In this document: positions 1 through 64,000 of the stretch, in pieces | Layout: the number at the start of each line of letters is the position of its first letter | How positions within the stretch are numbered: the stretch's first letter is position 1 | DNA from: a phage | DNA: 64,000 nucleotides | Strand: one strand, 5' to 3' | NCBI GenBank assembly: GCA_008273105.1 | Contig: GCA_008273105.1_4080.1 | Program-made: the position numbers and the translations under genes | The notes under the pieces: generated by a model | Database searches by the model: none | Seen by the model: only the letters and a program-made list of their open reading frames with translations | What the model was told of the DNA's origin: nothing

Positions 1-211
1 TGTCACAGGCTTTTTGTAGTTTATCTACAATTTCTTTTTGGTCTTCACCAGATTTAATCTTATCAACAATATCAATAAGACATTTGGTAATATCCTTAAG
101 AACATCAACTGCTACAACATCGGATTCAACTTCAACTGAAAAACTTTCGTCTTCATCTCTTCCGGTAATTTCGTCTAACGCTTCAACTAGTTCACGATAA
201 TTATATTGCAT
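1..211 (-). CDS. hypothetical acidic protein, N-terminal part only (ORF runs off window start)
   Basis: ATG at 209-211 with GGAGA upstream; frame stays open to position 1. Confidence 0.4.
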   Translation of the reverse strand, partial: MQYNYRELVEALDEITGRDEDESFSVEVESDVVAVDVLKDITKCLIDIVDKIKSGEDQKEIVDKLQKACD

Positions 212-212
212 A

Positions 213-1193
213 TTATTTGTCTCCTAAAAATTTCTTGTATTTTTCTTGGAGACTTTCAAAAATATCTTCTACTTCTTCATCAGAATCATCTTCCAAGTCA
301 ATGTTACCTTCAGGTGAATCATCTTCTTCACTTTCATTAACATTTAGTGGGTTATCTCCTAATGCAGTGCCTGGGAATTTTGGTTCAAATTTATGAACAC
401 GATTTTCGTTCCCTTCATTATCATAATACTCAGGTTCTGGACGATTGTCAAGATCTTCATCTACAACACGTCTCCAATAAAATTGATTGCCTTTTGCAAT
501 TACAACAAAATGGTCACCTTCAACACCATTAGTCTTTAGTTGACCATCACGAACGGCATCAGCTTCTGTTTCATATGGACCATAATCAGTACTGTTAGAT
601 GGTTCTTCATCTTCAGAGATACTTAGATCTGGTAGAAATTGGGTATCTTTCATTTCTTTATCGGTAGCAGGATTACCCTCTACTGAAAAATCTTCGTCTT
701 CTTCTTCGTTAATACCAGCAAGAGATAGCATACGACTAAAATCGAATTCTTCTTCAATAATTTCTTCTTCTTCCTCATCGTCTTCTTCAACTGATTCTAG
801 TTGAGGTTGACCACTAAGGTCAAGAGAAAAATCTTCTTCACCTTCTACACCTGGTTCTGAAAATTCAGCATCCATACTAACTTCATCTGTGTCAGCACCA
901 AAATCACCAACATCAGCGGAAAGATCATCAACTGCCGCTGCTAGTGGGTCTTCAACTGAAGTTTCAATTCCACCAATTTCTTCTTCAGCACCAATAGAAT
1001 CGAGATCTAGTGGAGCAATAGGTGGAAGAGATGGAGTCATAGACCCCATAGATGGTACTGGAGCGGCAACTACTGGGTCTTGACGTTCAGCTTGACCAGC
1101 AAGAGCTAACATACGTGATAGAGTTTCCAAATCATCAGATTCTAAACCTGCGATATCGATTTTAACTTGTGCTTCATTAATTTTTTTAGCCAT
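213..1193 (-). CDS. hyper-acidic protein (D/E-rich), possible scaffold or internal virion protein
   Basis: 326-aa ORF, long EEDDEEEEE runs, co-oriented in tail/late block. Confidence 0.55.
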   Translation of the reverse strand: MAKKINEAQVKIDIAGLESDDLETLSRMLALAGQAERQDPVVAAPVPSMGSMTPSLPPIAPLDLDSIGAEEEIGGIETSVEDPLAAAVDDLSADVGDFGADTDEVSMDAEFSEPGVEGEEDFSLDLSGQPQLESVEEDDEEEEEIIEEEFDFSRMLSLAGINEEEDEDFSVEGNPATDKEMKDTQFLPDLSISEDEEPSNSTDYGPYETEADAVRDGQLKTNGVEGDHFVVIAKGNQFYWRRVVDEDLDNRPEPEYYDNEGNENRVHKFEPKFPGTALGDNPLNVNESEEDDSPEGNIDLEDDSDEEVEDIFESLQEKYKKFLGDK

Positions 1194-1215
1194 TTTAAAT
1201 AAATCCTTTTAGTTA

Positions 1216-2733
1216 TCAATCATTATTATTTAATGATTTTAAAATTTGCACTGTTTCATCCTTTTTACCTGAAAGTAAAATGTCAGCAGCAAGTAGAGAA
1301 ACCTCATCACCACGAGTTAGTAGTACTGTGATTTTTTTAGCATAAGGTGACTCTTTAATTTTAGAAGCTAATGATTGTACATCATCACCAGCAATTGTTT
1401 CAGATTTAGTTTCTGGTTCAGAAACTTCGTCTGGTTTTTGTTCAGATTCTGGTTCTTTCTTAGGTTCTTCTTTTGATTGAATTTGCTCAGTACCAGAGTC
1501 TACTTCAGGTGTTTCATCACTTTTAACTTCTTTATCTTGTTCATATTTGGCAAGTAATTTAGCAGCAGTTGCTTTTGGTATAAACTTACCATCAGCACTA
1601 ATGAATCTGTCACCACCAACATACGAATATTCTTTGCCTTGTTTGGATTTAACTTTTGTACCGATTTTCATAGCACCGGAATTGTTATGACGGAAAATAT
1701 CACGCTGTGCTGCTCGTTCAACACTTTTAGAAGCACTTGTGTTAAGTTGCTTTTTACTTTCGATATCATACCACAAGTTATTTTTCTTAGCGTATGTTTT
1801 TCCTTTAGAAGAAGTCATTCTATAACCGTCAGGAACAGTAATGCTTTCAAATTCTTCAATTTCTTCATCTGCTTCATTAATTGATTCTTTAGTTGCAAAT
1901 ACTGGCTGTTTAGCAGGGTGTGAAGCTTTATGTGGCTTTTCACCTGAACCAAAACGTTGCTCACTATGTTCTTGTTCACCCGTTAATGTAGGAAAATCAC
2001 TTGGGTTATTCTTAACAAATTGCTGATATGCATTAATAATTGCATGTGCATTTTGTTCTGGAATTACTACATTACCATCATTATCACAAAATTCTTTACC
2101 ATTCCACTCACAACGTGTATTGCCTTGAACTAAGGTTGATTTGATTGGAATTAGTTTATTTTTAGAAGCTAACTGACGAGCAATACGCATACCTTCATCT
2201 GATAGTTTACGGGTCATTGCTGGATCAACTGCTCGTCCTGATTTCATATCAACAAAACGGTGATTCTTTGGCACAAATTTAAAACCACTTACTTCCATAC
2301 CTGCTGGAATTGATATATCATCAGCATATGGTGGAAGAATGTAAAATTTTAATGCATTCCATTCTTTTTGTAGTGTTTCTTTAGAAACATTATATACTCG
2401 ATGATCATCTGCCATTAATTCAGTGATGAATTCACTTTCAGTTAATAGAATTCCATCTTTTGAATTGAAACGGTTTTCACCAATAAATGTACACTCTTTA
2501 CCTTCAACAATATATTTGTTACCAATCTTATATTCATTTGAAGCTAGATTGTGCTCGACAATCTGTTGTCGAGCACTTGCGTACATGGATGGGTATTTTC
2601 TAGGGTCTACCATTAACATATTATTGTCATTGAACCAGAATCCTTCAAGAAATACATATTTTGCACCAGTATGTGACGTATATACATATCCATTAGGAAC
2701 TGTGGTAGTTTCAGTACTGAAAAAATTATCCAT
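1216..2733 (-). CDS. hypothetical protein with internal tandem duplication
   Basis: 505-aa ORF; two copies of VP(N/D)GY...SxxGxxY and (Y/M)KIGxK...G(K/E)E modules; K/E-rich C-terminal region. Confidence 0.55.
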   Translation of the reverse strand: MDNFFSTETTTVPNGYVYTSHTGAKYVFLEGFWFNDNNMLMVDPRKYPSMYASARQQIVEHNLASNEYKIGNKYIVEGKECTFIGENRFNSKDGILLTESEFITELMADDHRVYNVSKETLQKEWNALKFYILPPYADDISIPAGMEVSGFKFVPKNHRFVDMKSGRAVDPAMTRKLSDEGMRIARQLASKNKLIPIKSTLVQGNTRCEWNGKEFCDNDGNVVIPEQNAHAIINAYQQFVKNNPSDFPTLTGEQEHSEQRFGSGEKPHKASHPAKQPVFATKESINEADEEIEEFESITVPDGYRMTSSKGKTYAKKNNLWYDIESKKQLNTSASKSVERAAQRDIFRHNNSGAMKIGTKVKSKQGKEYSYVGGDRFISADGKFIPKATAAKLLAKYEQDKEVKSDETPEVDSGTEQIQSKEEPKKEPESEQKPDEVSEPETKSETIAGDDVQSLASKIKESPYAKKITVLLTRGDEVSLLAADILLSGKKDETVQILKSLNNND

Positions 2734-2746
2734 GTGTTGATTCTCC

Positions 2747-3289
2747 TTAAGAAAGCATACGTAACAGTTGGTCGCGTTGCTCTGGACTTAATTTTTGTAG
2801 AGCATCAGGGATACTGGAACCTTGTGCTTTTGGTTGTTCTTGTTGTGCTGGTTGCTCAGTTGAGGTCGATTGTGATGGTTGTGATTCTGAACTTTCTTCG
2901 CCACCTTGTTGGTCACGGTAGTCATTCATTATATCACGAGCAGCATTTAATAGAGCAGTACCTACATCTTTTGGTGTAAAAGAACGACGAGGATTGTTCC
3001 CTAAATGTTTAATATCAAGATTGTTACCTTTAAAAAACTGTGCCACATCAGCGTAAGGTACTGATGGTTGAGCTTTACCATATTTACGTCCAACATAACG
3101 TTTAAACTCTGCCCATAAGCGGTTGGCTTCAGCACCAACTTCTTGTGCACCTTGTTCAATCTGTCCACTACCAAAAAAGCCTTTTACTTTTCCTTTTGCA
3201 CTATCAACTGCACTTTGTGAACGACTATAAGGACGAGCTTCATTTAACTCATTGTCTTCATAATCTAACATTTCATTAAGTATACTCAT
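2747..3289 (-). CDS. hypothetical protein
   Basis: 180-aa ORF in co-oriented array. Confidence 0.5.
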   Translation of the reverse strand: MSILNEMLDYEDNELNEARPYSRSQSAVDSAKGKVKGFFGSGQIEQGAQEVGAEANRLWAEFKRYVGRKYGKAQPSVPYADVAQFFKGNNLDIKHLGNNPRRSFTPKDVGTALLNAARDIMNDYRDQQGGEESSESQPSQSTSTEQPAQQEQPKAQGSSIPDALQKLSPEQRDQLLRMLS

Positions 3290-3292
3290 GTG

Positions 3293-3829
3293 TTAATCCT
3301 TTTTACCAAAACCAGCACTCATATATTGAGAGTATTTATTGTCTTTTTTCGATGCTTCAATTGCATCATCAACGGCAGTGTTTGCACGTTGTTGTCCAGC
3401 TAAGTCATAACTGTCTTCTGGTTTACCAAAATCCACTCCAATAACTGGTTCATCAACATCATCAAAATCGATATCATCTTCCAAATCAGTCATTTCAATT
3501 TGACGAGGTTCATCTTTACTACGAACACGAATCAATGCTTCTGTCATGCTTAGTAAATTGCCAATTTCATACATTAGTACATTTGATTGAACACCACGAT
3601 GACATTTAAAGTCAAACATCCAAATTTCACCACAATCTAATTCATAGAAATCTAATGGTTTTTCCATAAAAATTGTTTTCTTTAGTGCTCCAATTTCAAA
3701 CGCATCATAGCGATCCATTAGTCGCTGTGTTACTTTACTAAGTTGCTCAGGTGTTGGTTCAACTGCAAACTTAACTCGGTATTCATAAACTGGTTTCTTT
3801 TCAGTTAGGATTTGTTGTAATCTATTCAT
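3293..3829 (-). CDS. hypothetical protein
   Basis: 178-aa ORF in co-oriented array. Confidence 0.5.
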   Translation of the reverse strand: MNRLQQILTEKKPVYEYRVKFAVEPTPEQLSKVTQRLMDRYDAFEIGALKKTIFMEKPLDFYELDCGEIWMFDFKCHRGVQSNVLMYEIGNLLSMTEALIRVRSKDEPRQIEMTDLEDDIDFDDVDEPVIGVDFGKPEDSYDLAGQQRANTAVDDAIEASKKDNKYSQYMSAGFGKKD

Positions 3830-3856
3830 TTTAATAACTCCATAAGGTCGTTTAAG

Positions 3857-5964
<2,108 letters not shown>

Positions 5965-5975
5965 TCATTATCTCC

Positions 5976-6752
5976 TTAAAATCCTACACTACCAAAAACA
6001 CGATCAATGATATCTAAACCTTGATTGACATTTTCAGGTAAAAGTGAATTAATTCTGGTACTATACATTTCTTCAATATTATCAAATTGTATACAATTAT
6101 CTGGTTTGATAGTAACTACCATTTCAACTGGAGAACTTGAGCTATAATCTAATGAATCGTATGATATGTTTTGAATAACACATCCGGTTAAAACAAAGTA
6201 TTCCATAACACCAGCACTGTTATATGAAGAACCACCAATAAATTGATCTACTGCATTTACTAAGCCAGAATTATTTGTTGCAGCAGTTGCAGCATCTACT
6301 AGAGTATCTCTTCCTAGATTTCCTAGTGTATCATCTGAGTTACGTCCACTCAACATCTGTATAACCAAACCAAATTTATAAGAACCATAATCTTGGTCAT
6401 TTCTGGAAGTTATTCTACGTTGAAAGTCAAGTTGTTTTTGTAATTGTCGTGATAATGCTTTTGCTGATGCATTACCAACTGAATCACGGATAGATATTGT
6501 AATTGGTTCCCAATCATGACTACCTATATAGGAAGTATTAGTAGTAAATTGATATAGTTTATGAGTACTAAATGTTACAGTAGGTCTATCAATTTTATCA
6601 ACATCTAATGCGATGTGATCACGTTCATCTATATCAGTACCGAAATTATACACAATAACACGAAACTTGTATTTTGCTTTCGGTTGTAGCATTGAACGAT
6701 TACGCCCCGATGGTAAAGGAACGCCATATTTATTAATCATGTTATTTGCCAT
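5976..6752 (-). CDS. putative tail tube protein (paralog 2)
   Basis: Paralog of 6847-7533 (shared GVPL...QPKAKYKFRVI...RDSVGNASAKAL motifs); position after sheath gene. Confidence 0.55.
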   Translation of the reverse strand: MANNMINKYGVPLPSGRNRSMLQPKAKYKFRVIVYNFGTDIDERDHIALDVDKIDRPTVTFSTHKLYQFTTNTSYIGSHDWEPITISIRDSVGNASAKALSRQLQKQLDFQRRITSRNDQDYGSYKFGLVIQMLSGRNSDDTLGNLGRDTLVDAATAATNNSGLVNAVDQFIGGSSYNSAGVMEYFVLTGCVIQNISYDSLDYSSSSPVEMVVTIKPDNCIQFDNIEEMYSTRINSLLPENVNQGLDIIDRVFGSVGF

Positions 6753-6796
6753 AGCAACCTCTTTTTATTTTATAAGGCATTATACTTTATTTAGCA

Positions 6797-6825
6797 TAAA
6801 AAAAGCCCCGAATAGATTCGAGGCT
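6797..6825 (-). terminator. rho-independent terminator between tube paralogs
   Basis: Minus-sense 10-bp stem AGCCTCGAAT/ATTCGGGGCT (one mismatch) followed by T8. Confidence 0.55.
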
Positions 6826-6846
6826 ATATATTAAGTTTAAATAAAA

Positions 6847-7533
6847 TTAATTTTCGTAGAAGTTACTATCTGGTAGAGTAGTACTACTAATATTAGTTTG
6901 TGCACCAGAAATAGAGGTAGCAGTTGATGGATTACCGAAGCCACTAACTTCATCACCGAACGCTTCGCCATTTGGACCCAATTTAGCACAACCATCTGGT
7001 TGAACAGTCATTGAAATAACTTGTGCTTCACTTGAGGAATAATCCCAATCACCAAAGTTGCTGGATTCAATAAAGCAACCTTGACATACCCAAGTACTCA
7101 ATGTTCCTTCAAACAAGTTTGTTGTATTTTCACTATTAGAACCATCAAGCTCTTGAATCCACATTTCAAATTTAAATTGTGAATCTGTCATGCGAGATTC
7201 TTGACTGTAGTAGTTGAATTCTTTACGCATTTGGTTGTATAGTGCTTTAGCAGAAGCATTACCTACTGAGTCACGGAAAGCAACATCAATTGTATCCCAA
7301 GTGTACTTACCTTTATAGTGTGCAGAACTGTTGTAACTATGAACAGTAACATTTTCATGTGATACAGATACTGCCCCAACTGTATTGGTGTCTAGTGTAA
7401 TCATATTACCATCATCATTAGTACCAAAACCAAAGAAAATAACACGAAATTTGTATTTTGCTTTTGGTTGTTTCATAGAGATACGACCACCGCCAGCGAG
7501 CGGTACGCCATATCGATCAAGCATTGTAGCCAT
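6847..7533 (-). CDS. putative tail tube protein (paralog 1)
   Basis: 228-aa ORF directly downstream of tail sheath gene; paralog of 5976-6752. Confidence 0.55.
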   Translation of the reverse strand: MATMLDRYGVPLAGGGRISMKQPKAKYKFRVIFFGFGTNDDGNMITLDTNTVGAVSVSHENVTVHSYNSSAHYKGKYTWDTIDVAFRDSVGNASAKALYNQMRKEFNYYSQESRMTDSQFKFEMWIQELDGSNSENTTNLFEGTLSTWVCQGCFIESSNFGDWDYSSSEAQVISMTVQPDGCAKLGPNGEAFGDEVSGFGNPSTATSISGAQTNISSTTLPDSNFYEN

Positions 7534-7723
7534 TTATATTCTCCTATTATGGAATGACATCTTTATATTATTTATCTATCTGGAAGTATATTTTTAATTA
7601 ACTAAAGTGTCATCAACAGGGAACCAATTAATATTAACACAATATAAGTATCTTTTTCGTTTAGTGTGGTCAATATAGTTTACTGATATAGACCATTTTC
7701 CATTTGTGTATACTTCGTATTTT

Positions 7724-7849
7724 TCAATTATACCGACAATCTTCCAAATTTTTTAAAAATATATTTAGTATGTGTACTGATTCCAACTGAGTTAAAACTA
7801 TTTTACTGACATCTTGTATTGTTTTTTTTAGTATTTCTTCCATATCCAT
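7724..7849 (-). CDS. small hypothetical protein (41 aa)
   Basis: ATG preceded by AAAGGAA 4 nt upstream; below track size cutoff. Confidence 0.35.
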   Translation of the reverse strand: MDMEEILKKTIQDVSKIVLTQLESVHILNIFLKNLEDCRYN

Positions 7850-7894
7850 AATGTTCCTTTATAACATCAATATAAAGGTATTTAATTTTAATCA

Positions 7895-7920
7895 ATAAAA
7901 AAGGGAACCAAAAGGTTCCC
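7895..7920 (-). terminator. rho-independent terminator after tail sheath gene
   Basis: Stem GGGAACC/GGTTCCC with 4-nt loop, followed on minus strand by T6. Confidence 0.7.
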
Positions 7921-7928
7921 TTAGTGTT

Positions 7929-10592
7929 TTATTGAGTTTTCTCGATACGGATTGGTACGTAAATGAAGTTAATACTCTTAGTTGGTTGAATTGCAATATC
8001 CATCCAAAGTTCATTACGGTCAATACGCTCTGCGGTGTTGTTACTTTCATCACAAACCACTGCGAAGTTATAAAGACCCTGTTGTTGAACAATTTCAGCC
8101 AAGAAGCTATTAACTACACCACTAAATTCCTGACGAGTACTTGGAGTATTCAAACGGAATAGGAATGGTTCGGAAATAATTTCTAGTTGACGACGAATAT
8201 AAACAACTAAACGAGCAACGTTAACACGACTTAGTGCAGAAGTTTGATTAGCAGATAGAGTTTTATCTCCATAAACAAGCAAACCACGGTTAGGACGCAT
8301 TGCAATTGGGTTAATGTTGTTAGTATACATAACGTCACGTTGACCTTGGTTGTATACTACTGGTTGATATTCACCTTCGCTGTTGATAAAACCAGTACTT
8401 GCAGCGTTTGTTACAACACCACGAGTTGTACCAGCAGGTGGATACCATACATAACTAACACTATCACTGTATGCATATGTACGCATTGCAATAGTACTAC
8501 CAGGAACTGCAACTTCTTCACCATCAACGTTAGTACTTAGACACCAACCCATATACTGAGCAGCATAATCATAAGCAGTTGTACGACCAACTGAACCGTT
8601 ACTTGGTGCATTGTTAGCATTAGTAGCCCATTGTTGTACAGCACTACCGTTTCCGGTTGGATTCAAACGTGCTGGAACGTCAGTAACAATAAATGCAGTT
8701 TCTTTACGATCAGTGTTTAAAGTTACACATTCATCAAGTGTTTCAACGTAACCAGGTACACAAATTAGGTTAAAATCAATAAATTCAGAACGAATGTCAT
8801 CATTACCAATAATAACAGCAGCTAGTGCTTCAACTACTAGTTGACGTTGTGCAGCACGACCAAATAGGCCAGCACCATCAAGACTTACACCACTAACAAC
8901 TTCCCATTGACCATTAACCATTTTCTTAACAACACCTTCAGTGTTACCTAGGTCAACTGCAAGCATACCATTTTGATACAATGCCGCCGCAGGAACTTGG
9001 CTTGGGAAATTAAAGTCTTGGAAAATCATACCATTTAGTGTACTTTGGTCAGTACTGTCAAGTTTAACCCATTCACCATCAACGTTGCGATAGAAATCAT
9101 AACCATCAATGCCTTGAGACAAAGGACAAACCCAAATTAAACGGTCAGCCGCTGGTTCATCAACTTGTACATATTTGTTTTCTTCTTGTACTAGATCCCA
9201 ATCATCATTAGCAACATCAGCAACATACATAGTTACAGTTAAATTATCGGAGTTCCCGAAATCATACCAGAGAGTTCCTTCTTTTGCTACACTACGTGGT
9301 ACTGAATAACTAACACGGAAGTTATTAACGTTAATTAGAGAGTAGTTGTTACTATCTACAGTTAGTTTTTGTAGTTCAGATTCAGCAAAAATATCATCAC
9401 CACTTTGTGTGATTTTGAAACTGTAACCTTTTGTATTGGAAACAACTAAACCACCATTAGTTTCACGTTTAAATTTAAAACCATCGTTAATAATTTCAGC
9501 ATTTGCATTTAGATTATTGATGATAGTTTGGGTATTAATAACACCGCCTTGTGGAACTGCTAGTACTTTAACTGATTTATTCAAATAAACAAAAGTCATA
9601 TAGCTATCAGCACCTGCTTGTTCAATAATAGTTTCACCAAGTGGCAAAGCAGGAGCACTAATTGTTGTTAGTTTTGCACTTTGAATATAGAAAGAGAAAC
9701 TCTTACTATCTTCATCAAAACGAGATGCGATATAACTATTGTTTAGTACACCACTTTTCGCTTCAATTTCTTGGAATGAATTACCAGTATATGCTGGTAC
9801 AATATTCCAAACTTGAGTTAGGGATGCATAACGTTTAATAACAAAACGAGTACCAAAATAGTTTGAACCATTTTGGGTGTAACCATCACGAATCCAAATG
9901 TTACCTTTTTCTACAGTTGAGCCAACTGGAACTTTGTTAATTGGTGATAGGTAAGTTTCCATTTGCACTAGCCCAGAAGCAGAACGTTTATACATTAGCA
10001 TCTGACCATTGCTTGGTTTGTAACGTAGAACTAAATCATCAACATTTAAACCTACTAGACTTACATCTTCAACTTCTTCAGCACTTACAATAGTTACTGG
10101 CTTAAGTTGCCAATCATAAAAACTGCTTGGACTATCTTTCTTCGCTACATACGCTTCTACTTGTGATTGTGCGGTATCAAACCACAAAGTACCATTGGAT
10201 ACTGGGCCAGTTGGTGCTTCAGCACTTGGTGCTAGTTGTGCTAGATCGATATCAGCACGAATTACATATGCACGGTTAGTAATGCCTAGATAAGAATATA
10301 CTGCATGTAGGCCATATTCGTTTAGTTCATCACCTTGAACAACAGAACCGTTATTCATTTGAAAAATTGGTGTACCATAGGTATCAAGTGAGCTTTTTTG
10401 TGATGTTAGAAGCTGTAGTTTTCCAGCGTTTGCTTTAGTAGTTCCCGCAGCAATTGCACTGCTTCCTGGGACAAGTTTGTCTTCAGCAGTAGCGATTACA
10501 AATAGTGGTACAGTGCCAGGAGCAGCAGCGGTACTCATACTTTCATCAGTTACTGAAATGGAAACGCCAGGTGAGAGTAGATCTCCTGCCAT
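7929..10592 (-). CDS. tail sheath protein
   Basis: 887 aa; conserved sheath C-terminal domain (LVYGDKTL...RVNVARLVVYIRRQLE...); GGAGGA RBS. Confidence 0.85.
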   Translation of the reverse strand: MAGDLLSPGVSISVTDESMSTAAAPGTVPLFVIATAEDKLVPGSSAIAAGTTKANAGKLQLLTSQKSSLDTYGTPIFQMNNGSVVQGDELNEYGLHAVYSYLGITNRAYVIRADIDLAQLAPSAEAPTGPVSNGTLWFDTAQSQVEAYVAKKDSPSSFYDWQLKPVTIVSAEEVEDVSLVGLNVDDLVLRYKPSNGQMLMYKRSASGLVQMETYLSPINKVPVGSTVEKGNIWIRDGYTQNGSNYFGTRFVIKRYASLTQVWNIVPAYTGNSFQEIEAKSGVLNNSYIASRFDEDSKSFSFYIQSAKLTTISAPALPLGETIIEQAGADSYMTFVYLNKSVKVLAVPQGGVINTQTIINNLNANAEIINDGFKFKRETNGGLVVSNTKGYSFKITQSGDDIFAESELQKLTVDSNNYSLINVNNFRVSYSVPRSVAKEGTLWYDFGNSDNLTVTMYVADVANDDWDLVQEENKYVQVDEPAADRLIWVCPLSQGIDGYDFYRNVDGEWVKLDSTDQSTLNGMIFQDFNFPSQVPAAALYQNGMLAVDLGNTEGVVKKMVNGQWEVVSGVSLDGAGLFGRAAQRQLVVEALAAVIIGNDDIRSEFIDFNLICVPGYVETLDECVTLNTDRKETAFIVTDVPARLNPTGNGSAVQQWATNANNAPSNGSVGRTTAYDYAAQYMGWCLSTNVDGEEVAVPGSTIAMRTYAYSDSVSYVWYPPAGTTRGVVTNAASTGFINSEGEYQPVVYNQGQRDVMYTNNINPIAMRPNRGLLVYGDKTLSANQTSALSRVNVARLVVYIRRQLEIISEPFLFRLNTPSTRQEFSGVVNSFLAEIVQQQGLYNFAVVCDESNNTAERIDRNELWMDIAIQPTKSINFIYVPIRIEKTQ

Positions 10593-10686
10593 ATTAAATC
10601 CTCCAAAAATAATTGGTTATTCGAAATATATTCGTATAGTCTTATTTATTGAAGGATTTAATTGTCCAGTCCTTATTGTTTATAAT

Positions 10687-11313
10687 TTATGTATTAGAAT
10701 AAATAATGTCCATTGCTTTTTTATGTAAATCATCAATAGTACTGTTATTCTGTACAATTATATCAGGATTGTTTATTCCAATCCAAGCCCACTCAGATTC
10801 GTGTACTGATTCAAGTTCAACTGGTTTAATATTAATATCCCCTTTATTATAAGAGGCAGCCAAACCATACCAATGTGGTAGAACACGTTGAACTTCAATA
10901 ATAGTCCCATTATTCGATCTAATCATTTTTAATTCATTTGGAAAACGGCAATCAGTGATGATGATATTTCCATCTATGTCTTGCATTGATTTTTCTAAAC
11001 TGAATACCCAAATATCATTATGAAAATACTTACGCAAAATATTAGTACCATAATTCTGCAATACCCATCGAGGGGATACATCATTACGACCTAACTTATC
11101 ACACCAGTACTGATCCGGTTCTTCACGAATCTTACGACTTTCCTTAGTTGACCCCTCAAGCATTTCACGGTCCCATCCAAAGATGGCAGCAACTGAATCT
11201 TTTAGATTGGTTGCGAATGACATTCGTGTGTAACCATTATTAATAAAAGATTCACCAAATGTATCTTTACCACTTCCAATAGTTCCGTTAATTGCAATTA
11301 TTTGTCTTCCCAT
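10687..11313 (-). CDS. deoxynucleoside monophosphate kinase (T4 gp1-like)
   Basis: P-loop GTIGSGKDT; blocks resembling T4 gp1 as recalled (LQNYGTNIL, IITDCRFPNE...GTIIEVQRV). Confidence 0.7.
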   Translation of the reverse strand: MGRQIIAINGTIGSGKDTFGESFINNGYTRMSFATNLKDSVAAIFGWDREMLEGSTKESRKIREEPDQYWCDKLGRNDVSPRWVLQNYGTNILRKYFHNDIWVFSLEKSMQDIDGNIIITDCRFPNELKMIRSNNGTIIEVQRVLPHWYGLAASYNKGDINIKPVELESVHESEWAWIGINNPDIIVQNNSTIDDLHKKAMDIIYSNT

Positions 11314-11331
11314 TATACTACTCCATGTATT

Positions 11332-11601
11332 TTATATAATTTCTATTAAATCCTTTCCTACTAAACTTTCAAGTAATCCAAGAATTGACTCATTACCATA
11401 ATATATAGAAACATAAGTAATAAAAAATGTTTCCCCATCATCATCACGATATATACTCGCCCATGCATTTATTCGATCTCTACCGATAACATCAATGATT
11501 GAATCTTTGATAAATTTCCAGTACTTTTCAGTTGATTCGTAATCAAGCGTTGGTCTACCACAACGATATCTGTTATACGTTACATTTATGTTATTATTCA
11601 T
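11332..11601 (-). CDS. hypothetical protein
   Basis: 89-aa ORF; TATAAT-like box and AAAGGAAC RBS upstream. Confidence 0.5.
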   Translation of the reverse strand: MNNNINVTYNRYRCGRPTLDYESTEKYWKFIKDSIIDVIGRDRINAWASIYRDDDGETFFITYVSIYYGNESILGLLESLVGKDLIEII

Positions 11602-11645
11602 GACAAGTTCCTTTAGATTAATATTATCATTATATCACATAATAT

Positions 11646-11674
11646 GAAAAAGACTCCATATAGGAGTCCTTTTA
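11646..11674 (-). terminator. rho-independent terminator
   Basis: Stem GACTCC/GGAGTC, 5-nt loop, flanking A- and T-tracts. Confidence 0.5.
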
Positions 11675-11676
11675 AT

Positions 11677-12483
11677 TTAGCCAATAATCATACCGAGTGG
11701 TTCAGCACCATCTTGATAACGTTTCAAACGCTCTTTAAGCTGTTCTTGAAGCTGTAAACCTTCATTGCGTAAGGTATCACCATCCATAGAAAACGTTCCC
11801 TGTGGTCCAGGAAGCGATGCGAATTTAGCACGGTTACGACCCAACATTATCATTGCTTCGGATAAAGCCCAATCACGCAACCAAGGATAACTTTGCTGCC
11901 TTTGGAACAACAATGGTTCAGGAATATTATGATACACGTGTAATAGTACTTCTTCAGTACCTCGAATATCACGATCTATAATTAATTTTTTGGTCATTGG
12001 GTTAAATTGAAATATAATATCACGACCAAACATACGACCTACCAGTTCTTGGAACTGAAAACTAAAATCATATGTAGTTAGATCATATCCACCAGCATTT
12101 CGTGCTGAAGTCAATAAGTAAGTGTTGGTGAATGCTAGAGAAAACGGGTCTACTGAGTTCCCACTACCAGAACTTAAGTAACCATTACCATAACGATAAA
12201 TCTTTTTAACAATTTCAACTTCAGTTGGTAGCATATATACAGATTGTGAATCATAAAATTTCATATTTAAAAATGCTTCTTCTTTAGAAGCAGAACTCCA
12301 CGCTCTGTAATTCGATACCGCATTATCAATTGCAATTTCTAATTGACCATCAGTAATTTCTACCTCAACGGCCCCAGCACCCAACATTTGAGTGATAACA
12401 TCTTTCAGTTTTTCACGATGGTCAAAGTTAGGAGCATCAGGGTTTCCACCCATATAATCGTAAGACATAAAAAAGCACCTCAT
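11677..12483 (-). CDS. putative virion structural protein
   Basis: 268-aa ORF; true start probably Met6 (MSYDYMGG, GAGGTG SD upstream). Confidence 0.5.
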   Translation of the reverse strand: MRCFFMSYDYMGGNPDAPNFDHREKLKDVITQMLGAGAVEVEITDGQLEIAIDNAVSNYRAWSSASKEEAFLNMKFYDSQSVYMLPTEVEIVKKIYRYGNGYLSSGSGNSVDPFSLAFTNTYLLTSARNAGGYDLTTYDFSFQFQELVGRMFGRDIIFQFNPMTKKLIIDRDIRGTEEVLLHVYHNIPEPLLFQRQQSYPWLRDWALSEAMIMLGRNRAKFASLPGPQGTFSMDGDTLRNEGLQLQEQLKERLKRYQDGAEPLGMIIG

Positions 12484-12518
12484 TAATGTTTATATACATT
12501 ATTTAGAGGTGCTAATAG

Positions 12519-12737
12519 TTATTTTGAATTATACAAGCAGTACAGGTATACCAATGGAGTAAAATGTTCGGAATCTATTATATATATTAACTGAGTAACA
12601 TATATTCCATATAGATCTCGTGATTTATCTCTGTACATTAACAATGATTTATTTAAGTAAGGATCAACCCAGTACTTAATATCATTGTACTTCAACGTGT
12701 TGTTACGGTAACCTGATAGTTTTGAATTTTTATTCAA
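12519..12737 (-). CDS. hypothetical protein
   Basis: 72-aa ORF filling an otherwise non-coding gap. Confidence 0.35.
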   Translation of the reverse strand: MNKNSKLSGYRNNTLKYNDIKYWVDPYLNKSLLMYRDKSRDLYGIYVTQLIYIIDSEHFTPLVYLYCLYNSK

Positions 12738-13107
12738 TTTTCTTACAATTACTCAGTAAGTGAATGATATCATCAGCAGTGAATGGTCCCAATACCAGAA
12801 CTTCTTCACCATTTCCGAAAATGCTCAATGGCACTGATTGTTGACCAGCTAGATATTCAATTTGTTCCAGTTCGAAAATGTCATCAGCAGCATATACTAC
12901 CTGCTCCATTTCATTATCTTTAATCCATGACTGCCAATGTTCTTTAAACTTCTTAGCTTCGTATTCTTGAACATAGTTAGGTGATTCAGGGTTGTATTGA
13001 TGTAACATAGTCATCCCAGCCATTACTAATTCTTTAGGGGATGGTGTAGAATCTTTCAGTACTACGATAGCTTGGATAGTTTTTACTTTAACGTCATTAG
13101 CAGCCAT
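12730..13107 (-). CDS. hypothetical protein
   Basis: 125-aa ORF. Confidence 0.5.
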   Translation of the reverse strand: MAANDVKVKTIQAIVVLKDSTPSPKELVMAGMTMLHQYNPESPNYVQEYEAKKFKEHWQSWIKDNEMEQVVYAADDIFELEQIEYLAGQQSVPLSIFGNGEEVLVLGPFTADDIIHLLSNCKKIE

Positions 13108-13119
13108 TATATACCTCTA

Positions 13120-13437
13120 TTATAGAATGATTTTATTCTCAGGAACGAAAACTTTTGGAGTGTTTTCGATTGCTTTAATAGCATCAACATAAGCATCAAC
13201 TAATGCAGGGTTTGCATCACTAACACTAATAATGTTGGATTTATAAAAAATAACATTTTTCTCCATACTAACAAACTCTAGATAATCACGAAGAATGATT
13301 TCACCATTTTCGTCAGTCCCTAGTTGTGCTGGGTAGTTAACTACAACAGCTTCAGCAGAATCGGTTTGAAGAACTGCTAGTACTGGGCCAATGTTATTGA
13401 TGTTTAGTAGTTTAACGGTCATAGTCATTTTTGTCAA
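13120..13437 (-). CDS. hypothetical protein
   Basis: 105-aa ORF. Confidence 0.5.
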   Translation of the reverse strand: MTKMTMTVKLLNINNIGPVLAVLQTDSAEAVVVNYPAQLGTDENGEIILRDYLEFVSMEKNVIFYKSNIISVSDANPALVDAYVDAIKAIENTPKVFVPENKIIL

Positions 13438-13447
13438 GTCCTTTTGT

Positions 13448-13924
13448 TTATTTTAGAATGTATAAGTGTTTTTCTGCATTGACCAGTCGGTGATCAATGA
13501 TTTCTTTGATAACGTTCCAGTTACCGCCGCCCAAATCGGCTCCAATTTTCGGGAAGTGTACATGAACATCTCGATCAACTTTACAAAAATAATTTAGATG
13601 TTTGAACACATCGTCGATTGCATCATAACTGACATATTTAGCACCGTCATTACCGTACATTTTTTGGGTAATACAGTTTGCAATAATCAAATTATCGTTA
13701 ATTGCTGAATATGCAATTTGTCCAATTCTAAGAAATCCCATTTCCTTTTCATATGCTTTATAATCATCATATGCCATTGGGTAACGATTTCTTAGCTCTT
13801 TTGCAAAACCTGAACCCATTTTACCCTGTGCGTTACAACCATGAGCAATTATATGTATTGCTGTTTTATCATCTGTTACAGTACTGAATAATTCAAACAG
13901 ATTACCTCGGTGTTCATGAATCAT
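13448..13924 (-). CDS. macrodomain protein, TARG1/OARD1-like (ADP-ribose processing)
   Basis: IIAHGCNAQGKMGSGFAKELRNRYP and FPKIGADLGGGNWNVI match recalled OARD1 blocks (ISHCISEDCRMGAGIA..., MPRIGCGLDRLQWENV). Confidence 0.65.
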   Translation of the reverse strand: MIHEHRGNLFELFSTVTDDKTAIHIIAHGCNAQGKMGSGFAKELRNRYPMAYDDYKAYEKEMGFLRIGQIAYSAINDNLIIANCITQKMYGNDGAKYVSYDAIDDVFKHLNYFCKVDRDVHVHFPKIGADLGGGNWNVIKEIIDHRLVNAEKHLYILK

Positions 13925-13934
13925 TATATTCTCC

Positions 13935-13966
13935 GAAAAGAAAGGACTCTGTGGTCAGAGTCCTTA
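13935..13966 (-). terminator. rho-independent terminator
   Basis: 9-bp stem AGGACTCTG/CAGAGTCCT, 4-nt loop, T-rich tail on minus strand. Confidence 0.6.
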
Positions 13967-13973
13967 TTTTAAA

Positions 13974-14231
13974 TTATTCTTCTTCACCGAAACGTATTTT
14001 CTTTAATTCTTTTCGATGCTTTCTAGCTATTGTACTTTTGTGAAGTCTATTACTGCGTTTTGTGTCTTTTGTAATGTACCATGAATCTTCTGGTGCATCA
14101 TAATCACAAAATCCATCTTCCGTAATTGTTCCTAAAAATGCAGATTTTTTAGGAATATTAGTTTGAGCTTTAGCCTGAAATTGACCTTTTGCTAATTGTT
14201 CACGAAAACTGAGCATAATAGTATCTCCCAA
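13974..14231 (-). CDS. hypothetical protein (basic C-terminus)
   Basis: 85-aa ORF. Confidence 0.45.
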   Translation of the reverse strand: MGDTIMLSFREQLAKGQFQAKAQTNIPKKSAFLGTITEDGFCDYDAPEDSWYITKDTKRSNRLHKSTIARKHRKELKKIRFGEEE

Positions 14232-14262
14232 ATTGTTAAGAAGAACTTTTTGTTCTTCACAT

Positions 14263-14514
14263 TTATTTAGGGTTGCCAGAAACCTTCACATGTTTGATAA
14301 ATGCCAAAATATCATCTTTACTAAAAGATTTTACAATAAATTCGACAGCGGAATCATACTGTTCTTGTTTAGATAGATATTCTTTCATCTTGTTAATTTT
14401 AATCTGGGCTTTTTCTTTAGCTATTGAAATATCAGGAATTTTGAACTCTACTCCCAACGTATCAGCTAGTTGTTTTGCACGAGATGATACTTTTTCAATA
14501 TCCATTAGTTCCAA
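14263..14514 (-). CDS. hypothetical protein
   Basis: 83-aa ORF. Confidence 0.45.
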   Translation of the reverse strand: MELMDIEKVSSRAKQLADTLGVEFKIPDISIAKEKAQIKINKMKEYLSKQEQYDSAVEFIVKSFSKDDILAFIKHVKVSGNPK

Positions 14515-14753
14515 CGACCTTCTTTAAGACCTTCAATAAACCCAGTACAACCACCTGGTACATAAATGTCATTTACGAAAATTTGAGGAACTTGACGAAC
14601 TGGTTCACCACAAATTTCAGACAGTTTTGAACCATCGATACCTTCAGCAACAATATCTACAAACTCCATTTCAAATTTATTTTGTTCACATACAGCTTTT
14701 GCAGTGTCGCAAAATTTACAACCAGTCTTGCGACCATAAATTTTAACTTTCAT
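14505..14753 (-). CDS. nrdC: glutaredoxin/thioredoxin (T4 NrdC-like)
   Basis: MKVKIYGRKTGCKFCDTAK: CxxC redox motif in NrdC-like context; ~82 aa. Confidence 0.75.
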   Translation of the reverse strand: MKVKIYGRKTGCKFCDTAKAVCEQNKFEMEFVDIVAEGIDGSKLSEICGEPVRQVPQIFVNDIYVPGGCTGFIEGLKEGRWN

Positions 14754-14754
14754 G

Positions 14755-15156
14755 TTATTTCCTTCTATTTCTTTGAAAAGCTTTAACAGCTTTAATAATA
14801 CTGTTACACATTCGTTCAGTCAAATACTTTTGACATTCTCGTACATCAATGTACATGAACTTATCCAATTCTGGATGACTCTTACCATATCTATTAGTGT
14901 AAGTACTTTTACAAACTAATTCATCTGGTATTGGTTTGTCTTTGGCAGTATAAAAGAAAAGTACTAACCTTTTTCCCTTTCTATAGGATACATCACCAAG
15001 AAACAGAAGATCATCTTCATCGATTTCGTATCCTGTCTCTTCGAAACATTCACGTACAGCAGCTTCTTTGAAAGTTTCATTACCCTCAGCTTTCCCTTTA
15101 GGTAAATCCCAATGATTCTGTCCGTGTTGTATGTCCGATAAGTATCTGACCATCAC
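14755..15156 (-). CDS. Nudix hydrolase
   Basis: Canonical Nudix box GKAEGNETFKEAAVRECFEETGY. Confidence 0.8.
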   Translation of the reverse strand: MMVRYLSDIQHGQNHWDLPKGKAEGNETFKEAAVRECFEETGYEIDEDDLLFLGDVSYRKGKRLVLFFYTAKDKPIPDELVCKSTYTNRYGKSHPELDKFMYIDVRECQKYLTERMCNSIIKAVKAFQRNRRK

Positions 15157-15264
15157 GATAAAATATTATACCACAACTATAACGCATATCTTATCTCTTT
15201 GTCATCAATCGATGTTCAGATACTAATAATTATATCAGTTATTGGTTTTTTGTCCCACTATTTT

Positions 15265-16377
15265 TTAGAACATTTGTTTGATTGCTTCATAACGAAGTTC
15301 ACAAACAAAATCACGAATTTCTGACGTTTCAAGTTCACCATCTTTGACCATTTGCTGAATATCAGGCAATTCAACATCAGTATAACGATCATAAACTTTA
15401 ATAATTAGATCTTCAAGTTCTAAATCAATTTCTTTTCGCAAAATGAAGTATTCCAAAACTTTATAAAGGAATTCTTCACCTCCGTTATTTTTAATATTCA
15501 TATCCAATAAAATATTACCCATTTCAATAGGGGTCTTTTTACGGAATGTTTTGATATCATCACGGAAACGTTTGATATAATTACTAAATTTAACATACTT
15601 AACTGGAACTTTAATAGCACCGTTAAGTACTGAATCATTATTTACTTCTTCATTTTCAAGAAGAATAGACCACAGAAAATATGGTTTATATACATCCGTA
15701 CAGTTCTCTGCAATATAATCAATAAGGTCTAAATTCTTTTTGGTCAAAGATGTATTAAACACCTTTTCGTAATAACCAAATTTACTTAGCGTCTTAAGGA
15801 ACTTTGCAGGCTTTTCTTCGGAAAATGCTTTTTCGAATTCCACAAAAACACGGTCAGGAACAAGATGATTTAGCTCACCACTATTGACCATTCCAATAGC
15901 TAGTTCCTCAGTGCTTTCATGGATAGTAAAGTCTGAATAACGAGTAGCAAATCGAGCAAGACGTAACACACGTAATGGATCTTCTTTAAAATGGTCAGAA
16001 ACATGACGTAGTACCTTGTTCTTGATATCAGCTTTACCACCGTATGGATCAATGTGAATTTGTAGTACTGGATCATACGAAATTGCATTTATTGTTAGGT
16101 CACGGCGATACAAATCTTGTTCGAGTGTTACGCCTTTTGTATCCACTTCAAAGCCACCATATCCAGTACCAGTTTTACGCTCAGTACGGGCTAATGCGTG
16201 TTCATTACCTTCTGGACTTAGATATACAGGGAAATCCTTACCTACTTGCTTATAGCCAATACTTTGCAAGTACTTAATATCAGATTCAGTTGCTCCGACA
16301 ATGACATAATCTTTGTCTTTTGCACGAAGACCCATTAAACGGTCACGGACGTAGCCACCAACCAAATACTTTTTCAT
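15265..16377 (-). CDS. cca: tRNA nucleotidyltransferase (CCA-adding enzyme), head/neck domain only
   Basis: MKKYLVGGYVRDRLMGL...DKDYVIVG...ALARTERK...RRDLTINA...EDPLRVLRLARF closely matches class II CCA enzymes; shorter than E. coli Cca. Confidence 0.85.
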   Translation of the reverse strand: MKKYLVGGYVRDRLMGLRAKDKDYVIVGATESDIKYLQSIGYKQVGKDFPVYLSPEGNEHALARTERKTGTGYGGFEVDTKGVTLEQDLYRRDLTINAISYDPVLQIHIDPYGGKADIKNKVLRHVSDHFKEDPLRVLRLARFATRYSDFTIHESTEELAIGMVNSGELNHLVPDRVFVEFEKAFSEEKPAKFLKTLSKFGYYEKVFNTSLTKKNLDLIDYIAENCTDVYKPYFLWSILLENEEVNNDSVLNGAIKVPVKYVKFSNYIKRFRDDIKTFRKKTPIEMGNILLDMNIKNNGGEEFLYKVLEYFILRKEIDLELEDLIIKVYDRYTDVELPDIQQMVKDGELETSEIRDFVCELRYEAIKQMF

Positions 16378-16512
16378 ATTATTCCCCCATCAACCAATCA
16401 CGCAAACGTTCCCATAAGCCTTTGGGCTTATATTCTGGGTATTCATATTCATCAGTGCCTTGCTCGGAAACACCCCAATCTTCTTCTAACATAGCAATCA
16501 TAATGCCTCCAA

Positions 16513-16935
16513 TTAAATTAATCTGTCACGTAGACGGTCGTAATATTTTTCGTGTATAGCTAGTATACACTGATATGCAGAATAGTCAATGCCAAATGTA
16601 TCATCAATGAACATGTACTGATCAAGTGCTTCTGGCCCATTATCATCAACTGGTAATGTCCCTTCTTTTTTTGATAGGGTGTGCCACATCAACTCACTTT
16701 CAATATGGTGAGTTGCGTATGTCAATTCAATCTTACTTTTTCTTAGTAAAATTAACAATTCATCATTGTCGTCGAGTGCATTACGAAATTTAATACGAAC
16801 AGTACCCTGAAAATTATTAGTGTACATAACACGATGTTGATTATATGTAACTAAACCACGTCTTTCAGTACTGATTTCGTGTTCAGCAAAGTACTTTAAC
16901 GTTTCATTAAATTTTGGAATTTTAGTAACGTCCAA
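16513..16935 (-). CDS. hypothetical protein (paralog pair A)
   Basis: 140 aa; shares (Q/Y)xFIDDTFGIDxxxYQ motif with 16922-17338. Confidence 0.5.
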   Translation of the reverse strand: MDVTKIPKFNETLKYFAEHEISTERRGLVTYNQHRVMYTNNFQGTVRIKFRNALDDNDELLILLRKSKIELTYATHHIESELMWHTLSKKEGTLPVDDNGPEALDQYMFIDDTFGIDYSAYQCILAIHEKYYDRLRDRLI

Positions 16936-17338
16936 TCACATAATCCTCATAAAGTTTGTATACCCTCATTATACTCTGATATGTATCAAAGTCAATGCCA
17001 AAGGTATCATCAATGAACTGATATTGCAAAAACTCTTCCTCTGTAGCAGCAATAGGAAGAGTCCCGTTTCGTTGTTCTGTTGATTGAACATCCTCAATAT
17101 ACATCAACACTATACTTTCATCCAGATTTATATCTATCATAAAAACATCTTCACTATAAAATATGTTATATGTACGGATGAAGAGATTTCCTGTTCTATC
17201 ATAACTTGACACGTGTGTTTCATAATACATTTTATCTAAACTAAAGAACAAACCTGTACTATCTGGCTTTTTAGTATTTTTTAATTTAATTTCGATAGCA
17301 TCAATCATAGGTTTAATATCAAACTTTTTCATAGACAA
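16922..17338 (-). CDS. hypothetical protein (paralog pair B)
   Basis: 138 aa; paralog of 16513-16935. Confidence 0.5.
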   Translation of the reverse strand: MSMKKFDIKPMIDAIEIKLKNTKKPDSTGLFFSLDKMYYETHVSSYDRTGNLFIRTYNIFYSEDVFMIDINLDESIVLMYIEDVQSTEQRNGTLPIAATEEEFLQYQFIDDTFGIDFDTYQSIMRVYKLYEDYVIGRY

Positions 17339-17514
17339 ATCACATACTTATTACTATGTGGATCGTAACAATATGAATCATTTACCTTAATACCAGGCTT
17401 AAGTTCAATAGTTGTTCCTGTTTCTGTACTGGGTTCTGCATCACAATAAATCATCACACCAACCCCGACTAGTAAGGATATGATACATATAACTATACAT
17501 ATTGTATATTCCAT
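17329..17514 (-). CDS. small membrane protein
   Basis: 61 aa, N-terminal hydrophobic helix. Confidence 0.4.
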   Translation of the reverse strand: MEYTICIVICIISLLVGVGVMIYCDAEPSTETGTTIELKPGIKVNDSYCYDPHSNKYVICL

Positions 17515-17527
17515 AAATTTATCTCCA

Positions 17528-17923
17528 TTATAAAAAGTAATTATACAGTTTATTGTACAATATAAAAAGGTCTTTCACATTATCATAAGTAATATCAGAT
17601 ACATCATGAATTAATGATAACTGAAAAAATGAAGCTTCGTCTATTTCTGCTGGAATTATAACATCACCATCGTCTTCGTCCATTTTATTGGTGTAGTATT
17701 TTATGTGATCTACATTCAACTCAATAGAGAACGCAATGTTGGTTTTTGTATAATCTTCAATTAATCCAATATATTGAGATTTTTCATTAATAAAAAATCC
17801 AATCCCAACACAACGGTTATCTGGATATGGATAGTACCATCTATTAATAACTAGGTGTTCAGGTAAGTCCATATCATGTGTTGATATTAGAGATTTTACA
17901 ATTTCCATCCAGGAATAATTCAT
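17528..17923 (-). CDS. hypothetical protein
   Basis: 131-aa ORF. Confidence 0.5.
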   Translation of the reverse strand: MNYSWMEIVKSLISTHDMDLPEHLVINRWYYPYPDNRCVGIGFFINEKSQYIGLIEDYTKTNIAFSIELNVDHIKYYTNKMDEDDGDVIIPAEIDEASFFQLSLIHDVSDITYDNVKDLFILYNKLYNYFL

Positions 17924-17976
17924 AATTAAAACTCCATAAGAAAAGGGACAGAATTAATCTGTCCCTTTAGTATATA

Positions 17977-18309
17977 TTACTCTTCGTTTTCTGTCAAATC
18001 ATCAAGAACTGGGTGTTCTGGATGGTTTCGGCGGTGTAATTTAATGCTTTTGTCTTTACTGAATACAGTTTCCATCTTATCAAAAGATTCAACAATTGCT
18101 TTATACAAATCAGCATCATCAGCAGTTACTGATTTACTACCAGCAGTTAAAGTTACAGCATATTGAGTTTTATGCTCTTTCTTAACATGAACACCAATGT
18201 CTAGTACTGAAGAAGTACGGTACTTATCCAGACTTTTTGCTTCATTGTAAATAGCATCTTGGATTGCTGGAGTGATATCAACGTTGCCTTGAATATTTAG
18301 ATTTAGCAT
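17977..18309 (-). CDS. hpf: ribosome hibernation promoting factor / RaiA-family protein (short form)
   Basis: MLNLNIQGNVDITPAIQDAIYNEAKSLDKY...LYKAI aligns with recalled RaiA/HPF N-terminal signature (NITSKQMEITPAIRQHV...). Confidence 0.8.
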   Translation of the reverse strand: MLNLNIQGNVDITPAIQDAIYNEAKSLDKYRTSSVLDIGVHVKKEHKTQYAVTLTAGSKSVTADDADLYKAIVESFDKMETVFSKDKSIKLHRRNHPEHPVLDDLTENEE

Positions 18310-18325
18310 ACTTCACCTTCCTTTT

Positions 18326-19252
18326 TTAGAGTGAACTTAACAACAAATCTGCTCGGTTTGTAACTTGACGATACCATAAGGAATTCATAATTTCTTTTTT
18401 AAATTTCTTAGGGTTATCATTTTTCACACTTTTCCAAAGTTTATTAAACGTTGCTAATTTATCAACACCCATTGTATAGGACATTTCATAAAGAATACGT
18501 TGTTGTTCTTTGGTCAGATTTACTGCTTCTTTTTTCTGCATCAATAATAAAAAGTCATTATATGTTCTTTTCATATCTTGCATTAAAAGTTTATTGGCTT
18601 GAGCTTTGGTAATACCGTTTCTGTACTTAATCGCATCAGATTCTTTTCTACCCAAATAATGCCCATAACCTATTGTATAATTACCTTTCATGTCCTTGTA
18701 GGGATGAAATTTAGAATTGTGGAAAGGAACTCCGACTTTCCCACCAAGTAAACGGCGTTTGTTCTTGGACTGAAATTCAATTGAACCTTCAGCTTCTTTG
18801 ATGTGATTGACAATTTCTGGATCATTATAATCAAACAGTACAGTCACATCTGGTAACAATACGTTCTTCAAATCCTCTTTTGTTGGGATAAAGATACCCT
18901 GAGAAGTATGAAGAGTAGCATTTAAATTGATATTTTTCAACAAAATAACATACTCTTCAAGTTGTACATTTTTAGGTTTAAACTTTTTAGCAATAGAATA
19001 ATAACTATCACCAGGTTGAACCGTATAATGCTTCTCGCCGCGTGGAACATCCTTTGATATTTCTACCTTTGGTAATTCCTGCTTTTGAATTTGCGTAACT
19101 TGTGGTTTTAAATTGTGTACCTGACTTTCGTCCGATGATGATACACGATCATTTTGAGAAAAACCATAAAATCCAATCGCAGCGACAAGTACTGTGCAAA
19201 CTAGAACACCATAAGTAGTCTTAGTTTTCAGTGCTTTTTTCGCTTGTTTCAA
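18326..19252 (-). CDS. T4-type lysozyme with N-terminal signal anchor and LysM domain
   Basis: YKDMKGNYTIGYGHYLG and WYRQVTNRA match T4 lysozyme; LysM-like YTVQPGDSYYSIAKKF; likely TTG start at 19252 behind AAAGGAGG. Confidence 0.75.
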   Translation of the reverse strand: MKQAKKALKTKTTYGVLVCTVLVAAIGFYGFSQNDRVSSSDESQVHNLKPQVTQIQKQELPKVEISKDVPRGEKHYTVQPGDSYYSIAKKFKPKNVQLEEYVILLKNINLNATLHTSQGIFIPTKEDLKNVLLPDVTVLFDYNDPEIVNHIKEAEGSIEFQSKNKRRLLGGKVGVPFHNSKFHPYKDMKGNYTIGYGHYLGRKESDAIKYRNGITKAQANKLLMQDMKRTYNDFLLLMQKKEAVNLTKEQQRILYEMSYTMGVDKLATFNKLWKSVKNDNPKKFKKEIMNSLWYRQVTNRADLLLSSL

Positions 19253-19420
19253 AACGCCTCCTTTGTTGATTGTTAAGATGGGCAATCACAAAGATGGCAA
19301 AGAGGCCATTTGCAAAAGCCTCATCGGACTTTCTACAGTACAAAAACGTTCTTTTCAAATGTTTAAGTAGTATAGCATATTTTTATTTTATTACAAGACA
19401 TATTTACTGTAAAAACCACA

Positions 19421-19831
19421 TTAATCGTAGTAAGTTCTACCTACAGTGATGTGATATTTAAAGTACTTGGTTGGTAGTCCTAGTTCATTTCTAATATGTG
19501 TGATGAAATCATCTTCAAATTCAATGATAAAGAATGAACCTGGATTCTTTTTATCTTTTACTATCTCAATACAAGGATTGAACTTTATCTTTACTTTCAT
19601 TCCATCGTACTTTTTCCAGTACTCTGGATTTGGTGGCACTTCACCACGAACGATACTGACATGTGCTCCCCATTGTGGGTCTTTAATATCAATATGTAAG
19701 TCAGTTCTGATGAAGTACTGGTAGTATCGAACCAACTGTAATGGAAGTTGTAGTACTAACCAGAAGTCCTTCTTCTTTTTCATAGTGCCACGATCTGGAT
19801 CATACACCAGAGTTCCTTCCATTTCAATCAT
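19421..19831 (-). CDS. hypothetical protein
   Basis: 136-aa ORF; sigma70-like TTTACA-17-TAAAAT just downstream. Confidence 0.5.
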   Translation of the reverse strand: MIEMEGTLVYDPDRGTMKKKKDFWLVLQLPLQLVRYYQYFIRTDLHIDIKDPQWGAHVSIVRGEVPPNPEYWKKYDGMKVKIKFNPCIEIVKDKKNPGSFFIIEFEDDFITHIRNELGLPTKYFKYHITVGRTYYD

Positions 19832-19838
19832 ATGTTAC

Positions 19839-20042
19839 CTATAAAATTACATATATGTTTTTATTTTCAATACGAACATATGTTTCCAAAACATCTTTCG
19901 GAATTTTATTACTTGTTTTGAACCATGTAGTATTCTCTACTAAAACAAAAGTTTCACCTTCAGTTTCACCAAATGTACTTAGTGCATAAATGAAGTAATT
20001 GGGTGATGCACTACAATATATATCAGCATTAATTTCAATCAT
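19839..20042 (-). CDS. hypothetical protein
   Basis: 67-aa ORF. Confidence 0.4.
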   Translation of the reverse strand: MIEINADIYCSASPNYFIYALSTFGETEGETFVLVENTTWFKTSNKIPKDVLETYVRIENKNIYVIL

Positions 20043-20045
20043 ATT

Positions 20046-20177
20046 TTACACCACAATAAAGCTTAATACAACGAGTGTAATAAACACACCCACAATGGCA
20101 GTCATTTCTGGATTTGCATCATATGTGTAGCGTATGCATTTTAGAAAATCTTTACCAAATTTCTTTAGTCCATTCAT
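20046..20177 (-). CDS. small membrane protein (43 aa)
   Basis: ATG with AAGGAA RBS; C-terminal hydrophobic helix; below track cutoff. Confidence 0.45.
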   Translation of the reverse strand: MNGLKKFGKDFLKCIRYTYDANPEMTAIVGVFITLVVLSFIVV

Positions 20178-20188
20178 ATATTTTCCTT

Positions 20189-20545
20189 TTATTTCTTGTG
20201 TAAAGGTTCATCACTTTCATAATAAATTGTATCATTATTTCGCTCTATAGTAAAGCTCTTTTGACACAACTCTTCAGCTAAACCCTTTGCATAGTTTAAT
20301 ACATCTCGGTTGAGATATACTTCTTCTTTTGGAAAGCGTGGGTACTGAATAATACGAGCACACATCCCACTTTCAAGACCACCAGTGTAGATATATTCAC
20401 AGGGAATTAATTGTACACAAAAGCCATGCTTAAACGCAAATTTTCTTGTGTATTCTCTTGCTGTTTGAATATCACCAGCAATATGGATATTCCAGTACTG
20501 TGTCTCCACTGTACCTTTATCGATGTATTTCATACTCATCTCCAA
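20189..20545 (-). CDS. hypothetical protein
   Basis: 118-aa ORF; start may be Met5. Confidence 0.5.
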   Translation of the reverse strand: MEMSMKYIDKGTVETQYWNIHIAGDIQTAREYTRKFAFKHGFCVQLIPCEYIYTGGLESGMCARIIQYPRFPKEEVYLNRDVLNYAKGLAEELCQKSFTIERNNDTIYYESDEPLHKK

Positions 20546-20562
20546 TTATAGCACTAAAAATC

Positions 20563-20952
20563 TCACTTTCCCAACTCTTCTATGATTCTTTTTATTGAAT
20601 CATGGTTTTCCAGACATAAAGTACTGTAATTTCTGCCAGTTTTTTCATTGAGGTCGTCGATTTCAATCATAAGATATCCATATGTAATATCTTGAACCCT
20701 ACTTCGTTTTACCCTTGAGTACAGTCTGATGGGTACAGATACACGAGTATTCAAAAAGAATTCTGATAAATCATAACGATATACCAGGTATTCATTCTTG
20801 TAACGTTTACGACTGTACGATTCTAAACACTGTGGAAAACGTCTATCAAACATACTACTTCTTAGTTGAAGTATGATTGGATCTAACTTATGTGAGTAAT
20901 ATTTTTTGATTATTTTATCAAATCTTTTTACGTGTCGTTTACGCCATCTCAT
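20563..20952 (-). CDS. hypothetical basic protein
   Basis: 129-aa ORF. Confidence 0.5.
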   Translation of the reverse strand: MRWRKRHVKRFDKIIKKYYSHKLDPIILQLRSSMFDRRFPQCLESYSRKRYKNEYLVYRYDLSEFFLNTRVSVPIRLYSRVKRSRVQDITYGYLMIEIDDLNEKTGRNYSTLCLENHDSIKRIIEELGK

Positions 20953-21446
20953 GTTCTAACTCCTTTCAATAATACAATAGGAAAATACTGTGTATCTGTA
21001 TCAGAAATACTATTACAGTACTCAATTATTTCTTGATGGAGTGTGTTTATATAAATGCTAGGATATGGAATTGGTGTTTGTATTAGTCCAGAACTATAAA
21101 CACAATCAGTTCTTTGACAATCAATATAGTGTGTTGTTGGTATACCTTTACCACGTTCCTCAACTACAATTGAGTACGAGTCAGCAATAAAAATGAACGC
21201 ATTGTTAATTGATACATATTGTAGGGAATACACATCATCATGAACTTCAATCAAAGGACCATCAAAATACATCAATACCGAACGGCGATAACCTAACACA
21301 TCACTCATTGCATCGAACTGTTCTTGTGATGAAAGATAACAAAAACACGTATCACGACATACGTCAATAAAACGCTTAAATGTTTCTGTTTCTATAAGCA
21401 TATAATTTTCCTTAAAAAAGACCCCACATAGTGAGGTCAAATACAT
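20949..21446 (-). CDS. hypothetical protein
   Basis: 165-aa ORF; ATGA overlap with downstream gene. Confidence 0.5.
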   Translation of the reverse strand: MYLTSLCGVFFKENYMLIETETFKRFIDVCRDTCFCYLSSQEQFDAMSDVLGYRRSVLMYFDGPLIEVHDDVYSLQYVSINNAFIFIADSYSIVVEERGKGIPTTHYIDCQRTDCVYSSGLIQTPIPYPSIYINTLHQEIIEYCNSISDTDTQYFPIVLLKGVRT

Positions 21447-21671
21447 TTAATCGTTATCATCATCCAATGCGTCACGGTAAACATAATAAACATGTGCACC
21501 TAGCAGAGCAATAAGTACAATAAAGATTAACCAGAATGGTACAAAATGCAGTACTAGAGAAAACGCCAGTACTGTAATAACCATTACAACTGAACTGAAA
21601 ATAAGACTTACTGCTTTTTCAAATCCAGATAGTAATTTTTTAAAGATTTTTTTCATAAATGAATCAACCAT
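21447..21671 (-). CDS. small two-helix membrane protein
   Basis: 74 aa, two hydrophobic segments, acidic C-terminus. Confidence 0.45.
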   Translation of the reverse strand: MVDSFMKKIFKKLLSGFEKAVSLIFSSVVMVITVLAFSLVLHFVPFWLIFIVLIALLGAHVYYVYRDALDDDND

Positions 21672-22014
21672 TTTTAATCCTCAAGAAAGTATGCTTACAT
21701 TTTAGTTTATTACCATAGAATGAAATAGGAACATTAAACATTTCAATCTTATCTTCTTTCAACAAACGTAGAATATCAGGATCGTTTTTTGTTTGAATGC
21801 AATGAAGACCATTAACCTGAATTTCTAAACCTTTCTTTAGATATTCATAAATTTTTTGACGACGCATCCCACCATAACTATCATTATGTACCACATCACG
21901 TAATTCTTTATATTCTTGCTTCAATGCTCGGTCTACAAGTGTTCCATCTTTCTTCCTGATCTCTGCAATACATTTATATTGATTTGAACCTCTAAGAGCC
22001 ATGTTGTACCTCAT
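21664..22014 (-). CDS. hypothetical protein
   Basis: 116-aa ORF. Confidence 0.5.
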   Translation of the reverse strand: MRYNMALRGSNQYKCIAEIRKKDGTLVDRALKQEYKELRDVVHNDSYGGMRRQKIYEYLKKGLEIQVNGLHCIQTKNDPDILRLLKEDKIEMFNVPISFYGNKLKCKHTFLRIKNG

Positions 22015-22471
22015 TAGGGTATTTTTTCATCAATTCGTGTAAACGCTGAATCTCTTGTTCTTTTTTTCTATCACTCTCGTATTTTCGAGAAAGTTTCTTT
22101 TTTGTATTTGCTTCTTCTAATCTAATATCAGTACAGAATTTGTCATTTTTAAAAAAATTGATACGCAATGCATCGAAAACAGACTTGAAATCGTTTCCTA
22201 ATTCTTTAGACGTGTCAGTATGATTATGAAAATACATATTATTTGTCATATTTACATGTTCAATTACTGCACCATTGTGCGTTACGATAAACATTATATC
22301 TCCATACTGTTCACGTGGTTCTGTACGATACAGATATATATGTTGACGTAAATAATCTTTTAATTCATGTTCAATGCCACTTTGTTCATAACTTTGATAT
22401 ACTAAAACCTCACCATCAGTTGAACTGTTGTCAGATTCATATGGTTCGCGGATAATTATAAGATTATACAT
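21992..22471 (-). CDS. hypothetical protein
   Basis: 159-aa ORF. Confidence 0.5.
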   Translation of the reverse strand: MYNLIIIREPYESDNSSTDGEVLVYQSYEQSGIEHELKDYLRQHIYLYRTEPREQYGDIMFIVTHNGAVIEHVNMTNNMYFHNHTDTSKELGNDFKSVFDALRINFFKNDKFCTDIRLEEANTKKKLSRKYESDRKKEQEIQRLHELMKKYPNEVQHGS

Positions 22472-22479
22472 ATTACTCC

Positions 22480-22761
22480 TTATACCGGAGATACGGTACT
22501 CAACATTAGTAAAGCTGTATTTTCATCAATTTCATGATAGTTGTCGCATACAAGTGTTTCCAACAAATCAGGATGATAATAATAATGTTCATAATCAGTA
22601 TCATTAGGAATATGATGATATACAAATACAATATCAAAAACATCATCATCATTTTCACTCTTGAAACGCTTTAATTCATCGACACTTTCAACAAAGCCAT
22701 ATTCTTCAAAAGCAGTTGTACCATCTGGTAGTTTCATCCATGCACTTGCAACAATTTTCAT
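22480..22761 (-). CDS. hypothetical protein
   Basis: 93-aa ORF. Confidence 0.45.
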   Translation of the reverse strand: MKIVASAWMKLPDGTTAFEEYGFVESVDELKRFKSENDDDVFDIVFVYHHIPNDTDYEHYYYHPDLLETLVCDNYHEIDENTALLMLSTVSPV

Positions 22762-22778
22762 AAATTTGTGAATCCTTA

Positions 22779-23363
22779 TTATTTTGTAATGTTTAGTTTA
22801 GAAACGAAGTATTCTTTGGCTTCTTCATATGTCATTGAAGTATACATAGGATTCCATTTATCGTCAAGATCAGTAAGTACTTTAACTTCCATTACATCTT
22901 CTGGTGTATAGAATTGCCATGTATTGTGATCTGGCTCATAGTTAGGGTCCAGTACAAAAACCGTACCATCCTGACCATAAACTTCTCCATCCTCTAATAG
23001 CTCACGGAAGAAATCTTCTCCAGTAGTTGGGTCTTCGTATGCATTATAAAAACGAAAAACTACATTCTCAACATCAGTTCGGGTAGTACCATCTTCTTCA
23101 TCATATTCTACCAAACGGTCCTGATGAAATACTAGGTCAATAGCACCAATGCGAGGTTTATTATGTGGAGTTTTGATTTCTTGCTGGGAATTATAATCAA
23201 TACGTTCAGTACTGATGAATACTCCGCTAGGGGTAATTTCAATACCAGACACATTTTCTGGTGAATAATAAGCGTCACACATGTCATCAATGTGCATGTG
23301 CTCATGATACACTTCCATTTCAGGATTCTGCAACAACAGTGCTGCTAAGTCTTTTGCTTTCAA
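22779..23363 (-). CDS. hypothetical protein (dispersed paralog 1)
   Basis: Starts MKAKDLAALLLQNPEMEVYH; paralog of 24099-24716. Confidence 0.55.
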   Translation of the reverse strand: MKAKDLAALLLQNPEMEVYHEHMHIDDMCDAYYSPENVSGIEITPSGVFISTERIDYNSQQEIKTPHNKPRIGAIDLVFHQDRLVEYDEEDGTTRTDVENVVFRFYNAYEDPTTGEDFFRELLEDGEVYGQDGTVFVLDPNYEPDHNTWQFYTPEDVMEVKVLTDLDDKWNPMYTSMTYEEAKEYFVSKLNITK

Positions 23364-23752
23364 TCTTCAATCTCCATAGAATTATCATCATCATAATCAT
23401 CACTGGTGTACTTAGTTTTTACCTCAATACCATTCTCATGTAGATATGTGATAAAACCATTACCATAAACGAATTGATTATAATATGTATTTTCTTCTAC
23501 ATGTGCATCATAATCATCTTCATAATATGTGGGTATTGTAACATCATGACCTACACTTTGCAAGTACTGGAACAATTCTTTCAGTACTACTTCGATATCA
23601 CCTTCTTCTGTACCATAACAATAAGCAGGTTCACCGTGAGTGAATTTGAAACCTTTACAGGAAACTGTATAAATGTCACTCATTTGTATACCACAATCAT
23701 CACATTCATGTATAGAACAATGCTGGTGGAATTTAATCTTTTTGATTTGCAT
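23360..23752 (-). CDS. hypothetical Cys-rich protein
   Basis: 130-aa ORF; HQHCSIHECDDCG cluster. Confidence 0.5.
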   Translation of the reverse strand: MQIKKIKFHQHCSIHECDDCGIQMSDIYTVSCKGFKFTHGEPAYCYGTEEGDIEVVLKELFQYLQSVGHDVTIPTYYEDDYDAHVEENTYYNQFVYGNGFITYLHENGIEVKTKYTSDDYDDDNSMEIED

Positions 23753-24092
23753 TTAGAAAATCCTGTAAAGATGTAGTAGACATTGGACTATCAGCACCAT
23801 CATACCACAGTGATGTATATGGCTGAACTGAACTAATATCAATACAGAATCCTTCACGCTCACATTTTCGAGCGAATTCTTCAGTAGTTAGTTTGTTACC
23901 AAAAGAAATCTCAAATTCATAACTAGACATATCAATATCAGTACTGTAAATCAATGCACCATCATATGTAATATGGAGTTTAGAATCTGCGTCAAAAAGA
24001 CGATCTGAAATAGCTTCATAATCATCTTCAGGAACTGCTTCAATAAGACGTGCCATTAGTCCAGATGTTACGCGGTAATCACTCATGTTCAA
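23733..24092 (-). CDS. hypothetical protein
   Basis: 119-aa ORF. Confidence 0.5.
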   Translation of the reverse strand: MNMSDYRVTSGLMARLIEAVPEDDYEAISDRLFDADSKLHITYDGALIYSTDIDMSSYEFEISFGNKLTTEEFARKCEREGFCIDISSVQPYTSLWYDGADSPMSTTSLQDFLNANQKD

Positions 24093-24098
24093 CCTCTT

Positions 24099-24716
24099 TT
24101 ATTTTTTAATTTTATCAATCATAGAAGGTGATACTTTTACATTGAATTCAGAATCAGGAAAATCTTTAGAAAATGAATCAATTTGTTCTTGTGAAAGTTC
24201 TTCTTTTTGTGGAAATAACATTTTAACTAAATTTTTACCACATTCAATTGCTTCATCATACGACATAGTTTCCCATGTTCCATGCCAAGTATTAGGTTCA
24301 TATTCTGTCAGTACAGAAATGAAATCAATATCATCGGGTGTATACCAAACAGCATTTTGATTCCCTGATGGTGCTGATTGATTTTTACCTAATAAAACAA
24401 TTGGCTTTTCATAAGGAATGTTAAATATCAACCCAGATTCTAAGTTAAGAACAGTTTGAATAGATGAACCCTCCAATTTTGGAGTAATAGTACCATCCTT
24501 AAAGAAAATTTGTACATGACCCAAGAGCGGGGTTTCGTATGGTGTAAGTACATTTTCAGAAACTGATGTGGGTTTTACCGTTGTGAAAATGCCAGATGGG
24601 GTGACCATTAATTTATTATCAAAATTCTGATAATGCAAGTCACTCTCTGCATCATAATGATAAATTTCTAGATTTGGTTGAGATAGTAGTAATTTTGCTA
24701 AATCATGAGATTTCAT
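24099..24716 (-). CDS. hypothetical protein (dispersed paralog 2)
   Basis: Start set at MKSHDLAKLLLSQPNLEIYH (GGAGAAATAAA RBS), matching N-terminus of 22779-23363. Confidence 0.55.
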   Translation of the reverse strand: MKSHDLAKLLLSQPNLEIYHYDAESDLHYQNFDNKLMVTPSGIFTTVKPTSVSENVLTPYETPLLGHVQIFFKDGTITPKLEGSSIQTVLNLESGLIFNIPYEKPIVLLGKNQSAPSGNQNAVWYTPDDIDFISVLTEYEPNTWHGTWETMSYDEAIECGKNLVKMLFPQKEELSQEQIDSFSKDFPDSEFNVKVSPSMIDKIKK

Positions 24717-24726
24717 TTTATTTCTC

Positions 24727-24757
24727 CAAAAGAAAAGGAGAGTCACAATGACTCTCC
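24727..24757 (-). terminator. rho-independent terminator
   Basis: 8-bp stem GGAGAGTC/GACTCTCC, 5-nt loop, TTTTCTTTT tail on minus strand. Confidence 0.6.
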
Positions 24758-24764
24758 ATATATT

Positions 24765-25205
24765 TTATTGTAAAACTTTAAGTTTGTAAAGTGTTCCTTC
24801 AACAAAACTCATAATATCTTCTAATGTGTTTACACTGCCGTAATCACCTGATTCTTCAAGCATATCATGAATTGCTCTACATTGCTCAACATATTCTTCA
24901 AGAATTGGTACACAATCTTCAATTGGTGTAAAACGGTAACTATTACCAGTTCCAACTTGTAAAGCACCACGATTATTCATGATACCTTCAACAAATGCGT
25001 CTACATATTCTGGTAATTCTTTATATAGTTCATCTAATTGTAAATGCTTTGTATAAAAATGACATTGTAAGTGCCAGTTATGTGCAGCAGAACTTAAAAA
25101 CAAACTATTTTCAATAAAAGTTAATAGTACTTCATCATATGAATTATCTTCTTCAGTACTTCCGATAAAGTCCATTACGTGTCGTAAATCATTAATATCT
25201 TCCAT
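24765..25205 (-). CDS. hypothetical protein
   Basis: 146-aa ORF. Confidence 0.5.
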   Translation of the reverse strand: MEDINDLRHVMDFIGSTEEDNSYDEVLLTFIENSLFLSSAAHNWHLQCHFYTKHLQLDELYKELPEYVDAFVEGIMNNRGALQVGTGNSYRFTPIEDCVPILEEYVEQCRAIHDMLEESGDYGSVNTLEDIMSFVEGTLYKLKVLQ

Positions 25206-25237
25206 AATATCTCTCCTTAGAGTTATTCTCTTATTAT

Positions 25238-25666
25238 TTAGTTAATAATAAAGGTAATTTCAGGATTCATTTCAGAAACTGCATTGCGTTTACTTCTATC
25301 CCATAGTATTCTGTTATTATACAAAGAAGAATCACATACTACAAGTAAGCAATTTCTTAATCTACTTACAGTACTTTGATTATTTAAATCAGTTTCTGAA
25401 ATAAAAAATACATTTTCAGGAACTACTAAAGGAATAGATTTATCAAAAAACAAAACTACAATAGGTCTTGTTGTATGAACTGATTTAACGAAATCCAAAA
25501 TACTATTATAAAAATTAGTTTCTTTAGTAATTACTGACGGATCTTTAATTCTTTTCAAATATTGCTGTGGTAATTGATGTTCGTCTTTTATCTGAAACTC
25601 AAAATATTCTTTGAATAACATTTGTGTTAATTCGGATTTATCGGATATTTTCGTTGTGTTACTCAT
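25238..25666 (-). CDS. hypothetical protein
   Basis: 142-aa ORF. Confidence 0.5.
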   Translation of the reverse strand: MSNTTKISDKSELTQMLFKEYFEFQIKDEHQLPQQYLKRIKDPSVITKETNFYNSILDFVKSVHTTRPIVVLFFDKSIPLVVPENVFFISETDLNNQSTVSRLRNCLLVVCDSSLYNNRILWDRSKRNAVSEMNPEITFIIN

Positions 25667-25868
25667 TCACTTCGTTCTCTCGTAACTCAAGAAGTCACTG
25701 CGTTTACTTCGTAAACTAGTTCCTTCTGAAAATGATAATGTACTTTAAAAACTTGACGGGATTTGTTGAGGACTATTACATCCCCCCGCAGGGGAATGAA
25801 GGTAATAAAAAAGAGACAATTAAGTCTCTCTTGACGATGATGGCATCGGATATTATCGAATTGCGAAT

Positions 25869-25898
25869 TTCTCAAATTTTGGACGGATCTTTCTTGTA
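25869..25898. repeat. 30-nt motif copy 1 (TTCTCAAATTTTGGACGGATCTTTCTTGTA)
   Basis: Direct repeat of 26021-26050; embedded in 13-bp hairpin 25870-25912 with CTTTCTTGTA in the loop. Confidence 0.7.
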
Positions 25899-26020
25899 CC
25901 AAAATTTAGAGAGCGAAAGCGGGTTGCTCGGTTTCTCTCTATCGCAGTCATATGCAACGGTCGCTGGTCTTTTCATCAACAGCACTCAGTACTAACTCTA
26001 TTCGATCAAAGTAGTACTTG

Positions 26021-26050
26021 TTCTCAAATTTTGGACGCAACTTTCTTGTA
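26021..26050. repeat. 30-nt motif copy 2 (TTCTCAAATTTTGGACGCAACTTTCTTGTA)
   Basis: 28/30 identical to copy 1; different 8-bp stem (GGACGCAA/TTGCGTCC, 26033-26062) again places CTTTCTTGTA in the loop. Confidence 0.7.
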
Positions 26051-26356
26051 AAAATTGCGTCCGCTATCCTTGAACTCCCTTAGCAAATCTGGTAAGGTGC
26101 GAACCTTATACATCTATCTAGGAACTCTCTGTATGCTTATCGGAGTTCTTTATACAGCCGTGTCGCCGTGATTCGTGGTCTTACATCGTGTTTGTTTGAA
26201 TGCCAGTACTCTAACAGGTTTCTTCTGCTGTTCGCTACAACGGTAAAGCTCATCTATCCTTTACATTTTCAAGAGAAGTAGGTTCTCAGTGTCCATTTTT
26301 CAATGTCCGTTGTCATTTTCTATATACATTATATCATTGGAACATATAATGTCCCA

Positions 26357-26755
26357 TTACATGTATACTTTTTTTAAATCCTTAGAACAACGATCAAAAA
26401 TTGTGTTTATGAATTCAACATCTTCGATAATATTCGAATCGTTAGCAACATTTTCATTTCTTGTCGTGTTCCTATATGTGTGTTCAGGATGATTGTATAC
26501 CACCTTGACTACATTATTTAGGTCTATAAAATTTGACGTTTTTTGCGTATATGAAGCCTGAAGCTTGATGAGTTTACCATCATTCTCAAGATTGGTTTTA
26601 TGAATTAGTTCTTCAATACCAGTTAAATGGCTATAGCTATCTTTTTCTTTTACAAAAGTAATAGTAACAAGAACTGCTTTCTCATCTCCCATATCGGAAA
26701 TGTTTTTTACAGCACTGATAATTTCTAAGTTTGAAAAATCTAATTCTTTAAGCAT
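26357..26755 (-). CDS. hypothetical protein
   Basis: ORF 26357-26833 trimmed to Met27, which abuts the upstream stop (TAAAATG coupling). Confidence 0.45.
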   Translation of the reverse strand: MLKELDFSNLEIISAVKNISDMGDEKAVLVTITFVKEKDSYSHLTGIEELIHKTNLENDGKLIKLQASYTQKTSNFIDLNNVVKVVYNHPEHTYRNTTRNENVANDSNIIEDVEFINTIFDRCSKDLKKVYM

Positions 26756-26756
26756 T

Positions 26757-27113
26757 TTACAAATATTTCCACAAAGTTCGATAAGTGATAATTTCTTCTC
26801 TGGTAACAGAAACTTCATTGCACTTAACACCATCAGTTTCAGTACTGAATGGTTGTACTGGTCTATCTTCTGTTAAACCTCGTTCATAAGTACAATGATA
26901 AAACTTATTTGTGCTCATGTCAAGAAATACGAGATCAAATTCTTCAGTCCACCTTCTGTGCCCTTTGCTTTCATTGCAGATGATTTTATATTTTACATCT
27001 GGTTTAAAAGTTTCAGTACTGTCATCCCATGCACCATAGTCAGTATATTCATCATTTTCATCTAACTCTGCTAGATGCCACATTAATTGTGGTAAAAAGA
27101 TTTTAGATTTCAT
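26757..27113 (-). CDS. hypothetical protein
   Basis: 118-aa ORF with GGAGAAAATAA RBS. Confidence 0.5.
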   Translation of the reverse strand: MKSKIFLPQLMWHLAELDENDEYTDYGAWDDSTETFKPDVKYKIICNESKGHRRWTEEFDLVFLDMSTNKFYHCTYERGLTEDRPVQPFSTETDGVKCNEVSVTREEIITYRTLWKYL

Positions 27114-27123
27114 TTATTTTCTC

Positions 27124-27153
27124 CAAAAAAAAAGACTTGAATACTCAAGTCCC
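27124..27153 (-). terminator. rho-independent terminator
   Basis: Stem GACTTGA/TCAAGTC, 4-nt loop, T9 on minus strand. Confidence 0.6.
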
Positions 27154-27165
27154 TATAATATCATA

Positions 27166-27777
27166 TCAATCATGTTTATTCAATTTCTTCTGTTCTTTTT
27201 TCAAAGCTTTCATATGACGACCAAACTCTCGAACATGCCATAGATGATCGGTTTCCCATAATTCTTGACGTAACCTACGTTCTTCTAGTAGTTTCGACTT
27301 GTCAATGTTATTTTTCTTTTTTTGTACATTAAAGAAATTATTCATATGTTCTTGGAGAAGATTACGACCTTTAACTTTCTCAAGAAACTCATCAACTGTT
27401 TCAGTTTTATTCGAACGTAGTTGATTACATCTGGAGCACATAGTATTAAAGTTTGACTCTAAATCAGGTCCACCCTTAGATGCCAGATGATTATGGTCAA
27501 CTGTCATTAAAACTTCATAAAGACCACATACAGCATATACATTTAAATGTGGTTTACCATATACTGGATCAGAACATAATGAACGTTCAATGCGTACTTC
27601 AGTAGCTTCAATCCCACATGCCACGCATTTTGGATTCTTAACAAAAGTAAGAACTTTTTGTGGGAAATATCGAAAAGTAATACCATTTAAAGTGTAGCGT
27701 TTCATCTTAGTACTTCGTTGATTTAATTCGTCAAGAAGTGATAATTTTGTCGTATAGTAAACATGATATTTGTTCAT
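27166..27777 (-). CDS. HNH endonuclease
   Basis: CVACG...DHNHLASKGG...N...CSRCNQLRSN HNH/Zn-finger motif; start at MNKYHVYY with AAGGAA RBS. Confidence 0.7.
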   Translation of the reverse strand: MNKYHVYYTTKLSLLDELNQRSTKMKRYTLNGITFRYFPQKVLTFVKNPKCVACGIEATEVRIERSLCSDPVYGKPHLNVYAVCGLYEVLMTVDHNHLASKGGPDLESNFNTMCSRCNQLRSNKTETVDEFLEKVKGRNLLQEHMNNFFNVQKKKNNIDKSKLLEERRLRQELWETDHLWHVREFGRHMKALKKEQKKLNKHD

Positions 27778-27778
27778 T

Positions 27779-28087
27779 TTATTCCTTGATATTGATTTTA
27801 ATATCTTTACCTTGTAAATCACGAATAGTTTTAATCAATGCGTCGTGTTTTAAAGCACATTCATTGTAGACTGCATCCCAACGAGTAAGTACTTTAAGAA
27901 TTTCTGCACCATCATAACCTTTAAAACCATTTTTGTCAATCATAATTTTTTGTGGTAGAGGTGTATCATCATCACATCTTTCTAACAGAATTTCTTGTTT
28001 AATTGGTGCGGGGGATTGTAGTTTTACTTGCTCGGCACACCCACTTATAATTAAAAAAGAAATCATTGGAACTAATAATTTTTTCAT
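27779..28087 (-). CDS. o-spanin-like outer-membrane lipoprotein
   Basis: MKKLLVPMISFLIISGC signal peptide with lipobox; immediately follows i-spanin-like gene. Confidence 0.6.
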   Translation of the reverse strand: MKKLLVPMISFLIISGCAEQVKLQSPAPIKQEILLERCDDDTPLPQKIMIDKNGFKGYDGAEILKVLTRWDAVYNECALKHDALIKTIRDLQGKDIKINIKE

Positions 28088-28458
28088 TTGAATTTATTCC
28101 TCGCTGCTTGAGAATTTTGTTTTAGTTCATTCAGTACTTTTACACCATCTTCATCTAAACATACATTCTTATAAACTTCACGTTCTACAATAAAAGGAAC
28201 CTTTGTTTCAATAACTTTAGCATTATCTTCCATGATTTTTTTAGTTTCAATGTAATTTTTTGCATTTTCTTGTTGCATTTTATCCAAGGCGGTATCAACT
28301 TTTTTAGCTATTTGTTGCTCTATGCTTTGTTGATATCCACTGTAATAAGTATTAGCTTCCCAACCAGCATAAGCTGAACCGCCAATTAATAATACAAAAG
28401 AAATTGGTTTCCAAAATGGAATAAGAATTTTTGAAACAATTATTTCTAACATACTCAT
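28084..28458 (-). CDS. i-spanin-like inner-membrane protein
   Basis: N-terminal TM helix followed by coiled-coil periplasmic region; ATGA overlap with lipoprotein gene. Confidence 0.6.
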   Translation of the reverse strand: MSMLEIIVSKILIPFWKPISFVLLIGGSAYAGWEANTYYSGYQQSIEQQIAKKVDTALDKMQQENAKNYIETKKIMEDNAKVIETKVPFIVEREVYKNVCLDEDGVKVLNELKQNSQAARNKFK

Positions 28459-28494
28459 AATAATATCTCCTATAGTTGATGATATTATTTAGAG

Positions 28495-28508
28495 TATACA
28501 ATTGTATA
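28495..28508. promoter_or_regulatory. 14-bp perfect palindrome TATACAATTGTATA upstream of spanin genes
   Basis: Dyad-symmetric site ~35 nt upstream of i-spanin start. Confidence 0.3.
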
Positions 28509-28511
28509 GTT

Positions 28512-28931
28512 TTACAACATTTTTTGAATATGTTCTACTAGTTCATACAGCTTCGTTTCATTATTCTCGAACTTTTCATCAACTTCAACATTGAATTTTT
28601 CTTCTAGTTCCATGACCATTTCAATCCAATCAAGCCAATCAAAATTGAATTTTTCTTCGACTTCCAATTTAGTAAGATTGAAGTTCGCTGATACCTCATT
28701 CTCTGATGTATCACAGTAACGAGTAGTGATGAATTTGACAATTTCTTTTTCAACATCGTTTAATTCACGAGTTTGATATTCGGGCTGAAGATACCACCAT
28801 TCTCCCTTATTAATAGATTCCAATTCTTGTTTGATTTCATGCATTACTTTATAACGGTCAGTACTTTTATCAATAGAATTTACTTCTTGGTTCAATACAT
28901 GTAGTGCATTTTTAATACGTTCATTTAACAT
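28512..28931 (-). CDS. hypothetical acidic protein with ACP-like helix motif
   Basis: DWLDWIEMVMELEEKFNVEV resembles ACP helix II (DSLDTVELVMALEEEF) but Ser is replaced by Trp. Confidence 0.45.
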   Translation of the reverse strand: MLNERIKNALHVLNQEVNSIDKSTDRYKVMHEIKQELESINKGEWWYLQPEYQTRELNDVEKEIVKFITTRYCDTSENEVSANFNLTKLEVEEKFNFDWLDWIEMVMELEEKFNVEVDEKFENNETKLYELVEHIQKML

Positions 28932-28943
28932 TTTATCACCTTA

Positions 28944-28973
28944 TAAAAAAGAGAACTCCATATGAAGTTCTCT
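28944..28973 (-). terminator. rho-independent terminator after 929-aa gene
   Basis: 8-bp stem AGAGAACT/AGTTCTCT, 8-nt loop, T6 on minus strand. Confidence 0.6.
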
Positions 28974-29004
28974 GATTATACATAATTACTTTTTCTATGT
29001 CAAG

Positions 29005-31794
29005 TTATAAATCACGGAAACGATTTGGTGTGTTTAAGCGGTACATTGAGTATAATCCCAATCCACGCATAATCTCACCTGCCCAGAAACCAAAAAACAT
29101 ACCATTATCAGTACCTTCTCTAACTGCTGGACTCCATGAACCATTCATTGGTGAACCTGGATTTACAATAACATAATTCTTTTGAAGTTCGAGAACTAAG
29201 TTATCAGCGAGTGTTGTTAGACCTTCTATTTTACATCCAGCCAATCCAGCAGCACAAGCCCCAGCTAACCACAACCCACACATATGACCTGTAAAGTCCC
29301 AATCTGGACCTTCAACTGTGCCATCTTTATTGAAGATTGTTGGTGAACGACCATCATTATCTTTTTGAAATTGAATTAAAAAGTGAATCCAATTCTCACA
29401 AAATTCAACAAGATCTGCTGGTGGTTCAATTCCTCTCTCTGCGAGTTCTTGCCATGCTCTGGCAGCCCCAAAGAACGCACGTGGTTCATACCCACTCCAT
29501 GCTTGATCACCCCAATGTAGCATAGTAAATGTATCTGGTTCACCATATTTTAAGTTATCCCAGCGGTTCCAAACATATGCTTGTGCACACGGACCAACAG
29601 TACCGAATTGTTGAGTAAACCATGTTTGGGAATCTTTCATAAAGCTTAACATGTTTCCTAAGCGTGTGTTATCTACTGGCTGGTCTTTAAAACAATATAT
29701 CACAGGATATTGATAACCTGGATACGGTAAACCACGCCATCCTGAATACTGGTTCGCATACGGGTCAGTGATGTTAGAAAATGGTATTGTTCCTGGTGTG
29801 TAATGCAATGAGTTTAACAAATAATCTTTGATTACACAATCCCCTAACTGTGCAGTATATGGTGATTCACCTGCAATTGTTATTGAAAATGTCATAGTAT
29901 AGTCATCACCGTCAGCATCCGTGTATAATTCTGGAATGTCATTAATACAATACCAATCAATTATTGCAGCAACACCATCTACTGGGGTTGTATCAGGTAA
30001 AATAGTAATATCTTCTAGTTCACTATAAACTGGTGCATCTGGTCTTGGGTCAGAACTTGGATGATTTGGCTGATACCCAGATAAACGTAATGTATCGGGA
30101 CTTAGTGTGATTGTAGTCCATTCCCCGTGTGTTGCAGGAATCATCCACCACCATCTCCAACCATTATCATCTACAATTCTTATATTGTAATCATCTTCAT
30201 ATGAACGATAGGTAAAAGATTTAACTTCAGACTTATTTGTTGCTAATAGCCAAAATCCAATAACAGCACCATCATCTTCACCACAAACTAACTGATTAAT
30301 GGTATCGCGGCGTGTAACTAATATATCAGTACTATATATCATTTCGGACGTAGCTGCACCATAAGGAACAACAATTCTACTATCAGCAATTATATAAGGG
30401 GAACCATCTGCTTTCTTTTCTCTAACAAATGCACTTAAAGGTGTTAATGAATGTGTGATATTTTGGTCTTTACTTTCCGGTAAGCCACAACGATAACGAA
30501 CAACATCATGGTCATTTTTTGTTTTTGACAATTCCAGTACTGGTTTAAATGATAACGGCTTACCATCATCACATACACCACCATAGTCTACAAGTAATTT
30601 AGAATCAGCATTGACCCTGAACCAAATAGCTTGTTGTTCCATTGTACTTTGTGCACTTTGGTCTTGCCTGATAGTAATATATCCTAGAGAATTTCTACCA
30701 AACTTAGCAATAGCATCACTTGGATAAAAATATTCATAGGAAATACCATCAGTGAATGGTGTGGTTACAATTGTACTTTGTCTGAAAAATTTATCTCTGG
30801 AGTCAATATCACCATAAGCATAACACGTTAGTAGTGAACATTTCCAACCCAAATAATGTTTTCTTTCTTTTGTTATTTTATATAACAAATAAGAAGCATC
30901 ACTAAACCACAATTCTGCATCTGATGCGTTATCCGCAAATTCCAAATCAATTGGAACATGAAGTGGGCGGTTGTGTTGCATTTCATTTCGTTGAATTATC
31001 ACACCACCATATTCTACTGGTTGACGATTTGCAAAATTTAATTTATATACACCATTAATTGTTGTATTCTTTAATTGAACAGTTCCTTTTTCAGATTCGT
31101 CAAAACCTTCTGCTAAAATATTACCATCCCAGTCGATTTTTCTACCCATGAAATCGATAATCCAGTCAACATCATATTGTTCACCTGGTGTATCCCAATC
31201 AACACTACCATCTGGTAATAATGCTTTTACTGACGCATTTATTTGGTTCCATGCTAAAGCACCTTTGAATGCAAATGTTACTTTATCCAAGAACTGACCA
31301 TAATAAGGTGCACCATGTGGTATTTTACATTGTCCATTTGTAAATGTAAATTCTACACCCTTGAAACCACCATGTGTAGGCCATCCATCATCAGCTAAAG
31401 GCCAGTTAGCCAATATAGGTTCTTTGGCATTAACTATCCAGTTACATTGTAGTGGTGTAGGTGGATCTGGTAATTCACGTCCAGCATAAAAGTACTGATG
31501 ATATGCGTCCCAGTACCACTTTGCCTTATCTAAAAACATTGGATCATTTGTTGCCAGATACGCATAAATGTATCCTAAAATTAATAGACTTTGACCTTCT
31601 GTTGTCCCGTCACCGTTTGGTTGACCTTCCATTGCAGAATAGTTAATAAAATGACGGTTGTTCGCCAAAACACCCTGATTATTCACCACATAATGTTGTA
31701 CTGTTGGGTCTATTGTATCACCAGTATTTCTTTCAATAAATTTGTGATGCCCATAAAGAAGTTGTACAATATTATCAATATTATTGTTTAACAT
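29005..31794 (-). CDS. large hypothetical protein (929 aa), possibly virion-associated with glycoside-hydrolase-like region
   Basis: Long Trp/Tyr/Gly-rich ORF; call is weak, from composition only. Confidence 0.55.
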   Translation of the reverse strand: MLNNNIDNIVQLLYGHHKFIERNTGDTIDPTVQHYVVNNQGVLANNRHFINYSAMEGQPNGDGTTEGQSLLILGYIYAYLATNDPMFLDKAKWYWDAYHQYFYAGRELPDPPTPLQCNWIVNAKEPILANWPLADDGWPTHGGFKGVEFTFTNGQCKIPHGAPYYGQFLDKVTFAFKGALAWNQINASVKALLPDGSVDWDTPGEQYDVDWIIDFMGRKIDWDGNILAEGFDESEKGTVQLKNTTINGVYKLNFANRQPVEYGGVIIQRNEMQHNRPLHVPIDLEFADNASDAELWFSDASYLLYKITKERKHYLGWKCSLLTCYAYGDIDSRDKFFRQSTIVTTPFTDGISYEYFYPSDAIAKFGRNSLGYITIRQDQSAQSTMEQQAIWFRVNADSKLLVDYGGVCDDGKPLSFKPVLELSKTKNDHDVVRYRCGLPESKDQNITHSLTPLSAFVREKKADGSPYIIADSRIVVPYGAATSEMIYSTDILVTRRDTINQLVCGEDDGAVIGFWLLATNKSEVKSFTYRSYEDDYNIRIVDDNGWRWWWMIPATHGEWTTITLSPDTLRLSGYQPNHPSSDPRPDAPVYSELEDITILPDTTPVDGVAAIIDWYCINDIPELYTDADGDDYTMTFSITIAGESPYTAQLGDCVIKDYLLNSLHYTPGTIPFSNITDPYANQYSGWRGLPYPGYQYPVIYCFKDQPVDNTRLGNMLSFMKDSQTWFTQQFGTVGPCAQAYVWNRWDNLKYGEPDTFTMLHWGDQAWSGYEPRAFFGAARAWQELAERGIEPPADLVEFCENWIHFLIQFQKDNDGRSPTIFNKDGTVEGPDWDFTGHMCGLWLAGACAAGLAGCKIEGLTTLADNLVLELQKNYVIVNPGSPMNGSWSPAVREGTDNGMFFGFWAGEIMRGLGLYSMYRLNTPNRFRDL

Positions 31795-31795
31795 A

Positions 31796-32332
31796 TCATA
31801 CTCCTGCTCTAATTAATGCACCGTACCATGTAACTCCTTTATCATATGTTTCTAATGAAATAATATCTTTTTCACCAATTTCATAAGAAAGAACAACTGG
31901 TCTGTTATATGACCATTTAACATTAGAACCCCAATTAACTAGGTTTGAACCTGTTTGTTGTGTTAATAGGATGGTAATTGAATAAACTTCAGTAGGAGCC
32001 GCACCAATCGAAATAGTAGTATTTCTATCAGATAAATTAATATTAAAAACAGCATTGCCCGACAGTGGATTAATTAAAATATTATTAGAACTTAATACAT
32101 TATATAACTTATTACTTGCACTATCATATAATGTTACCCATTCTGTTTCATGATTCTCGTTAGTAGCTTTAGCTTTTATCTTAACATTATTTTCAGAATC
32201 AGTCATTCCAGTCCATCCAGATATAATAAAAGAACTGTTTTTATTAGTTCCGAATGATGCAATCACAGAATCACTAAGAGAACTATCTTCACCATCAATA
32301 GATCCGAGTACTGACAATGTTAAAACCATCAT
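31796..32332 (-). CDS. hypothetical protein
   Basis: 178-aa ORF; 38-nt overlap with upstream ORF in +1 frame. Confidence 0.5.
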   Translation of the reverse strand: MMVLTLSVLGSIDGEDSSLSDSVIASFGTNKNSSFIISGWTGMTDSENNVKIKAKATNENHETEWVTLYDSASNKLYNVLSSNNILINPLSGNAVFNINLSDRNTTISIGAAPTEVYSITILLTQQTGSNLVNWGSNVKWSYNRPVVLSYEIGEKDIISLETYDKGVTWYGALIRAGV

Positions 32333-32486
32333 TTTTAATGTCTACACCAGTTGCACCTGAAAAATTATTTTGAAATTTAATAACTCCGGTAGTGTGGATA
32401 TCTGTGAAAATTTGTTGTGCCATACTTAATCCTTGTGTTAATTTATATTGAGTATTTATTGAGTGTAATGGCATTTTTAGTACCAT
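32295..32486 (-). CDS. small hypothetical protein (possibly N-terminal part of 31796-32332 via frameshift)
   Basis: 63-aa ORF, weak RBS. Confidence 0.3.
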   Translation of the reverse strand: MVLKMPLHSINTQYKLTQGLSMAQQIFTDIHTTGVIKFQNNFSGATGVDIKNDGFNIVSTRIY

Positions 32487-32500
32487 TACACTTGTATATG

Positions 32501-34771
32501 TTACTTATACCATTGCATTTCTCTAATATCAATGATAATTTTTGATGCTAACTTGATGTTTGGTTTTTTAGGAAGTACTGATTTCTTATATAGAACATCA
32601 CGAATGTATTGTACTTTATCATCGAAATATTCTAAGACTTCTTCATACTTCCATTTACCATTACGAATATCCATCAACATTTGTGCATCTGGTCGTTTAA
32701 CTTGAATAATTCCACTTTGTAATGCTTCTTCTGCACTATTCAAAAGTCGGATTGTGTGCATAGCATGTTTACAGTTTCCATGTAATGCAGTTTTACCATT
32801 TCTACGAGTAACCAGTGTACCGTTCGGAACTGAAAAACAAACAGTTCTGTAGTTAGTTACTGGAATTTTTTCAAGATTTTGTTTCATGTTTATTTTTTCT
32901 GATTTAGGTTTCATATTGATATGAACTTGATACATTTCAATATAACCAAAATTAGTTTCGTTTGTGTATGGTCCCCATTTCGATGTTTCATAACCGCACA
33001 GTAATGCTAGTTTTTGAACATCATCAGCTAATAATGAATTAGCAGTATAATATACATATGTGTCATCATGATTGACCAAATTACGTTTTGTACCATCACC
33101 TTGCAACAAACCTTTTAGCAGAAAATCCATTTTTCGTTTTGTTAAATCAAATGCCCAATTTGGAATTCTTTTATTATATGATCCATGCCCACAATCATTA
33201 TATAATGCTTCAGCCACTTCACGTGGAAATACAAATCTTGATTCATCATTTGATTGGTAATCTTTTCTTTCGTTAATGTATTCCTGAAATATCATTTGTC
33301 CAGATTGTTTGTATTTTGATAAAGCACAACGCATACCAGGACTGGCTTTTGATTGTGAAATGTATAATGATTTTACTTTTCCATCTCTAAAACTTATACT
33401 ACCATCTGAAAGAAACCATCCCATCAGTTGAAGATAAACTTTGATATCCATATAGTCAATTGGGCTTTTTTTATCTTTATATTCCTTTGTTATTGGAGAT
33501 AATGTATTCAAAATTTTATAAGTTTCTTTTAATTGTGCTGCTTCAACAAATTGCCATTCTGACATATCTTTTTGCTGATTACGTGCATAATTCTTAACAT
33601 ACATTCTGTGATTTGCAGTCACTAACGTATCTTGGTGATGACCAGTGAAATGGTAAAGATTTCCATTGTATAAATTATCAAAACGTTCTGTGTATTTTTG
33701 ATACTCTATTTTGTGATTTTTATCAAAAGTCGCTAATAGATCTTTATCAGTGATGTCGTCAAATAATTTCCAACCATCTTTAGTTAAGAATTCAGTATCA
33801 AAACTATAACAGTCGTATCCGTGTTGTGATTCTAAAATAGCACGTTTGGCATTACGATTTTCTTTCCATTTATGATAACTTTTCCTATTCTCACTATTTT
33901 CCTGATATTCTTTTTCGTTAAATTTGACAATTAGTTCTGGTTTAGTTTTCAACTCTTCAGTACTACGCTCTTTAGAAAAATAACGCAATGATCCATCACC
34001 GTTGATAGTGCTTTCATTCGGATTTTTAATAATCGCAAAAATGTTTTCTCCGTAATGAATTAGTTCATAACCATTATTAAAATTCAATAAATTGAAATCA
34101 CGATCAAGAATTTTTTCAGTAGTGTAGTTATGCACTAATCTTACAAAATGATATTGCTTTAATGGATTTTTCGAAACTAACTGCAATGACGTATCACGCA
34201 TATATTTTTCAAAATCAATCTTTTTAGCATTAAATGGATGTAAGTTGGATGTATCTAAACGTTCAACAAGATACTGTGGGAATGAATCATACATCCACGC
34301 AAGAACCTCATCGACAGGGTGTTCTTCTAAAATCTCATTTAATCGTTTTTCAGCAATACGCTCTTTATCCATCCAACCGTGATGATTTGTCATACGCTTA
34401 ATCTGATTATATGCATATCCAGTGTATGAAAATGCAATCTTGGAACTAAGAAGTTTTTGGTTAAATGAACGAAGATAGTCATAAATCTCAGTACTTTCTA
34501 CAATGTGTTCTGGATCGACCCATAGTGATTCCAATATATTAGGGTTGGCTTCAGTGTATAATTTTAAATACTGATTTAACTCATAGAATTTAGTATCTTC
34601 TTCATTTTTATCAGCTACTTCTTTGACCTTATAGAATGGCGTAAGAATAAATTCTTTATTAGCAAGAAAAATACCACGATAATCAGTATCACTTTCAGGT
34701 GTACTGGTTCCGTAGGCTTGTGACCCAGCCAAGTGTTTCACTATTGTTTGTTCAACATATTGGTTATTCAT
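32501..34771 (-). CDS. Pol-beta-superfamily nucleotidyltransferase interrupted by an intein
   Basis: N-terminal HLAGSQAYGTSTPESDTDYRGIF (GS...SDxD NTase motif); in-frame ~346-aa intein; C-extein CKHAMHTIRLL... Confidence 0.7.
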   Translation of the reverse strand: MNNQYVEQTIVKHLAGSQAYGTSTPESDTDYRGIFLANKEFILTPFYKVKEVADKNEEDTKFYELNQYLKLYTEANPNILESLWVDPEHIVESTEIYDYLRSFNQKLLSSKIAFSYTGYAYNQIKRMTNHHGWMDKERIAEKRLNEILEEHPVDEVLAWMYDSFPQYLVERLDTSNLHPFNAKKIDFEKYMRDTSLQLVSKNPLKQYHFVRLVHNYTTEKILDRDFNLLNFNNGYELIHYGENIFAIIKNPNESTINGDGSLRYFSKERSTEELKTKPELIVKFNEKEYQENSENRKSYHKWKENRNAKRAILESQHGYDCYSFDTEFLTKDGWKLFDDITDKDLLATFDKNHKIEYQKYTERFDNLYNGNLYHFTGHHQDTLVTANHRMYVKNYARNQQKDMSEWQFVEAAQLKETYKILNTLSPITKEYKDKKSPIDYMDIKVYLQLMGWFLSDGSISFRDGKVKSLYISQSKASPGMRCALSKYKQSGQMIFQEYINERKDYQSNDESRFVFPREVAEALYNDCGHGSYNKRIPNWAFDLTKRKMDFLLKGLLQGDGTKRNLVNHDDTYVYYTANSLLADDVQKLALLCGYETSKWGPYTNETNFGYIEMYQVHINMKPKSEKINMKQNLEKIPVTNYRTVCFSVPNGTLVTRRNGKTALHGNCKHAMHTIRLLNSAEEALQSGIIQVKRPDAQMLMDIRNGKWKYEEVLEYFDDKVQYIRDVLYKKSVLPKKPNIKLASKIIIDIREMQWYK
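32774..33811 (-). mobile_element. intein with LAGLIDADG homing endonuclease domain
   Basis: Block A CYSFDTEFLTKDGWK; LAGLIDADG-like LMGWFLSDGSISF and LLKGLLQGDGT; C-terminal ...ALHGN then Cys+1; boundaries approximate. Confidence 0.75.
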
Positions 34772-35169
34772 AGATAAATTGTTAACTCCTTTAAGAAACC
34801 GTTATAATAACGATTAAAGTCATGTTCTAATGTTTTATAATCATCAAAACTAAAACCTAAATTGATAATTGTATCTTCTTGAAAGAAAGTTTCTTCATTC
34901 ATACATTCAATTGGTTCGTAATTAATTCCACCTTTAAAAACTTTTGTAAAAAATATTCCATCATTATTAATTTCAACATACATAAAATTATTTTCTGGGT
35001 CACGAGGGCAGACGATATTCAGTGAACTATTTCCACTCGTGTTGTACTCATAAGAAATTATATCAAAAGAATCAATACCATAACACTTAGATTTTTCTTT
35101 ATCACCAAATACTTTTCTATCTGTACTCATATTGCGTATAGTGCTGTAGATATCATCAACTGTAGTCAT
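34768..35169 (-). CDS. hypothetical protein
   Basis: 133-aa ORF. Confidence 0.5.
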   Translation of the reverse strand: MTTVDDIYSTIRNMSTDRKVFGDKEKSKCYGIDSFDIISYEYNTSGNSSLNIVCPRDPENNFMYVEINNDGIFFTKVFKGGINYEPIECMNEETFFQEDTIINLGFSFDDYKTLEHDFNRYYNGFLKELTIYL

Positions 35170-35171
35170 CG

Positions 35172-35681
35172 TTAACCACCATACTTTGACTTGTATGTTT
35201 CAAGTGATAAAGAAATACGATTTTGCTTTTTAATTCTTTCATCAATATCCTTTGAATTCTTCACACTTCGGTATACGTCAGCTAGTAAATTATAATCTTC
35301 TTTATTTGAGCTATGCTGTGCCCAACCTATCTCTGTTTTAATACGAACATTTGCTTTATTTGACGAGTAAAAGAAACTGAATCCATTGGACCCATCAAAA
35401 ATATCAAAAGTATCTACCCAATCACCATAAGGAAAGCTCATTGGAACTGACTCATGGTCTATTGTGATATCCGATAAATTTTTTGAACAGTACTTCGCAA
35501 AGTGATAAACGATTGGATCACATTTTGATAATTCGTATTTGTATTCAATGATAGTTTTTCTATTAGCATCATTGATAGCATATTCTTTTATCAATGGACT
35601 TTTTTTGATGATAAGAGTCCATAGAAACGATTCTAATCCTGTTTCATCAACTTTTTGTTTCTTTTTGAAAAATGAAATCAT
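35172..35681 (-). CDS. hypothetical protein, tandem paralog family member 3
   Basis: Shares KSxxLK...TDxDR(K/R)...KYxLSK and W...FxG motifs with the two upstream genes. Confidence 0.55.
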   Translation of the reverse strand: MISFFKKKQKVDETGLESFLWTLIIKKSPLIKEYAINDANRKTIIEYKYELSKCDPIVYHFAKYCSKNLSDITIDHESVPMSFPYGDWVDTFDIFDGSNGFSFFYSSNKANVRIKTEIGWAQHSSNKEDYNLLADVYRSVKNSKDIDERIKKQNRISLSLETYKSKYGG

Positions 35682-36199
35682 TTATATAAACCCTTAATTT
35701 TCTGTCTATTATGTATATCATTTTGCTGGATTTTCAATTTAGTAAGGTTGTTTCTTACACCTTCAACACCACGCATTATTTGTAACATAATTAGTGATTC
35801 GTCATATGTTAGGACATTGCTATTATTATCGATATATACTTTCACTCCACTTTCAAGATAATCATTTTCTTTGGAGTTAAAGTTTCTAATAACAAACTTA
35901 ACGCCATTTGATGCATCACTGAAAACATATCGTTCCGCACCGTAGAATGTTTTTCCACGAAATAAACCGCCGTCTTCCCACTTCCAACGACTAGATTCAT
36001 AATCATTAACGTAATCAATGATTAAAGAAAGTAAAGGGTGTTTGCTCAATTTATATTTTGCATCTAACAGGATACGTCTATCATTATCTGTGGTGATAAT
36101 ATCCTTTAGTGAGTAGCTTTTAGATATAATTTTAAAGATAATTTCATGCCAAATTAAAGTACTGTTTTGTTTTCCAACTGATCCAAAAAACATATCCAT
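35678..36199 (-). CDS. hypothetical protein, tandem paralog family member 2
   Basis: Paralog of 35172-35681 and 36206-36772. Confidence 0.55.
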   Translation of the reverse strand: MDMFFGSVGKQNSTLIWHEIIFKIISKSYSLKDIITTDNDRRILLDAKYKLSKHPLLSLIIDYVNDYESSRWKWEDGGLFRGKTFYGAERYVFSDASNGVKFVIRNFNSKENDYLESGVKVYIDNNSNVLTYDESLIMLQIMRGVEGVRNNLTKLKIQQNDIHNRQKIKGLYK

Positions 36200-36205
36200 T
36201 CCTCA

Positions 36206-36772
36206 TTAGTATAAATCAGTAATGTCTTTGTATGCATTAATCTGTTTTTGTTGTAATGAAAGTTCATTGAGTTTAGTTACCATCTTATCTACACCAACAC
36301 GTGTATAGAAAATAATTAATGAATCTAAATTGCCTAGAGTAATTCTTGAACTGTAAGTTGAAAGTTTTCTTGCATAAACATAAATTTCTTCTTCACTTGG
36401 TAAACGTTTCTCAATCTGCAAGATTTCCTCACCATTCGGCTCATAATCGATTTCAAATTCAACTCCCATCACTGTGTCTTGAATGCGATCTGTATATGAA
36501 CCACCGTAAAAATACTCTCTTGGTTTGGCTCTCCAACGAGGACTAAATGGGTCAGATGCGTATTCTTTTACAAATTTGTAAAAGGACATTTTACTGAGCA
36601 TATACTTCATCTCAATTAGTGCTTTGCGGTCATCATCAGTTTTAAACTCTGCTTTGAGCGATGGACTTTTACACAGTAACTTAACTAAATTGTTGTACAT
36701 CTTTAATGTACGTTGTTCTTTCATTTCTTTGATTTTGTGACGTTTTGGTGGCGGTAATAAAGATTTGACCAT
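36206..36772 (-). CDS. hypothetical protein, tandem paralog family member 1
   Basis: Paralog; AGGAGG RBS; first gene after fibre-gene terminator. Confidence 0.55.
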   Translation of the reverse strand: MVKSLLPPPKRHKIKEMKEQRTLKMYNNLVKLLCKSPSLKAEFKTDDDRKALIEMKYMLSKMSFYKFVKEYASDPFSPRWRAKPREYFYGGSYTDRIQDTVMGVEFEIDYEPNGEEILQIEKRLPSEEEIYVYARKLSTYSSRITLGNLDSLIIFYTRVGVDKMVTKLNELSLQQKQINAYKDITDLY

Positions 36773-36805
36773 AATTTCCTCCTATTTTTATTCAATTATA
36801 CACAT

Positions 36806-36835
36806 AAAAGAAAAGCCCGTCAATAGACGAGCTTT
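36806..36835 (-). terminator. rho-independent terminator after fibre gene
   Basis: Stem GCTCGTC/GACGGGC (one mismatch), 4-nt loop, TTTTCTTTT tail. Confidence 0.55.
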
Positions 36836-36839
36836 AAAT

Positions 36840-39569
36840 TTATTTCCAACGTGTACCTGGACCTGATGGTACACCAGTACTGGCAGGTATCGCTGAACCA
36901 CGTTTCGTTGTACTTGGACGATATGTCAAAAAACGAGTTACTTTTTCTGTATCAATTGAAGTTATTCCTGAAGTTCCAGTAACTATCTTACCAATGTAAG
37001 TGCTAGTTAAAGATTCATCAATTGTTTCAGTACTAATAACATATGACGCTTTCTTAGTATTCCTGTTCATTTGTATATACAAATAGAACGTAGTATTAGC
37101 TGGATTACTTTTTACAGTACTTAAATCAACACTTTGTATAGGTAGTCTGTCGAAAATTCCACCTAAAAACACCGGAACTTCACGTGTAAAGTACACTGAG
37201 AATCCTTGTGCAACGTCTTGTGATACTACCACAATCTTTTCTTTAACGCTACCATTTCCACTAATTAAACCATCCATTTCAGCAGATGTTGTACCAAAAA
37301 CGCTGAATACAGATTTGGTTTGATAGTCAGAATCTTGAAAATTGTAATATCCAAAACCAACACCAGGAATAACACCATGTTGATATGCTGCACCAAGTTG
37401 GATGTAACTAGATGATAAAAAACGATTTGATGTTATGACACCATCTACTGTTTTAGCTATCATCATCTTAAATTGTGCATTACCTGGTTGTGAAAATTGA
37501 TGAACGGCATCAACACCAATGTAACCAAATCCTGAATATTTTGCAACAGTTAGACCAGTACAACGTTTCATATATGCTTCAGTAATAATTCCTGTAACAG
37601 AACTCAGTGTTTCATATCTAGTACTCACCAATGTAGCTGAAGTTATGTTAGTTCCAGATAATACAACATCAACTTCGGCATAGATTGCATAACCTTGGTT
37701 ATTGTTAAGATTATATGCTGAAACTACTGCGATGGATTTAGAAAAAGTATTATCAGGTACATAATATAATACAATTTGTCCAGATAGTGTACCAACAATG
37801 CCAGAGTTTCCTATATTAGCAAAAATATCTTGTTTTAATGATTCTAATACCGTTGGTTCTATTGTATATGTTTCATCAAATTCTAAAGTATCTGGATTTA
37901 ATAATCCACCACTTGTTTTATATACACCTTCAATGAATGATGTTCCATAGCATCTAACACTACCATCGGTATCAACAAGAGAAATCATAGCAGTGTATGT
38001 AAAATCATCGCCTATTTGTTTACGATTAGATTGTGGTGCAAAACCATTTAATGTAGTATTATTTTGAACTGAGTTATATTGATATGTTGGTTGTGAACCT
38101 ATTTCAGAAAAAACAGTATTATTATAATTATATGTTACATCATCATACGTACCAGAACATGCTAATAATATTTTTCTATTATCGATGAAACGTACACCTA
38201 AAAGGTTTGCACCAACAGCACTACCAAAAACTGGTAAAACGTTTGCATTTATAACGTTACTTGCGGTTCTAGTACTGGCAACCCATGAATCAAACGGTGT
38301 ACCACTAACCTTATATCGTTGTAGACCATAAAATTCAGTTGAACTCCATCTAAATTTAGATGCAAATACCAAACCATCTTTAGTTTGACATAAACCACCT
38401 GCGTTTCCTAATACACCAGCAGCAGTTGTCCCTGTGAAGTTGACCATATTAATTTCAAATGGGTTAGAAACTTGAAATCCATTATTATATGAAACAGTTG
38501 CAGGTGCACGAGCACTACCATCTAGTGACATAGATTTTGAGTTTATATTATAAACAAAACTTATTCCAGTACCATAAACTGTTGAAATATACAAAGGTGT
38601 AACCATTCGATGTGTTGGATATAAAGTTACACGTATTTTTGATAAATCAGGACTAACGTTGGCTTGAATGTTAAAGTCTGTATAGTCTGAAAATTCTACA
38701 CGTGATACTGGTGATGTAACTTCGAATAATGAATCCGAGCTAGTACCAACACTATATAATTTATCGAACACTCTTATGTTATTAGATGCAGAATAACTTG
38801 TGTTTCGAACAGTTTGACCTGATAACCCAGTAACTTTTGTTAATGATGCCATTGAGCTTGCTTTCACATCACTTAGCTCTACTGTATAAATTGAAAGTGC
38901 TAATCCTAAATTAGAAACACTTTTATCTTTACACCAAATATAAACCTTTGTCCCAACAATATGTGTATATATTGGCATATCATTACCAAAAGAAGTACTT
39001 GGCACTTTAGCATGAATATGTGATATTTCGTTAAATGTGCCATTGGTTATAGTAAAAATATAATTATCTTCAGTACTTAAACATCCAAGCATCTCATAAC
39101 CATTAGAGCCAATAAAATACTTAATATTTTCAGTACTACTCATAATTGAAGGTTTATACATTGAATTGGTTGAAATAACACTTTCTTGTGAAATCATAGT
39201 TATATTTCGGAGATCTCGTATAAATGAATAATAAAAACCTTTAGTACTACCATTGGTTCCGCTACGCAGAACAACGGCGGTTCCATCATCTTCAATAATT
39301 GTTGGCTGAACTACTTGGTCACTTGACATAGGTGTAGCACCTTCATACGATCCACTTACGTTTAATGGTAAGTAATCCATTTCTCCTACACGTGATATAG
39401 GCAACATATCTAAAATACTTTGAACTTCTGAACGCTTATATATTGGATATTGAACAATTCCAGTATTGGCATTCGGTGAGGTTCCATTAAAAGTACGCAT
39501 AGCGTACCTTTGTCCAATTGCCAAGTTCCCAAGGATCTCGGCACTTCCTATAATTCGTTTTGATGACAT
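36840..39569 (-). CDS. putative tail fibre / receptor-binding protein (paralog A)
   Basis: ~910 aa from MSSKRIIG (AAGGAAAATAAAG RBS); N-terminal LRSGTNGS and C-terminal GTSGIT...TYRPS...GxPSxxGT modules shared with 40185-42881. Confidence 0.6.
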   Translation of the reverse strand: MSSKRIIGSAEILGNLAIGQRYAMRTFNGTSPNANTGIVQYPIYKRSEVQSILDMLPISRVGEMDYLPLNVSGSYEGATPMSSDQVVQPTIIEDDGTAVVLRSGTNGSTKGFYYSFIRDLRNITMISQESVISTNSMYKPSIMSSTENIKYFIGSNGYEMLGCLSTEDNYIFTITNGTFNEISHIHAKVPSTSFGNDMPIYTHIVGTKVYIWCKDKSVSNLGLALSIYTVELSDVKASSMASLTKVTGLSGQTVRNTSYSASNNIRVFDKLYSVGTSSDSLFEVTSPVSRVEFSDYTDFNIQANVSPDLSKIRVTLYPTHRMVTPLYISTVYGTGISFVYNINSKSMSLDGSARAPATVSYNNGFQVSNPFEINMVNFTGTTAAGVLGNAGGLCQTKDGLVFASKFRWSSTEFYGLQRYKVSGTPFDSWVASTRTASNVINANVLPVFGSAVGANLLGVRFIDNRKILLACSGTYDDVTYNYNNTVFSEIGSQPTYQYNSVQNNTTLNGFAPQSNRKQIGDDFTYTAMISLVDTDGSVRCYGTSFIEGVYKTSGGLLNPDTLEFDETYTIEPTVLESLKQDIFANIGNSGIVGTLSGQIVLYYVPDNTFSKSIAVVSAYNLNNNQGYAIYAEVDVVLSGTNITSATLVSTRYETLSSVTGIITEAYMKRCTGLTVAKYSGFGYIGVDAVHQFSQPGNAQFKMMIAKTVDGVITSNRFLSSSYIQLGAAYQHGVIPGVGFGYYNFQDSDYQTKSVFSVFGTTSAEMDGLISGNGSVKEKIVVVSQDVAQGFSVYFTREVPVFLGGIFDRLPIQSVDLSTVKSNPANTTFYLYIQMNRNTKKASYVISTETIDESLTSTYIGKIVTGTSGITSIDTEKVTRFLTYRPSTTKRGSAIPASTGVPSGPGTRWK

Positions 39570-39585
39570 CTTTATTTTCCTTAAT

Positions 39586-40173
39586 TTACCAACCAATTGT
39601 ACCAGTTTCTGATGGTTTTCCAGTACTGACTGGGAATGAAGAACCTTTTTGTGTAACACTAGGTCTATATGTACTAAATCTGGATACTTTATTAATGTTT
39701 ATATTTGTAATACCACTTGTACCAACGGTCAGTGTTCCAATAAACATTATAATTTCAGATTCTTGTATTTGTGTTGGTGATATTTTATAAATTGGTTCAC
39801 CGAGAACTAACGTTGCATATACGTATTGTGTTTGTGTTCCAGATGAAACAGTTGAAGCAAAAATAGAAACTGCTGGAAATTTATAAAGATAACCACCAAT
39901 AAATGATGGTATCTGTCTATTAAATGTAAGACTATAGCCTGATGAAGTAATATTTAGACTAGCGTCATCATACAATTCTCCGTATTGTGTAAGTGGTAAT
40001 CCATTGACAATAAAGTTAACTTCATCTTTGGTAATAGAGGGGAATGTACATTCCCCATTTGAATTTGTTGGGTAATAAGTCATATTATTACCTAATACAC
40101 CAAGACCAGTACTTTTACCCTGAACTGTAACTTGTTGCATTGCCTTAAGGTCTGCTCTTATTTTATATGCCAT
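39586..40173 (-). CDS. putative short fibre-like protein sharing C-terminal module (paralog B)
   Basis: 195 aa; C-terminus VGTSGITNININKVSRFSTYRPS...GKPSETGTIGW matches both large neighbours. Confidence 0.55.
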   Translation of the reverse strand: MAYKIRADLKAMQQVTVQGKSTGLGVLGNNMTYYPTNSNGECTFPSITKDEVNFIVNGLPLTQYGELYDDASLNITSSGYSLTFNRQIPSFIGGYLYKFPAVSIFASTVSSGTQTQYVYATLVLGEPIYKISPTQIQESEIIMFIGTLTVGTSGITNININKVSRFSTYRPSVTQKGSSFPVSTGKPSETGTIGW

Positions 40174-40184
40174 TATGTAATCCT

Positions 40185-42881
40185 TTACCAGTTTATGGTT
40201 CCTGTTTGTGATGGTAGACCGTAGCTAACTGGGAACGATGAACCTGCTGATTCAAGTGAAGCACCAAATATATCTAAACGGGAACGTTTTTGTATATTAA
40301 TTGTTTCGATTTGAATTGCATTAGTTTGAATTGTACCTATCCAAAAAATATTATATGCAGTTGTTCCTGTTTCAGAAATAACATCAGTAGTTATGTAATA
40401 GTTTGCCAATCCTTGTTCCAATTTAACATATACATAAAATGTTGTATTTGCTGGATTAGACTTAATAGTTCTCAAATCAATATTTGAAACTGGTAGTGAA
40501 AATGACTTACCTGAAAGAATAACTGGTGTTTCCTCTGTAAAATATACAATAAACCCTTGAGCAACGTCCTGGGATACTACGTTAATTGGGCTACCTTGTG
40601 CAGTCCAGTTATTATAGTCGGCAATCGTTGTTCCATATTTTTTGAATGTCATTTTATTTGAGTAATCCATTGGTTCAAAAATTCCAAAACCAATACCAGG
40701 TAATGCTGCTGGTTGACTTCCTTGTTCATAACTGGCATGAGATCCAGTAATTATAAAACTTGTAAATTGTGCAGTTGATTTAGTTACATATGCTCTAAAT
40801 TGATGAGTTGCAGTATTACCTATTGTTGGATGTGATAATGGGTCAGAACCACCAATGAAGTAGAATGAACCACCATCATATATTGTCAAACCAACAGAAG
40901 AAGATGCAATCGAACCATTCCCAGTTGGTGTAAAGTTATCACCATACGTATTCTCAAGTACTAAACGCTTAAATGTAATAGATGTAATATTACCAACTCT
41001 AGTATTGACATTAACTTCAGCAATTCTAATATAGTTTCTATAATCATTAGTAATTGTACTCAACATAACAAAAGCTGGAATGTCTGTTTGTTGTGGAACA
41101 AATAGTGTCATATCACGGTATGCTTGTGCTGATAAATTCCAATCACTTAGAACTTTGGCATATTCAGTATTTCTAAAATTGTCCAGTACTGATTGTGTAA
41201 CGCTTATAATTCCTGTGCCATTTAAGTTTTTATCATAGGATAATGATTGTGAATAACGTTGCCCAACCATAAAAATACCACCATTGGTTGTGACAGTTGA
41301 CCCAGAAATACTACTAATAAAAATTCTATTATTTGCATTATCATCAACATTAGCACGTTCAACTGTAGGTTCATAACCTTGTATTGTTCCTAAAGATAAT
41401 GATTTAAATGTAAAATTAGGAGTACTTTTATGAACTGCATATGATGGTCTAAATCCACCACTACCTGATGCACGTGAATATTGTTTAGTACTGTTATCTG
41501 GTAGTAATTCTACACCATTAATAAATGAACCAACCGCTGAACCAAAAGACGGGCGAACTATACCACCTTTGAAGTCAGTAGAAAGTACAGCACGGACATT
41601 CAGCATACTATAAACTATTTGAATAGGAAACTTAGCTTTTTGCATAAGTAATGGTTCTGCTAAGTTTGGACATGCAGTACAAAATGCTTCACCTGAATTT
41701 AAATAAAAATATGAACTATAAATGTTTCTTGCATTTGCATGGTTATACAATGGATCGTTATTTAAAACGTTACCAGTAGGAACTAATGCCGAACCAGTAT
41801 TAGTTATAACTAATGGTGCTTGATATGAACCAATATCGTTACCCGCATCTAATGTACATTGTTTAGTACTCATATTGAACACAAAACTGTAACTATGCTG
41901 TGGACGTGTATTATATGTTGCCATTGTAAACCAAGCATCCCCGTTCATTCTAAAGCGGAAATTCTGCGTTCCTGGCTGCTGTGCAACATATAAATCAATT
42001 GATGTCATGTAAATCCCAATACCACGTAGATTTTGTGGAACATACACATAAGGTTTATCAGCAATATTTGTTGATGTTACCTGATTAGTAATAACCATAT
42101 TATTTTGTGCAGAATATGTCGTGTTATAAAATGTTTTAGTAGTCCATCCAGTAATTCGAGTTGCAGTATAAGTACCATTGCTTATATTATAAACAACTTT
42201 AACAACAACTAATTGTAGTTGGTTATTTTCATTAAGTACGTTAAAAACATATATAGAACCATCTTCTGCCATCATAGCATATTCAATACCACCTTCAGGT
42301 GATATATCTGCTTGGTTAACGAAAAAACCAGTATGCAATTTATCATCTAATGTACCATTGGTAATTGATATGAACAAACCATTAGTACTGTTAGAAGTAT
42401 CAATATATCTACCGAGTAAAATATTTGGATCAGTATTATATAAACCAATCGCAACTCTATTTGAACCAAAAAACCCAGGCTTGTATTGACGACTAGTGTT
42501 AATTGTACGGCTCATGTCATCAACTGATAATGCGTTAGCCAAATATGAATAAAATAATCCCTCAACACTACCGTTTGTCCCACTACGTAAAAGTACTAGT
42601 GTACCATCGTTTTCTAATAAAATTTTATTTCTACGTTGTGACTGGTTTTCTGATGCACCATTGAAATCCCCAGAAACACCCGCAGGTAGATAGTTTTGTG
42701 AACCATAATGGGAGATTGGCATCATACTTACTATATCTAGTACTTCATCTCTGGAATAAGTATCTAATTCCAAGTTACCGTTGGAATCAAAAACTTGTTC
42801 ATTTATTCCTTGAATTGTTCTTTTACCATTAACTGTCACATTATGTGTGACATCTAAGCCACCATATATTTTCTTTGACAT
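40185..42881 (-). CDS. putative tail fibre / receptor-binding protein (paralog C)
   Basis: 898 aa; shared N- and C-terminal modules with 36840-39569; late-promoter-like motif upstream. Confidence 0.6.
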   Translation of the reverse strand: MSKKIYGGLDVTHNVTVNGKRTIQGINEQVFDSNGNLELDTYSRDEVLDIVSMMPISHYGSQNYLPAGVSGDFNGASENQSQRRNKILLENDGTLVLLRSGTNGSVEGLFYSYLANALSVDDMSRTINTSRQYKPGFFGSNRVAIGLYNTDPNILLGRYIDTSNSTNGLFISITNGTLDDKLHTGFFVNQADISPEGGIEYAMMAEDGSIYVFNVLNENNQLQLVVVKVVYNISNGTYTATRITGWTTKTFYNTTYSAQNNMVITNQVTSTNIADKPYVYVPQNLRGIGIYMTSIDLYVAQQPGTQNFRFRMNGDAWFTMATYNTRPQHSYSFVFNMSTKQCTLDAGNDIGSYQAPLVITNTGSALVPTGNVLNNDPLYNHANARNIYSSYFYLNSGEAFCTACPNLAEPLLMQKAKFPIQIVYSMLNVRAVLSTDFKGGIVRPSFGSAVGSFINGVELLPDNSTKQYSRASGSGGFRPSYAVHKSTPNFTFKSLSLGTIQGYEPTVERANVDDNANNRIFISSISGSTVTTNGGIFMVGQRYSQSLSYDKNLNGTGIISVTQSVLDNFRNTEYAKVLSDWNLSAQAYRDMTLFVPQQTDIPAFVMLSTITNDYRNYIRIAEVNVNTRVGNITSITFKRLVLENTYGDNFTPTGNGSIASSSVGLTIYDGGSFYFIGGSDPLSHPTIGNTATHQFRAYVTKSTAQFTSFIITGSHASYEQGSQPAALPGIGFGIFEPMDYSNKMTFKKYGTTIADYNNWTAQGSPINVVSQDVAQGFIVYFTEETPVILSGKSFSLPVSNIDLRTIKSNPANTTFYVYVKLEQGLANYYITTDVISETGTTAYNIFWIGTIQTNAIQIETINIQKRSRLDIFGASLESAGSSFPVSYGLPSQTGTINW

Positions 42882-42915
42882 TATATATCCCTTATAAATT
42901 AGATATTAGTTAATG

Positions 42916-42923
42916 TATTTATA
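42916..42923 (-). promoter_or_regulatory. T4-type late promoter-like motif (TATAAATA on minus strand)
   Basis: Exact TATAAATA ~40 nt upstream of fibre gene start, just after the nrdG terminator. Confidence 0.4.
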
Positions 42924-42930
42924 TACATAA

Positions 42931-42953
42931 TAAAAAAGCACCCAACGGGTGCT
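42931..42953 (-). terminator. rho-independent terminator after nrdG
   Basis: Stem GCACCC/GGGTGC, 3-nt loop, T6 on minus strand. Confidence 0.65.
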
Positions 42954-42957
42954 TATG

Positions 42958-43428
42958 CTAAAAATCTTTATTTTTATATAGTATTCTTTGATTATTTGAA
43001 CCACGGAAAGGTAATTTTAAATTCTTTTCGGACTCAATAAACTTACCATCAACTAATACATCTAAGTACTGAAGTATATCTTTAGCATGATTTTTCATAA
43101 TCTCATCTAAAGTATACCCACTCCAGCACCAAATAGTTTTACTAGGATAAGTTTCTTTAACTACTTTGCATAGATTTAAAACTTCATCTATATTCTTTTT
43201 CATTAATGGATCGCCGCCTAGAAGTGACAAACCACTAACATATGGTTTTTTTAGTTCCTGTAGTATAATCTCAACTGTTTCAGTACTGAACAATTGACCA
43301 CTTCTGTAATCCCATGCTTCTTCATTGAAGCAACCATCACATCCGTGCGAACACCCACTAACAAATAAAGAGCAGCGAACGCCCTCTCCATTTACTAAAT
43401 CATCCTTGATTATCGTCTGGTAATTCAT
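42958..43428 (-). CDS. nrdG: anaerobic ribonucleotide reductase activating protein
   Basis: NGEGVRCSLFVSGCSHGCDGCFN radical-SAM Cys cluster typical of NrdG; adjacent to nrdD. Confidence 0.85.
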   Translation of the reverse strand: MNYQTIIKDDLVNGEGVRCSLFVSGCSHGCDGCFNEEAWDYRSGQLFSTETVEIILQELKKPYVSGLSLLGGDPLMKKNIDEVLNLCKVVKETYPSKTIWCWSGYTLDEIMKNHAKDILQYLDVLVDGKFIESEKNLKLPFRGSNNQRILYKNKDF

Positions 43429-43732
43429 CTAATATTGCACTCACTATTTCGACAAGAACATCGCCGTGACATGATTTTGGTTTACAGAAACAACCAAGGC
43501 GTTTCCCTGCGAGTTCAAGTAATTCATCAATCTTAACTTCTCCACAAGAAATACGTTCAATAATGTATTCTCTGAATTTTTCAATTGATTCTTCTCTTGT
43601 ACTAACAATGAACTCGGCTTTGGTTTGTTTATCTTTAATATGGGTAAATGGGTTTCCCCATTTAGACCCACGTCCAATATACACATCATACGGTTCTTTG
43701 TATTTGTTAACCACAATTGGCTTTAAATCCAT
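43400..43732 (-). CDS. conserved phage protein, DUF4326-like (name recalled, unverified)
   Basis: DVYIGRGSKWGNPF...CFCKPKSCHGDVL motif. Confidence 0.5.
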   Translation of the reverse strand: MDLKPIVVNKYKEPYDVYIGRGSKWGNPFTHIKDKQTKAEFIVSTREESIEKFREYIIERISCGEVKIDELLELAGKRLGCFCKPKSCHGDVLVEIVSAILDELPDDNQG

Positions 43733-43740
43733 AATTTACC

Positions 43741-45609
43741 TTATTTGTGCTGAATACGCTCGCAACACTCTTGTTGCTTGCCTTTATTGAAGCCACGCGA
43801 AGAAGGATTACCCAAGTACCCAGAAACACGACGAATCACTGAGATTGTCTTCTCATTACGATTATCACATACAGGACAGTGGAAACCATGTTTATCGACA
43901 CTGAACTCACCCTGGAAGCCACATTCATAACAATGGTCAACTGGTTGGTTAATACCAAAATATGGTATCTTAGTGTACGCATAGTTAACTAATGTTTCAA
44001 GTGCTTGAATGTTGTTTGCTAAGTTTGGAGATTCAACATAACTGATGTTTCCACCGTTACTTAGGTAAGCAAACCCTTCTTCATAACTCCATTTATCAAA
44101 TGGAGAACTTTCTACCCATACTGGTTGATGGAAGGAATTTGTGATGTAATCACGTTTTAGTACTGAAGGATATTTTGCTTCAATGCAACGTGCAAATTTA
44201 TAACAAAGTGACTCTGCTGGCGTTCCATATAGACTAAAAGCTATATTACTCTCTTTTTTGAACTCATCGCATTTTACTTTCATATAATTCAGTACTGACA
44301 TACAAAACTCCTTACTGATAGAACCAGTGAGGATTTCTGAACATTCAACAAGTCCAACATAACCAATACTAATACTAGCATAACCATTGTAAAATAGCTT
44401 GTCAATGGTTTCTTCTGCACCTAAACGTGCTAATGCACCTTCCATGAACAAAATTGGATTTTGCTTTGCTTTAGTGCCTTTTAAACGCTCTACGCGGTTC
44501 ATCTGAGCACGATATGCAATATTCATATGCTCGTCTATCTTATCAAAAAACTCTCCGTCAGAAGTACTCTCAAGAGCAATTAGAGGTAAATTGATAGAAA
44601 CCACACCTAAATTGAAACGACCGTTGTATTGTTCATTTCCATTTGAATCTTCCCATTTTCCTAAGAATGAACGACAGCCCATCGGTGTTACAGCAGTACT
44701 ACTACTTCCAGTCACTTTGTGATTTAATGGTACTGAAACAAAGTCAGGGTAGATTCGTTTTGATGCACAACGCATAGCTAACTGTTTAAGGTCATAATTA
44801 CTATCGTTGGTATTCATGTTTATACCATCTTGTAAAAAGAAAATTACTTTAGGAAACACTGGAGTAATCTTATCTTTACCTAAACCATTCTCATGGACTT
44901 TTAAGTACTGTTCAGTGATTAATTTGCCAAATTTAGAAGTGTTAAGACCTAAACTAAGAGAAATAAATGCAGCTTGACCATTAGTACTAATCATTGAATT
45001 AGTTTGGTAAAGTAATGTTTGGCAGCCATCATACACTTCTTTACGTAGTTCTTCTTCAATGAATTCATCACTTAGATTATATTTCTTTTGTTTTTCTAAC
45101 AGCTTATCCCATGACTTTTGAACGTAAGGTTCTAATCCGACATCAATGTGAGCCAAAGATTGACCACCATACTGGGAACTGGCAACAGCTTGGACAATTT
45201 GTGTCAGTACTGTGCAAGCTACACTGAAACTTTTTGGTTCTTCAATTTTAGCACAACCAATAGTGAAGCCGTTTTTAAGCATATCAGGATAGTTAACCAA
45301 GCAACAATTGGTCAATGGGCTAATATAGTAATCTAAATCATGAATATGACCATATCCATCATTATGCCATTGCATTAACTCGGTGGGAATAACATCTTGT
45401 GAATAATGCTTAGATAGAATACCTGCTAGTAAATCTCTATGTGTATTGACGCATTTTGCATCTTTATTAGCGTTTTCATTAGTAAGATCAGTATTACTCT
45501 GATTTAGGAAATTTGTTACATCGGTATATAATTTATCTAATTGCATTGTACATTCCTTGTATTTTGAAATCATCTGGGGGTGAAGATATTTAATATCACC
45601 AGACAACAT
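43741..45609 (-). CDS. nrdD: anaerobic ribonucleoside-triphosphate reductase (class III), large subunit
   Basis: 622 aa; C-terminal glycyl-radical motif RRVSGYLG; four-Cys site CYECG...CPVCD. Confidence 0.9.
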   Translation of the reverse strand: MLSGDIKYLHPQMISKYKECTMQLDKLYTDVTNFLNQSNTDLTNENANKDAKCVNTHRDLLAGILSKHYSQDVIPTELMQWHNDGYGHIHDLDYYISPLTNCCLVNYPDMLKNGFTIGCAKIEEPKSFSVACTVLTQIVQAVASSQYGGQSLAHIDVGLEPYVQKSWDKLLEKQKKYNLSDEFIEEELRKEVYDGCQTLLYQTNSMISTNGQAAFISLSLGLNTSKFGKLITEQYLKVHENGLGKDKITPVFPKVIFFLQDGINMNTNDSNYDLKQLAMRCASKRIYPDFVSVPLNHKVTGSSSTAVTPMGCRSFLGKWEDSNGNEQYNGRFNLGVVSINLPLIALESTSDGEFFDKIDEHMNIAYRAQMNRVERLKGTKAKQNPILFMEGALARLGAEETIDKLFYNGYASISIGYVGLVECSEILTGSISKEFCMSVLNYMKVKCDEFKKESNIAFSLYGTPAESLCYKFARCIEAKYPSVLKRDYITNSFHQPVWVESSPFDKWSYEEGFAYLSNGGNISYVESPNLANNIQALETLVNYAYTKIPYFGINQPVDHCYECGFQGEFSVDKHGFHCPVCDNRNEKTISVIRRVSGYLGNPSSRGFNKGKQQECCERIQHK

Positions 45610-45682
45610 TATAGCGTCAGAACAGGTTATTTCTCTTGACCTATATCAAGGAAAAGTCACATTGCTTTTTATTTGCACAAAT

Positions 45683-45710
45683 AGAAAAAGCACCACAAGG
45701 GTGCTTTTAA
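45683..45710 (-). terminator. hairpin terminator upstream of nrdD
   Basis: Stem AAAAGCACC/GGTGCTTTT, 5-nt loop, U-rich tail on minus strand. Confidence 0.5.
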
Positions 45711-45823
45711 AGTACTGCTAATATAACAACTGCCCAAATTAGCAGTAATACATTGGTTGGTGCGGAAAAAAGCATATATGCAGCAAGTGCACTGCAACCT
45801 ATGACAAGTTTAGCTAGTCTCAT
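45707..45823 (-). CDS. small hydrophobic peptide (38 aa)
   Basis: ATG then hydrophobic stretch; below track cutoff. Confidence 0.25.
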   Translation of the reverse strand: MRLAKLVIGCSALAAYMLFSAPTNVLLLIWAVVILAVL

Positions 45824-46046
45824 CTGGACTCCATGTAATAGTTACTGTGAACGTCCCTTCTTGAAAACCAAACTCATCTTGTGGGATTTGTTCAGCTAAT
45901 GGGTTAAATCTTGAATCGAAGGCTTCATGCACATCTCTCTGAATATCATAGAGACTTTCACCATCGTATTCTTTTTTAAAGATTTCATTCTGCATTGATA
46001 CGTAACGACCCTCGTATTCTGTCTGGATAGCCATCAAATAGTTCAA
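45810..46046 (-). CDS. hypothetical protein (possible frameshifted continuation of upstream ORF)
   Basis: 78-aa ORF overlapping 45985-46395 by 62 nt. Confidence 0.4.
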   Translation of the reverse strand: MNYLMAIQTEYEGRYVSMQNEIFKKEYDGESLYDIQRDVHEAFDSRFNPLAEQIPQDEFGFQEGTFTVTITWSPDETS

Positions 46047-46395
46047 TAAGTTGGTTTAACGCATAAGAACTGAAGAATGGATTATTCTTTGCAATTTCTA
46101 TTCGTTTTTCAATATCCATTAATATAATCTCTGGTCTACTGAAATTACCTTTACGTCTATATGTTAGTAAACGCTCTTTGTGTCCGTTGAACTGAAATTC
46201 AAAATATGTTGATGATGTATAATCACTTCCATCAGGAATCGGAATTGAGAAATCAACATTGTACTTATAACCAAATGCAAAAAAATAACCACCATCTTCG
46301 AACGGTATAGTTGTATCATTTAGGTGGAAATCTATTTCATCTCCTAATATATCAAATATCTTGGTACTTAGAGACATAAAATCATCGGCTAACAT
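45985..46395 (-). CDS. hypothetical protein
   Basis: 136-aa ORF. Confidence 0.45.
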   Translation of the reverse strand: MLADDFMSLSTKIFDILGDEIDFHLNDTTIPFEDGGYFFAFGYKYNVDFSIPIPDGSDYTSSTYFEFQFNGHKERLLTYRRKGNFSRPEIILMDIEKRIEIAKNNPFFSSYALNQLIELFDGYPDRIRGSLRINAE

Positions 46396-46403
46396 TTTTT
46401 ACC

Positions 46404-46622
46404 TTATTTTATAACTCGACAGTAGTACTGAATAATGTAAGGAAATAATGGATTATTCACGTATGTAGCGAAATTAGCTATTGTAACTTTTTTATAGTAC
46501 GAATTATGAATTGTTATAAGAGTGTGGGGATCTATTGATTCTCTATTAGAGAGTTCAACATAACGCCCACACTTCATATAAGCCTTACCATAATAATCGT
46601 AAATTATGTCATATTTTTCCAT
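46404..46622 (-). CDS. hypothetical protein
   Basis: 72-aa ORF. Confidence 0.45.
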   Translation of the reverse strand: MEKYDIIYDYYGKAYMKCGRYVELSNRESIDPHTLITIHNSYYKKVTIANFATYVNNPLFPYIIQYYCRVIK

Positions 46623-46982
46623 TTATTCTGGATCTTTGTTTTTATCAACTGTGTTGTTTTTATTCAAATCAATTTGTAAAGCCATTGCAGCTTCAGCATT
46701 TTCTTCATGTGTGCCATTGAATTTATACCCATTCTTAATGAGATTCACTGTGTAGTACTTATTGTAAAGAAATGCCCACACGACCATTGCAATTGTACCC
46801 ACAATCCAAAATGACACTGCGTTGAGGATGAAGTAAATTACAAATGCACCGATGAACGTAATAAAGTCACCACGAAACAATGCAGGGAACGGTCCAAAGA
46901 ATAATGTTGTCCATGAGAATCCAAAGAAACCATCTTTGCGTTGTCCTACATTTTCATTTTTTAAAGAAATAGTTTTAGCCAT
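46623..46982 (-). CDS. membrane protein
   Basis: 119 aa, two hydrophobic helices. Confidence 0.5.
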   Translation of the reverse strand: MAKTISLKNENVGQRKDGFFGFSWTTLFFGPFPALFRGDFITFIGAFVIYFILNAVSFWIVGTIAMVVWAFLYNKYYTVNLIKNGYKFNGTHEENAEAAMALQIDLNKNNTVDKNKDPE

Positions 46983-46991
46983 TTTAATCTC

Positions 46992-47216
46992 CTACTTATT
47001 ATTTGGGTTTGGTATACAGTACACATATACTAGATTACTAAAGTGTTCAGTACTGGAATATTTTGCTAACTCAGTAATGTGAAAGTTCTTGTCATAAAAC
47101 CTTCCACTATTGAATGTTGTTATTTGGCAACAATGTATAGGTCTGAAAATATAATAATAAAATATATCATTTTCAACTACAACAGTATGGTTTGTATAAC
47201 GCTCGATTTTCTTCAT
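46992..47216 (-). CDS. hypothetical protein
   Basis: 74-aa ORF. Confidence 0.4.
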   Translation of the reverse strand: MKKIERYTNHTVVVENDIFYYYIFRPIHCCQITTFNSGRFYDKNFHITELAKYSSTEHFSNLVYVYCIPNPNNK

Positions 47217-47581
47217 GTGTGGATAATTTCCTTAACCCCGTATTCCATAATTGCTAATGTGCAAATTTCACATGGTTTAGCAGGTACAGGAATACCATCT
47301 TTACTTATCCGTGCAATCAGTAAAGTATGAACATCAGCACGTGCAGCTAATAAGCAAGAAATTTCAGCATGGAGAAATTCACCTTGTGGACGTCCAGCAC
47401 GAATTGCAAAACCTTTCTGTACTGGATGTGTCTGTGTATAAGAATTTGTGCGTGTTGCCAGTACTCGACCTTTTTTATCCAGTGCACGAGCAATCACACG
47501 ATACCGCTTGTAGTTCCCTACTTGCTCAATGGGTGGCATCCGGCGTAATTCTTCAACAAGTTTCTCCAATTTACTATTCAT
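47213..47581 (-). CDS. small cytidine-deaminase-fold zinc-dependent deaminase
   Basis: HAE(ISCL) ... PCEIC zinc-binding motifs in a 122-aa protein. Confidence 0.6.
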   Translation of the reverse strand: MNSKLEKLVEELRRMPPIEQVGNYKRYRVIARALDKKGRVLATRTNSYTQTHPVQKGFAIRAGRPQGEFLHAEISCLLAARADVHTLLIARISKDGIPVPAKPCEICTLAIMEYGVKEIIHT

Positions 47582-48204
47582 AAGTCTAAGTCTATACCCT
47601 TTTCAAGTGATTTTTCTAGAACCCAAAGTTTACATTCTTCACTCTCCAAATGTATCTTTGCCTCTTGCTGTTCTTCTATTGTACAAGACTTTATGAATGC
47701 ACGCAAGGCTTGGATTGTATTTTTTAAATTTTTTATGTCATCGATGATTTTTTCTTTGGTTTCTTCATCGATTACACATGAACTCCAACTGTGTCGTTCC
47801 TCCCAAACTGTTTTAGCGGGATTATATATTGATTGTGATGCATTGAATGAATGTATTTTATGAAATTTATCATCTGCTTCCTGTTGGGTATAATCCCCAT
47901 ATGTGTTCAGAACATTTTTGTATAATTCATCAATGGCCTCTTCATACGTATCACCACCACAATCCAATTGATAATCATGTGCTTGTACCCATTCGTCGTC
48001 TTGCTCAATATACATTGGTGAAAGAAATTCTACCCAAAATTGAGTCTTTGTATTCAATGCTTTGAAATCTTCAATTCGATTTGTCATTGGACACACATCA
48101 TGAGGTTCTATATCAATCCTAGCTGGAACCATATCTTTGTTTATGAATTTAGGATGACCCAAAATCCACCAGTACTTTTCCGATGTAGTCATAGTAATCT
48201 CCAA
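47578..48204 (-). CDS. hypothetical protein
   Basis: 208-aa ORF. Confidence 0.5.
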   Translation of the reverse strand: MEITMTTSEKYWWILGHPKFINKDMVPARIDIEPHDVCPMTNRIEDFKALNTKTQFWVEFLSPMYIEQDDEWVQAHDYQLDCGGDTYEEAIDELYKNVLNTYGDYTQQEADDKFHKIHSFNASQSIYNPAKTVWEERHSWSSCVIDEETKEKIIDDIKNLKNTIQALRAFIKSCTIEEQQEAKIHLESEECKLWVLEKSLEKGIDLDL

Positions 48205-48238
48205 TTAAAAAGTACTGCACACGATGGCAGTACTGATG

Positions 48239-48598
48239 TTAAACGTAACGTTTCTTTTTATAATCATACCCTACTGCTTTGTAAAAGTCAAACAAAGAAG
48301 CATGTTCAAATGTAGGTAATAGATCATATGGGTGCTGATAGTTCGCAATACCAACAATAGCCATCATTGATTCAGCAGTTCTTACGTTCTCACTATCCCA
48401 TTCATCTAAACGCCAAAGTGAGCAAAGTACCTCTCGTTCATGTTGCTTACCCAGAAAGAATCCAGCTTCACGGTCACGAAATGCACCTACACTGACAGTA
48501 CTTTTGTACCAGTCTTTTTCACCATATAATGGCATACGGATAATATGTTTTTCTTTAGCTTCTCCAAAGCGATGAAGAAATGCTACATAATCACTCAT
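48239..48598 (-). CDS. hypothetical protein
   Basis: 119-aa ORF. Confidence 0.5.
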   Translation of the reverse strand: MSDYVAFLHRFGEAKEKHIIRMPLYGEKDWYKSTVSVGAFRDREAGFFLGKQHEREVLCSLWRLDEWDSENVRTAESMMAIVGIANYQHPYDLLPTFEHASLFDFYKAVGYDYKKKRYV

Positions 48599-48765
48599 AA
48601 TTTATAACCCATTACAGGTTTGGTATGATCCGGTTCGTAAGACTTTTCAGTACTGAACCCTCTGAAATTTCCACGTCCTGGATTTGGACAAGCCATCCCT
48701 TGTATTGAATGCTTACCCTTATCTTTGCCACAATTTTTACATTTGTAGCCAATTACTTCTTTCAT
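48595..48765 (-). CDS. small Cys-rich protein (56 aa), possible zinc ribbon
   Basis: YKCKNCGKDKGKHSIQGMACP; ATGA overlap with downstream gene; below track cutoff. Confidence 0.35.
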   Translation of the reverse strand: MKEVIGYKCKNCGKDKGKHSIQGMACPNPGRGNFRGFSTEKSYEPDHTKPVMGYKL

Positions 48766-48992
48766 TGTGCATCCTTCGGAACAGTATTAAGACGTTTGCG
48801 ATTCACAATCTTCCTGCACATGAGGTTAAGATCTTGCCCATGACGCATAGTATGACATGCGTATAGTGTTCCTTGATGATTTAGTTTTGTTAAACCTTGA
48901 CGGATGATTTCAGCATCCATCTCATCAACTTTAGGAGCACATCCACTCAGAAATACAATAGAAGAAATAATAAAAATATATAATAATTTCAT
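48762..48992 (-). CDS. small lipoprotein
   Basis: MKLLYIFIISSIVFLSGC signal peptide with lipobox. Confidence 0.5.
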   Translation of the reverse strand: MKLLYIFIISSIVFLSGCAPKVDEMDAEIIRQGLTKLNHQGTLYACHTMRHGQDLNLMCRKIVNRKRLNTVPKDAQ

Positions 48993-48995
48993 AAT

Positions 48996-49175
48996 TTAAT
49001 CACCTATACATAAGTACTCGATTGATGGTTTACCATTAACTAACACAATTCCAGTGTGAGTTAATACACAGTTGTCGGGAGCTTCTTCAAATACTGATAC
49101 GTAAATGTATGAACCATTACTAACTGAACAAGATAATACCATAAGAACTGCGATTAGTACAAGTAAAAATTTCAT
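48996..49175 (-). CDS. small putative lipoprotein (59 aa)
   Basis: MKFLLVLIAVLMVLSC signal peptide with lipobox-like VLSC; below track cutoff. Confidence 0.4.
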   Translation of the reverse strand: MKFLLVLIAVLMVLSCSVSNGSYIYVSVFEEAPDNCVLTHTGIVLVNGKPSIEYLCIGD

Positions 49176-49181
49176 ATGAAC

Positions 49182-49829
49182 CTACTTTTTTGATTTATGT
49201 AATGCAATTTGTACTCGCGTAATGAACTCACGCTCTACTTCATCTGAATTAACACCATCGTATTGTGTTTTGAATAGTTCCATAGCTTTGATAGCCATTT
49301 GCACTGAAATTTCAGTAATACTTTCAGTATTGGTAGTCTCAAATACATTTCTGATGGATAGTTCACCATCATCAGCATGTTCTTGTTGAACCGTGTTGTT
49401 TTGTTCATCAATGTAACGTAAAGCTTTGTACTCTGCTTTTGTTAGATTTTCATACCAACGTGGGTGGTGGAACAAATCATGCATTGTAACTTTTGCTGCT
49501 TCCATGAGAAGTAATAGCTCTTCATTTCTGCGAATATGTTTTTCTTCACCTTTATGATTTTTGTAAGTATATGCACAACGCATAATGGCTAATCGAACTT
49601 CACCTGCTTTGGTGATAGTGTATGAATGTATTGCATTATCATAATCACTTTCCCATTTCTGACCAGCATATTCGTACCAAAGTTCATTAGTTTCCCATTT
49701 AATGAAATCAAATTCTAACAAACTGTCAATCAACTTAGCCAAATTACCACTGTACTCACGGCTAATGATATTGAAACCACCATTGTACTTTGCAAGGTAC
49801 AGAATCTTTTCTTGAGTTACATTTTTCAT
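49182..49829 (-). CDS. hypothetical protein
   Basis: 215-aa ORF. Confidence 0.5.
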   Translation of the reverse strand: MKNVTQEKILYLAKYNGGFNIISREYSGNLAKLIDSLLEFDFIKWETNELWYEYAGQKWESDYDNAIHSYTITKAGEVRLAIMRCAYTYKNHKGEEKHIRRNEELLLLMEAAKVTMHDLFHHPRWYENLTKAEYKALRYIDEQNNTVQQEHADDGELSIRNVFETTNTESITEISVQMAIKAMELFKTQYDGVNSDEVEREFITRVQIALHKSKK

Positions 49830-50167
49830 TACATGTAATCCTTGATGTATTTTAGCAGTTTAGATTTCTCTTCGGTACTTAATGATTTCTTGTTCATTAA
49901 GTGTTTCATTTCTTGACGTTCAATTTCTTCACATCTTTTAGATTCAGCTTCAATTCGTGTATTATATTCTTCGTCAGTTTCTTCTCTGGTCCAAATTACA
50001 TTGTATCCATGAAAACCGCCGTAACCACTGTCTGGTGAAAGACTAATGTGACCGTTATATTCAGCACGATACTTATTAAGAGTGTCAATAAAGGTATCAA
50101 TGCCACACGGTTCAATTTCAATATAACCAATCACTACAGTAACGTCAATTTTGTTCATAAAGTTCAC
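49829..50167 (-). CDS. hypothetical protein
   Basis: 112-aa ORF. Confidence 0.5.
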   Translation of the reverse strand: MNFMNKIDVTVVIGYIEIEPCGIDTFIDTLNKYRAEYNGHISLSPDSGYGGFHGYNVIWTREETDEEYNTRIEAESKRCEEIERQEMKHLMNKKSLSTEEKSKLLKYIKDYM

Positions 50168-50185
50168 CTATAAAATTAGGGAGCA

Positions 50186-50743
50186 TTAGCTCCCTTTGTA
50201 TTGATGTTTACGTTTAGTACTGTATTTCCAGCCAGTACTATGTCTTGTTCTGATATCGTCCCAATACGATGGTAATGAACGCATCTTACGTCTTCCACGT
50301 ATATCAGGTTCCCCCTCATCCTTCAGTACTGCACAAGCCATACGACGCTCTTGTTGTGTCTTAGGACGCTTGTATCGGGAGTGGTTATGTTTGTACATAT
50401 ACGAACGCTTATGTCGCCATTCCGTATCACGAGCTTTACGTTTATGTTCCCAGTACTCATTATAGAGTATCATGTATTCACCCATAAGTAAATCAGGAGA
50501 TACAAGTAATCCTTTTTCAGTACAAAGATAATAACCCACAAACTTTTCTGGAAACATTTCGTAATAGAAACGGTTCTTCCAAAATGTTTCACGATTCTTT
50601 TTGTTGAATTCAGCTAAATCGAATTTCATCTTACTGTGGAAACGGTCTATACCGTCATGTTCCGCAATGTACTCTAACAGATTATCAATAATCTCAACTT
50701 TACCAGAATCGTGATACAACGTAAATGTTTGGTCAAAAAACAT
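50186..50743 (-). CDS. hypothetical protein with highly basic C-terminal tail
   Basis: 185 aa; R/K-rich C-terminal 60 aa. Confidence 0.5.
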   Translation of the reverse strand: MFFDQTFTLYHDSGKVEIIDNLLEYIAEHDGIDRFHSKMKFDLAEFNKKNRETFWKNRFYYEMFPEKFVGYYLCTEKGLLVSPDLLMGEYMILYNEYWEHKRKARDTEWRHKRSYMYKHNHSRYKRPKTQQERRMACAVLKDEGEPDIRGRRKMRSLPSYWDDIRTRHSTGWKYSTKRKHQYKGS

Positions 50744-50837
50744 ATGAAATCTCCTTTAAGTTAAAATAACCTAATGGAAAGTCATTCTTCCTTTAATACA
50801 TGTTCTCATGATTTGTTCCTTTTGTCAAGATATAGAT

Positions 50838-50866
50838 ATAAAAAATCCCTGCCAACAGACAGGGAC
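50838..50866 (-). terminator. rho-independent terminator
   Basis: Stem TCCCTG/CAGGGA, 8-nt loop, T-tract on minus strand. Confidence 0.5.
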
Positions 50867-50969
50867 GAAAAACTGAAATAACACATGGAGTTCTTTTTAA
50901 TTTAATAAAAAGTATTATTATTCTTATAAAAGTATTTATTAAGAACTCCACAATATGTCTTCAAATGAA

Positions 50970-51158
50970 TCAAAAACCTTTCTGAGCTACTAGTTCACGG
51001 TACTGTGCACGAGTTAGTACACCTTGTTTGCGTAGAGCTTGAAGACCGGATAGGGTTTCACTCTTACGTTGTTCGTACATACGTTGTTCTTTAGATTGAA
51101 TAACTTTCTCTTTCTTAACTTTTGCTACTGGTTCTTTTTTCTTAGGTTGTTTAGCCAT
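50970..51158 (-). CDS. small basic protein
   Basis: 62 aa, Lys-rich N-terminus. Confidence 0.45.
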   Translation of the reverse strand: MAKQPKKKEPVAKVKKEKVIQSKEQRMYEQRKSETLSGLQALRKQGVLTRAQYRELVAQKGF

Positions 51159-51226
51159 TTTATATCTCCTTCTGTATTATGATAACAACATTATATCATG
51201 TATGGGACATAATGTCCCATACAATA

Positions 51227-52666
51227 TTACATATTTTCTTCAGCAAATTCTGCAAGTGGTGAACGAACAACACCTTCTAGTTCGATGACACGACAACCTG
51301 CCCAATCTTTAAACTTCTCAGTTACATATGTCAAACCACTGTTAACAGGACTAATAAACTTACTGTCAATCTGACTCAAGTTACCCATAATTACTACTTT
51401 ACAGTTTAATCCTGCTCGTGTCAAGATTGTTTTAGCTTGTGCAGGTGTAATGTTTTGGAATTCATCAACTACTAGAATAGTGTTGGTGAATGAACGTCCA
51501 CGTACAAAGTTTAGTGCTTTAAATTGAATAACATTACGTTTCATAATCTCTTCAATACTACCTTGAGGGTTAGCATCATCTTTATGAAGAAACTCTAACG
51601 CGTCAATTGCGGCTCCACAGAATGGAATCACTTTTTCTGCTTCTGAACCTGGCAAGAAACCAATATCTTCAAACTGTGAGTCTTGAGTTTTAGAGAAGAT
51701 GATTCGGTCGTATTTACGTTTTTCCAGTACTAATTCTAATGCAGTAGCAATCGTAATTAGTGTTTTACCAGTACCAGCAGAACCTAGCAGTACTGTTAGA
51801 TGTACATCAGGATCGAGAATACTGTTGATGGCGAGTGCTTGTTGGATATTCTTTGCTTTAATATCCCATACTTTAGCACGTAAAGCTACTGATTGTCCAA
51901 TATCTTGGAATACCAAAATATCTTCTGGTGTTAGTGTTCCATCATCTTCCTCAATTGCTGATTGACCTTCGTACACAAATAATACGTCTGCATCATCATA
52001 TAGATAATCACCGATGCATAGATTTTGTGGAAGCAAATGTTCAATCAAGCTTTTAGAAATGTAATGATACAAACGACGACCAACTTGTTCGGATTGAATA
52101 TTAGTATTGGTTAAGTTGCTATATACTTCCCAAAAATTAATTTCCAAATGGTGTTGACCAATGTGAATCAAATCACTATCACCAATAACAATATCATGGC
52201 GATAATCTTGTACCTCGACACCATAACTTAGTGCTTTGATACGCATGTTGATATCACGAGTTACCAGTACTGATTCTGTTGCTAAAGCTACCAGAATGAT
52301 TTTATCATCAGGTACTGTGCTTTTGAGAAGGGTTTGAACTTTCTCTTCTGAACCTTTAGTACGAATTAGTGCTTCAGCTTCTTCGTTTGTAATAACAAAC
52401 AATTTGCTATCAGGATTCATATTGGTATGAACATCAGCAATATTAACACCAGTACTACTAATCTCATCATGTGATGCATCTGCAATAATTGCTTCAATGT
52501 TACGAATAGCAACACGAGCATCGCGTGAAACATCTACATTACGACTCTTAATTGAATCCAATTCTTCCAGTACTGTAAATGGTAGAATGATTGCAGCACC
52601 ATCAAAAGCAATAGATGCATTAGGGTCAGATAGTAGTACGTTTGTGTCAATTGTATATTTTTTCAT
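51227..52666 (-). CDS. phoH: PhoH-like ATPase with N-terminal PIN domain (YlaK-type)
   Basis: Walker A LLGSAGTGKT in PhoH-like C-terminal half; N-terminal PIN-like acidic residues. Confidence 0.8.
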   Translation of the reverse strand: MKKYTIDTNVLLSDPNASIAFDGAAIILPFTVLEELDSIKSRNVDVSRDARVAIRNIEAIIADASHDEISSTGVNIADVHTNMNPDSKLFVITNEEAEALIRTKGSEEKVQTLLKSTVPDDKIILVALATESVLVTRDINMRIKALSYGVEVQDYRHDIVIGDSDLIHIGQHHLEINFWEVYSNLTNTNIQSEQVGRRLYHYISKSLIEHLLPQNLCIGDYLYDDADVLFVYEGQSAIEEDDGTLTPEDILVFQDIGQSVALRAKVWDIKAKNIQQALAINSILDPDVHLTVLLGSAGTGKTLITIATALELVLEKRKYDRIIFSKTQDSQFEDIGFLPGSEAEKVIPFCGAAIDALEFLHKDDANPQGSIEEIMKRNVIQFKALNFVRGRSFTNTILVVDEFQNITPAQAKTILTRAGLNCKVVIMGNLSQIDSKFISPVNSGLTYVTEKFKDWAGCRVIELEGVVRSPLAEFAEENM

Positions 52667-52726
52667 AAAACATCCTTGAGTTATGAGTACATCCTTGTAC
52701 TCGACTAATGTTATTGACTCGGATTA

Positions 52727-53029
52727 TTACATATTTGGTTCGTATTCAACATAGCAACGTGAACCTCGAACCTTTTCTTCCCAGCACTCCTGGTAAACAA
52801 GTTGACCAATTGAAACTGGTTCTCTTGATAGTCCATTACGTACTTCACCACTTTGGGTTTTATACATAAATGAACATTTGGACTCGCTACATTGTCCTAA
52901 ACTAACAACTTCTGCGGTATTGTAGTGAATGTTGGTACGCTTAGTGTTCTCGTGATACTGTCCGAACCAAAGAACTCCTGCACCTAACAGAACAGTACAA
53001 ATAAGACTTTTGATGTGTGTTTGAATCAT
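52727..53029 (-). CDS. small secreted/membrane Cys-containing protein
   Basis: 100 aa, N-terminal hydrophobic signal-like segment. Confidence 0.5.
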   Translation of the reverse strand: MIQTHIKSLICTVLLGAGVLWFGQYHENTKRTNIHYNTAEVVSLGQCSESKCSFMYKTQSGEVRNGLSREPVSIGQLVYQECWEEKVRGSRCYVEYEPNM

Positions 53030-53346
53030 AATGAGTTAAATCCATTGTTTAAGTATGTTTCAATATTAATTTTACCAACAGGATTACTACTGTGAACAAA
53101 GTACTCAAACGGTTCTTTAATATTATTATCAAACATATAATCAATAAGAAACTTAGCAAAAGAATATCCAGTCTTTTCGTCTTCGCTCACATCACCCAAG
53201 TCATGGTCGAATGATACAAATGCTGGAATTCCATTTTCAATAACATATTCACATGCACTTTTAAAGTCACGACATACCACCATATCTTGGTTTGGATAAT
53301 ATAGATTTGCATCACGAATATCATCCAAAAACATTGAGTAAGACAT
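53026..53346 (-). CDS. hypothetical protein
   Basis: 106-aa ORF. Confidence 0.5.
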   Translation of the reverse strand: MSYSMFLDDIRDANLYYPNQDMVVCRDFKSACEYVIENGIPAFVSFDHDLGDVSEDEKTGYSFAKFLIDYMFDNNIKEPFEYFVHSSNPVGKINIETYLNNGFNSL

Positions 53347-53355
53347 GTTAAACTC

Positions 53356-53907
53356 CTATAGATAACTAATTAGTAAGTTTTCTTTTTGAACCAGATACTC
53401 CAATTCTTGTTTTGCTGTACCGATGAAGTTCTGTGTCATAAGATTATTATATCCCGCTTCTCGATTTTGTCCCTTAGAATAACGCGAAATATGACATAAA
53501 TTTACACCAGCAACTTCTGCACTTGCATGTTTAGCATTAGTGTATCCATCTCTAATGTGTTTCAACTCGTCATAGGTTACTTCATAGCTAAAACTGTGAC
53601 TGTTTGCACCTGGGTAAATTTCAAAAGTTTTGAGTGGTCGAAGATGGGAAACAAAAATATTGTAATCCATTTCTTCTTGAACTTCACGACGCAACGCATC
53701 TTCTAGTGAGATATCAGTACTTTCTACGGTTCCACCACATCCACCAAGAAGACCATCCCATCGTAATTGCAGTAATACTAAATTTACTTCTGGTATATCA
53801 TTCAACTCATAGTTTTTGTAAGGGTTGCATTTTCTTGCAAAGAAATAACAAAATACAAAATTTGCACGTGTGCCATATTCACCAAAGGGAACTTCTTTAA
53901 CACTCAT
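53356..53907 (-). CDS. Nudix-like hydrolase (non-canonical spacing)
   Basis: GGCGGTVE...DALRREVQEE: REVxEE core present but the following Gly is absent and spacing is longer. Confidence 0.45.
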   Translation of the reverse strand: MSVKEVPFGEYGTRANFVFCYFFARKCNPYKNYELNDIPEVNLVLLQLRWDGLLGGCGGTVESTDISLEDALRREVQEEMDYNIFVSHLRPLKTFEIYPGANSHSFSYEVTYDELKHIRDGYTNAKHASAEVAGVNLCHISRYSKGQNREAGYNNLMTQNFIGTAKQELEYLVQKENLLISYL

Positions 53908-54662
53908 TTCATACGTTCCTTAATTATAGTCTCTAGATGCGGTATTGCTTTGGTTGCTGGCTTGATAACTTTTTCATTAAACAAAAAATCATTATCATTT
54001 TTACGAATGTTAACATTAACACTATAACATGGTAATGCTGCTGCTAATCTCGACCATACCAGTACTGTATCGCTACTACCAATTACAATAACTGTATCAT
54101 TTTCATTAAGAGATTTCAACACATTATTTCGTTCTTCGTAAATTGGTAAGCGAATACCATCAACATAACGATGATATTCTCCAATCATTACTACATTTGG
54201 TTTGGCAAAAACATCATGTTTTGGTATGTATGGTTCGTATCCGCAGTTAATAACATTATAATCATCAGAATTGATACTATAATTTTCAATAACTTCACAC
54301 AAGTTTCCATGAAGTTTAAGCTCATGACCACCAATACGAGTATAAAGATCGTCCATGTTAGAAGTCATATGAAGGAAGCAATCACCATATTGATCTTCTA
54401 ACGATTTTATAAAATAATGCATTGCATTTGGTTCGCATTGTCCCAATTTTACACGTAATGTATTATAGAAAGAATGAACAACATGATATTTTGTAGTTAA
54501 ACTAGCAATGTTACATACATCATTAATTTTAAATGTATCCCACAAACCATCATCAAATCGAAAAGGTTCCATACCACTTTCAACAGAAAGTCCTGCACCT
54601 GATATAATCAGTAATCGCTTTTTACCTTCATTGCTTATAAATTTTTCTGATATCATATTCAA
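53904..54662 (-). CDS. SIR2-family (sirtuin-like) NAD-dependent protein
   Basis: ISGAGLSVESGMEPFR, TSNMDDLY...LHG (catalytic His), KPNVVMIGE, VIGSSDTV match recalled CobB/Sir2 blocks. Confidence 0.75.
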   Translation of the reverse strand: MNMISEKFISNEGKKRLLIISGAGLSVESGMEPFRFDDGLWDTFKINDVCNIASLTTKYHVVHSFYNTLRVKLGQCEPNAMHYFIKSLEDQYGDCFLHMTSNMDDLYTRIGGHELKLHGNLCEVIENYSINSDDYNVINCGYEPYIPKHDVFAKPNVVMIGEYHRYVDGIRLPIYEERNNVLKSLNENDTVIVIGSSDTVLVWSRLAAALPCYSVNVNIRKNDNDFLFNEKVIKPATKAIPHLETIIKERMK

Positions 54663-54665
54663 TCC

Positions 54666-54860
54666 TTATAAAAAAACAATTAAATATATTGATAATAACA
54701 GAATGATTCCAATATGATAGGCATACATAAAATTATTATCTTTGTGATAACCATTGGATTTCAAGTCCCTATATAAGCATTTAGCATTGTTATAAATTAC
54801 AACAATAGAAAAAACTATAAAAAAACTCAAAACCCATTCATAAATTGTGTATGCCATCAT
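54666..54860 (-). CDS. small membrane protein
   Basis: 64 aa, two hydrophobic helices. Confidence 0.4.
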   Translation of the reverse strand: MMAYTIYEWVLSFFIVFSIVVIYNNAKCLYRDLKSNGYHKDNNFMYAYHIGIILLLSIYLIVFL

Positions 54861-54887
54861 CTATTCTCTCTTATAATATTAGTACTT

Positions 54888-55481
54888 TTAATATTTTAAA
54901 ACATCAAACTCTTCGCTTACGCTTGTTACATTATCACTAACAATTTTAAAAATTGATTTGATACGTTCGTGTAGTGGTTTTTTAGATTCGTTCTCAACTT
55001 CAATATATGCTTGCATTGCTGCAATTGCATGATATGTCCCACTACCTACTGCGGTAATTCTTGTTTTAGGTTGTAGTACTGAAAAGTCTTCTTGAACTTC
55101 ATAGATTGTATGATTGTGGAGAATGATAAATTGTCCACCACCTACATCTTGTGATGCATCTCGTGCACCCCATTCTTCTTTAAACATTTGACGAATGATT
55201 GGAATAACTTTAAGAACCAAATATTGTGAAAATGTTTGACTAGCATCTTGTTCAGGTAAATTAAGGTTATAATTTAACAACTGACCCATACGAAATGATG
55301 TAGTATAACCCAATGCCATTACTTCTTTAGTTCTAGTTAGTCCATCATCATGTAACTTGATAAATTCTTTCTCGAATACCTTTGGCTCAGTTTGAACAGT
55401 TTTTGTAAATCCATTGCTTCCTAACTTATCCCCAGCAATAAAAGAACTTACTCCGTCAGTGTGTGCAATAATACAGGTCAT
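54888..55481 (-). CDS. HslV/proteasome-like Ntn hydrolase
   Basis: From internal Met: MTCIIAHTDGVSSFIAGD... and V(L)QP...ITAVGSGTYHAIAAMQA align with recalled HslV; GGAG RBS and ATGA overlap support start at 55481. Confidence 0.6.
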   Translation of the reverse strand: MTCIIAHTDGVSSFIAGDKLGSNGFTKTVQTEPKVFEKEFIKLHDDGLTRTKEVMALGYTTSFRMGQLLNYNLNLPEQDASQTFSQYLVLKVIPIIRQMFKEEWGARDASQDVGGGQFIILHNHTIYEVQEDFSVLQPKTRITAVGSGTYHAIAAMQAYIEVENESKKPLHERIKSIFKIVSDNVTSVSEEFDVLKY

Positions 55482-55738
55482 AAAATAGCTCCAATTGCAA
55501 ATAATGTTGTGTATAAGATATAAATTAGTGCTCCTAACAACATTAGGCACACCAAGTATGAAGTTGATAGTACATAATAAATTATTGCTTCGAATTTTGA
55601 ATTGAACTTCATTGTAGTTGGATCAATAAAGCCATTACGATAATCTTTGTAAATGAAAACTGTTAGAAAAATAACTGTAGCATACATTACTACAGTAGCA
55701 TAAAAAATAATAGATGTCAAGTTTTGGATGTTTGTCAT
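55478..55738 (-). CDS. small multi-helix membrane protein
   Basis: 86 aa, three hydrophobic segments. Confidence 0.45.
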   Translation of the reverse strand: MTNIQNLTSIIFYATVVMYATVIFLTVFIYKDYRNGFIDPTTMKFNSKFEAIIYYVLSTSYLVCLMLLGALIYILYTTLFAIGAIL

Positions 55739-55808
55739 AGTTATATAATCTCAATATAATTAATAACAAAGGAAGTACATCATAATCATCCTGTTATTTT
55801 AATTATTT

Positions 55809-56417
55809 TTATTGTTTGACTGAACCGTAAAAAACCAGTTCTGGTTTTGTTAATATTACAACATCTTCACCACGAGAACGACTAACTCTAAATAGAACTT
55901 CTGGTGGGATTCCATTTGCTGCATATAGTGAAAAAAGGAAACCTACCTTTGTTGCCATTTCTTCGGTAAAAGTTGATAGCTGTCTTACAGACACAAATGA
56001 ATTATCACCATCAGTAACATTACTTTTAATCGAAATGTTATGAAGACCCAGTACTGAGCGATTTGTCATATATCGCTTTTCGGGAGATACACTAAAGAAT
56101 ACCACAGTACATGCTGAATTGCAATACCTAGAAACAATTAAATTTATCCCATTGTCTCTAACAAAGTTTGCCATTCGAATACCTGCATCAAAATCACCAC
56201 CAGGAGATGTAATTGTGATGGTATCATAGTGTTCTTTATCATACAACTCTATCATTCTCTTGAGTGACCCATCTGTAATATCTGATATGAAATATACATT
56301 TCGGGTTTCAGGATTATACTTTATCACATTTTTACTTTCAATACCAGCACTGGCTGGAAAATTTATTAACAATAGAAACATCGCTGCTTGTATCACTTCA
56401 AGCCATAGTCTTTTCAT
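55809..56417 (-). CDS. secreted ClpP/crotonase-fold serine-protease-like protein
   Basis: Signal peptide MKRLWLEVIQAAMFLLLINFPASA; ITSPGGDFDAGIRM, NSAC and LGLHN align with ClpP active-site blocks; GAGGA RBS before Met6. Confidence 0.55.
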   Translation of the reverse strand: MKRLWLEVIQAAMFLLLINFPASAGIESKNVIKYNPETRNVYFISDITDGSLKRMIELYDKEHYDTITITSPGGDFDAGIRMANFVRDNGINLIVSRYCNSACTVVFFSVSPEKRYMTNRSVLGLHNISIKSNVTDGDNSFVSVRQLSTFTEEMATKVGFLFSLYAANGIPPEVLFRVSRSRGEDVVILTKPELVFYGSVKQ

Positions 56418-56432
56418 ATAACAAGTCCTCAA

Positions 56433-56642
56433 TTTTGTTTAGGAAGATATAAATAATATAGTACTTAAACACTTAAGTCAAACTTTTTCTGTACTTAACT
56501 CAAATTTTTAAAAATAAAACTTAAGGTGTACAGTTTATAACAGATCATATCATACCACTGATGTTTTGTCAACTAGTTCATGGTGCATCTGATGTAAAAA
56601 ACAAATATATTTCATACTTATATTTAAAAAAGGAAATAAAAT
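56433..56642. promoter_or_regulatory. divergent AT-rich intergenic region, including plus-strand TATAAATA at 56448-56455
   Basis: 210-bp gap between divergently oriented genes; AGGAA RBS before plus-strand ATG. Confidence 0.4.
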
Positions 56643-57020
56643 ATGAAAGCTATCGCAGCACAAGGTAAACTACCATTCAATATCGGCGGGTTTTGTGTAA
56701 CCGCAGCTAATATAAACGGTGAATTGAAATATAACTTGAACATCTTTAATCAACGTTCTAGTTGTGTTTACGATCTCATTGATACTGATTTTAATGTTTA
56801 TCGTTTTGTAACTATCACTAGTTATGATAAAGATAAAATTAGATTAGATGCATCTAAAACAGCATTGGAAATTGCACCAACTCTAGCCAAAAACACTTTT
56901 TGTATTAAGATTGACGATAGTGCATTTGCCGAATCATTCCAGTTTCATAAAATTAAATTGAGTACTGGTGCGATGAAATATCACCCTTGGGATTTGTATT
57001 ATTGTAACCTCCCTGGTTAA
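56643..57020 (+). CDS. hypothetical protein; lone plus-strand gene (moron-like)
   Basis: 125-aa ORF with AGGAA RBS, own upstream region, ends at bidirectional terminator. Confidence 0.6.
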   Translation: MKAIAAQGKLPFNIGGFCVTAANINGELKYNLNIFNQRSSCVYDLIDTDFNVYRFVTITSYDKDKIRLDASKTALEIAPTLAKNTFCIKIDDSAFAESFQFHKIKLSTGAMKYHPWDLYYCNLPG

Positions 57021-57021
57021 C

Positions 57022-57050
57022 AAAAAAGGAGCCATACGGCTCCTTTTTTT
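57022..57050. terminator. bidirectional rho-independent terminator
   Basis: A6-GGAGCC-ATAC-GGCTCC-T7 between convergent genes. Confidence 0.8.
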
Positions 57051-57306
57051 ATTCTACAGTATTAAGCTTCTGACAAATCATATCAGCTTCTACTCGGTCT
57101 TTATAATAAATGGTAAATCCAAATCTACTTGTTACCCTTTTCTCACTACGGTGTATACAGTTTACAATATAGTACTTATTATTTTGTGCAGAAAAACGAA
57201 CTTCATAATTTCGAAAAGAAGTATTAGGTTCATCCATAGCAACTATATATAACATAAAAATGAAAAACACTGTTATTAGAAAAGCAATAATAATTATTAC
57301 TGTCAT
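57049..57306 (-). CDS. small membrane protein
   Basis: 85 aa, N-terminal TM helix. Confidence 0.45.
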   Translation of the reverse strand: MTVIIIIAFLITVFFIFMLYIVAMDEPNTSFRNYEVRFSAQNNKYYIVNCIHRSEKRVTSRFGFTIYYKDRVEADMICQKLNTVE

Positions 57307-57782
57307 TTATCAAGACCCTTATCATAAATGCAATTAACAATAATTCCAGCATCTTCCAGTACTTTAATAGCTTCTGGTGGTGTACGAGGATAATTTTTGA
57401 GATAAATTACACGTGAAATCCCACTACCTGCGATCAACTTAGAACAAGTATAACATGGTTGTAGTGTTGTGTAAAGAGTAGCACCTTGACGTTCAGTAGG
57501 AGAACTATAGAGTAAAGCGTTCATTTCAGCATGGATTTCATGAATATTACTCCACTCATGATGTTCATGCTTTGCTTCATCACTAACCCAGTCTTGAAAA
57601 CACCCATCATTGACTAAGTGTTGATTCACGTCACAACAATTTGGTTGTTTTGATGGAGTACCATTGTAACCAGTACTCAATACTCGGTTATTTTTAACAA
57701 TAACACAACCAACTTTTTGTGAAATACATTTACTTTCCTCAGCAACTACTTCTGCTATCTTCAACCAAGTCGTATGTTTCAT
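57303..57782 (-). CDS. cd: dCMP deaminase (T4 Cd-like)
   Basis: MKHTTWLKIAEVVAEESKC..., HAEMNAL, PCYTCSKLI zinc motifs; start at Met5 behind GGAG. Confidence 0.8.
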   Translation of the reverse strand: MKHTTWLKIAEVVAEESKCISQKVGCVIVKNNRVLSTGYNGTPSKQPNCCDVNQHLVNDGCFQDWVSDEAKHEHHEWSNIHEIHAEMNALLYSSPTERQGATLYTTLQPCYTCSKLIAGSGISRVIYLKNYPRTPPEAIKVLEDAGIIVNCIYDKGLDK

Positions 57783-58263
57783 TATAAGCTCCAATACTTA
57801 ACAATGCGTTTTTACACAAATCATGAATTTTCATAACTCGAATATAGTTTAACACATCTGTTTCATTAATTTCAAATGGTTTATCTGCATATGTGGACCA
57901 CGTTTGATTTAATTCAATAACAAATGTAATTTTATCTGTATCCATAATATTATCACAAAATCTACGAAAATCTTGCTCTTCATCGGAAAGTCTGAAATTT
58001 AAATCATTTTTTAAACCATTAACTGTGAAGCAAATACCAGTACTGTAACCGATGCAAATATCTTCAATATCATATAATCCATAAATTAATTTAGAGATAA
58101 ACGTGCTATATTTGTTTCTATGATAATAGTTTAATATTTCTTGTTTAATATTAATTTCAATATCAGTAGTTTTTTGTAATGTAAGTTTAATTAATTCTAA
58201 TGTCTTGATTATGTTATCTAACCAGATATTAGTATCATCTATACTTAGGTGTGTGTATTTCAT
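57739..58263 (-). CDS. hypothetical protein
   Basis: 174-aa ORF. Confidence 0.5.
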   Translation of the reverse strand: MKYTHLSIDDTNIWLDNIIKTLELIKLTLQKTTDIEINIKQEILNYYHRNKYSTFISKLIYGLYDIEDICIGYSTGICFTVNGLKNDLNFRLSDEEQDFRRFCDNIMDTDKITFVIELNQTWSTYADKPFEINETDVLNYIRVMKIHDLCKNALLSIGAYNETYDLVEDSRSSC

Positions 58264-58789
58264 TATGTCCCTCTAGATTCCAATCATCAACGAGTTTAGA
58301 ACAAACTTCCATATGATTATAGTACTTTTCATCCAATACATACGGTTTATTATGATATTGTCGTACATCAGTGAATATATCATAATTTCTATATATGAAT
58401 GACATATTTTTATGCATTAATTCTATAGTTTTCCAAATTTTCTCAATATCATATAGAATTGTTTCTAATGACAAACCTGTTAACTTGGAAATTCTTTCAA
58501 CTTTAAACCCTGATAACATCATAGTACTGTTGTGTTTAGTTAAGTAACTATATCCAATAGAACTATGTATTAACTCAATACTATCAGTGTATGTGATTGT
58601 TTTTAGAAATGATTTTATATTTCTATTAAACCAATACCACTTTTTGTTTTTATTATAACAACTATACCATTTCTTCAATATATCAATTGCTTCAGAATTA
58701 ATTTTTAAAGCAAATTCATCAATTAAAAACATATGATGGTAAAAAATATCACTTTGTTCTTCAGTTAAATTATATTGCTGCATATTCAC
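58235..58789 (-). CDS. hypothetical protein
   Basis: 184-aa ORF. Confidence 0.5.
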   Translation of the reverse strand: MNMQQYNLTEEQSDIFYHHMFLIDEFALKINSEAIDILKKWYSCYNKNKKWYWFNRNIKSFLKTITYTDSIELIHSSIGYSYLTKHNSTMMLSGFKVERISKLTGLSLETILYDIEKIWKTIELMHKNMSFIYRNYDIFTDVRQYHNKPYVLDEKYYNHMEVCSKLVDDWNLEGHNEIHTPKYR

Positions 58790-58909
58790 CTACCCTAGTA
58801 ACAATGATTCCTTGGGTATTTAGCTCATATAGATCAAAATATGATCAATGGAAAATTGATATACAGCAATAAAAATAGGAATCCCATGATAGGATTCCTT
58901 TTCACAATA

Positions 58910-59356
58910 TTATTTTTGATATGGGGTGTACTGATATTTTTCACAATCAGCGACAGTTAGAACACCTTCATCATAACCATATTGAAGTACAAGGTCAAAT
59001 GCTTTATCAACCATAGCAACAACATCTTTATAACGAACAATCTTATGAGATTGATTCTCAACTGCTTTCATAATCCCCATTAGCAACCAGCGACCTTCAT
59101 CGGTGTGTAATTTAGCAAAGCGTGGACGCTTTGTCGCTGCCATAATATCAGTCCATTCAGCTTTAAAAATGTGTGGACGTTTTGGAATATCATATAGTGT
59201 AGTAGGGAAAGTTACATTATTTTTCTTCATTGCTTCTGCTTGTGCTGCACGATAGCCCTGACGATATAATGGATGCTGCATTTTTAGCTGTTCAGCACTT
59301 AGAACTACTTTTGCTTTGTATGCGTCATAACCATCTTTATATTGTGCATTGGACAT
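58910..59356 (-). CDS. hypothetical protein
   Basis: 148-aa ORF. Confidence 0.5.
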   Translation of the reverse strand: MSNAQYKDGYDAYKAKVVLSAEQLKMQHPLYRQGYRAAQAEAMKKNNVTFPTTLYDIPKRPHIFKAEWTDIMAATKRPRFAKLHTDEGRWLLMGIMKAVENQSHKIVRYKDVVAMVDKAFDLVLQYGYDEGVLTVADCEKYQYTPYQK

Positions 59357-59357
59357 A

Positions 59358-59648
59358 TTATTCTTTTACCTCATCAGTTTGAATGTATTTTTTGTCAGAG
59401 AATGTACCGTGTTCTTTACGCACAGCTTCTGCATGTTGAACCGCATCAACTGGATTAATGTTCTTTTTAATTAGTACTTCCTTCATTAATTCAAGTACAA
59501 TTGCAAAACCATTCAGCACACGCTCAGATTCATCTACATTTTTTAATTCAAGTGCTACTGCACTAATTTGATCGAACGCAACATTAATAAAATCGGAATC
59601 TTCTAATACATTTGCTACTTCCGTATTATTACGTACTAGTACTTTCAT
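59358..59648 (-). CDS. hypothetical protein
   Basis: Start moved to Met10 (MKVLVRNN) behind GGAGA. Confidence 0.5.
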   Translation of the reverse strand: MKVLVRNNTEVANVLEDSDFINVAFDQISAVALELKNVDESERVLNGFAIVLELMKEVLIKKNINPVDAVQHAEAVRKEHGTFSDKKYIQTDEVKE

Positions 59649-59696
59649 ATAATCTCCACAAAGATGATGCCCCATATTGAGGCATCACAATCTATC

Positions 59697-60392
59697 TTAC
59701 ACCCACTCTTCTACACCGCCGCGACGCTTAACTAAGTACTTACCTTCTTCGTTACGTGGTCCAAGAATAATACCATCAATGAAACCATGTTCACCATATT
59801 CAAGTGCTTCTTCTGCATTTAACCACAAATCGCGGTCAGCATCTTTTAGTAATTGTTCATGTGATACACCTACAGCTTCTGCAATTTCTTTGGTCAACAA
59901 TGTATTCAGTGCATCAGAATGTTGTAGGGAAATCTTCTGGTCTGTAATTAGACCTTGTGTACCAGAACTTACTTGGTGACACATGAAGTATGAGCGTTTA
60001 CCACCTAAACGGAAACCTTTAGTCCCAATAACAGATTGTGTATAGCAACCCATTGATGCTGCATAACCCATAACTACAGTGCGAATTGGGGAAATACAAG
60101 ACTTAGCAACATCTGCAATACCCAAACCTGCGTGTACTGAACCACCCGGTGAACTAATGTAGAATGTAATAGGGGAATCACCTTGTGAGTCTAACCATAC
60201 CAATTGTTGTTTGATGATATGTGCCATTTGATCATTGAAATCAGTATCAAGGAAAATGATACGGTCTTGCATCATACGAGATGCTAGATCATATGTACGT
60301 TCTGAACCATTAACTTTCTCAACTACGTAAGGAATAGAAATGTTACGTACTTCGCCATTAGCATAACCACCAAACATGAATTGTTCAACCAT
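59697..60392 (-). CDS. clpP: ATP-dependent Clp protease proteolytic subunit homolog
   Basis: ISSPGGSVHAG, GYAASMG (Ser), MCHQV (His), DRD (Asp): catalytic triad appears intact. Confidence 0.8.
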   Translation of the reverse strand: MVEQFMFGGYANGEVRNISIPYVVEKVNGSERTYDLASRMMQDRIIFLDTDFNDQMAHIIKQQLVWLDSQGDSPITFYISSPGGSVHAGLGIADVAKSCISPIRTVVMGYAASMGCYTQSVIGTKGFRLGGKRSYFMCHQVSSGTQGLITDQKISLQHSDALNTLLTKEIAEAVGVSHEQLLKDADRDLWLNAEEALEYGEHGFIDGIILGPRNEEGKYLVKRRGGVEEWV

Positions 60393-60456
60393 TGTTAATT
60401 TCCTCTATTATTTCGTTGTAGTGAGTATTATATCACTAAGATTTAAAATGTCCAAA

Positions 60457-60861
60457 CTATTTTACTGGAATATTTGAAAAGAAATCAGTCATCCAATACG
60501 CCGTTTCTTTGTTGAATAATACTGGATCAAACTTAAGTAACTCAACATGACTTGTATCATACACGCTTGTATCGGTAATGTCAAACAAAGTTTTAGTACT
60601 GAATAGTGGATTACTCACTAGAAAGTAGTAATCAGCAGTAGTGCTAATGTCATCATAAAACACACCGTCATACCATCCATCATCATATACATAAACAGAA
60701 TCGTCATGAAGATAGTAAACTTCTATATGTAAACTCAAGTTCTTCATGGTTTCAATCATTTTTGCCGTATGAGGATTTAACTTATTGACATTTTCAAACA
60801 CATAAGAGTGTTTTTTATTCATATCAACAAATGAAAATATTCGTACTGAACGTATATTCAT
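60457..60861 (-). CDS. hypothetical protein
   Basis: Start moved to Met13 (MNIRSV) behind GGAG. Confidence 0.5.
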   Translation of the reverse strand: MNIRSVRIFSFVDMNKKHSYVFENVNKLNPHTAKMIETMKNLSLHIEVYYLHDDSVYVYDDGWYDGVFYDDISTTADYYFLVSNPLFSTKTLFDITDTSVYDTSHVELLKFDPVLFNKETAYWMTDFFSNIPVK

Positions 60862-60862
60862 A

Positions 60863-61246
60863 TTACTCCAAATAAACAAGTGAATTAATGAAATCATATT
60901 TCAATTTATCATCAACATAATTCAAATCAACTTTAATCATCGGAGCATGGGAACGTATAGACAGTGTTTCCATAAAGTACTGATTAAGTTTGTATGTATG
61001 GAAAAGATGAATATCTCGTTTCAATACCACCATTACTTCCCCGAACAGATCACAGAGTTCAACTTCAGTGTTAGTTGGGTCAAACCCATAACGATTCTTT
61101 AATGTACGTGGTTCTTTATTTCGATAATAATGCACAGCTTTATTACTATTCACTAACAAGTGATGATATGCATTACTATAAACTGAGCAAATAACTCGGC
61201 TTGGATAATTGGTATATTCTGGTAGTTCAAAATAAATTAATGACAC
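60863..61246 (-). CDS. hypothetical protein
   Basis: 127-aa ORF. Confidence 0.5.
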   Translation of the reverse strand: MSLIYFELPEYTNYPSRVICSVYSNAYHHLLVNSNKAVHYYRNKEPRTLKNRYGFDPTNTEVELCDLFGEVMVVLKRDIHLFHTYKLNQYFMETLSIRSHAPMIKVDLNYVDDKLKYDFINSLVYLE

Positions 61247-61258
61247 AATATCCTCTCA

Positions 61259-62050
61259 TTAAATTTCAAATACAAATTTAGGATTGTAATCAAAATTCTC
61301 ACAAGCTCCACTGTATGATTCATAGCCTCGTGGATTACAAATGATACGTGTCTTACCAATGTGGTAGTCAAAACTACTATGAACATGACCATGAATCCAA
61401 ACATCAGCACCCAAATCTTCAATGTACTGATCCATATCGGAACAGTAACAACCATTCAGTGAATCATTTTTATATTTTGGTGAAACACTTTGATAACTTG
61501 GTGCGTGATGGGTAACCACGATTACCTTGAAATCATTATCATGCATAAAGCGAACTGTGTCAATAGAATTTTTGATAAATTGTTTATCTTTGTGATGCAT
61601 AAACTCAGTATCATCTGGTGTCAGTTTCTTACGCCAAGGCTCTGATGTTGTTCCATGACGGATATGTTTGTAATCGTTCATCTTCAGACGAGCATCAAAC
61701 TTCGTCAAAGAATTACCTTTATCGAAGTCTGTCCACAGAGTACTACCAACAAGCAGTACTCCATCCAGCCATACAAATTTGTTTTGCAAAAAGATGAAAT
61801 TAGGAATCTCATCTTGCATATCGGACAGTACTTTATGCGTTTTGTGGATATTGGAACCATAATATTCATGATTGCCAGGAACCAGTACTACATTCTTAAA
61901 CTGCTTACATAGTGATTCTATACCAGTACGGTAACGACTGCGTTTAACTTCATCGAAGTCCCCAGCAATAATCAGTACTGTATCACTGTAATCACCACTA
62001 TGGAGGTAATCAGTACCACCGTGTACGTCAGACGTTACAACAAATTTCAT
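61259..62050 (-). CDS. calcineurin-like metallophosphoesterase
   Basis: SDVHGG, AGDFDE, GNHE, GHVH metal-binding motifs. Confidence 0.7.
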   Translation of the reverse strand: MKFVVTSDVHGGTDYLHSGDYSDTVLIIAGDFDEVKRSRYRTGIESLCKQFKNVVLVPGNHEYYGSNIHKTHKVLSDMQDEIPNFIFLQNKFVWLDGVLLVGSTLWTDFDKGNSLTKFDARLKMNDYKHIRHGTTSEPWRKKLTPDDTEFMHHKDKQFIKNSIDTVRFMHDNDFKVIVVTHHAPSYQSVSPKYKNDSLNGCYCSDMDQYIEDLGADVWIHGHVHSSFDYHIGKTRIICNPRGYESYSGACENFDYNPKFVFEI

Positions 62051-62069
62051 AATTACCTCCTATAAGTGT

Positions 62070-63488
62070 TTAGCCAAGTGATTCAATGATACTGTTTGAG
62101 AACACCTCAACAGCACTATCACGAATTTCTAAAATACGAGTATAGTCGTCACAAGTGTTTTTGTCAAATCTAAATTCAATAAACACTGGTAAGAACAGTG
62201 ATGGCTCACCAGTACGCTTGTCGAATACAATGTCATTACACTCAACTGTAACCACTTTACCAATAAGTTCTTGCATTCTTTCCCAAATGGTTTTAAATGT
62301 CCATTCAGCATCTTTCTCTTTGATACCAGTACCCACATTAACTTTCAATGAACCACAAGCACTTTCCAGTTGTAAAGAACCTAGGCTTCCTTTACGTTTA
62401 CCTTCACCTTCATTGAAACCAACAATACGCAAGTCTAGTTGCATTTTCAATTTCATTTTCAACTGCTTCGGAGAAGTGTGAGATTTCCAGATACCATCTT
62501 CACATTTCAGTACTGAACCCTCTTCACCTTCGTTCATTAGTTCACTATTGTACTCAAATGCTTCTTTGATGTTTAGAACTTTACGGAATCCAACCATACG
62601 AACAAAATCACTATTGAGTTCGTTAATTGCATCTACTAAGATCTCGCGACGTTCTTTACGTTTTACATCCCATACACCTTCACAAAATGCATCATATGGA
62701 ACAACATCCCATAGAACGAATACAGTACGCATTGCTTCATTCTGACTGATGCTATCTTTACCAGCTTTCTGAATTATACCGTTGCCAGTAGTGCGTGGGA
62801 GAATGGTTTCCCCATCATTGTCCAGTACTACACCTTCCCCCATAAAGACCACACCACTACTAAAACGTTCATCTTTACTTTGGATGATGTGAGCAAGACC
62901 TGCCATCTCACCATCACGACAACCCAGGAAGTCGTATAGTTTACCATTACGGGATGTAGAAGTTAATGAACCATTAATAACAACGTGGTTCAAGTACTGA
63001 CCATCCATTTTCACTTCTGATATAGCGTAACCATAATCTTTGAAGTTGATGTTCTTTGCAGTCTTTTTGTCAATCAAAGAACAACGCATATATGGTTCGT
63101 CTTTAATAAAGCCTTTACCAAATACATCATTGCAGTTCTTTTCTTGAATACCACAATCAAGGTTTTTAGTAAGCATTTTACGGAGAACTTCCTGATCATC
63201 TTCAGATACAGAACCCAGTACTGAAGCAATGAAATCACGCCCCGCATTTCCTGTCACATCACGCTTGTAAATGCATTCTAGCTTATCAATTGCTTCATCT
63301 AACGTCATATGTTGATATACGTCATCAGCGGCAGGGAGCTTCTTATAGCCACTAACGATAGAAGGGTCTAGAGTATATTTCAGTACTTTTTGTAAAGTTA
63401 CATTATCTTTATTTTGTTCAAGAATAGCTTTTTTGCCTAGTGTACTGCTAGTATTTTTAATGCTTTCAAGAATTGCTAAAATGCTCAT
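62070..63488 (-). CDS. ATP-dependent DNA ligase (T4 gp30-like)
   Basis: N-terminus matches T4 ligase as recalled (…GKKAILEQNKDN…); KMDG motif I, EGSVLK motif V, LFLPVFIEFRFDK motif VI. Confidence 0.85.
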   Translation of the reverse strand: MSILAILESIKNTSSTLGKKAILEQNKDNVTLQKVLKYTLDPSIVSGYKKLPAADDVYQHMTLDEAIDKLECIYKRDVTGNAGRDFIASVLGSVSEDDQEVLRKMLTKNLDCGIQEKNCNDVFGKGFIKDEPYMRCSLIDKKTAKNINFKDYGYAISEVKMDGQYLNHVVINGSLTSTSRNGKLYDFLGCRDGEMAGLAHIIQSKDERFSSGVVFMGEGVVLDNDGETILPRTTGNGIIQKAGKDSISQNEAMRTVFVLWDVVPYDAFCEGVWDVKRKERREILVDAINELNSDFVRMVGFRKVLNIKEAFEYNSELMNEGEEGSVLKCEDGIWKSHTSPKQLKMKLKMQLDLRIVGFNEGEGKRKGSLGSLQLESACGSLKVNVGTGIKEKDAEWTFKTIWERMQELIGKVVTVECNDIVFDKRTGEPSLFLPVFIEFRFDKNTCDDYTRILEIRDSAVEVFSNSIIESLG

Positions 63489-63499
63489 TGTATATTCCT

Positions 63500-64000
63500 T
63501 TATAGATAATACTTTCCAATATAAAGTGGATTACTAATTGATAGTTGAACGTGACACGGCTTATCTTGGTAGTAACGAGAACTTGATGTTTTGCGTTCAT
63601 TTGGTGGGAAGAATGGGGAACGATAGCCATTCCATGTACTAAATGATGAGTGTTCATTAATATCAACATCCATTACCATAATCCCATTATCATCAATTTG
63701 AACTGGATATGCACTAAAGCGTTCAAATTTATCATTATAATGGATATTATAATCTCCACTACGCCCATAATAACTACGCGTTGTATTATTACTTACACCA
63801 AAAAATACGCGATATGTTTGTTCATTATCTTTAGTCATAAATGGTACGTTCTCGTTGAAACGTCCATTATTCATAAGATCATCAACATTTATTTCTTCAT
63901 ATTTAATTTTTAGGTCTTTTGCTTTAAATGATTTATTGTGTACCAGTACTGGAATGTTAGATTCACCTAATGGGTTATGTCTGTTTGTTCTATAGCTTTG
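63500..64000 (-). CDS. hypothetical protein, C-terminal part (ORF open to window end)
   Basis: Frame of 63500-63874 stays open in-frame through 64000, so the true start is probably beyond the window. Confidence 0.45.
   Translation of the reverse strand, partial: QSYRTNRHNPLGESNIPVLVHNKSFKAKDLKIKYEEINVDDLMNNGRFNENVPFMTKDNEQTYRVFFGVSNNTTRSYYGRSGDYNIHYNDKFERFSAYPVQIDDNGIMVMDVDINEHSSFSTWNGYRSPFFPPNERKTSSSRYYQDKPCHVQLSISNPLYIGKYYL

Follow-up and report, generated by a model that had tools for sequence, protein, structure and literature searches.

Macro domains are the most widespread ADP-ribose (ADPr)-processing domains in phages, with 56% of jumbo phages having one; according to the argument of a large survey, their main targets are small ADPr-derived molecules (PMC9503650). 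Two phage macrodomain proteins have been connected to DarTG2. In T4, tk.4 was the sole significant hit in a transposon screen on darTG2-expressing E. coli, and a clean tk.4 knockout sensitised T4 to DarTG2; this evidence is purely genetic, and the gene was named adfM (bioRxiv 10.1101/2025.11.20.689424, preprint). For the chimallivirus protein PhiKZ gp104, which is also named AdfM, genetics and biochemistry showed that it clears DNA of the ADP-ribose added by DarT2 and thereby shields PhiKZ (2026 Cell Reports, PMC13309987).

One characterised relative is SCO6735, which strips ADP-ribose from thymidine in ssDNA with a higher efficiency than DarG or TARG1, rescues E. coli from DarT, and serves as a DarT antitoxin in Streptomyces (PMC9411070). 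This protein does not have the catalytic residues of TARG1 and DarG. On ADPr-dT DNA, its Q85A variant is inactive and its N27S variant nearly so, and in the proposed mechanism N27 holds Q85, which places the distal ribose, while a backbone-held water starts the thymine-ribose cleavage (PMC9411070). A Val or Ile at position 25 has been described as specific to SCO6735. Both SCO6735 and TARG1 also remove Glu-linked ADPr from proteins (PMC9411070), and SCO6735 hydrolyses uracil-ADPr on ssRNA. No activity was reported for it on 2'-OH RNA ADPr (PMC11833690). Where the ADPr is 5'-phosphate-linked, the published account contradicts itself, as the results give SCO6735 as inactive and the discussion describes it as acting on the phosphate ends of RNA (PMC11833690).

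In this work, we analysed a window of 64,000 nucleotides of phage DNA (GCA_008273105.1_4080.1) that contains a macrodomain gene equivalent to gp544 of phage 121Q (Table 1). The window is AT-rich (~34% GC), and its minus strand carries nearly all genes. A 2.5-kb stretch around the macrodomain ORF matches Escherichia phage vB_EcoM_E9.1 at 100% identity and further jumbo phages of the genus Asteriusvirus (~350 kb), among them PBECO4, 121Q, SP27, and Sharanji, at 99%; the source is an E. coli jumbo phage of the 121Q/PBECO4 group. The gene is real, and its identity at the domain level is already in the databases, where Asteriusvirus records label it as "macro domain-containing protein", "Appr-1-p processing domain protein", or "phosphatase". 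It is mentioned nowhere in the Sharanji genome paper and is not discussed in the NAD-jumbo-phage paper. The 49-nt gap directly upstream of the start codon contains a palindromic hairpin, which may be a transcript boundary, an attenuator, or a bidirectional terminator. A promoter/terminator scan of positions 12400-16600 found no enrichment over shuffled sequences (promoters: 18 vs 18.2; terminators: 3 vs 1.8).

Table 1. Coordinates of the macrodomain gene, its predicted functional elements, and other genes discussed in the text. Positions refer to the window unless another locus is named.
Feature	Position	Strand	Remarks
Macrodomain gene, equivalent to 121Q gp544 (YP_009102131)	13448..13924	-	ATG start; 158 aa; ORF fills the interval exactly
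Codons of H28-G29-C30-N31 and start of phosphate-binding loop 1 (QGKMGSG)	13822..13843	-	From alignment
Codons of T86-Q87	13664..13669	-	Q87 at the TARG1 K84 / DarG K80 / SCO6735 Q85 position
Codons of loop 2 (diphosphate-binding), P125-K-I-G128-A-D130-L-G132-G-G-N-W136	13514..13552	-	From alignment
Shine-Dalgarno GGAG	13931..13934	-	6 nt upstream of the macrodomain ATG; read from sequence
Perfect 10-bp palindromic hairpin	13942..13965	.	GC-containing; T-rich tails on both strands; consensus match only
tRNA/translation block (HPF, CCA-adding tRNA nucleotidyltransferase, Nudix, glutaredoxin, Macro, PTH2; YqeY in some phages)	~12730-16377	-	From synteny
Nudix gene	14755..15156	-	GTG start; 830 bp from the macrodomain gene
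PIN-PhoH ATPase	51227-52666	-	Sir2 cluster
Probable membrane ORF, 100 aa	52727-53029	-	Sir2 cluster
cREC cyclic-phosphate-processing domain protein	53026-53346	-	PF20274, 1.5e-22
Nudt16-like Nudix	53356..53907	-	PF22327, 8e-19; NUDT16 structures, 3e-12
SIR2-family gene	53904..54662	-	Sir2 cluster
T4 tk.4	544-1011 of the T4 locus examined		155 aa; sequence from T4 itself
PhiKZ gp104	12518-13006 of the PhiKZ locus examined		N23/K78, Lys-type

The first-pass annotation had described this ORF as a macrodomain of the TARG1/OARD1 subfamily, with the DarG macrodomain in the same grouping. The Pfam Macro model scored the window protein at 16.4 bits, which is under its gathering threshold of 22. Because Pfam alone gave no confirmation, sequence and structure searches against the PDB were needed. 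Among solved structures, the sequence search returned BT1257 (2FG1/2AFC; E 8e-16) and SCO6735 (5E3B; 8e-12), followed by Poa1p and DarG. A profile built from 64 homologues (lowest identity 38%) gave E-values of 1e-26 for BT1257, 8e-21 for SCO6735, 3e-16 for Poa1p, 3e-14 for DarG, and 6e-12 for TARG1/OARD1, while viral and MacroD-type domains were at 3.5e-3 or worse. In bits, BT1257 (95) was followed by T4 Tk.4 as the second-best scorer (88.5), and then by SCO6735 (76), Poa1p (59), DarG (55/51), TARG1 (49), and PhiKZ gp104 (48); TARG1 had the lowest score among the references of the ALC1-like class. The AlphaFold2 model from the alignment of these 64 homologues (mean pLDDT 95.8, pTM 0.91) has the three-layer alpha/beta/alpha macro fold, and a Foldseek search with this model found 2FG1 first (TM 0.83), then Poa1p, SCO6735, DarG, and TARG1. 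The closest relatives by both sequence and structure belong to the ALC1/TARG1-like class, not to the MacroD, PARG, or viral types. Based on the PDB and profile rankings and the AlphaFold2/Foldseek result, the window protein is a macrodomain of this class. The description as a macrodomain was borne out, with the fold appearing in the predicted structure and supported by the PDB and 64-homologue profile matches, even though the Pfam model fell short. The grouping with DarG also held, as DarG was among the nearest relatives in both the profile and Foldseek rankings.

Among specific family models, only those of DarG were matched (PADLOC, 1.4e-10; NCBIfam, 3.9e-8). Membership in the DarG family by the NCBIfam DarG equivalog was rejected, with 32.9 bits against a cut-off of 250. 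PHROG 335 ("phosphatase") pools the Gln-type proteins (the window protein and T4 Tk.4) with PhiKZ gp104, which is Lys-type. This group cannot tell the subtypes apart, and its label is uninformative.

For the active site, we built an alignment of the window protein, T4 Tk.4, PhiKZ gp104, BT1257, SCO6735, Poa1p, two DarGs, and TARG1, with the reference segments taken from HMMER alignments. The TARG1 entry is what we take to be the sequence of that protein; its numbering gives K84/D125, and its score agrees with that of the PDB match. The strand-1 motif and the residue at the catalytic position are H28-G29-C30-N31 and Q87 in the window protein, H-G-C-N and Q in T4 Tk.4, H-I-C-N and Q in BT1257, H24-V25-C26-N27 and Q85 in SCO6735, H-S-C-N and S in Poa1p, N-T-V-N and K80 in DarG, I-T-V-N and K78 in PhiKZ gp104, and H32-C-I-S35 and K84 in TARG1. 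N31 is aligned with SCO6735 N27, DarG N22, and PhiKZ AdfM N23, and G132 is at the position of TARG1 D125 (family column: G55/A9). Nine residues are invariant in the 64-sequence alignment (H28, G29, N31, G39, Q87, G91, Y100, P125, and G128), with Q87 and N31 each kept in 64/64 homologues, and the motif [TGS]Qxx[YFW]G was found in 116 of the 120 homologues listed. The loops G34-K-M-G-S-G39 and P125-K-I-G128-A-D-L-G-G-G134 align with those of TARG1, DarG, and SCO6735 and are predicted to bind ADP-ribose.

Because K84/D125 are replaced by Q87/G132, the window protein is not a TARG1 orthologue. Together with the residue data for SCO6735 (PMC9411070), the alignment of Q87 and N31 makes it a Gln-type protein of the SCO6735/BT1257/Tk.4 kind, and it is not a DarG either. 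Thus, the TARG1/OARD1 assignment was right at the level of the class and wrong at the level of orthology, and mapping of the catalytic residues recovered both ADP-ribose loops and the N31/Q87 pair but not the TARG1 dyad. The typing of the predicted active site as Gln rather than Lys is new here; it sets the window protein apart from TARG1, DarG, and the AdfM of chimalliviruses and groups it with SCO6735 and Tk.4.

One further feature of loop 2 is D130 (codon 13535-13537), which stands where the GxG motif has its second Gly. The family varies at this column (G31/D20/V7/A4), and a sizeable subclade has an acidic residue beside the diphosphate-binding loop. Given this variability, D130 was ruled out as a stand-in for TARG1 D125.

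The macro family is among the commonest phage gene families. A tblastn search (E <= 1e-3) found it in 2,125 of 50,697 phage records, including Felixounaviruses, rV5, phi92, RB43, KVP40-like vibriophages, and T4 (tk.4), and a rerun at E <= 10 gained nothing further. Tk.4 and the window protein share 30% identity over 123 aa (BLASTP, E 3e-12). For PhiKZ gp104, comparison with the M. tuberculosis DarG gave E-values of 2e-30 (pairwise BLASTP) and 9e-25 (phmmer).

As an alternative role for this gene, the first-pass annotation had named the reversal of host DarT-like ADP-ribosylation. This is the function best supported by the characterised homologues, based on the N31/Q87 match to SCO6735, which cleaves thymidine-ADPr, and to Tk.4, which has the DarTG2 phenotype. 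With moderate confidence, we consider that the gene most likely erases DarT2-type thymidine ADP-ribosylation from phage DNA, acting as an orphan ADP-ribosyl glycohydrolase. When host DarTG2 releases DarT2, thymidines in ssDNA would become ADP-ribosylated; the phage enzyme would strip the ADP-ribose off replicating phage DNA, such that replication and packaging could continue. The protein would then be a phage-borne functional analogue of the DarG macrodomain, and its residues are consistent with a stand-alone, catalytically competent Gln-type enzyme. By analogy to SCO6735, loops 1 and 2 would bind the ADP-ribose, Gln87 held by Asn31 would position the distal ribose, and a water would cleave the N-glycosidic bond to thymine; the covalent Lys intermediate of the TARG1 type would not be formed. 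The phage host, E. coli, is the species in which the DarTG2 system of the T4 work was assayed.

The present analysis establishes the fold, the class, the identities of the active-site residues, their invariance across the family, and the homology to Tk.4. We infer the substrate (T-ADPr on ssDNA) and the role from homologues at 29-30% identity, for one of which the data come from a preprint, and several points weigh against them. The Tk.4 support is genetic and comes from a protein with 30% identity. SCO6735-type enzymes are promiscuous, acting on DNA, protein Glu-ADPr, and uracil-ADPr RNA, so the substrate used in the cell cannot be read off from homology. Moreover, SCO6735 V25 and the DNA-contacting K34 correspond to G29 and S38, and the small ADPr-derived molecules favoured by the phage survey (PMC9503650) are different targets. 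If DarT2 marks are indeed what this enzyme removes, then 121Q/PBECO4-type jumbo phages carry a ready counter to DarTG2. This would bear on their host range in DarTG2-carrying strains, because these phages are therapy candidates against E. coli O157 and Salmonella.

The gene is located within a conserved tRNA/translation block and not beside replication genes, which also counts against a DNA-directed role; this placement is reported here for the first time. The gene order is lysozyme, HPF, CCA-adding enzyme, Nudix, glutaredoxin, (YqeY), two small ORFs, Macro, a small ORF, PTH2, neck gp13, dNMP kinase, and tail sheath, with small ORFs, glutaredoxin, Nudix, and the PTH2-like gene as the immediate neighbours of the macrodomain gene. 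The block recurs in Rak2-like phages of Klebsiella, in metagenomic jumbo-phage contigs, and as far away as Xanthomonas phage XaC1, with macrodomain identities of 43-63%. The ORF at 12730-13107 is syntenic with PTH2; the Pfam PTH2 model matched it only at E 0.18, whereas a relative scored 1.2e-8. The Nudix gene of this block encodes 133 aa, ~10 aa shorter than the 143-144 aa in related phages, and its best solved relatives are of generic MutT/Ap4A-hydrolase types. Nearby, two adjacent and slightly overlapping minus-strand ORFs (16513-16935, 140 aa; 16922-17338, 138 aa) look like tandem paralogues, both having the C-terminal motif ...GTLP...QY.FIDDTFGID...YQ.I....

This neighbourhood, the similarity to Poa1p, and the action of SCO6735 on U-ADPr keep an RNA-directed role in contention as the more serious rival. 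The protein might maintain tRNA and translation by removing ADPr that host toxins set on RNA bases (e.g., uracil-ADPr), or might, like Poa1p, clear ADP-ribose-1''-phosphate and other by-products of NAD-dependent RNA repair downstream of Sir2/cREC/Nudix. We consider this doubtful. The shared gene order is seen within a single phage lineage and could simply have been inherited vertically, the Sir2 cluster is distant, the window protein has K35 and G132 where Poa1p has S30 and F152, and SCO6735 was reported as inactive on 2'-OH RNA ADPr, with an inconsistent record for the 5'-phosphate-linked case (PMC11833690). Furthermore, the sole in vivo phenotype of a Gln-type phage homologue is DarTG2 sensitivity. 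An extended form of this idea, in which the macrodomain is part of a jumbo-phage tRNA/translation rescue module (HPF, CCA-adding enzyme, Nudix, glutaredoxin, YqeY, Macro, and PTH2) and acts on ADPr of tRNA or mRNA, or on the ADPr-phosphate by-products of Sir2/cREC/Nudix RNA repair, seems unlikely to us; if true, it would make this protein the first phage RNA de-ADP-ribosylase. The SIR2-like gene and the two Nudix genes pointed out by the first-pass annotation are present (Table 1), and with them it had proposed that the macrodomain is an O-acyl-ADP-ribose deacylase in a full salvage route from OAADPr to ADPr to AMP. The window does encode each of the three enzyme types, the same-class TARG1 is named O-acetyl-ADP-ribose deacetylase 1 in the PDB, and some databases label homologues as "O-acetyl-ADP-ribose deacetylase". 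However, the K84/D125 dyad of TARG1 is missing, and the Sir2 of this phage has no known acetylated substrate or function as a deacetylase. The Sir2/Nudix/cREC/PIN-PhoH cluster (51227-54662) is 40 kb from the macrodomain gene and, in its predicted gene content, agrees with configuration (1) among the predicted, sirtuin-centred neighbourhoods for NAD-dependent RNA repair, which were explicitly noted as not coupled to Macro (Iyer et al., 2022). The Sir2 family was found in 987 phage records, rich in T5-like phages, versus 2125 for the macro family, with different host and phage distributions; Tequatrovirus was absent from the 30 Sir2 matches listed, and T4 does carry the macrodomain. The distance, the RNA-repair match, and the differing distribution thus indicate a coincidence of the parts list, and the proposed route is very unlikely.

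Two other explanations are less likely. As a protein de-mono-ADP-ribosylase, the enzyme could erase the marks of host ART-type defences or toxins, or tune the modifications made by phage ARTs. Such a function is compatible with the removal of Glu-linked ADPr by SCO6735 and TARG1 and with the prevalence of Macro domains in phages, particularly jumbo phages (PMC9503650). We found no ART gene beside the macrodomain gene, DarG-type enzymes are DNA-specific, and no phenotype or biochemistry among the phage homologues supports this activity, which makes it quite improbable. The protein could also be a non-catalytic binder or sponge for ADPr-derived immune signals, as hinted by the missing canonical Lys, by the annotation of the homologue in Xanthomonas phage XaC1 as "ADP-ribose binding protein", and by the survey's preference for small ADPr derivatives (PMC9503650). 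This is the least credible of the explanations, because the Gln at the catalytic position is essential for catalysis in SCO6735 and invariant in the family, which gives no sign of inactivation; the invariance of N31, Q87, and H28 points to an enzyme.

Compared with the described systems, the window protein shares with SCO6735 (5E3B) the Asn/Gln pair (N27/Q85 = N31/Q87). The differences between the two are that SCO6735 V25, which is proposed to place the catalytic water through its backbone, corresponds to an invariant Gly (G29), that the DNA-contacting K34 is replaced by S38, and that the loop after the Gln is two residues shorter in the window protein. For the DNA-contacting K89, the window protein has K88 directly after Q87, in a variable column (E28/K7/Q7 ...). 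SCO6735 and BT1257 are cellular rather than phage proteins, and BT1257 has no known function. TARG1/OARD1 (4J5R) differs by its catalytic K84 and D125. The DarGs of T. aquaticus (5M31/5M3E) and M. tuberculosis (5M3I) have K80 in place of Q87, and DarG also carries a DarT-binding domain at its C-terminus, with darT as a neighbouring gene, neither of which accompanies this single-domain protein of 158 aa. Poa1p (6LFQ) has a Ser at the Gln87 position and a long insertion before the last strand-loop that has no counterpart in the window protein; among its probed residues, H23 is kept (H28), whereas S30 and F152 are not according to the sequence alignment, and a phosphatase activity is possible on this evidence.

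Tk.4 is the closest characterised phage parallel. Both are stand-alone coliphage macrodomains of ~155 aa, with the motifs HGCN...TQ...PRIGAGIGKGNW and the loop-2 motif P-[KR]-I-G-A-x-[LI]-G-x-G-N-W in common. Tk.4 is from the Straboviridae and is encoded in the tk/vs/regB early region, whereas the window gene is from an Asteriusvirus jumbo phage and is in the CCA-enzyme/Nudix/PTH2 block beside neck and sheath genes; within this pair, the anti-DarTG2 phenotype belongs to Tk.4 only. PhiKZ gp104 is further away, with K78 in place of Q87 and BLASTP similarity to the window protein confined to loop 1. No new category of system is opened here, as a T4 homologue of the same subtype was already assigned an anti-DarTG2 function. 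The comparison offers a testable biological role for the unusual water-mediated Gln/Asn chemistry proposed for SCO6735. As judged by their active-site residues, the two AdfMs that were independently named in 2025-26 represent different catalytic subtypes, with gp104 being Lys-type (DarG-like) and Tk.4 being Gln-type (SCO6735-like), the subtype that is spread through thousands of myovirus genomes.

Follow-up and report, generated by a model that had tools for sequence, protein, structure and literature searches.

A class II tRNA nucleotidyltransferase gene with an apparently decayed HD domain in a Rak2/121Q-like jumbo coliphage

RESULTS

A cca-like gene in a jumbo coliphage

We analyzed a 64,000-nucleotide stretch of phage DNA (contig GCA_008273105.1_4080.1, referred to here as the window) that carries a complete cca-like open reading frame on its minus strand (Table 1). 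The ORF starts with ATG and codes for 370 amino acids followed by a stop codon. A Shine-Dalgarno-like GGGGGAA sequence lies 4 nt 5′ of the ATG and would probably act as the ribosome-binding site. A small upstream ORF ends in a stop codon at 16379-16381, only 1 nt before the cca ATG, and the N-terminus of the protein (MKKYLVGG) pairs in BLASTP with Escherichia coli Cca from residue 1 (MKIYLVGG). Together, these three observations provide good support for the start codon. We also scanned the surroundings of the gene for promoters and terminators. Promoter hits did not exceed those obtained with shuffled sequence, and the terminator scan was negative.

The region from 14000 to 18000 shares 99.8% identity with Escherichia phage SP27 and 97.8-99.6% with phages SHEFM2K, phAPEC6, slurp01, 121Q, and Sharanji. 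Judged by these identities, the window belongs to a Rak2/121Q-like jumbo coliphage (Asteriusvirus, Rak2-like) with relatives of ~350 kb. The phage origin given in the first-pass annotation is correct.

The kind of gene found at this locus was already known. A SHEFM2K coding sequence annotated as "tRNA nucleotidyltransferase" matches the protein with 100% identity, and the GenBank names in other relatives are either "cca: CCA-adding enzyme" or else "multifunctional CCA protein". It also gives a full-length match to PHROG 2244 (tRNA nucleotidyltransferase; E 3.2e-116), with amino acids 1-369 aligned to profile positions 3-387 of 392. Because GenBank and PHROGs both annotate the gene, its identification is not a discovery. 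Orthologues in the Asteriusvirus, Rak2, GAP32, CBB, and Eneladusvirus jumbo phages belong to the same PHROG 2244 family and do not differ from it in any substantive way. The proteins from jumbo phages of Klebsiella, Pectobacterium, and Erwinia are 59-69% identical to it. A comparative review of jumbo phages counts CCA-adding enzymes as RNA-repair genes (PMC7824862). Our search for a characterized phage CCA-adding enzyme found none in the literature covered.

Table 1. Features of the cca locus. Coordinates are positions in the 64,000-nucleotide window; residues are those of the 370-aa protein.
Feature	Residues	Coordinates	Strand	Basis or remark
Shine-Dalgarno-like GGGGGAA, 4 nt 5′ of ATG		16382..16388	-	Direct sequence reading
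Complete cca-like ORF	1-370	15265..16377	-	Stop codon 15265-15267; ORF listing, SHEFM2K identity, PHROG 2244 match
Head, catalytic Pol-beta nucleotidyltransferase domain	1-146	15940..16377	-	Pfam, E. coli Cca identity, beta-sheet core in model
Motif A GGYVRDRLMGLRAKDKD, catalytic carboxylates D21 and D23	7-23	16309..16359	-	Regular expression and alignment
BxA element ARTERK (63-68) and flexible loop (68-87)	63-87	16117..16191	-	Loop length comparison
Motif B RRDLTINA	91-98	16084..16107	-	Invariant columns among relatives
Motif C DPYGGKAD	110-117	16027..16050	-	D110, P111, G114, and D117 invariant
Motif D EDPLRVLRLARF, EDxxR nucleotide-selection template	132-143	15949..15984	-	Regular expression and alignment
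Neck domain, including DRVFVEFEKAF (175-185)	149-207	15757..15933	-	Pfam PolyA_pol_RNAbd
All-helical body/tail module without histidine, apparently a decayed and shortened HD domain plus tail	208-370	15268..15756	-	

The catalytic head and neck are conserved

We found that the N-terminal 207 residues closely resemble the catalytic half of E. coli Cca. Pfam identified a PolyA_pol head at amino acids 4-124 (3e-18) and a PolyA_pol_RNAbd neck at amino acids 149-207 (4e-8). BLASTP with E. coli Cca gave 52% identity over amino acids 1-207, and the similarity ended there. The NCBIfam model PRK10885 matched the protein at 4.8e-81 and 272.6 bits, but this match covered model positions 1-207 of 409 only and missed the cutoff of 451 bits. 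The first-pass annotation had described this half as a near-textbook class II tRNA nucleotidyltransferase, a description that fits the sequence well. Motifs A (GGxVRD...DxD), B (RRDxTxNA), C (DPxxGxxD), and D (EDxxRxxRxxRF) are intact, and both catalytic carboxylates, on which the identification was said to depend, are present: D21 and D23 align with D21 and D23 of E. coli Cca. Across 20 relatives, motif A shows no variation at G7, G8, R11, D12, and D23 and conservation of at least 90% at D21. The residues of motif D that are invariant among relatives are E132, D133, P134, R136, R139, R142, and F143.

We used published rules to discriminate CCA-adding enzymes from CC-adding enzymes and from A-adding enzymes and poly(A) polymerases (PAPs) (PMC2910056). 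According to these rules, the signature ERxxxExxxhh marks CCA- and CC-adding enzymes, and sRxxxExxxhh, with a small residue in the first position, marks A-adding enzymes and PAPs. [quoted passage not shown] The flexible-loop segment of the phage protein has 20 residues, compared with 21 in E. coli Cca, and the same length of 20 is found in 79 of 82 relatives; the loop is thus not deleted. The counterpart of the ERxxxExxxhh signature is DRVFVEFEKAF, in which the first position is D, acidic like E but not E itself. Among the 82 relatives this position is E in 65, D in 15, and N in one, with one sequence not assignable. The DRxxxE form is confined to the Asteriusvirus subclade and represents a conservative change. 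The intact motifs and the retained loop support the assignment of the protein to the class II tRNA nucleotidyltransferases as a CCA-adding enzyme.

The fold of the whole protein was predicted with AlphaFold2 from a 20-sequence alignment, giving a model with a mean pLDDT of 92.6. Foldseek aligned this model end to end (~390-398 columns) with the class II enzymes 3H38, 5HC9, 4WC2, and 1MIV at TM scores of 0.64-0.72. The Thermotoga maritima CCA-adding enzyme scored highest (0.72), followed by the Aquifex aeolicus A-adding enzyme (0.65) and the Bacillus stearothermophilus CCA-adding enzyme (0.64). Because the alignment spans the whole length of the model, the protein is predicted to have the standard four-domain layout of head, neck, body, and tail.

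The C-terminal module appears to be a decayed HD domain

The protein's C-terminal part contains no histidine between amino acids 205 and 370, so an H...HD...D metal site is impossible there. The Pfam HD model (PF01966) did not match the phage protein even at E ≤ 10, and the same scan of E. coli Cca, which served as a positive control, placed PF01966 at amino acids 229-328 (2.4e-14). The domain search of the 370 residues thus returned the PolyA_pol head and the PolyA_pol_RNAbd neck, and no HD domain.

We compared the C-termini at the level of profiles. A profile of 18 phage-type C-termini aligned in hhalign with a profile of six intact HD-type C-termini at 96.9% probability (E 1.3e-10) over 123 columns, pairing phage amino acids ~245-367 with E. 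coli Cca residues ~277-403. HMMs built from the phage-type and HD-type C-termini also matched each other's set in the same register. In a joint alignment, we followed the residues that do not vary among intact forms: H255-D256 of E. coli Cca are matched by E241-N242 of the phage protein, H305 by R272, H309 by K276, and D345 by Y310. The 13-aa segment that contains H223, E225, and D227 is gone, as is a 19-aa loop with H270 and H273; H231 falls opposite D217 in a less certain part of the alignment. The 13- and 19-aa losses are the main deletions in a module that is ~40 residues shorter than the E. coli HD domain and tail. These alignments show homology between amino acids ~245-367 and the latter half of the E. 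coli-type HD domain plus tail, with the metal ligands all replaced or deleted in the phage protein. The first-pass annotation had called the enzyme one that lacks the HD domain. This is right for the HD motif, which is absent, but the domain itself is not simply missing: a shortened, ligand-free relic remains.

An exhaustive profile search with the C-terminal module against 1.84 billion representatives returned only 48 matches, all of which are located C-terminally in ~350-400-aa proteins or occur in fragments. We scanned ten of them and found the PolyA_pol_RNAbd neck in ten, the PolyA_pol head in nine, and Pfam HD in none. Several of the matches (P0161, P0148, P0136, P0164, and P0156) are intermediates, which reach 1e-9 to 6e-18 against the HD-type profile and have lost the HD dipeptide. 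One of them, P0161, retains the first His cluster, with QD where HD would stand. Phages are not the only carriers of HD-less forms, as P0082 (42% identity) is found in an ordinary bacterial chromosomal neighborhood. These E. coli-like Cca proteins, which come from bacteria and metagenomes (P0082, along with P0161, P0148, and P0164), share the head and neck of the phage enzyme and the position and ancestry of its C-terminal module, but they represent varied stages of HD decay. We infer that the direction of change was loss of the HD site, since decay of the complete H...HD...D constellation seems much more plausible than its assembly by convergence.

Two features point to selection: the reading frame is uninterrupted, and the patches NNGGEEFLYK and EDLIxKVYDRY in the C-terminal module are kept in relatives down to ~40% identity. 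The net charge of the module is -8 (pI 4.8). We considered net charge as a test for tRNA binding and rejected it as not diagnostic, since relatives range from -10 to +18.

Specificity and phosphoesterase activity

We considered whether the enzyme might have a different activity from CCA addition. It could add only A, add only CC, or tag RNAs as a poly(A) polymerase and not finish tRNAs. Close class II relatives switch specificity through small changes, and the C-terminal half, which is heavily remodeled in the phage protein, affects the reaction (covered in part by PMC2910056). The first D of DRxxxE is also classed by some as a small residue, which in that position would mark A-adding enzymes and PAPs. 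On the other hand, D is a conservative acidic replacement in a family in which 65 of 82 members keep ERxxxE, and the retained loop argues against a CC-adding enzyme. The bacterial PAP motif [LIV][LIV]G[RK][RK]Fx[LIV]h[HQL][LIV] is absent from the protein and from all 82 relatives. The PcnB models scored far under their cutoffs (TIGR01942, 95.4 against 305.65 bits; PRK11623, 49.7 against 702 bits), whereas the Cca model drew its 272.6 bits from the N-terminal half. We saw no partner gene for a CC- or A-adding enzyme, and we regard an altered specificity as very unlikely.

It is still less probable, to the point of being hardly credible, that the protein is a bifunctional enzyme with phosphoesterase activity. 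This reading is favored by GenBank names in slurp01, phAPEC6, Sharanji, and CBB, which include "multifunctional CCA protein" and [quoted passage not shown]. Such names were apparently transferred from E. coli Cca through the N-terminal match, the only part of the protein that the NCBIfam equivalog model recognizes. The lack of histidine, the replaced or deleted ligand positions, and the negative Pfam scan all speak against it, and we exclude it on these sequence grounds. We would therefore not expect 2',3'-cyclic phosphodiesterase or phosphatase activity in the phage protein. Since the HD domain appears to have decayed and its metal ligands are lost, the multifunctional labels are over-annotations.

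Phage tRNA genes as candidate substrates

ARAGORN found no tRNA genes in the 64-kb window, in agreement with the first-pass annotation, and Rfam gave nothing there at gathering thresholds. We therefore read the tRNA complement from close relatives, combining their annotations with ARAGORN runs on the tRNA cluster, which lies ~165 kb away from cca. The cluster comprises six tRNA genes in SP27 and six in SHEFM2K; Sharanji has seven, as reported (PMC11895373). In SP27 and SHEFM2K, the genes for tRNA-Asn, tRNA-Met, and tRNA-Ser-UGA end in N73-CCA, and in those for tRNA-Thr-UGU, tRNA-Ser-ACU, and tRNA-Gly-UCC the terminal N73-C runs into AAA. Sharanji encodes CCA in the Met, Arg, and Ser-UGA genes and not in the Thr, Asn, Ser-ACU, and Gly genes. 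About half of the tRNA genes (three in SP27 and SHEFM2K, four in Sharanji) thus lack an encoded CCA, and their transcripts require post-transcriptional completion of the CCA end.

All tRNA genes of E. coli encode CCA, and the Cca of this host serves only in repair (PMC6961547). Set beside the CCA-less phage genes, this gives the phage enzyme an obvious job. The earlier proposal that the enzyme might service phage tRNAs encoded elsewhere gains concrete support from the CCA-less genes in the closest genomes. We also asked whether a Sharanji gene annotated as "tRNA-specific adenosine deaminase" might be the partner of the A34 tRNA-Ser. The orthologue in the window is dCMP-deaminase-like (PHROG 174, 3e-62), and we rejected this candidate.

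DISCUSSION

We consider it likely that the gene codes for a class II ATP(CTP):tRNA nucleotidyltransferase of the gammaproteobacterial, E. coli-like lineage that is carried by Rak2/121Q-like jumbo phages, has an HD domain and tail decayed to a body and tail without phosphoesterase activity, and finishes the phage's own tRNAs. In this model, the head and neck hold all elements of the catalytic core (DxD, BxA, the flexible loop, RRD, and EDxxR), and residues 1-207 are predicted to polymerize C, C, and A onto the 3′-OH of tRNA without a template. The C-terminal 163 residues descend from the HD phosphohydrolase domain and tail of the cellular enzyme but lost all metal ligands and ~40 residues, and the module would now serve solely as the body and tail that hold the acceptor and T-arm of the tRNA. 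The phage enzyme would complete the 3′ ends of tRNA-Thr-UGU, tRNA-Ser-ACU, and tRNA-Gly-UCC, and infected E. coli would gain capacity to maintain CCA ends.

Several points count against this model. The host Cca could itself mature the phage tRNAs. Phage T4 leaves its CCA-less tRNAs to host Cca, so a phage copy of the enzyme is not strictly required. The signature of the protein is DRxxxE and not the canonical ERxxxE. Finally, an acidic C-terminal module is unexpected for an RNA-binding surface, although the charge of relatives extends to strongly positive values.

Comparison with known enzymes places the phage protein closest to E. coli Cca (b3056, 412 aa; PRK10885, "multifunctional CCA addition/repair protein"). 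The two share the same motif architecture, a nearly identical flexible loop, and C-termini that are homologous by profile. Unlike E. coli Cca, the phage-encoded protein lacks the HD ligands, is ~40 residues shorter, scores below the family cutoff, and is not expected to be a phosphoesterase. E. coli PcnB and the A-adding and CC-adding enzymes of Aquifex have the class II core in common with it but give weaker matches in sequence and structure. The phage protein differs from them in that it has no PAP motif, has an undeleted loop, and scores far lower against their models than against Cca models.

The main role of the enzyme could instead be to rebuild tRNA 3′ ends damaged by immunity systems or toxins, through tail cleavage by Cas12a3, exonucleolytic turnover, or trimming after extension by MenT or AbiE. 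This role is compatible with tRNA maturation. RuvC-type two-metal nucleases are expected to leave 3′-OH products. By analogy, the products of Cas12a3 should carry 3′-OH ends that an HD-less enzyme could extend. Cas12a3 is not known from E. coli. Cas12a3 is an immune nuclease with a RuvC domain that specifically cuts the CCA tails of tRNAs (PMC12851939), the AbiE and MenT abortive-infection toxins also act on the CCA end, and CCA-adding enzymes have been placed among the RNA-repair functions of jumbo phages (PMC7824862). An RNA-repair nucleotidyltransferase of the RlaP family is encoded in the same window. However, no genetic or biochemical tie links the enzyme to any defense system, and the cca neighbors are nucleotide-metabolism and unknown genes with no adjacent ligase or kinase-phosphatase (Pnkp) gene. 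We judge damage repair to be plausible but unlikely as the main role, though less so than an altered specificity.

The chemistry of the damaged ends further limits this alternative. Metal-independent tRNases leave 2',3'-cyclic-phosphate or 3'-phosphate ends, which cannot be healed without the HD ligands. The cyclic-phosphodiesterase and phosphatase activity of E. coli Cca resides in its HD domain (PMC6961547), the catalytic residues of which have no counterpart here, so that only 3′-OH ends should be extendable. The first-pass annotation had suggested repair after both anticodon and acceptor nucleases. Cuts in the anticodon loop are beyond any CCA-adding enzyme; repair after acceptor cleavage is conceivable for 3′-OH ends and is not expected for phosphorylated ones. 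A more elaborate version of the defense model is that the decayed HD module, given its negative charge and its acidic patches, which are strongly conserved and particular to the family, has been repurposed for a preference for phage tRNAs, for docking to a phage or host partner, or for escape from a host factor, which would make the enzyme a dedicated countermeasure to immunity directed at tRNA 3′ ends (Cas12a3-like cleavage, AbiE/MenT extension). We consider this version speculative and improbable, and we continue to favor completion of the phage's own tRNAs.

Two candidate functional links were examined and set aside. The metallophosphoesterase and ligase genes at 61259-63488 might have formed a compensating pair for end healing and sealing, but the ligase is an ATP-dependent DNA ligase (PHROG 114, 6e-119) and not an RNA ligase. 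For an operon-level link of cca to the neighboring NUDIX, glutaredoxin, and macro-like genes, we found no support other than their adjacency.

Our analysis adds three points to the existing annotation: an HD relic that can be traced through intermediates, a multifunctional annotation that is wrong, and the lack of an encoded CCA in half of the tRNA genes of the closest genomes. The practical value of these results is modest. They correct a recurring over-annotation in jumbo phages ("multifunctional CCA protein", "2',3'-cyclic phosphodiesterase"), as the phosphoesterase site is gone, and they bound the repair hypothesis to 3′-OH ends. They also tie a phage enzyme to identifiable substrates, the tRNA genes that end in N73-C-AAA, which makes the proposed servicing of phage tRNAs directly testable. 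The phage protein and its surviving intermediates would clearly document the decay of a domain: a formerly catalytic HD domain retained solely as structural body in an enzyme that binds tRNA.

Genes flanking cca

We examined the genes surrounding cca, the phage gene for a CCA-adding enzyme. Just upstream of cca is a pair of neighbouring ORFs with a 14-nt overlap. Their products are paralogous and have the C-terminal motif GTLP...QYxFIDDTFGIDxxxYQ in common, with 43% of residues identical across 54 aa (E 3e-12). A homologue of the ribosome hibernation family S30AE is found 1.6 kb upstream of cca and represents a phage-encoded ribosome-associated factor. A 319-aa protein encoded at 18326-19285 contains a LysM match and a hydrophobic segment at its N-terminus in addition to a lysozyme domain. 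It is a candidate endolysin or virion-associated muramidase.

The region directly downstream of cca (13448-15156, minus strand) codes for a NUDIX hydrolase, a glutaredoxin, two small ORFs of unknown function, and a macro-domain-like protein. The last of these is annotated as "Appr-1-p processing" in related phages. A link between these neighbours and ADP-ribose or RNA-end metabolism is speculative. The stop codon of cca and the start of the NUDIX gene are separated by a 108-nt gap, and this gap contains a candidate promoter. We consider this site only a lead because a promoter scan of the region around cca found no excess of such sites over shuffled sequences.

Features of the window and tRNA genes of related phages (L004, L005, and L006 are stretches with local coordinates)
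Feature	Location	Strand	Match
Glutaredoxin	window 14505-14753	-	2e-8
Macro-domain-like protein	window 13448-13924	-	weak, E 0.009, below Pfam cutoff
NUDIX hydrolase	window 14755-15156	-	1e-12
Promoter-like site	window 15229-15256	-	GGGACA-16-TATAAT, extended -10 TG
Paralogous ORF pair, 140 and 138 aa	window 16513-16935 and 16922-17338	-	PHROG 20693 (both), function unknown
S30AE (RaiA/HPF) homologue, 110 aa	window 17977-18309	-	Pfam PF02482, 3e-10
Phage-lysozyme-domain protein, 319 aa	window 18326-19285	-	Pfam PF00959, 1.6e-11
RlaP-family RNA-repair nucleotidyltransferase, 756 aa	window 32501-34771	-	Pfam PF10127, 4e-15
dCMP-deaminase-like ORF	window 57303-57794	-	PHROG 174, 2.9e-62; Pfam dCMP_cyt_deam_1, 6e-22
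Metallophosphoesterase and DNA ligase	window 61259-63488	-	PHROG 1649; PHROG 114
tRNA-Asn and tRNA-Met, same position	L004 (Sharanji) 10297-10463; L005 (SHEFM2K) 3203-3442		
tRNA-Ser, anticodon ACU (A at position 34)	L004 (Sharanji) 10471-10562; L005 (SHEFM2K) 3450-3541; L006 (SP27) 3036-3127		

Other genes in the window

GC content is 31-37% across the window (1-64000). Every 2-kb bin has a negative GC skew, in agreement with the almost exclusively minus-strand coding of annotated relatives. The RlaP-family protein contains a clean 345-aa insertion relative to its Sharanji orthologue (410 aa, 98% identical). The insert begins with Cys321, ends in ...HGN665, and is followed by Cys. It also has an internal LAGLIDADG_3 match. 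Present in this genome and absent from Sharanji, the insert is evidently an intein that carries a homing endonuclease. Elsewhere, the gene directly upstream of that for an ATP-dependent DNA ligase (472 aa) encodes a calcineurin-like metallophosphoesterase (263 aa).

The Sharanji orthologue of the deaminase ORF was published under the name "tRNA-specific adenosine deaminase". The window ORF matches dCMP deaminase families far better than this label, and the tRNA-editing annotation is probably wrong.

tRNA genes in related phages

We compared tRNA genes among Sharanji, SHEFM2K, and SP27. The tRNA-Asn and tRNA-Met genes occupy a shared position, but those of Sharanji are wholly different from those of SHEFM2K and SP27. 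The Sharanji tRNA-Asn is 73 nt and lacks CCA, and its "Met" tRNA is 90 nt with a long extra arm. In SHEFM2K and SP27, both genes are 75 nt and encode CCA. Sharanji also has an additional tRNA-Arg(UCU). The tRNA cassette turns over between genomes that are otherwise ~97% identical.

All three phages have a tRNA-Ser(ACU) gene that does not encode CCA. This tRNA is unusual because A34 is not known in bacterial tRNAs other than tRNA-Arg(ACG). Deamination of A34 to inosine would allow the phage tRNA-Ser to read AGA (Arg) as well.

What the first reader, a model, noticed from the sequence alone, without database searches (positions are those of the whole stretch)
17977..18309. Phage-encoded ribosome hibernation factor homolog
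The 110-aa protein carries the RaiA/HPF N-terminal signature. A phage copy could stabilise or silence host ribosomes during infection. It lies in the same transcription block as the CCA-adding enzyme, Nudix and glutaredoxin genes.
Basis: partly seen in the sequence, partly recalled or inferred. Interest (0 to 1): 0.55.

Follow-up and report, generated by a model that had tools for sequence, protein, structure and literature searches.

The report
Jumbo-phage RaiA-like ribosome hibernation factor
A giant E. coli phage carries a small, well-conserved gene related to the bacterial proteins that park idle ribosomes, but the gene is already annotated and published, and nobody has tested what it does.

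Summary
The ORF is real: window 17977..18309, minus strand, 110 aa. It passes Pfam Ribosomal_S30AE (41 bits, cut-off 23.7). [quoted passage not shown]

The window is an Asteriusvirus jumbo coliphage, 100% identical to phage SP27 over the 1.8 kb compared. The identical protein is already annotated as "S30EA" or "HPF/RaiA family". Phage HPFs were described by Mizuno et al. 2019, including the homologue in GAP32, whose close relative CBB holds the gene in the same slot.

New here:
- Positional orthologues sit between the tail lysozyme and the CCA-enzyme block in four jumbo-phage lineages.
- All share a RaiA-like layout: short core, basic Arg-Arg stretch, acidic disordered tail.
- dN/dS is 0.12-0.27.
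- E. coli contact residues are only partly kept (K80, K87, K89 kept; R83 to Thr; K91 to Ile).
- No phage record encodes RMF.
- A conserved terminator plus sigma70-type promoter lies directly after the gene, so a shared operon with the CCA, Nudix and glutaredoxin genes is not supported.

Most likely the protein binds the decoding site of idle host 70S ribosomes as RaiA does. Ribosome binding and its benefit to the phage are inferred, not shown. Already known; modest interest.

The parts
17977..18309 (-). CDS for a 110-aa HPF/RaiA-family (Ribosomal_S30AE) protein. Core domain residues 1-87; basic stretch K85-K87-K90-R93-R94; disordered acidic tail ending DDLTENEE.
   Evidence: dN/dS is 0.12-0.27 against six orthologues. 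100% identical to proteins annotated 'S30EA' or 'HPF/RaiA family' in phages slurp01, Sharanji and UE-S1.
18313..18321 (-). Shine-Dalgarno sequence GGAAGGTGA, 3 nt upstream of the ATG. It lies in the 16-nt gap to the upstream lysozyme gene.
   Evidence: Read directly from the sequence. A purine-rich SD is present at the same place in all orthologues.
18326..19252 (-). Upstream lysozyme + LysM gene (tail lysozyme). Probable co-transcription partner of the HPF-like gene, with only 16 nt between them and no hairpin.
   Evidence: Pfam Phage_lysozyme 45 bits and LysM 22.5 bits. The same gene order is found in 121Q, Munch, Hallingskeid and CBB.
17934..17968 (-). Intrinsic-terminator-like hairpin (stem AAAGGGACAG / CTGTCCCTTT) followed by TTTTCTT, starting 8 nt after the stop codon.
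   Evidence: A hairpin plus T-run sits at the same position in A4, EcMJ, Turkey5, EJP2, Hallingskeid, Munch and CBB with different stem sequences, which is covariation. Annotated as a terminator in Munch and G17.
17969..17997 (-). Sigma70-type promoter TTGACA-17 nt-TATACT. It overlaps the last codons (Leu-Thr of the DLTE motif) and the stop codon of the gene, and faces the downstream genes. Transcripts starting here would begin inside the 5' arm of the hairpin.
   Evidence: 11 of 12 consensus matches. TTG-ACA codons and a TATAAT-like box at 17-nt spacing are kept in Turkey5, EJP2, Hallingskeid and Munch (EcMJ has TTGACT); P about 9e-6 from codon usage, lineages assumed independent. In CBB the same module lies just after the stop codon. 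The related phage PA5oct uses TTGAC/TATAATA promoters.
18076..18319 (-). Sharply bounded mosaic tract covering codons 1-78 and the RBS. It differs at 50 positions from phage 121Q, while the flanks are almost identical.
   Evidence: dS for hpf is 0.55 against 0.005 for the adjacent lysozyme gene, with dN/dS 0.15. This indicates allele exchange by recombination, not positive selection.

Best explanation
The gene encodes a short, single-domain member of the HPF/RaiA (Ribosomal_S30AE) family. It has been inherited at one fixed genomic slot, after the tail-lysozyme gene, in a clade of about 350-kb jumbo phages of Enterobacterales.

Shown here: family membership, the fold, purifying selection, synteny, and a layout like that of RaiA. 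That layout is a core of about 87 residues, then a basic segment whose Arg93-Arg94 align with RaiA Arg95-Arg96, then a disordered acidic C-terminus.

Inferred mechanism:
1. Like RaiA, the protein inserts its beta-sheet face and basic helix a2 into the 30S decoding cleft (A/P sites) of host 70S ribosomes that carry no mRNA or tRNA.
2. Its C-terminal extension runs towards the mRNA channel, where RMF binds.
3. Idle ribosomes are therefore held as intact, nuclease-protected 70S monomers rather than RMF/HPF-driven 100S dimers.
4. The benefit for the phage would be a preserved and quickly re-usable ribosome pool in starved, stationary-phase or defence-arrested hosts.

The gene is probably transcribed together with the lysozyme gene, and its transcript ends at its own terminator.
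For: Family and fold:
- Pfam 41 bits, above the 23.7 cut-off.
- PDB sequence hits are to HPF/RaiA/protein Y.
- The predicted fold matches 38 of the top 38 Foldseek hits to HPF/RaiA-type structures, including ribosome-bound ones.
- The BFVD structural search recovers the PBECO4 and GAP32 homologues.

Functional constraint:
- dN/dS is 0.12-0.27 in all 21 pairwise comparisons of 7 orthologues.
- Positional orthologues that pass Pfam at 52.7-62.3 bits occur in Munch, Hallingskeid and CBB.

Ribosome-facing features, numbered as in the E. coli contact map read:
- Invariant K78, K85 and K87 correspond to E. coli K80, K87 and K89.
- Invariant K29 matches RaiA K29.
- T53 is kept.
- The basic loop K43-K44-E45-H46-K47 is invariant.

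RaiA-like layout:
- R93 R94 align with RaiA R95 R96, which contact 16S rRNA and uS7.
- The segment charges are -2 / +3 / -6, against RaiA 0 / +3 / -5.
- An acidic C-terminus is present in all four phage lineages, including CBB, where the promoter does not overlap the coding sequence.

Other support:
- No RMF homologue exists in 50,697 phage records, so an HPF-type 100S role would depend wholly on host RMF.
- Hibernation factors block YbeY and RNase R attack on 16S rRNA.
- The fENko-Kae01 orthologue was detected by mass spectrometry, so the protein is made.
Against: - No experiment exists for this lineage.
- The rv5 phage HPF, from a different lineage, did not co-purify with E. coli ribosomes and did not change 100S levels.
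- Two of the four basic contacts shared by E. coli HPF and RaiA are not kept in register: R83 is Thr and K91 is Ile, although K90 is adjacent.
- Only 7 of 18 mapped contact positions are identical to HPF or RaiA.
- Contact positions are not more conserved than other positions within the phage clade (permutation p = 0.48 and 0.68).
- The protein falls below the NCBIfam family cut-off: TIGR00741 36.3 bits against 40.9. It is far below the HPF and RaiA equivalog cut-offs.
- The tail is modelled with pLDDT below 50, so its path on the ribosome is conjecture.
- Part of the nucleotide conservation of the C-terminal 'DLT' codons is explained by the embedded promoter rather than by the protein.
- A protein that blocks A/P sites would also inhibit phage translation if it were abundant. 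The timing and dose of expression are unknown.
Confidence: 0.55

Rival explanations
1. The protein binds the same site but serves as a translation shut-off. It blocks the A/P sites of host ribosomes to silence host protein synthesis or defence proteins. It would act either early, from packaged protein, or late, to stop translation before lysis.
For: RaiA/HPF binding at the decoding site prevents translation initiation. The gene sits directly behind a tail-lysozyme gene, suggesting a late unit. The fENko-Kae01 orthologue was found in a purified phage preparation with 6 spectral counts, which could mean it is packaged and injected.
Against: HPF/RaiA proteins bind vacant ribosomes and do not tell host mRNA from phage mRNA, so a general block would hurt the phage as well. 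The same mass-spectrometry list contains many soluble enzymes (thymidine kinase, RNA ligase, Nudix, CCA enzyme), so the signal looks like lysate carry-over rather than packaging. The timing of expression is unknown.
Confidence: 0.2
2. The fold is kept but the ribosome-hibernation function is lost. [quoted passage not shown] One candidate role is in the RNA-repair and counter-defence block nearby (2H phosphoesterase-like ORF, CCA enzyme, Nudix, macro domain).
For: This is the most divergent of the phage S30AE lineages: 41 bits against 52.7-62.3 for CBB, Hallingskeid and Munch. It is below the TIGR00741 cut-off. R83 and K91 equivalents are lost, and contact positions show no excess conservation. 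rv5 HPF did not bind ribosomes stably. The neighbours are RNA-repair-type genes.
Against: All significant structural neighbours are ribosome-bound hibernation factors. The invariant basic residues lie on helix a2 and its extension, where HPF/RaiA touch h44/h45 and uS7. T. thermophilus HPF also has Thr at the R83 position. No alternative partner is suggested by any search.
Confidence: 0.2
3. The ORF is a decaying passenger, kept mainly because its 3' end carries the promoter and terminator needed for neighbouring genes.
For: The promoter -35 box lies in the last codons. Four Salmonella-phage assemblies (SD-15_S21, SD-2_S15, SD-1_S14, SD-6_S16) show different 5' deletions while keeping the 3' end. 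K64-1 has an unrelated ORF in this slot.
Against: dN/dS is 0.12-0.27 over the whole gene. The ORF is intact at 104-112 aa in four lineages even though synonymous sites are saturated (dS above 1). Thirty-seven columns are invariant across 13 orthologues, most of them in the core. The SD-* assemblies also carry frame-breaking deletions in the lysozyme gene and at other hypervariable tracts, so they look like assembly artefacts.
Confidence: 0.03

Closest known systems
E. coli RaiA (YfiA, protein Y), 113 aa
   Same: Same family and fold. Similar length (110 aa against 113). A C-terminal extension beyond the HPF core. The Arg-Arg pair is in the same alignment columns (phage R93 R94, RaiA R95 R96). 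The C-terminus is acidic and flexible (DDLTENEE against EEVEEE). The charge profile is the same, and K29, T53, K80 and K87 equivalents are kept.
   Different: Only 23-26% identity. The NCBIfam RaiA equivalog scores 19.3 bits against a cut-off of 158. R83 is Thr and K91 is Ile. The beta2-beta3 loop is a phage-specific invariant KKEHK. The gene is phage-encoded and sits behind a tail-lysozyme gene, not in a stress regulon.
E. coli short HPF (YhbH), 95 aa, acting with RMF to form 100S
   Same: Same fold: rmsd 1.7 A over 90 columns to 6h4n_x. 27-30% identity. K80, K87 and K89 equivalents are kept.
   Different: The phage protein extends 15 residues past the position aligned to HPF's last residue, H95. 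The equivalog scores 23.2 bits against 125. No RMF partner exists in any phage record.
HPF homologue of Cronobacter phage GAP32 / Pectobacterium phage CBB (Mimasvirus), reported by Mizuno et al. 2019
   Same: The CBB gene is in the same genomic slot (lysozyme, then S30AE, then terminator/promoter, small ORFs, CCA enzyme, Nudix, Grx), and its annotation names the GAP32 protein as its counterpart. Same size (111-112 aa) and an acidic C-terminus. Structural match TM 0.72.
   Different: Sequence similarity is almost gone (BLASTP E = 0.036, 16% identity in the structural alignment). It is unclear whether this reflects extreme divergence or replacement at the same site.
rv5-like (Vequintavirinae) phage HPF, 105 aa
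   Same: A phage-encoded S30AE protein in large E. coli myoviruses, recognised since 2019.
   Different: A separate lineage, much closer to gammaproteobacterial HPF (about 43% identity to E. coli HPF). In the one experiment done, it was not found on ribosomes.
Long HPF of Firmicutes and Thermus (N-terminal domain)
   Same: These give the best sequence hits in the PDB: T. thermophilus HPF at 4.9e-7, sharing the 'LETxV' helix a2 motif with Thr at the R83 position.
   Different: There is no C-terminal dimerisation domain. The protein ends after a 23-residue disordered tail, so self-sufficient 100S formation of the long-HPF type is excluded.

Membership tests
HPF/RaiA family (Pfam PF02482 Ribosomal_S30AE) | Profile match above the curated gathering score | tested here: met
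   41.0 bits against 23.7, E = 3.3e-10, covering 83 of 88 profile positions. All 13 orthologues carry a precomputed PF02482 hit.
HPF/RaiA family (Pfam PF02482 Ribosomal_S30AE) | [quoted passage not shown] | tested here: met
   The AF2 model (mean pLDDT 75; core blocks 74-88) has the elements in that order. The top 38 Foldseek PDB hits are all family members.
HPF/RaiA family (NCBIfam TIGR00741 yfiA equivalog) | Score at or above the curated cut-off of 40.9 bits | tested here: not met
   36.3 bits, E = 6e-9. This is a divergent member by NCBI's stricter model, yet RefSeq still names the 121Q and PBECO4 orthologues 'HPF/RaiA family ribosome-associated protein'.
HPF/RaiA family | Basic residues of helix a2 that contact 16S rRNA (E. 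coli K80, R83, K87, K91; also K89) | tested here: inconclusive
   K78, K85 and K87 (equivalent to K80, K87, K89) are invariant. R83 is Thr, as in T. thermophilus HPF. K91 is Ile, with K90 adjacent.
HPF/RaiA family | Binding in the 30S decoding cleft (A/P sites) of vacant ribosomes | not testable with these tools
   This needs biochemistry or cryo-EM. The only published phage test (rv5 HPF) was negative under high-salt washing.
RaiA subtype | C-terminal extension of about 18 residues beyond the HPF core, directed at the RMF site | tested here: met
   15 residues extend past the position aligned to HPF's last residue, H95. R93 R94 align with RaiA R95 R96, and the end is acidic. The direction of the tail on the ribosome was not testable.
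RaiA subtype | NCBIfam NF007654 equivalog score at or above 158 bits | tested here: not met
   19.3 bits. The protein is not an orthologue of enterobacterial RaiA.
Short HPF subtype (RMF-dependent 100S) | NCBIfam NF007780 equivalog score at or above 125 bits, no C-terminal extension, and an RMF partner | tested here: not met
   23.2 bits. An extension is present. No RMF homologue exists in 50,697 phage records at E <= 0.1.
Long HPF subtype | C-terminal dimerisation domain | tested here: not met
   The protein is 110 aa. There is no second Pfam domain, and the tail is disordered.
Dodecin (PF07311) | Profile match above the gathering score | tested here: not met
   19.5 bits against 22.5. No dodecin appears among the structural neighbours.

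The most novel reading that the evidence does not exclude
The protein could be a dedicated anti-hibernation or counter-defence factor of jumbo phages, acting as a RaiA mimic. It would occupy the decoding cleft and, through its conserved Arg-Arg and acidic tail, exclude host RMF. The phage could then keep or recover usable 70S ribosomes in hosts that respond to starvation or to immune systems by inducing RMF-driven dormancy (RMF rises during DRT2 defence). It might also shield the 16S rRNA 3' end from nucleases during infection. The frequent exchange of alleles of the core domain between related phages would then reflect adaptation to different hosts or defences.
Probability: 0.15. Interest if true: 0.7.

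Novelty: already known. Interest (0 to 1): 0.3.

Why it matters
If the protein really binds host ribosomes, it would be a tractable example of a virus controlling ribosome dormancy. That bears on how phages infect starved or stationary-phase bacteria, which is the usual state in the gut and the environment and a limit for phage therapy. It also bears on dormancy-type immunity.

At present the finding only confirms an annotation that is already in GenBank, RefSeq and UniProt and in a 2019 paper. The added value here is a sharper, testable hypothesis and a corrected view of the gene's transcription unit. The hypothesis is a RaiA-like rather than HPF-like layout, with named residues to mutate and no phage RMF.

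Tried and rejected
1. Positive selection as the reason that 121Q and PBECO4 differ at 18-19 of 110 residues while the adjacent lysozyme differs at 1 of 308. Rejected: synonymous divergence jumps as well (dS 0.55 against 0.005) and dN/dS is 0.15. This is a recombination patch.

2. Truncated genes in Salmonella phages SD-15_S21, SD-2_S15, SD-1_S14 and SD-6_S16 as evidence that the gene is dispensable. Rejected as probable assembly artefacts. The deletions have different ends and coincide with hypervariable tracts. Frame-breaking deletions also hit the lysozyme gene in two of the four records, SD-1_S14 and SD-6_S16.

3. A test of whether E. coli ribosome-contact positions are more conserved than other positions in the phage clade. 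The result was null (p = 0.48 and 0.68), so it argues neither way.

4. Dodecin (Pfam E = 0.0012). Below the cut-off and without structural support.

5. P0015, a 1605-aa protein with 29 matching stretches in the exhaustive search. It is a tandem repeat of one 53-residue unit and uninformative.

6. A literature search for functional work on HPF homologues of jumbo phages. I found nothing beyond annotations, Mizuno 2019 and one virion-preparation proteome.

7. A search for a phage RMF. None was found.

8. The generic promoter scan of the region returned counts at chance level (30 found, 28.9 expected). Only near-consensus sites with cross-genus conservation were used.

Full report

An ORF of 110 codons lies at window 17977..18309, on the minus strand. 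A strong Shine-Dalgarno sequence, GGAAGGTGA, sits 3 nt upstream of the ATG.

- The protein matches Pfam PF02482 (Ribosomal_S30AE, 'sigma 54 modulation protein / S30EA') at E = 3.3e-10 and 41.0 bits. The curated cut-off is 23.7, and almost the whole profile is covered.
- NCBIfam's stricter family model TIGR00741 gives 36.3 bits, just under its cut-off of 40.9.
- The enterobacterial HPF and RaiA equivalogs score 23.2 and 19.3 bits, far under their cut-offs of 125 and 158.
- PHROGs places the protein in an unannotated family (phrog_34864, 3e-62) and, more weakly, in the S30EA family phrog_8990.
- A sequence search of the PDB returns 17 HPF/RaiA/protein Y chains. The best is T. thermophilus HPF at 4.9e-7.
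- An AlphaFold2 model built on 13 orthologues has mean pLDDT 75. The order of elements is b1 2-8, a1 14-30, b2 36-44, b3 50-56, b4 59-65, a2 68-86, followed by a disordered tail 88-110.
- Foldseek against the PDB gives 38 significant hits, all hibernation factors of this family and many solved on ribosomes. E. coli HPF from the 100S particle (6h4n_x) aligns at rmsd 1.7 A over 90 columns.

**2. Where does the window come from, and is this already known?**

The 1.8 kb around the gene is 100% identical to Escherichia phage SP27. It is 96-99.9% identical to 20 other records, including slurp01, Sharanji, G17, 121Q and PBECO4. These are Asteriusvirus jumbo phages of about 350 kb.

[quoted passage not shown] RefSeq gives the latter name to the 121Q and PBECO4 orthologues. 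UniProt names the PBECO4 protein 'Ribosomal subunit interface protein'. The Sharanji genome paper lists it among translation factors.

Mizuno et al. 2019 (PMC6375957) described phage-encoded HPF homologues:
- They include the one in Cronobacter phage GAP32, whose close relative CBB holds the gene in the same slot, and those of rv5-like phages.
- The authors proposed that such proteins might compete with cellular HPF and prevent ribosome dimers.
- They reported that rv5 HPF expressed in E. coli was not recovered in 70S or 100S fractions and did not change 100S levels.

A tblastn search with E. coli HPF finds homologues in 130 phage records. The feature is therefore already known, and what is missing is function.

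**3. Anatomy and context**

All genes in this region are on the minus strand. In the direction of transcription the order is:
- a weak 2H-phosphoesterase-like ORF (19831..19421);
- lysozyme + LysM (19252..18326);
- the HPF-like gene (18309..17977);
- several small ORFs of unknown function;
- the CCA/PolyA_pol enzyme (16377..15265);
- Nudix (15156..14755);
- a glutaredoxin-like ORF (14753..14505);
- a macro-like ORF (13924..13448);
- then neck, dNMP kinase and tail sheath genes.

The slot 'lysozyme, then S30AE protein, then small ORFs, then CCA enzyme, Nudix, Grx/Trx' is conserved in three other lineages:
- Salmonella phage Munch;
- Erwinia phage Hallingskeid;
- Pectobacterium phage CBB, a Mimasvirus whose annotation names the GAP32 protein as the counterpart.

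Their slot proteins pass Pfam at 62.3, 54.4 and 52.7 bits. Klebsiella phage K64-1 has an unrelated 150-aa ORF in the slot.

The exhaustive profile search shows how isolated the Asteriusvirus lineage is. Only 63 of 1.8 billion representatives score E <= 1e-3, and only 6 score <= 1e-10. The nearest outside relatives are of the Munch type.

**4. Is the gene under selection?**

Nei-Gojobori estimates were made on seven orthologues, which gives 21 pairs. dN/dS is 0.12-0.27, similar to the adjacent lysozyme gene at 0.00-0.26, even where dS exceeds 1. The ORF is intact at 104-112 aa in all four lineages. The orthologue in Klebsiella phage fENko-Kae01 was detected by mass spectrometry. A decaying or spurious ORF is excluded.

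**5. Which kind of hibernation factor does it resemble?**

The phage family was aligned with E. coli HPF and RaiA taken from MG1655. Helix a2 is in register, with phage residue n corresponding to E. coli residue n+2.

The contact map comes from a 2025 cryo-EM preprint on Gram-negative HPF/YfiA complexes. It states that K80, R83, K87 and K91 are the four identical residues of E. coli HPF and YfiA that touch the ribosome.

| E. coli contact | Phage residue | State |
|---|---|---|
| K80 | K78 | kept, invariant in the phage family |
| K87 | K85 | kept, invariant |
| K89 | K87 | kept, invariant |
| K29 (RaiA) | K29 | kept, invariant |
| T53 | T53 | kept |
| E44 | E45 | kept |
| R83 | T81 | lost |
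| K91 | I89 | lost, with K90 adjacent |

T. thermophilus HPF is solved on the ribosome (6gzx, 100S) and also has Thr at the R83 position ('LETQV'). That substitution is therefore within the family's range.

Beyond the end of HPF, the phage R93 R94 fall in the same columns as RaiA R95 R96. The preprint describes those two residues as strong contacts to 16S rRNA and uS7 in K. quasipneumoniae YfiA. R94 is invariant in the 13 Asteriusvirus orthologues and R93 is nearly so. In the other lineages the pair reads K-R.

The tail ends in an acidic run, DDLTENEE, against RaiA's EEVEEE. Segment charges are -2 / +3 / -6, against 0 / +3 / -5 for RaiA. An acidic end is also present in CBB (…SEEESEE), where it does not overlap a promoter.

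There is no second domain, so a long-HPF mechanism is excluded. No RMF homologue exists in any of 50,697 phage records. The protein is thus RaiA-like in layout without being an orthologue of RaiA.

One test gave a null result. The 18 mapped contact positions are not more conserved than the rest of the protein within the phage clade (p = 0.48 and 0.68).

**6. Most likely mechanism**

Established knowledge, as summarised:
- HPF and RaiA bind at the codon-anticodon region of the A and P sites.
- RaiA's C-terminal extension protrudes towards the mRNA channel and the RMF site, and is thought to interfere with 100S formation.
- RaiA therefore stabilises inactive 70S monomers.
- Hibernation factors also protect 16S rRNA from YbeY and RNase R.

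By analogy, I infer that the phage protein parks vacant host ribosomes as protected 70S monomers and competes with the host RMF/HPF route.

Which steps are shown and which are inferred:
- Family membership, fold, layout, selection and synteny are shown here.
- Ribosome binding is inferred, at roughly 65% likelihood.
- The RaiA-like outcome, and its benefit to the phage, are inferred more weakly.

The rivals are a shut-off role using the same binding site, a fold kept for a different partner, and a passenger ORF. The last is essentially excluded by the selection data.

**7. Transcription**

- A hairpin (17968..17942) followed by TTTTCTT begins 8 nt after the stop codon.
- A hairpin plus T-run occupies the same position in every orthologue examined, with different stem sequences in EJP2, Hallingskeid, Munch and CBB. 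This covariation argues for a real terminator.
- Munch and G17 annotate a terminator there.
- Directly upstream of the hairpin lies TTGACA-17 nt-TATACT (17997..17969).
- The -35 hexamer is formed by the Leu-Thr codons of the conserved C-terminal DLTE motif. TTG-ACA is retained in five of the six lineages that keep Leu-Thr, although only 6.9% of Leu-Thr codon pairs would be TTG-ACA by this phage's codon usage. That gives P of about 9e-6 if the lineages are treated as independent.
- In CBB the same promoter sits just after the stop codon.
- Near-consensus sigma70-type sites (at most 1 mismatch in 12) are strongly strand-biased in the window, 14 on the coding strand against 2 on the other.
- The related phage PA5oct uses TTGAC/TATAATA promoters at mapped transcription start sites.

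The HPF-like gene is only 16 nt from the lysozyme gene, with no hairpin between them. The likely unit is therefore lysozyme plus HPF-like gene. It ends at the hairpin, and a new promoter then starts the downstream block.

**8. Mosaicism**

Against 121Q, the window is nearly identical over 2.5 kb except for two sharply bounded tracts.
- The first tract, 18076..18319, holds 50 differences. It covers codons 1-78 of the HPF-like gene and its ribosome-binding site.
- In this tract dS is 0.55, against 0.005 in the lysozyme gene, with dN/dS 0.15.
- The SP27-type allele is also found unchanged in UE-S1, whose flanks are only about 90% identical. A near-identical copy (99.1%) is in ph0011, with flanks of about 89%.

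Alleles of the core domain are therefore exchanged between Asteriusviruses by recombination. This is not positive selection.

**9. Verdict**

The finding is correct as an identification. It is only partly correct in its context statement, and it is not new. It gains a more precise hypothesis and a list of residues and constructs to test. Interest is modest at 0.3. It would rise if the anti-hibernation reading were demonstrated.

Noticed in passing
window 18076..18319 and 17342..17425: Two sharply bounded tracts are about 20-30% divergent from phage 121Q inside otherwise near-identical DNA. The first covers the 5' two-thirds of the HPF-like gene and its RBS. The second lies in a 61-aa membrane-like ORF (17329..17514). 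The pattern fits allele exchange by recombination among Asteriusviruses.
   Followed up: partly
window 17934..17997: This is a compact terminator-plus-promoter module. TTGACA-17 nt-TATACT overlaps the last codons of the HPF-like gene and is followed at once by a hairpin and T-run. The module is conserved across four jumbo-phage lineages, so transcripts from this promoter would start inside the hairpin's 5' arm and escape termination.
   Followed up: partly
window, whole (e.g. 29003..28975, 16995..16968, 62167..62139): Near-consensus sigma70-type promoters (at most 1 mismatch in 12) number 14 on the minus (coding) strand against 2 on the plus strand. Several lie in the 3' ends of preceding genes.
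   Followed up: partly
window 16513..16935, 16922..17338, 17528..17923: Three adjacent ORFs of unknown function (140, 138 and 131 aa, no Pfam hit) lie between the HPF-like gene and the CCA enzyme. Two of them share a C-terminal motif, 'FIDDTFGID(Y/F)…Y', and look like tandem paralogues. This stretch varies in gene content between related phages.
   Followed up: no
window 19421..19831: The ORF upstream of the lysozyme gene gives a weak hit to a 2H phosphoesterase domain (PF22547, 25.6 bits against a cut-off of 27). With the CCA enzyme, Nudix and macro-like ORFs nearby, and an RNA ligase annotated just upstream in Munch and Hallingskeid, the neighbourhood looks like an RNA-repair and counter-defence block.
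   Followed up: no
window 24765..25205: This ORF carries DUF5856 (99.8 bits) and a weak ferritin-like hit. In 121Q it is annotated 'starvation-inducible DNA-binding protein' (Dps-like). It is a second stationary-phase-type protein in the same phage region as the hibernation-factor homologue.
   Followed up: no
loci L011-L014 (Salmonella phages SD-15_S21, SD-2_S15, SD-1_S14, SD-6_S16): These records carry deletions with different end points in the HPF-like gene and the small-ORF region, and two of them (SD-1_S14, SD-6_S16) also in the lysozyme gene, some breaking the frame. The deletions coincide with hypervariable tracts and look like assembly artefacts rather than biology.
   Followed up: partly
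locus L015 4528..4980 (Klebsiella phage K64-1): In Alcyoneusvirus, the slot between the lysozyme gene and the CCA enzyme holds an unrelated 150-aa ORF with no Pfam hit instead of an S30AE gene.
   Followed up: partly
protein P0015 (from the representative library, not in the window): This 1605-aa predicted protein consists of about 29 tandem copies of a 53-residue unit that weakly resembles beta3-beta4-alpha2 of the phage protein. It is probably a repeat or assembly oddity. Its origin is unknown.
   Followed up: no

Follow-up and report, generated by a model that had tools for sequence, protein, structure and literature searches.

On balance, we read the 16 genes at 19421-25666 as a conserved, individually dispensable accessory module of Rak2-like jumbo phages, and not as one multi-part system. 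The window, meaning the whole 64,000-nt stretch of DNA that was analysed, comes from an Asteriusvirus, a member of the PBECO4/121Q group of 350-kb E. coli jumbo phages. Sequence identity is 99.4% with Escherichia phage vB_EcoM_E9.1 and 97-99% with the 350-kb Asteriusvirus jumbo phages PBECO4, 121Q, G17 and phAPEC6. Given these identities, the first-pass annotation was wrong to call it a T4-like phage in the usual sense. The dense co-directional array of small genes that it described was borne out: all genes lie on the minus strand, 97.6% of the block is coding, and the intergenic gaps range from -23 to +48 nt. However, where it had listed about 18 ORFs of 60-215 aa, we counted 16 genes of 43-205 aa, and the ORFs of 215 and 165 aa turned out to be over-extended across terminator hairpins. 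The features are as follows.

19421..19831, minus: O1, 136 aa, predicted compact 2H phosphoesterase (2H-SAK family)
19839..20042, minus: O2, 67 aa, acidic; phrog_23174; 47% identity in RaK2
20046..20177, minus: O3, 43 aa, one C-terminal hydrophobic segment; Asteriusvirus only
20189..20533, minus: O4, 114 aa, phrog_4848, widespread phage protein
20563..20952, minus: O5, 129 aa, basic (pI 9.9); 32% identity in RaK2
20949..21401, minus: O6, 150 aa, 6 Cys, fast-diverging
21420..21438, minus: intrinsic terminator 3' of O7, GACCTCACtatGTGGGGTC + T6
21447..21671, minus: O7, 74 aa, two adjacent hydrophobic stretches, charged C-terminus; 41% identity in RaK2
21664..22014, minus: O8, 116 aa, basic (pI 9.6); 49% identity in RaK2
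21992..22471, minus: O9, 159 aa, fast-diverging
22480..22761, minus: O10, 93 aa, very acidic (pI 4.2)
22779..23363, minus: O11, 194 aa, paralog A (phrog_18200), TTG start, net charge -27
23360..23752, minus: O12, 130 aa, acidic; His/Cys set H9, H11, C17-x2-C20, C45; 45% identity in RaK2
23733..24086, minus: O13, 117 aa, acidic
24099..24716, minus: O14, 205 aa, paralog B (phrog_18200)
24737..24757, minus: intrinsic terminator 3' of O15, GGAGAGTCAttgTGACTCTCC + T-run
24790-24762, minus: promoter-like TTTACA-17-TAAAAT, precedes the O15 terminator
24765..25205, minus: O15, 146 aa, Dps/ferritin-like, DUF5856, T4 rI.-1 homologue
25238..25666, minus: O16, 142 aa; Asteriusvirus only
25779..25794, minus: conserved hairpin and motif CCCCTGCGGGGGGATG, flanked by the RNA terminator and O16
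25806..26321, minus: apparent structured RNA gene of ~515 nt, outside the block coordinates, heading the block
25830-25807, minus: RNA terminator hairpin
26328..26355, minus: RNA promoter, sigma70-type with extended -10, GGGACA-16-TG-TATAAT

Conservation of the block and losses of single genes

Since dN/dS is 0.02-0.6 for each of the 16 genes (compared with two relatives), which indicates purifying selection throughout, the ORFs of the block are genuine genes. All 16 have full-length PHROG family matches (1e-35 to 1e-105), and their orthologues in other genera show 30-70% aa identity. The notion that the array is an annotation artefact of chance ORFs in AT-rich DNA, which the ~32% GC content and the numerous short alternative-frame ORFs might invite, is already refuted by these conservation data, and the tight packing, with stops overlapping starts, also speaks against it.

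Several Rak2-like genera (RaK2, Munch, Hallingskeid, GAP32 and fHe-Yen9-04) share the gene order of the block, and by this measure it is not a hypervariable island. Single genes have been lost: O14 is missing from CRJP21, from JNE01 and from some 9 further records, O13 from 121Q and O4 from JNE01, and Salmonella phage SD-1_S14 has lost O2 and carries truncated O4 and O5. Divergence is mosaic within one genome pair, with 44-100% aa identity and dS of 0.014-2.5; O6 has 44.5% identity in fEgEco12 (dS 2.5) versus 91-97% for the neighbouring genes. The O8 and O7 homologues of fEgEco12, RaK2, Munch and Hallingskeid are separated by a thymidine kinase gene. The synteny, the single-gene losses and the mosaic divergence therefore point to a conserved but dispensable accessory module.

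Similar arrangements exist in T4, whose non-essential clusters (mobD.x, rI.-1, tk.1-4, vs.1-8 and e.1-8) are likewise dense, co-directional and composed of dispensable small genes, most of them uncharacterised. Common to both are the rI.-1 homologue (DUF5856), tk (in relatives), lysozyme, Nudix and a nearby dNMP kinase. The block differs in its 350-kb Asteriusvirus lineage and in a gene order that is reversed with respect to transcription, and no T4 homologue was detectable for its members other than O15.

Transcription signals

Sigma70-like promoters and intrinsic terminators punctuate the block; just two gaps exceed 40 nt, and each holds a terminator. The T4-type late promoter motif TATAAATA does not occur within the block. 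Host sigma70 RNA polymerase would thus read three terminator-delimited units, O16-O15, O14-O7 and O6-O1. Transcription would begin at or just behind the strong promoter upstream, with the ~515-nt structured RNA made first. The related jumbo phage PA5oct relies on host RNA polymerase (PMC7318152). An early, sigma70-driven expression is suggested by consensus matches, which number 61 across the region versus 56.5 in shuffled sequences, that is, without enrichment. This lack of enrichment weighs against the accessory-module reading, as do the tail and other late genes that border the block on its own strand.

Products of the block

Profile scans of the block proteins and their orthologues left 13 of the 16 products without a functional assignment, so ordinary conserved functions did not emerge for most members; the same figure also counts against the accessory-module reading. 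The earlier statement that the proteins have no recognisable domains holds for most of them but fails for O1 (2H-SAK) and O15 (DUF5856). Half of the products (8/16) are strongly acidic, with pI values of 4.1-4.7 and a net charge that reaches -27. We think that the products are a mixed set, probably acting independently on host physiology: O1, O4, O15, the paralogs O11 and O14 and the membrane proteins O3 and O7 are joined by small acidic or basic proteins that would most plausibly bind host proteins or nucleic acids. O3 and O7 are predicted small membrane proteins, as first proposed, O3 with a Kyte-Doolittle 19-residue maximum of 2.79.

The proposed paralogs at 22779-23363 and 24099-24716 are indeed homologous (BLASTP 27% identity, E=5e-13), and both starts had been placed correctly: the TTG start of O11 keeps the N-terminal MKAKDLAALLL of the family, and the ATG of O14 at 24716 lies directly past a terminator hairpin. 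Both lineages occur in Munch and Hallingskeid, in tandem in the latter, and O14 has orthologue-specific best matches in these two phages. O11 and O14 would accordingly represent a very acidic, anciently duplicated and lineage-confined pair; the structure model of O11 was too poor for interpretation. The predicted Cys protein corresponds to O12, which has 5 Cys; as far out as RaK2, its H9, H11, C17, C20 and C45 do not vary. For O9, besides its PHROG family, the only matches were sub-threshold ones to RusA, NlpC and LmuB.

O4, which is common to many unrelated phage groups, may be an enzyme, as its pattern of conservation suggests. Tblastn found homologues in 199 phage records, including PVP-SE1-like phages, N4-like roseophages, Rhizobium phages and Aeromonas phage 65, and the alignment contains 15 invariant columns, with no match in Pfam or PDB. 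The orthologue in phage fEgEco12 is labelled "SAM hydrolase", a label that the fEgEco12 genome paper does not discuss. T3 SAM lyase (gene 0.3), another small phage protein, resembles O4 in size, but profile comparison of the two gave an hhalign probability of 0.3%.

O15 is, by its sequence, an ordinary Dps-like protein, predicted to be a four-helix bundle and the counterpart of T4 rI.-1. It matches Pfam DUF5856 strongly (1.9e-28; phrog_858), as does T4 rI.-1 (5e-33), and is 72% identical in RaK2. Its matches to Dps and HP-NAP structures are weak and collinear, and by eye an H...H...D-x3-E pattern resembles the Dps ferroxidase ligands. Iron binding, dodecamer formation and DNA binding, as in mini-ferritins, are putative for O15. 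Its database name, 'starvation-inducible transcriptional regulator', is a transferred annotation.

O1 and a possible RNA-repair neighbourhood

O1 carries two HxS/T motifs that are invariant in its family. Against Pfam 2H-SAK (PF22547) it scores 25.6 bits, 1.4 bits under the cut-off of 27, whereas its homologues score above it, so its family homology is drawn through close homologues. The predicted structure is a confident model, and the matches listed in its fold search are exclusively 2H enzymes; catalytic motifs and fold are common to O1, 2H-SAK, LigT/ThpR, Usb1 and CPDase. O1 looks like an active 2H phosphodiesterase, which should hydrolyse 2',3'-cyclic phosphate-type bonds. It would most likely heal cleaved RNA or tRNA ends, and less likely clear cyclic-oligonucleotide immune signals.

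A possible alternative to the accessory module, to which we give a lower probability, is an RNA-repair and translation-maintenance neighbourhood comprising O1 (perhaps O2-O4) and the downstream HPF-like, CCA-adding and Nudix genes, which would restore tRNAs and ribosomes hurt by host ribotoxins, the other block genes being unrelated filler. The literature places the 2H-SAK family in RNA-repair systems. Iyer et al. assigned to jumbo-phage 2H enzymes a role in processing 2',3'-cyclic phosphates (PMC7824862). Both here and in a distant relative, O1 neighbours lysozyme, HPF, CCA-adding enzyme and Nudix genes, to which relatives add an RNA ligase, a HAD hydrolase and a DUF2828 protein; a 106-kb metagenomic relative has the order RNA ligase, HAD hydrolase, PRTase, DUF2828, 2H-SAK, lysozyme, HPF, CCA-adding enzyme, Nudix. 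Munch and Hallingskeid retain an RNA ligase within the block, and in PVP-SE1 the O4 homologue is flanked by a phosphoesterase and RNA ligase 1. Nevertheless, O4 homologues keep quite different company elsewhere: in the N4-like roseophages they sit with replication genes, in Aeromonas phage 65 with NAD salvage genes. The window holds no kinase or ligase near O1, and O1 differs from the 2H-SAK family and cellular 2H RNA enzymes as a stand-alone minimal domain. Among the matches listed for the Munch-type RNA ligase, there was no Escherichia, Asteriusvirus or RaK2 record; this ligase is apparently absent from Asteriusvirus, and an RNA-repair role of O1 is therefore weaker in the present phage.

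Anti-defence and lysis readings

The first-pass annotation had proposed host-takeover and anti-defence genes. An accessory, host-interacting block is supported by the losses, the mosaic divergence, the acidity, the promoters and terminators and the lack of a T4-type late motif; the T4-like premise fails. An anti-defence role is plausible but unproven. We consider it unlikely that most members are dedicated inhibitors of bacterial immunity, with O1 degrading cyclic-oligonucleotide signals (CBASS, type III CRISPR, Thoeris-like) and the acidic O10-O14 serving as DNA mimics or stoichiometric inhibitors. The acidic products, the dispensability of single genes and the mosaicism would fit, and O1, at 136 aa, is as compact as viral signal-degrading enzymes; the nearest solved structure in its fold search is the anti-CBASS enzyme Acb1 (T4 gp57B, phage FBB1). 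However, O1 has no match to Pfam Acb1 (PF23474), whereas T4 57B matches at 2.7e-60, and the O1 family profile, when compared with T4 Acb1, gave a probability of 0.4%. O1 is thus related to Acb1 by fold and not by sequence, and belongs with Pfam 2H-SAK. In addition, the O1 family keeps its RNA-repair and tRNA neighbours, the block is syntenic and not variable, and no member matched a family with demonstrated anti-defence function in a search made without a dedicated anti-defence profile library.

A still less likely reading takes the block as lysis-region accessory genes, because the spanins (27779-28458) and the endolysin (18326-19285) bracket it; on this reading, O7 and O3 would serve as holin and antiholin, and O15 and the genes next to it would help to time lysis. 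O7, with its paired hydrophobic stretches, charged C-terminus and Met codons at positions 1 and 6, might be called holin-like in shape. An Rz-like spanin and a LysM-lysozyme stand on either side of the region, and T4 rI.-1 adjoins the lysis-inhibition gene rI. Against this, neither O7 nor O3 matches a holin family profile, T4 rI.-1 is itself a protein without an assigned role, and even if true the reading would explain 2-3 of the 16 genes.

A predicted structured RNA ahead of the block

The ~515-nt element ahead of the accessory module is apparently an undescribed structured non-coding RNA gene with its own promoter and terminator. Covariation is strong across the 38 distinct copies compared: of the 78 pairs that RNAalifold predicts, 52 show compensatory changes, and paired cells make up 95.2% of the total, against 38-45% in slid controls. 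The MFE z-score is -3.2. The region has no consistent ORF and no match in Rfam. Copies occur at 265 places in 72 phage records, about four per genome across Rak2-like phages. The RNA is 86% identical in nucleotides to JNE01, where the flanking proteins are 29-47% identical, and TGnTATAAT is kept upstream of the copies in JNE01, Munch, Hallingskeid, BF and GAP32. The CCCCTGCGGGGGGATG hairpin is unique in the window; its GGGGGGATG core is invariant in 32 copies, and its 5' arm shows C to U changes only, which keep G-U pairs on the minus strand.

The distant relative PA5oct has four ncRNAs defined by RNA-seq, one highly expressed at 451 nt (PMC7318152; PMC12286853). Like ROOL, GOLLD and the PA5oct ncRNAs, the present element would be a phage-borne, multi-helix non-coding RNA of ~0.5 kb; it differs in being multi-copy per genome, absent from Rfam and predicted from sequence, and it has no sequence similarity to PA5oct ncRNA002. 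This candidate RNA is a more unusual feature than the small-gene block itself.

Lineage and gene content of the block

By megablast, the block at 19421-25666 matched 36 phage records, all of them 310-386-kb coliphages or Salmonella phages of the PBECO4/121Q/G17/phAPEC6 type. The best match was vB_EcoM_E9.1 (99.4% over 100% of the query), and the taxonomy of the matching records was Asteriusvirus wherever a taxonomy line was given. The first-pass annotation had placed the array in a T4-like phage. However, all 36 matches were of the Asteriusvirus type and none was from Tevenvirinae or Straboviridae. Therefore, the T4-like frame is wrong in the ordinary sense, and the window comes from a Rak2-like jumbo myovirus that has only scattered genes in common with T4.

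Every genuine-looking ORF of at least 90 aa in the 64-kb window lies on the minus strand. A dense array of small ORFs does occupy the block, but it consists of 16 genes rather than about 18 (O1 at 19421-19831 to O16 at 25238-25666). The coding fraction is 97.6%, with intergenic gaps of -23 to +48 nt, and the only two gaps longer than 40 nt are both terminators:

21438-21420: terminator, GC-rich hairpin followed by a T-run
24757-24737: terminator, GC-rich hairpin followed by a T-run

At their mechanically longest, the ORFs of O6 (165 aa) and O14 (215 aa) each run through one of these terminators, and database annotations use shorter starts for the two genes. Once over-extended ORFs were corrected, the products ranged from 43 to 205 aa instead of the 60-215 aa first given. 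All 16 products matched a PHROG family over their full length (1e-35 to 1e-105), and dN/dS was 0.02-0.6 in every gene of the block (Nei-Gojobori method, against the isolates fEgEco12 and JNE01). The genes are real, not chance ORFs of AT-rich DNA.

The products had been described as lacking recognisable domains. This holds for most members, to which profile searches gave no ordinary functions; two domain assignments were nevertheless made (O1 and O15). An NCBIfam scan of the block gave no matches, a Pfam scan of 43 orthologues from four other genera added no domains, and Pfam matches to RusA, NlpC and IBD were dismissed as weak and far under the cut-off. The small membrane proteins of the earlier description correspond to O3 and O7 by hydropathy, and its Cys-rich protein is O12, which has five Cys residues. 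H9, H11, C17-x2-C20 and C45 of O12 show no change as far afield as RaK2, a pattern that suggests a small metal-binding knuckle. We found no relevant anti-defence match for the block in Pfam (which includes Acb1), PHROGs, NCBIfam or PADLOC; the sole PADLOC match, of O9 to LmuB, was sub-threshold.

O1 is a predicted 2H phosphodiesterase

O1 scored 25.6 bits on the Pfam 2H-SAK family (PF22547), for which the gathering threshold is 27 bits, and its homologues at 55-60% identity scored 35-39 bits. In a search of 5.8 billion proteins, 25 of the 28 homologues of O1 were pre-annotated with PF22547. Both H-x-[ST]-x motifs (H57-V-S59 and H127-I-T129) were invariant among 20 aligned homologues. The AlphaFold model of O1 was confident (pLDDT 90, pTM 0.81), with a predicted 2H fold of two pseudo-symmetric lobes, and the top Foldseek matches were Usb1 and LigT. 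Taken together, the 2H-SAK scores, the invariant motifs, the confident model and the Foldseek matches make O1 a compact predicted 2H phosphodiesterase. Single-sequence and profile searches of O1 against PDB sequences gave chance matches only.

Membership of O1 in the family of the anti-CBASS 2H phosphodiesterase Acb1 (T4 gp57B) was rejected at the sequence level. O1 had no match to PF23474 at E<=0.1, while T4 57B scores 2.7e-60, and hhalign of the O1 family against T4 gp57B gave a probability of 0.4%.

Downstream of O1, the window encodes a LysM-lysozyme and three further products:

17977-18309: HPF/S30AE-like ribosome hibernation factor
15265-16377: CCA-adding or poly(A)-polymerase-type nucleotidyltransferase
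14755-15156: Nudix hydrolase

This translation- and tRNA-related cluster (14755-18309) adjoins the block downstream, and it also lies beside the 2H-SAK gene of a distant metagenomic relative. On a 106-kb metagenomic contig with an O1 homologue of 49% identity, the order is RNA ligase, HAD hydrolase, PRTase, DUF2828, 2H-SAK, lysozyme, HPF, CCA-adding enzyme and Nudix. An RNA ligase is retained within the block in the Rak2-like phages Munch and Hallingskeid. Iyer and colleagues (PMC7824862) assigned jumbo-phage 2H enzymes to the processing of 2',3'-cyclic phosphates, and this assignment and the gene neighbours of O1 together favour work on RNA. We give RNA end-healing an even chance of being the role of O1. 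Clearance of an immune signal in the manner of Acb1 appears unlikely, and so does some other role. The best structural neighbour of the O1 model is an anti-defence protein, but the family and the neighbours of O1 argue for RNA repair no less strongly. One observation against RNA repair is that the Munch-type RNA ligase is seemingly absent from the Asteriusvirus records.

In the relatives, a gene of ~505-530 aa lies just upstream of the 2H-SAK gene (4222-5814 on the metagenomic contig, 16387-17904 in Munch), and the block in the window is without a counterpart. The metagenomic product matches DUF2828/DUF7788; the Munch counterpart is assumed from position and size. Overall, the comparison suggests that Asteriusvirus has a trimmed version of a fuller RNA-repair set comprising the RNA ligase, the HAD gene and the ~505-530-aa gene.

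O4 is widespread, with enzyme-like conservation

O4 (114 aa, 20189-20533) had no match in Pfam, NCBIfam or PDB, also when searched as a 14-member profile. By tblastn it occurred in 199 phage records of very different groups: Rak2-like phages, PVP-SE1/rV5-like phages, N4-like roseophages, Rhizobium phages, Aeromonas phage 65 and PAK_P1-like phages. Fifteen columns are invariant (A-G, G-x-C, Y-x-Y-T-G-G-x-E-x-G, Y-P-R-F, Q-x-S) and look like a ligand or active site. The neighbours of the homologue are a phosphoesterase and an RNA ligase in PVP-SE1, a helicase and a DNA polymerase in R7L, and NAD-salvage genes in Aeromonas phage 65.

The fEgEco12 orthologue of O4 is labelled 'SAM hydrolase'. A SAM-lyase identity of O4 was not supported, with an hhalign probability of 0.3% against T3 gp0.3, and the label goes unmentioned in the fEgEco12 genome paper. 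Two other labels in the fEgEco12 record (PP777464.1), 'viral L protein' for O1 and 'nucleocapsid protein' for O3, are unsupported and look like spurious transfers. Such names on the O1, O3 and O4 orthologues could propagate through databases.

The paralogs O11 and O14, and the conserved gene O15

O11 (22779-23363) and O14 (24099-24716) had been put forward as paralogs, and this was borne out: they aligned over their length at 27% identity (BLASTP E=5e-13), and both belong to phrog_18200 (8e-91 for O11, 2.5e-74 for O14). Both are very acidic, with net charges of -27 and -13. A word-indexed search gave 10 matches to the family, and a profile search of 1.84 billion representatives gave ~30 genuine clusters, all of 164-205 aa and none with a Pfam domain. 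The paralog profile also matched two long repeat proteins, which were discarded as repeat-summed artefacts (cadherin-like and YDG repeats). Among phage records, the family occurred only in Rak2-like phages, often with two members per genome. The O11-type and O14-type lineages were both present in Munch and Hallingskeid (reciprocal best hits), and the duplication is therefore older than those genera. The homologues adjoin each other in Hallingskeid, flank the Dps-like gene in Munch and have two genes between them in the window. The likeliest origin of the pair is an old tandem duplication whose copies later moved apart. O14 is the expendable copy: CRJP21, JNE01 and some nine further Asteriusvirus records lack it.

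O15, the Dps-like gene, is the most conserved of the block: its product is 72% identical to the RaK2 homologue and 55-57% identical to those of Munch, Hallingskeid, GAP32 and fHe-Yen9-04. It matched DUF5856 at 1.9e-28, over the 34.6-bit cut-off, and T4 rI.-1 is a DUF5856 protein too (5e-33). A match of O15 to a Ferritin-like domain was sub-threshold, and matches to the Dps, Dlp and HP-NAP crystal structures in PDB were weak but collinear (E 2e-4 to 0.1). A check for ferroxidase ligands, by eye in the sequence only, found the pattern H-N-W-H ... K-H ... D-A-F-V-E.

A separate observation concerns O7 (21447-21671). Two hydrophobic stretches lie side by side in this protein, its C-terminus (RDALDDDND) is highly charged, and codons 1 and 6 both encode Met. 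The shape of O7 is holin-like and its region is flanked by spanins and endolysin; no holin profile in Pfam or PHROGs matched it.

Synteny, gene loss and the nature of the block

RaK2, Munch, Hallingskeid, JNE01, GAP32 and fHe-Yen9-04 share the gene order of this neighbourhood. It begins with spanins, an HNH endonuclease and a non-coding gap; the Dps-like gene and the paralog(s) follow, then thymidine kinase, the homologues of O4 and O1, and finally lysozyme. The thymidine kinase gene lies between the O8 and O7 homologues in fEgEco12 (5239-5823), RaK2, Munch and Hallingskeid; in the window phage and its closest relatives it has been cleanly lost, at ~21664-21671.

Genes of the block have also been lost within Asteriusvirus: O13 in 121Q, O14 in CRJP21, and both O4 and O14 in JNE01. 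SD-1_S14 is without O2, and parts of O4, O5 and O14 are also gone. Between the window and fEgEco12, amino-acid identity falls from 100% (O3) to 44.5% (O6), and dS ranges from 0.014 to 2.5. This spread is that of a recombination mosaic. The losses and the mosaic divergence fit accessory genes in host interaction. The block is thus a conserved yet dispensable accessory module with one clear enzyme, O1, and it is ordinary for a jumbo phage. The earlier reading of the array as anti-defence or host-takeover genes is a reasonable but unproven guess, and no positive evidence connects the majority of members with host takeover.

On a larger scale, T4 56-78 kb and the window at 7929-19285 plus 27166-27822 have the same T4 genes in the same coordinate order: a mobD-like HNH gene, rI.-1, tk (in the relatives), lysozyme e, the Nudix gene nudE, dNMP kinase gene 1 and tail genes. 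Coincidence and rearrangement are both possible, and we leave this order unexplained because the set is mirrored relative to the direction of transcription.

Transcription signals

The T4 late-promoter core TATAAATA occurred twice in the 64-kb window, against 11.7 copies expected, and not at all in the block. One copy and two sensibly placed sigma70-like matches are located as follows:

42916-42923, minus strand: TATAAATA copy, 35 nt upstream of the start of an 898-aa ORF at 42881
24790-24762: sigma70-like TTTACA-17-TAAAAT, ahead of O14
19413-19385: sigma70-like TTTACA-17-TAAAAT, ahead of the lysozyme gene

Such a distribution of TATAAATA suggests a late promoter of T4 type at 42916-42923, with the core avoided in the rest of the window. 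Across the region, sigma70-like matches were not commoner than in shuffles (61 vs 56.5). PA5oct, a distant relative, depends on the host RNA polymerase (PMC7318152). Our literature searches on the PBECO4/121Q group found no transcript map, anti-defence work or report of a non-coding RNA.

A structured RNA upstream of the block

No consistent ORF occupies the 690 nt (25667-26356) that separate O16 from the DUF7325 gene, and the tiny CDSs annotated there vary by record (two to four, or none). Two features lie in this gap:

25806-26355, minus strand: ~515-nt structured RNA gene with its extended -10 promoter, immediately upstream of O16
25779-25794, minus strand: CCCCTGCGGGGGGATG hairpin and motif, downstream of the RNA terminator and unique in the window

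The DNA of the RNA element is 86% identical in JNE01, against 29-47% identity for the flanking JNE01 proteins, and it aligns in blocks with Munch and Hallingskeid. A sensitive blastn search placed the element at 265 sites in 72 records. Asteriusvirus genomes have about four copies each, and copies were found in GAP32, CBB, fHe-Yen9-03/04, XbC2, Serratia BF, the pEa_SNUABM phages, Munch/7t3, EJP2 and RaK2/K64-1. All Rak2-like genera examined keep some 4-5 copies per genome, which have diverged in sequence but occupy conserved positions. Each copy examined sits in an annotation-free gap of 700-900 nt. GAP32 has four copies, near 35, 99, 261 and 341 kb, and the window has one. The copy upstream of the Dps-like gene was syntenic in every genus checked. 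The GAP32 genes beside another copy equal O1, O2 and O4 in length but are non-homologous and were set aside.

An extended -10 sequence (TGnTATAAT) precedes the copies in the window, JNE01, Munch, Hallingskeid, BF and GAP32, and a hairpin-plus-U-run terminator follows many copies, in the window at 25830-25807. Among 32 copies spread over many genera the sequence GGGGGGATG does not vary, and the C-rich arm of the hairpin varies from C to U only. The CCCCTGCGGGGGGATG hairpin may belong to the RNA, serve as a promoter element or be a site for a protein.

We collected 38 distinct copies of the RNA (52-97% identity) and aligned 32 of them. The structure predicted by RNAalifold has 16 helices, some of them long-range closures, with 78 pairs in all; compensatory double changes were seen in 52 of the pairs. 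Standard pairs filled 95.2% of cells, compared with 38-45% when the partners were slid by 1-3 columns; double-change cells numbered 501 (54-94 when slid), and the covariation score was 0.574 (~0.1). The observed values were reached by none of 500 shuffles. The frequent G-U pairs, such as the C-to-U-only variation in helix 16, indicate that the gene strand is the folded strand. The single-sequence fold of the window copy had a z-score of -3.2.

No Rfam 15 family matched the window copy or eight other copies at gathering score, and at E<=10 the window copy gave nothing beyond chance snoRNA-like matches. ARAGORN found no tRNA or tmRNA in the element. The element had no similarity to PA5oct ncRNA002 (a 451-nt 'putative lncRNA') or to the T4 region holding rnaC/rnaD. 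A hammerhead-like GAUGAG...CGAA segment was dropped, having no Rfam hammerhead match and an A instead of U at position 4. A literature search found no paper describing the element. The covariation, the fold and the lack of an Rfam or literature match together point to a genuine, apparently undescribed family of structured RNA. The element is almost certainly a genuine structured RNA, and it has probably not yet been described anywhere. For the joint claim, a genuine and undescribed RNA of ~470-515 nt with at least 16 helices, we put the chances slightly above even.

The RNA heads the block and may have co-evolved with it. Control of O16-O1 expression by the RNA is doubtful. If it acted in cis, the RNA would be a long leader through which the host RNA polymerase reads past the RNA's own terminator and those internal to O16-O1, and it would work by processive antitermination or as a regulated terminator. 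Alternatively, it would act in trans as an abundant RNA.

Implications

Taken alone, the ORF array is another cluster of hypothetical genes, and over 35 GenBank records already annotate it that way. For the therapeutic jumbo coliphage lineage, one paper (PMC7247149) gives 83% of genes as without function, and the practical value of our analysis is a short ranked list of candidates for this lineage. O1, as a minimal 2H phosphodiesterase, could establish a new branch of viral enzymes, acting in RNA repair or in the clearance of immune signals. The O4 family, common to jumbo, rV5-like, N4-like and T4-like phages, combines enzyme-like conservation with no known fold. The ancient acidic paralog pair O11/O14 is the third candidate. 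The wider interest lies in the upstream RNA rather than in the ORF array: as a multi-copy element of 0.5 kb that covaries very strongly and lacks an Rfam family, this RNA would extend the short list of large structured phage RNAs.
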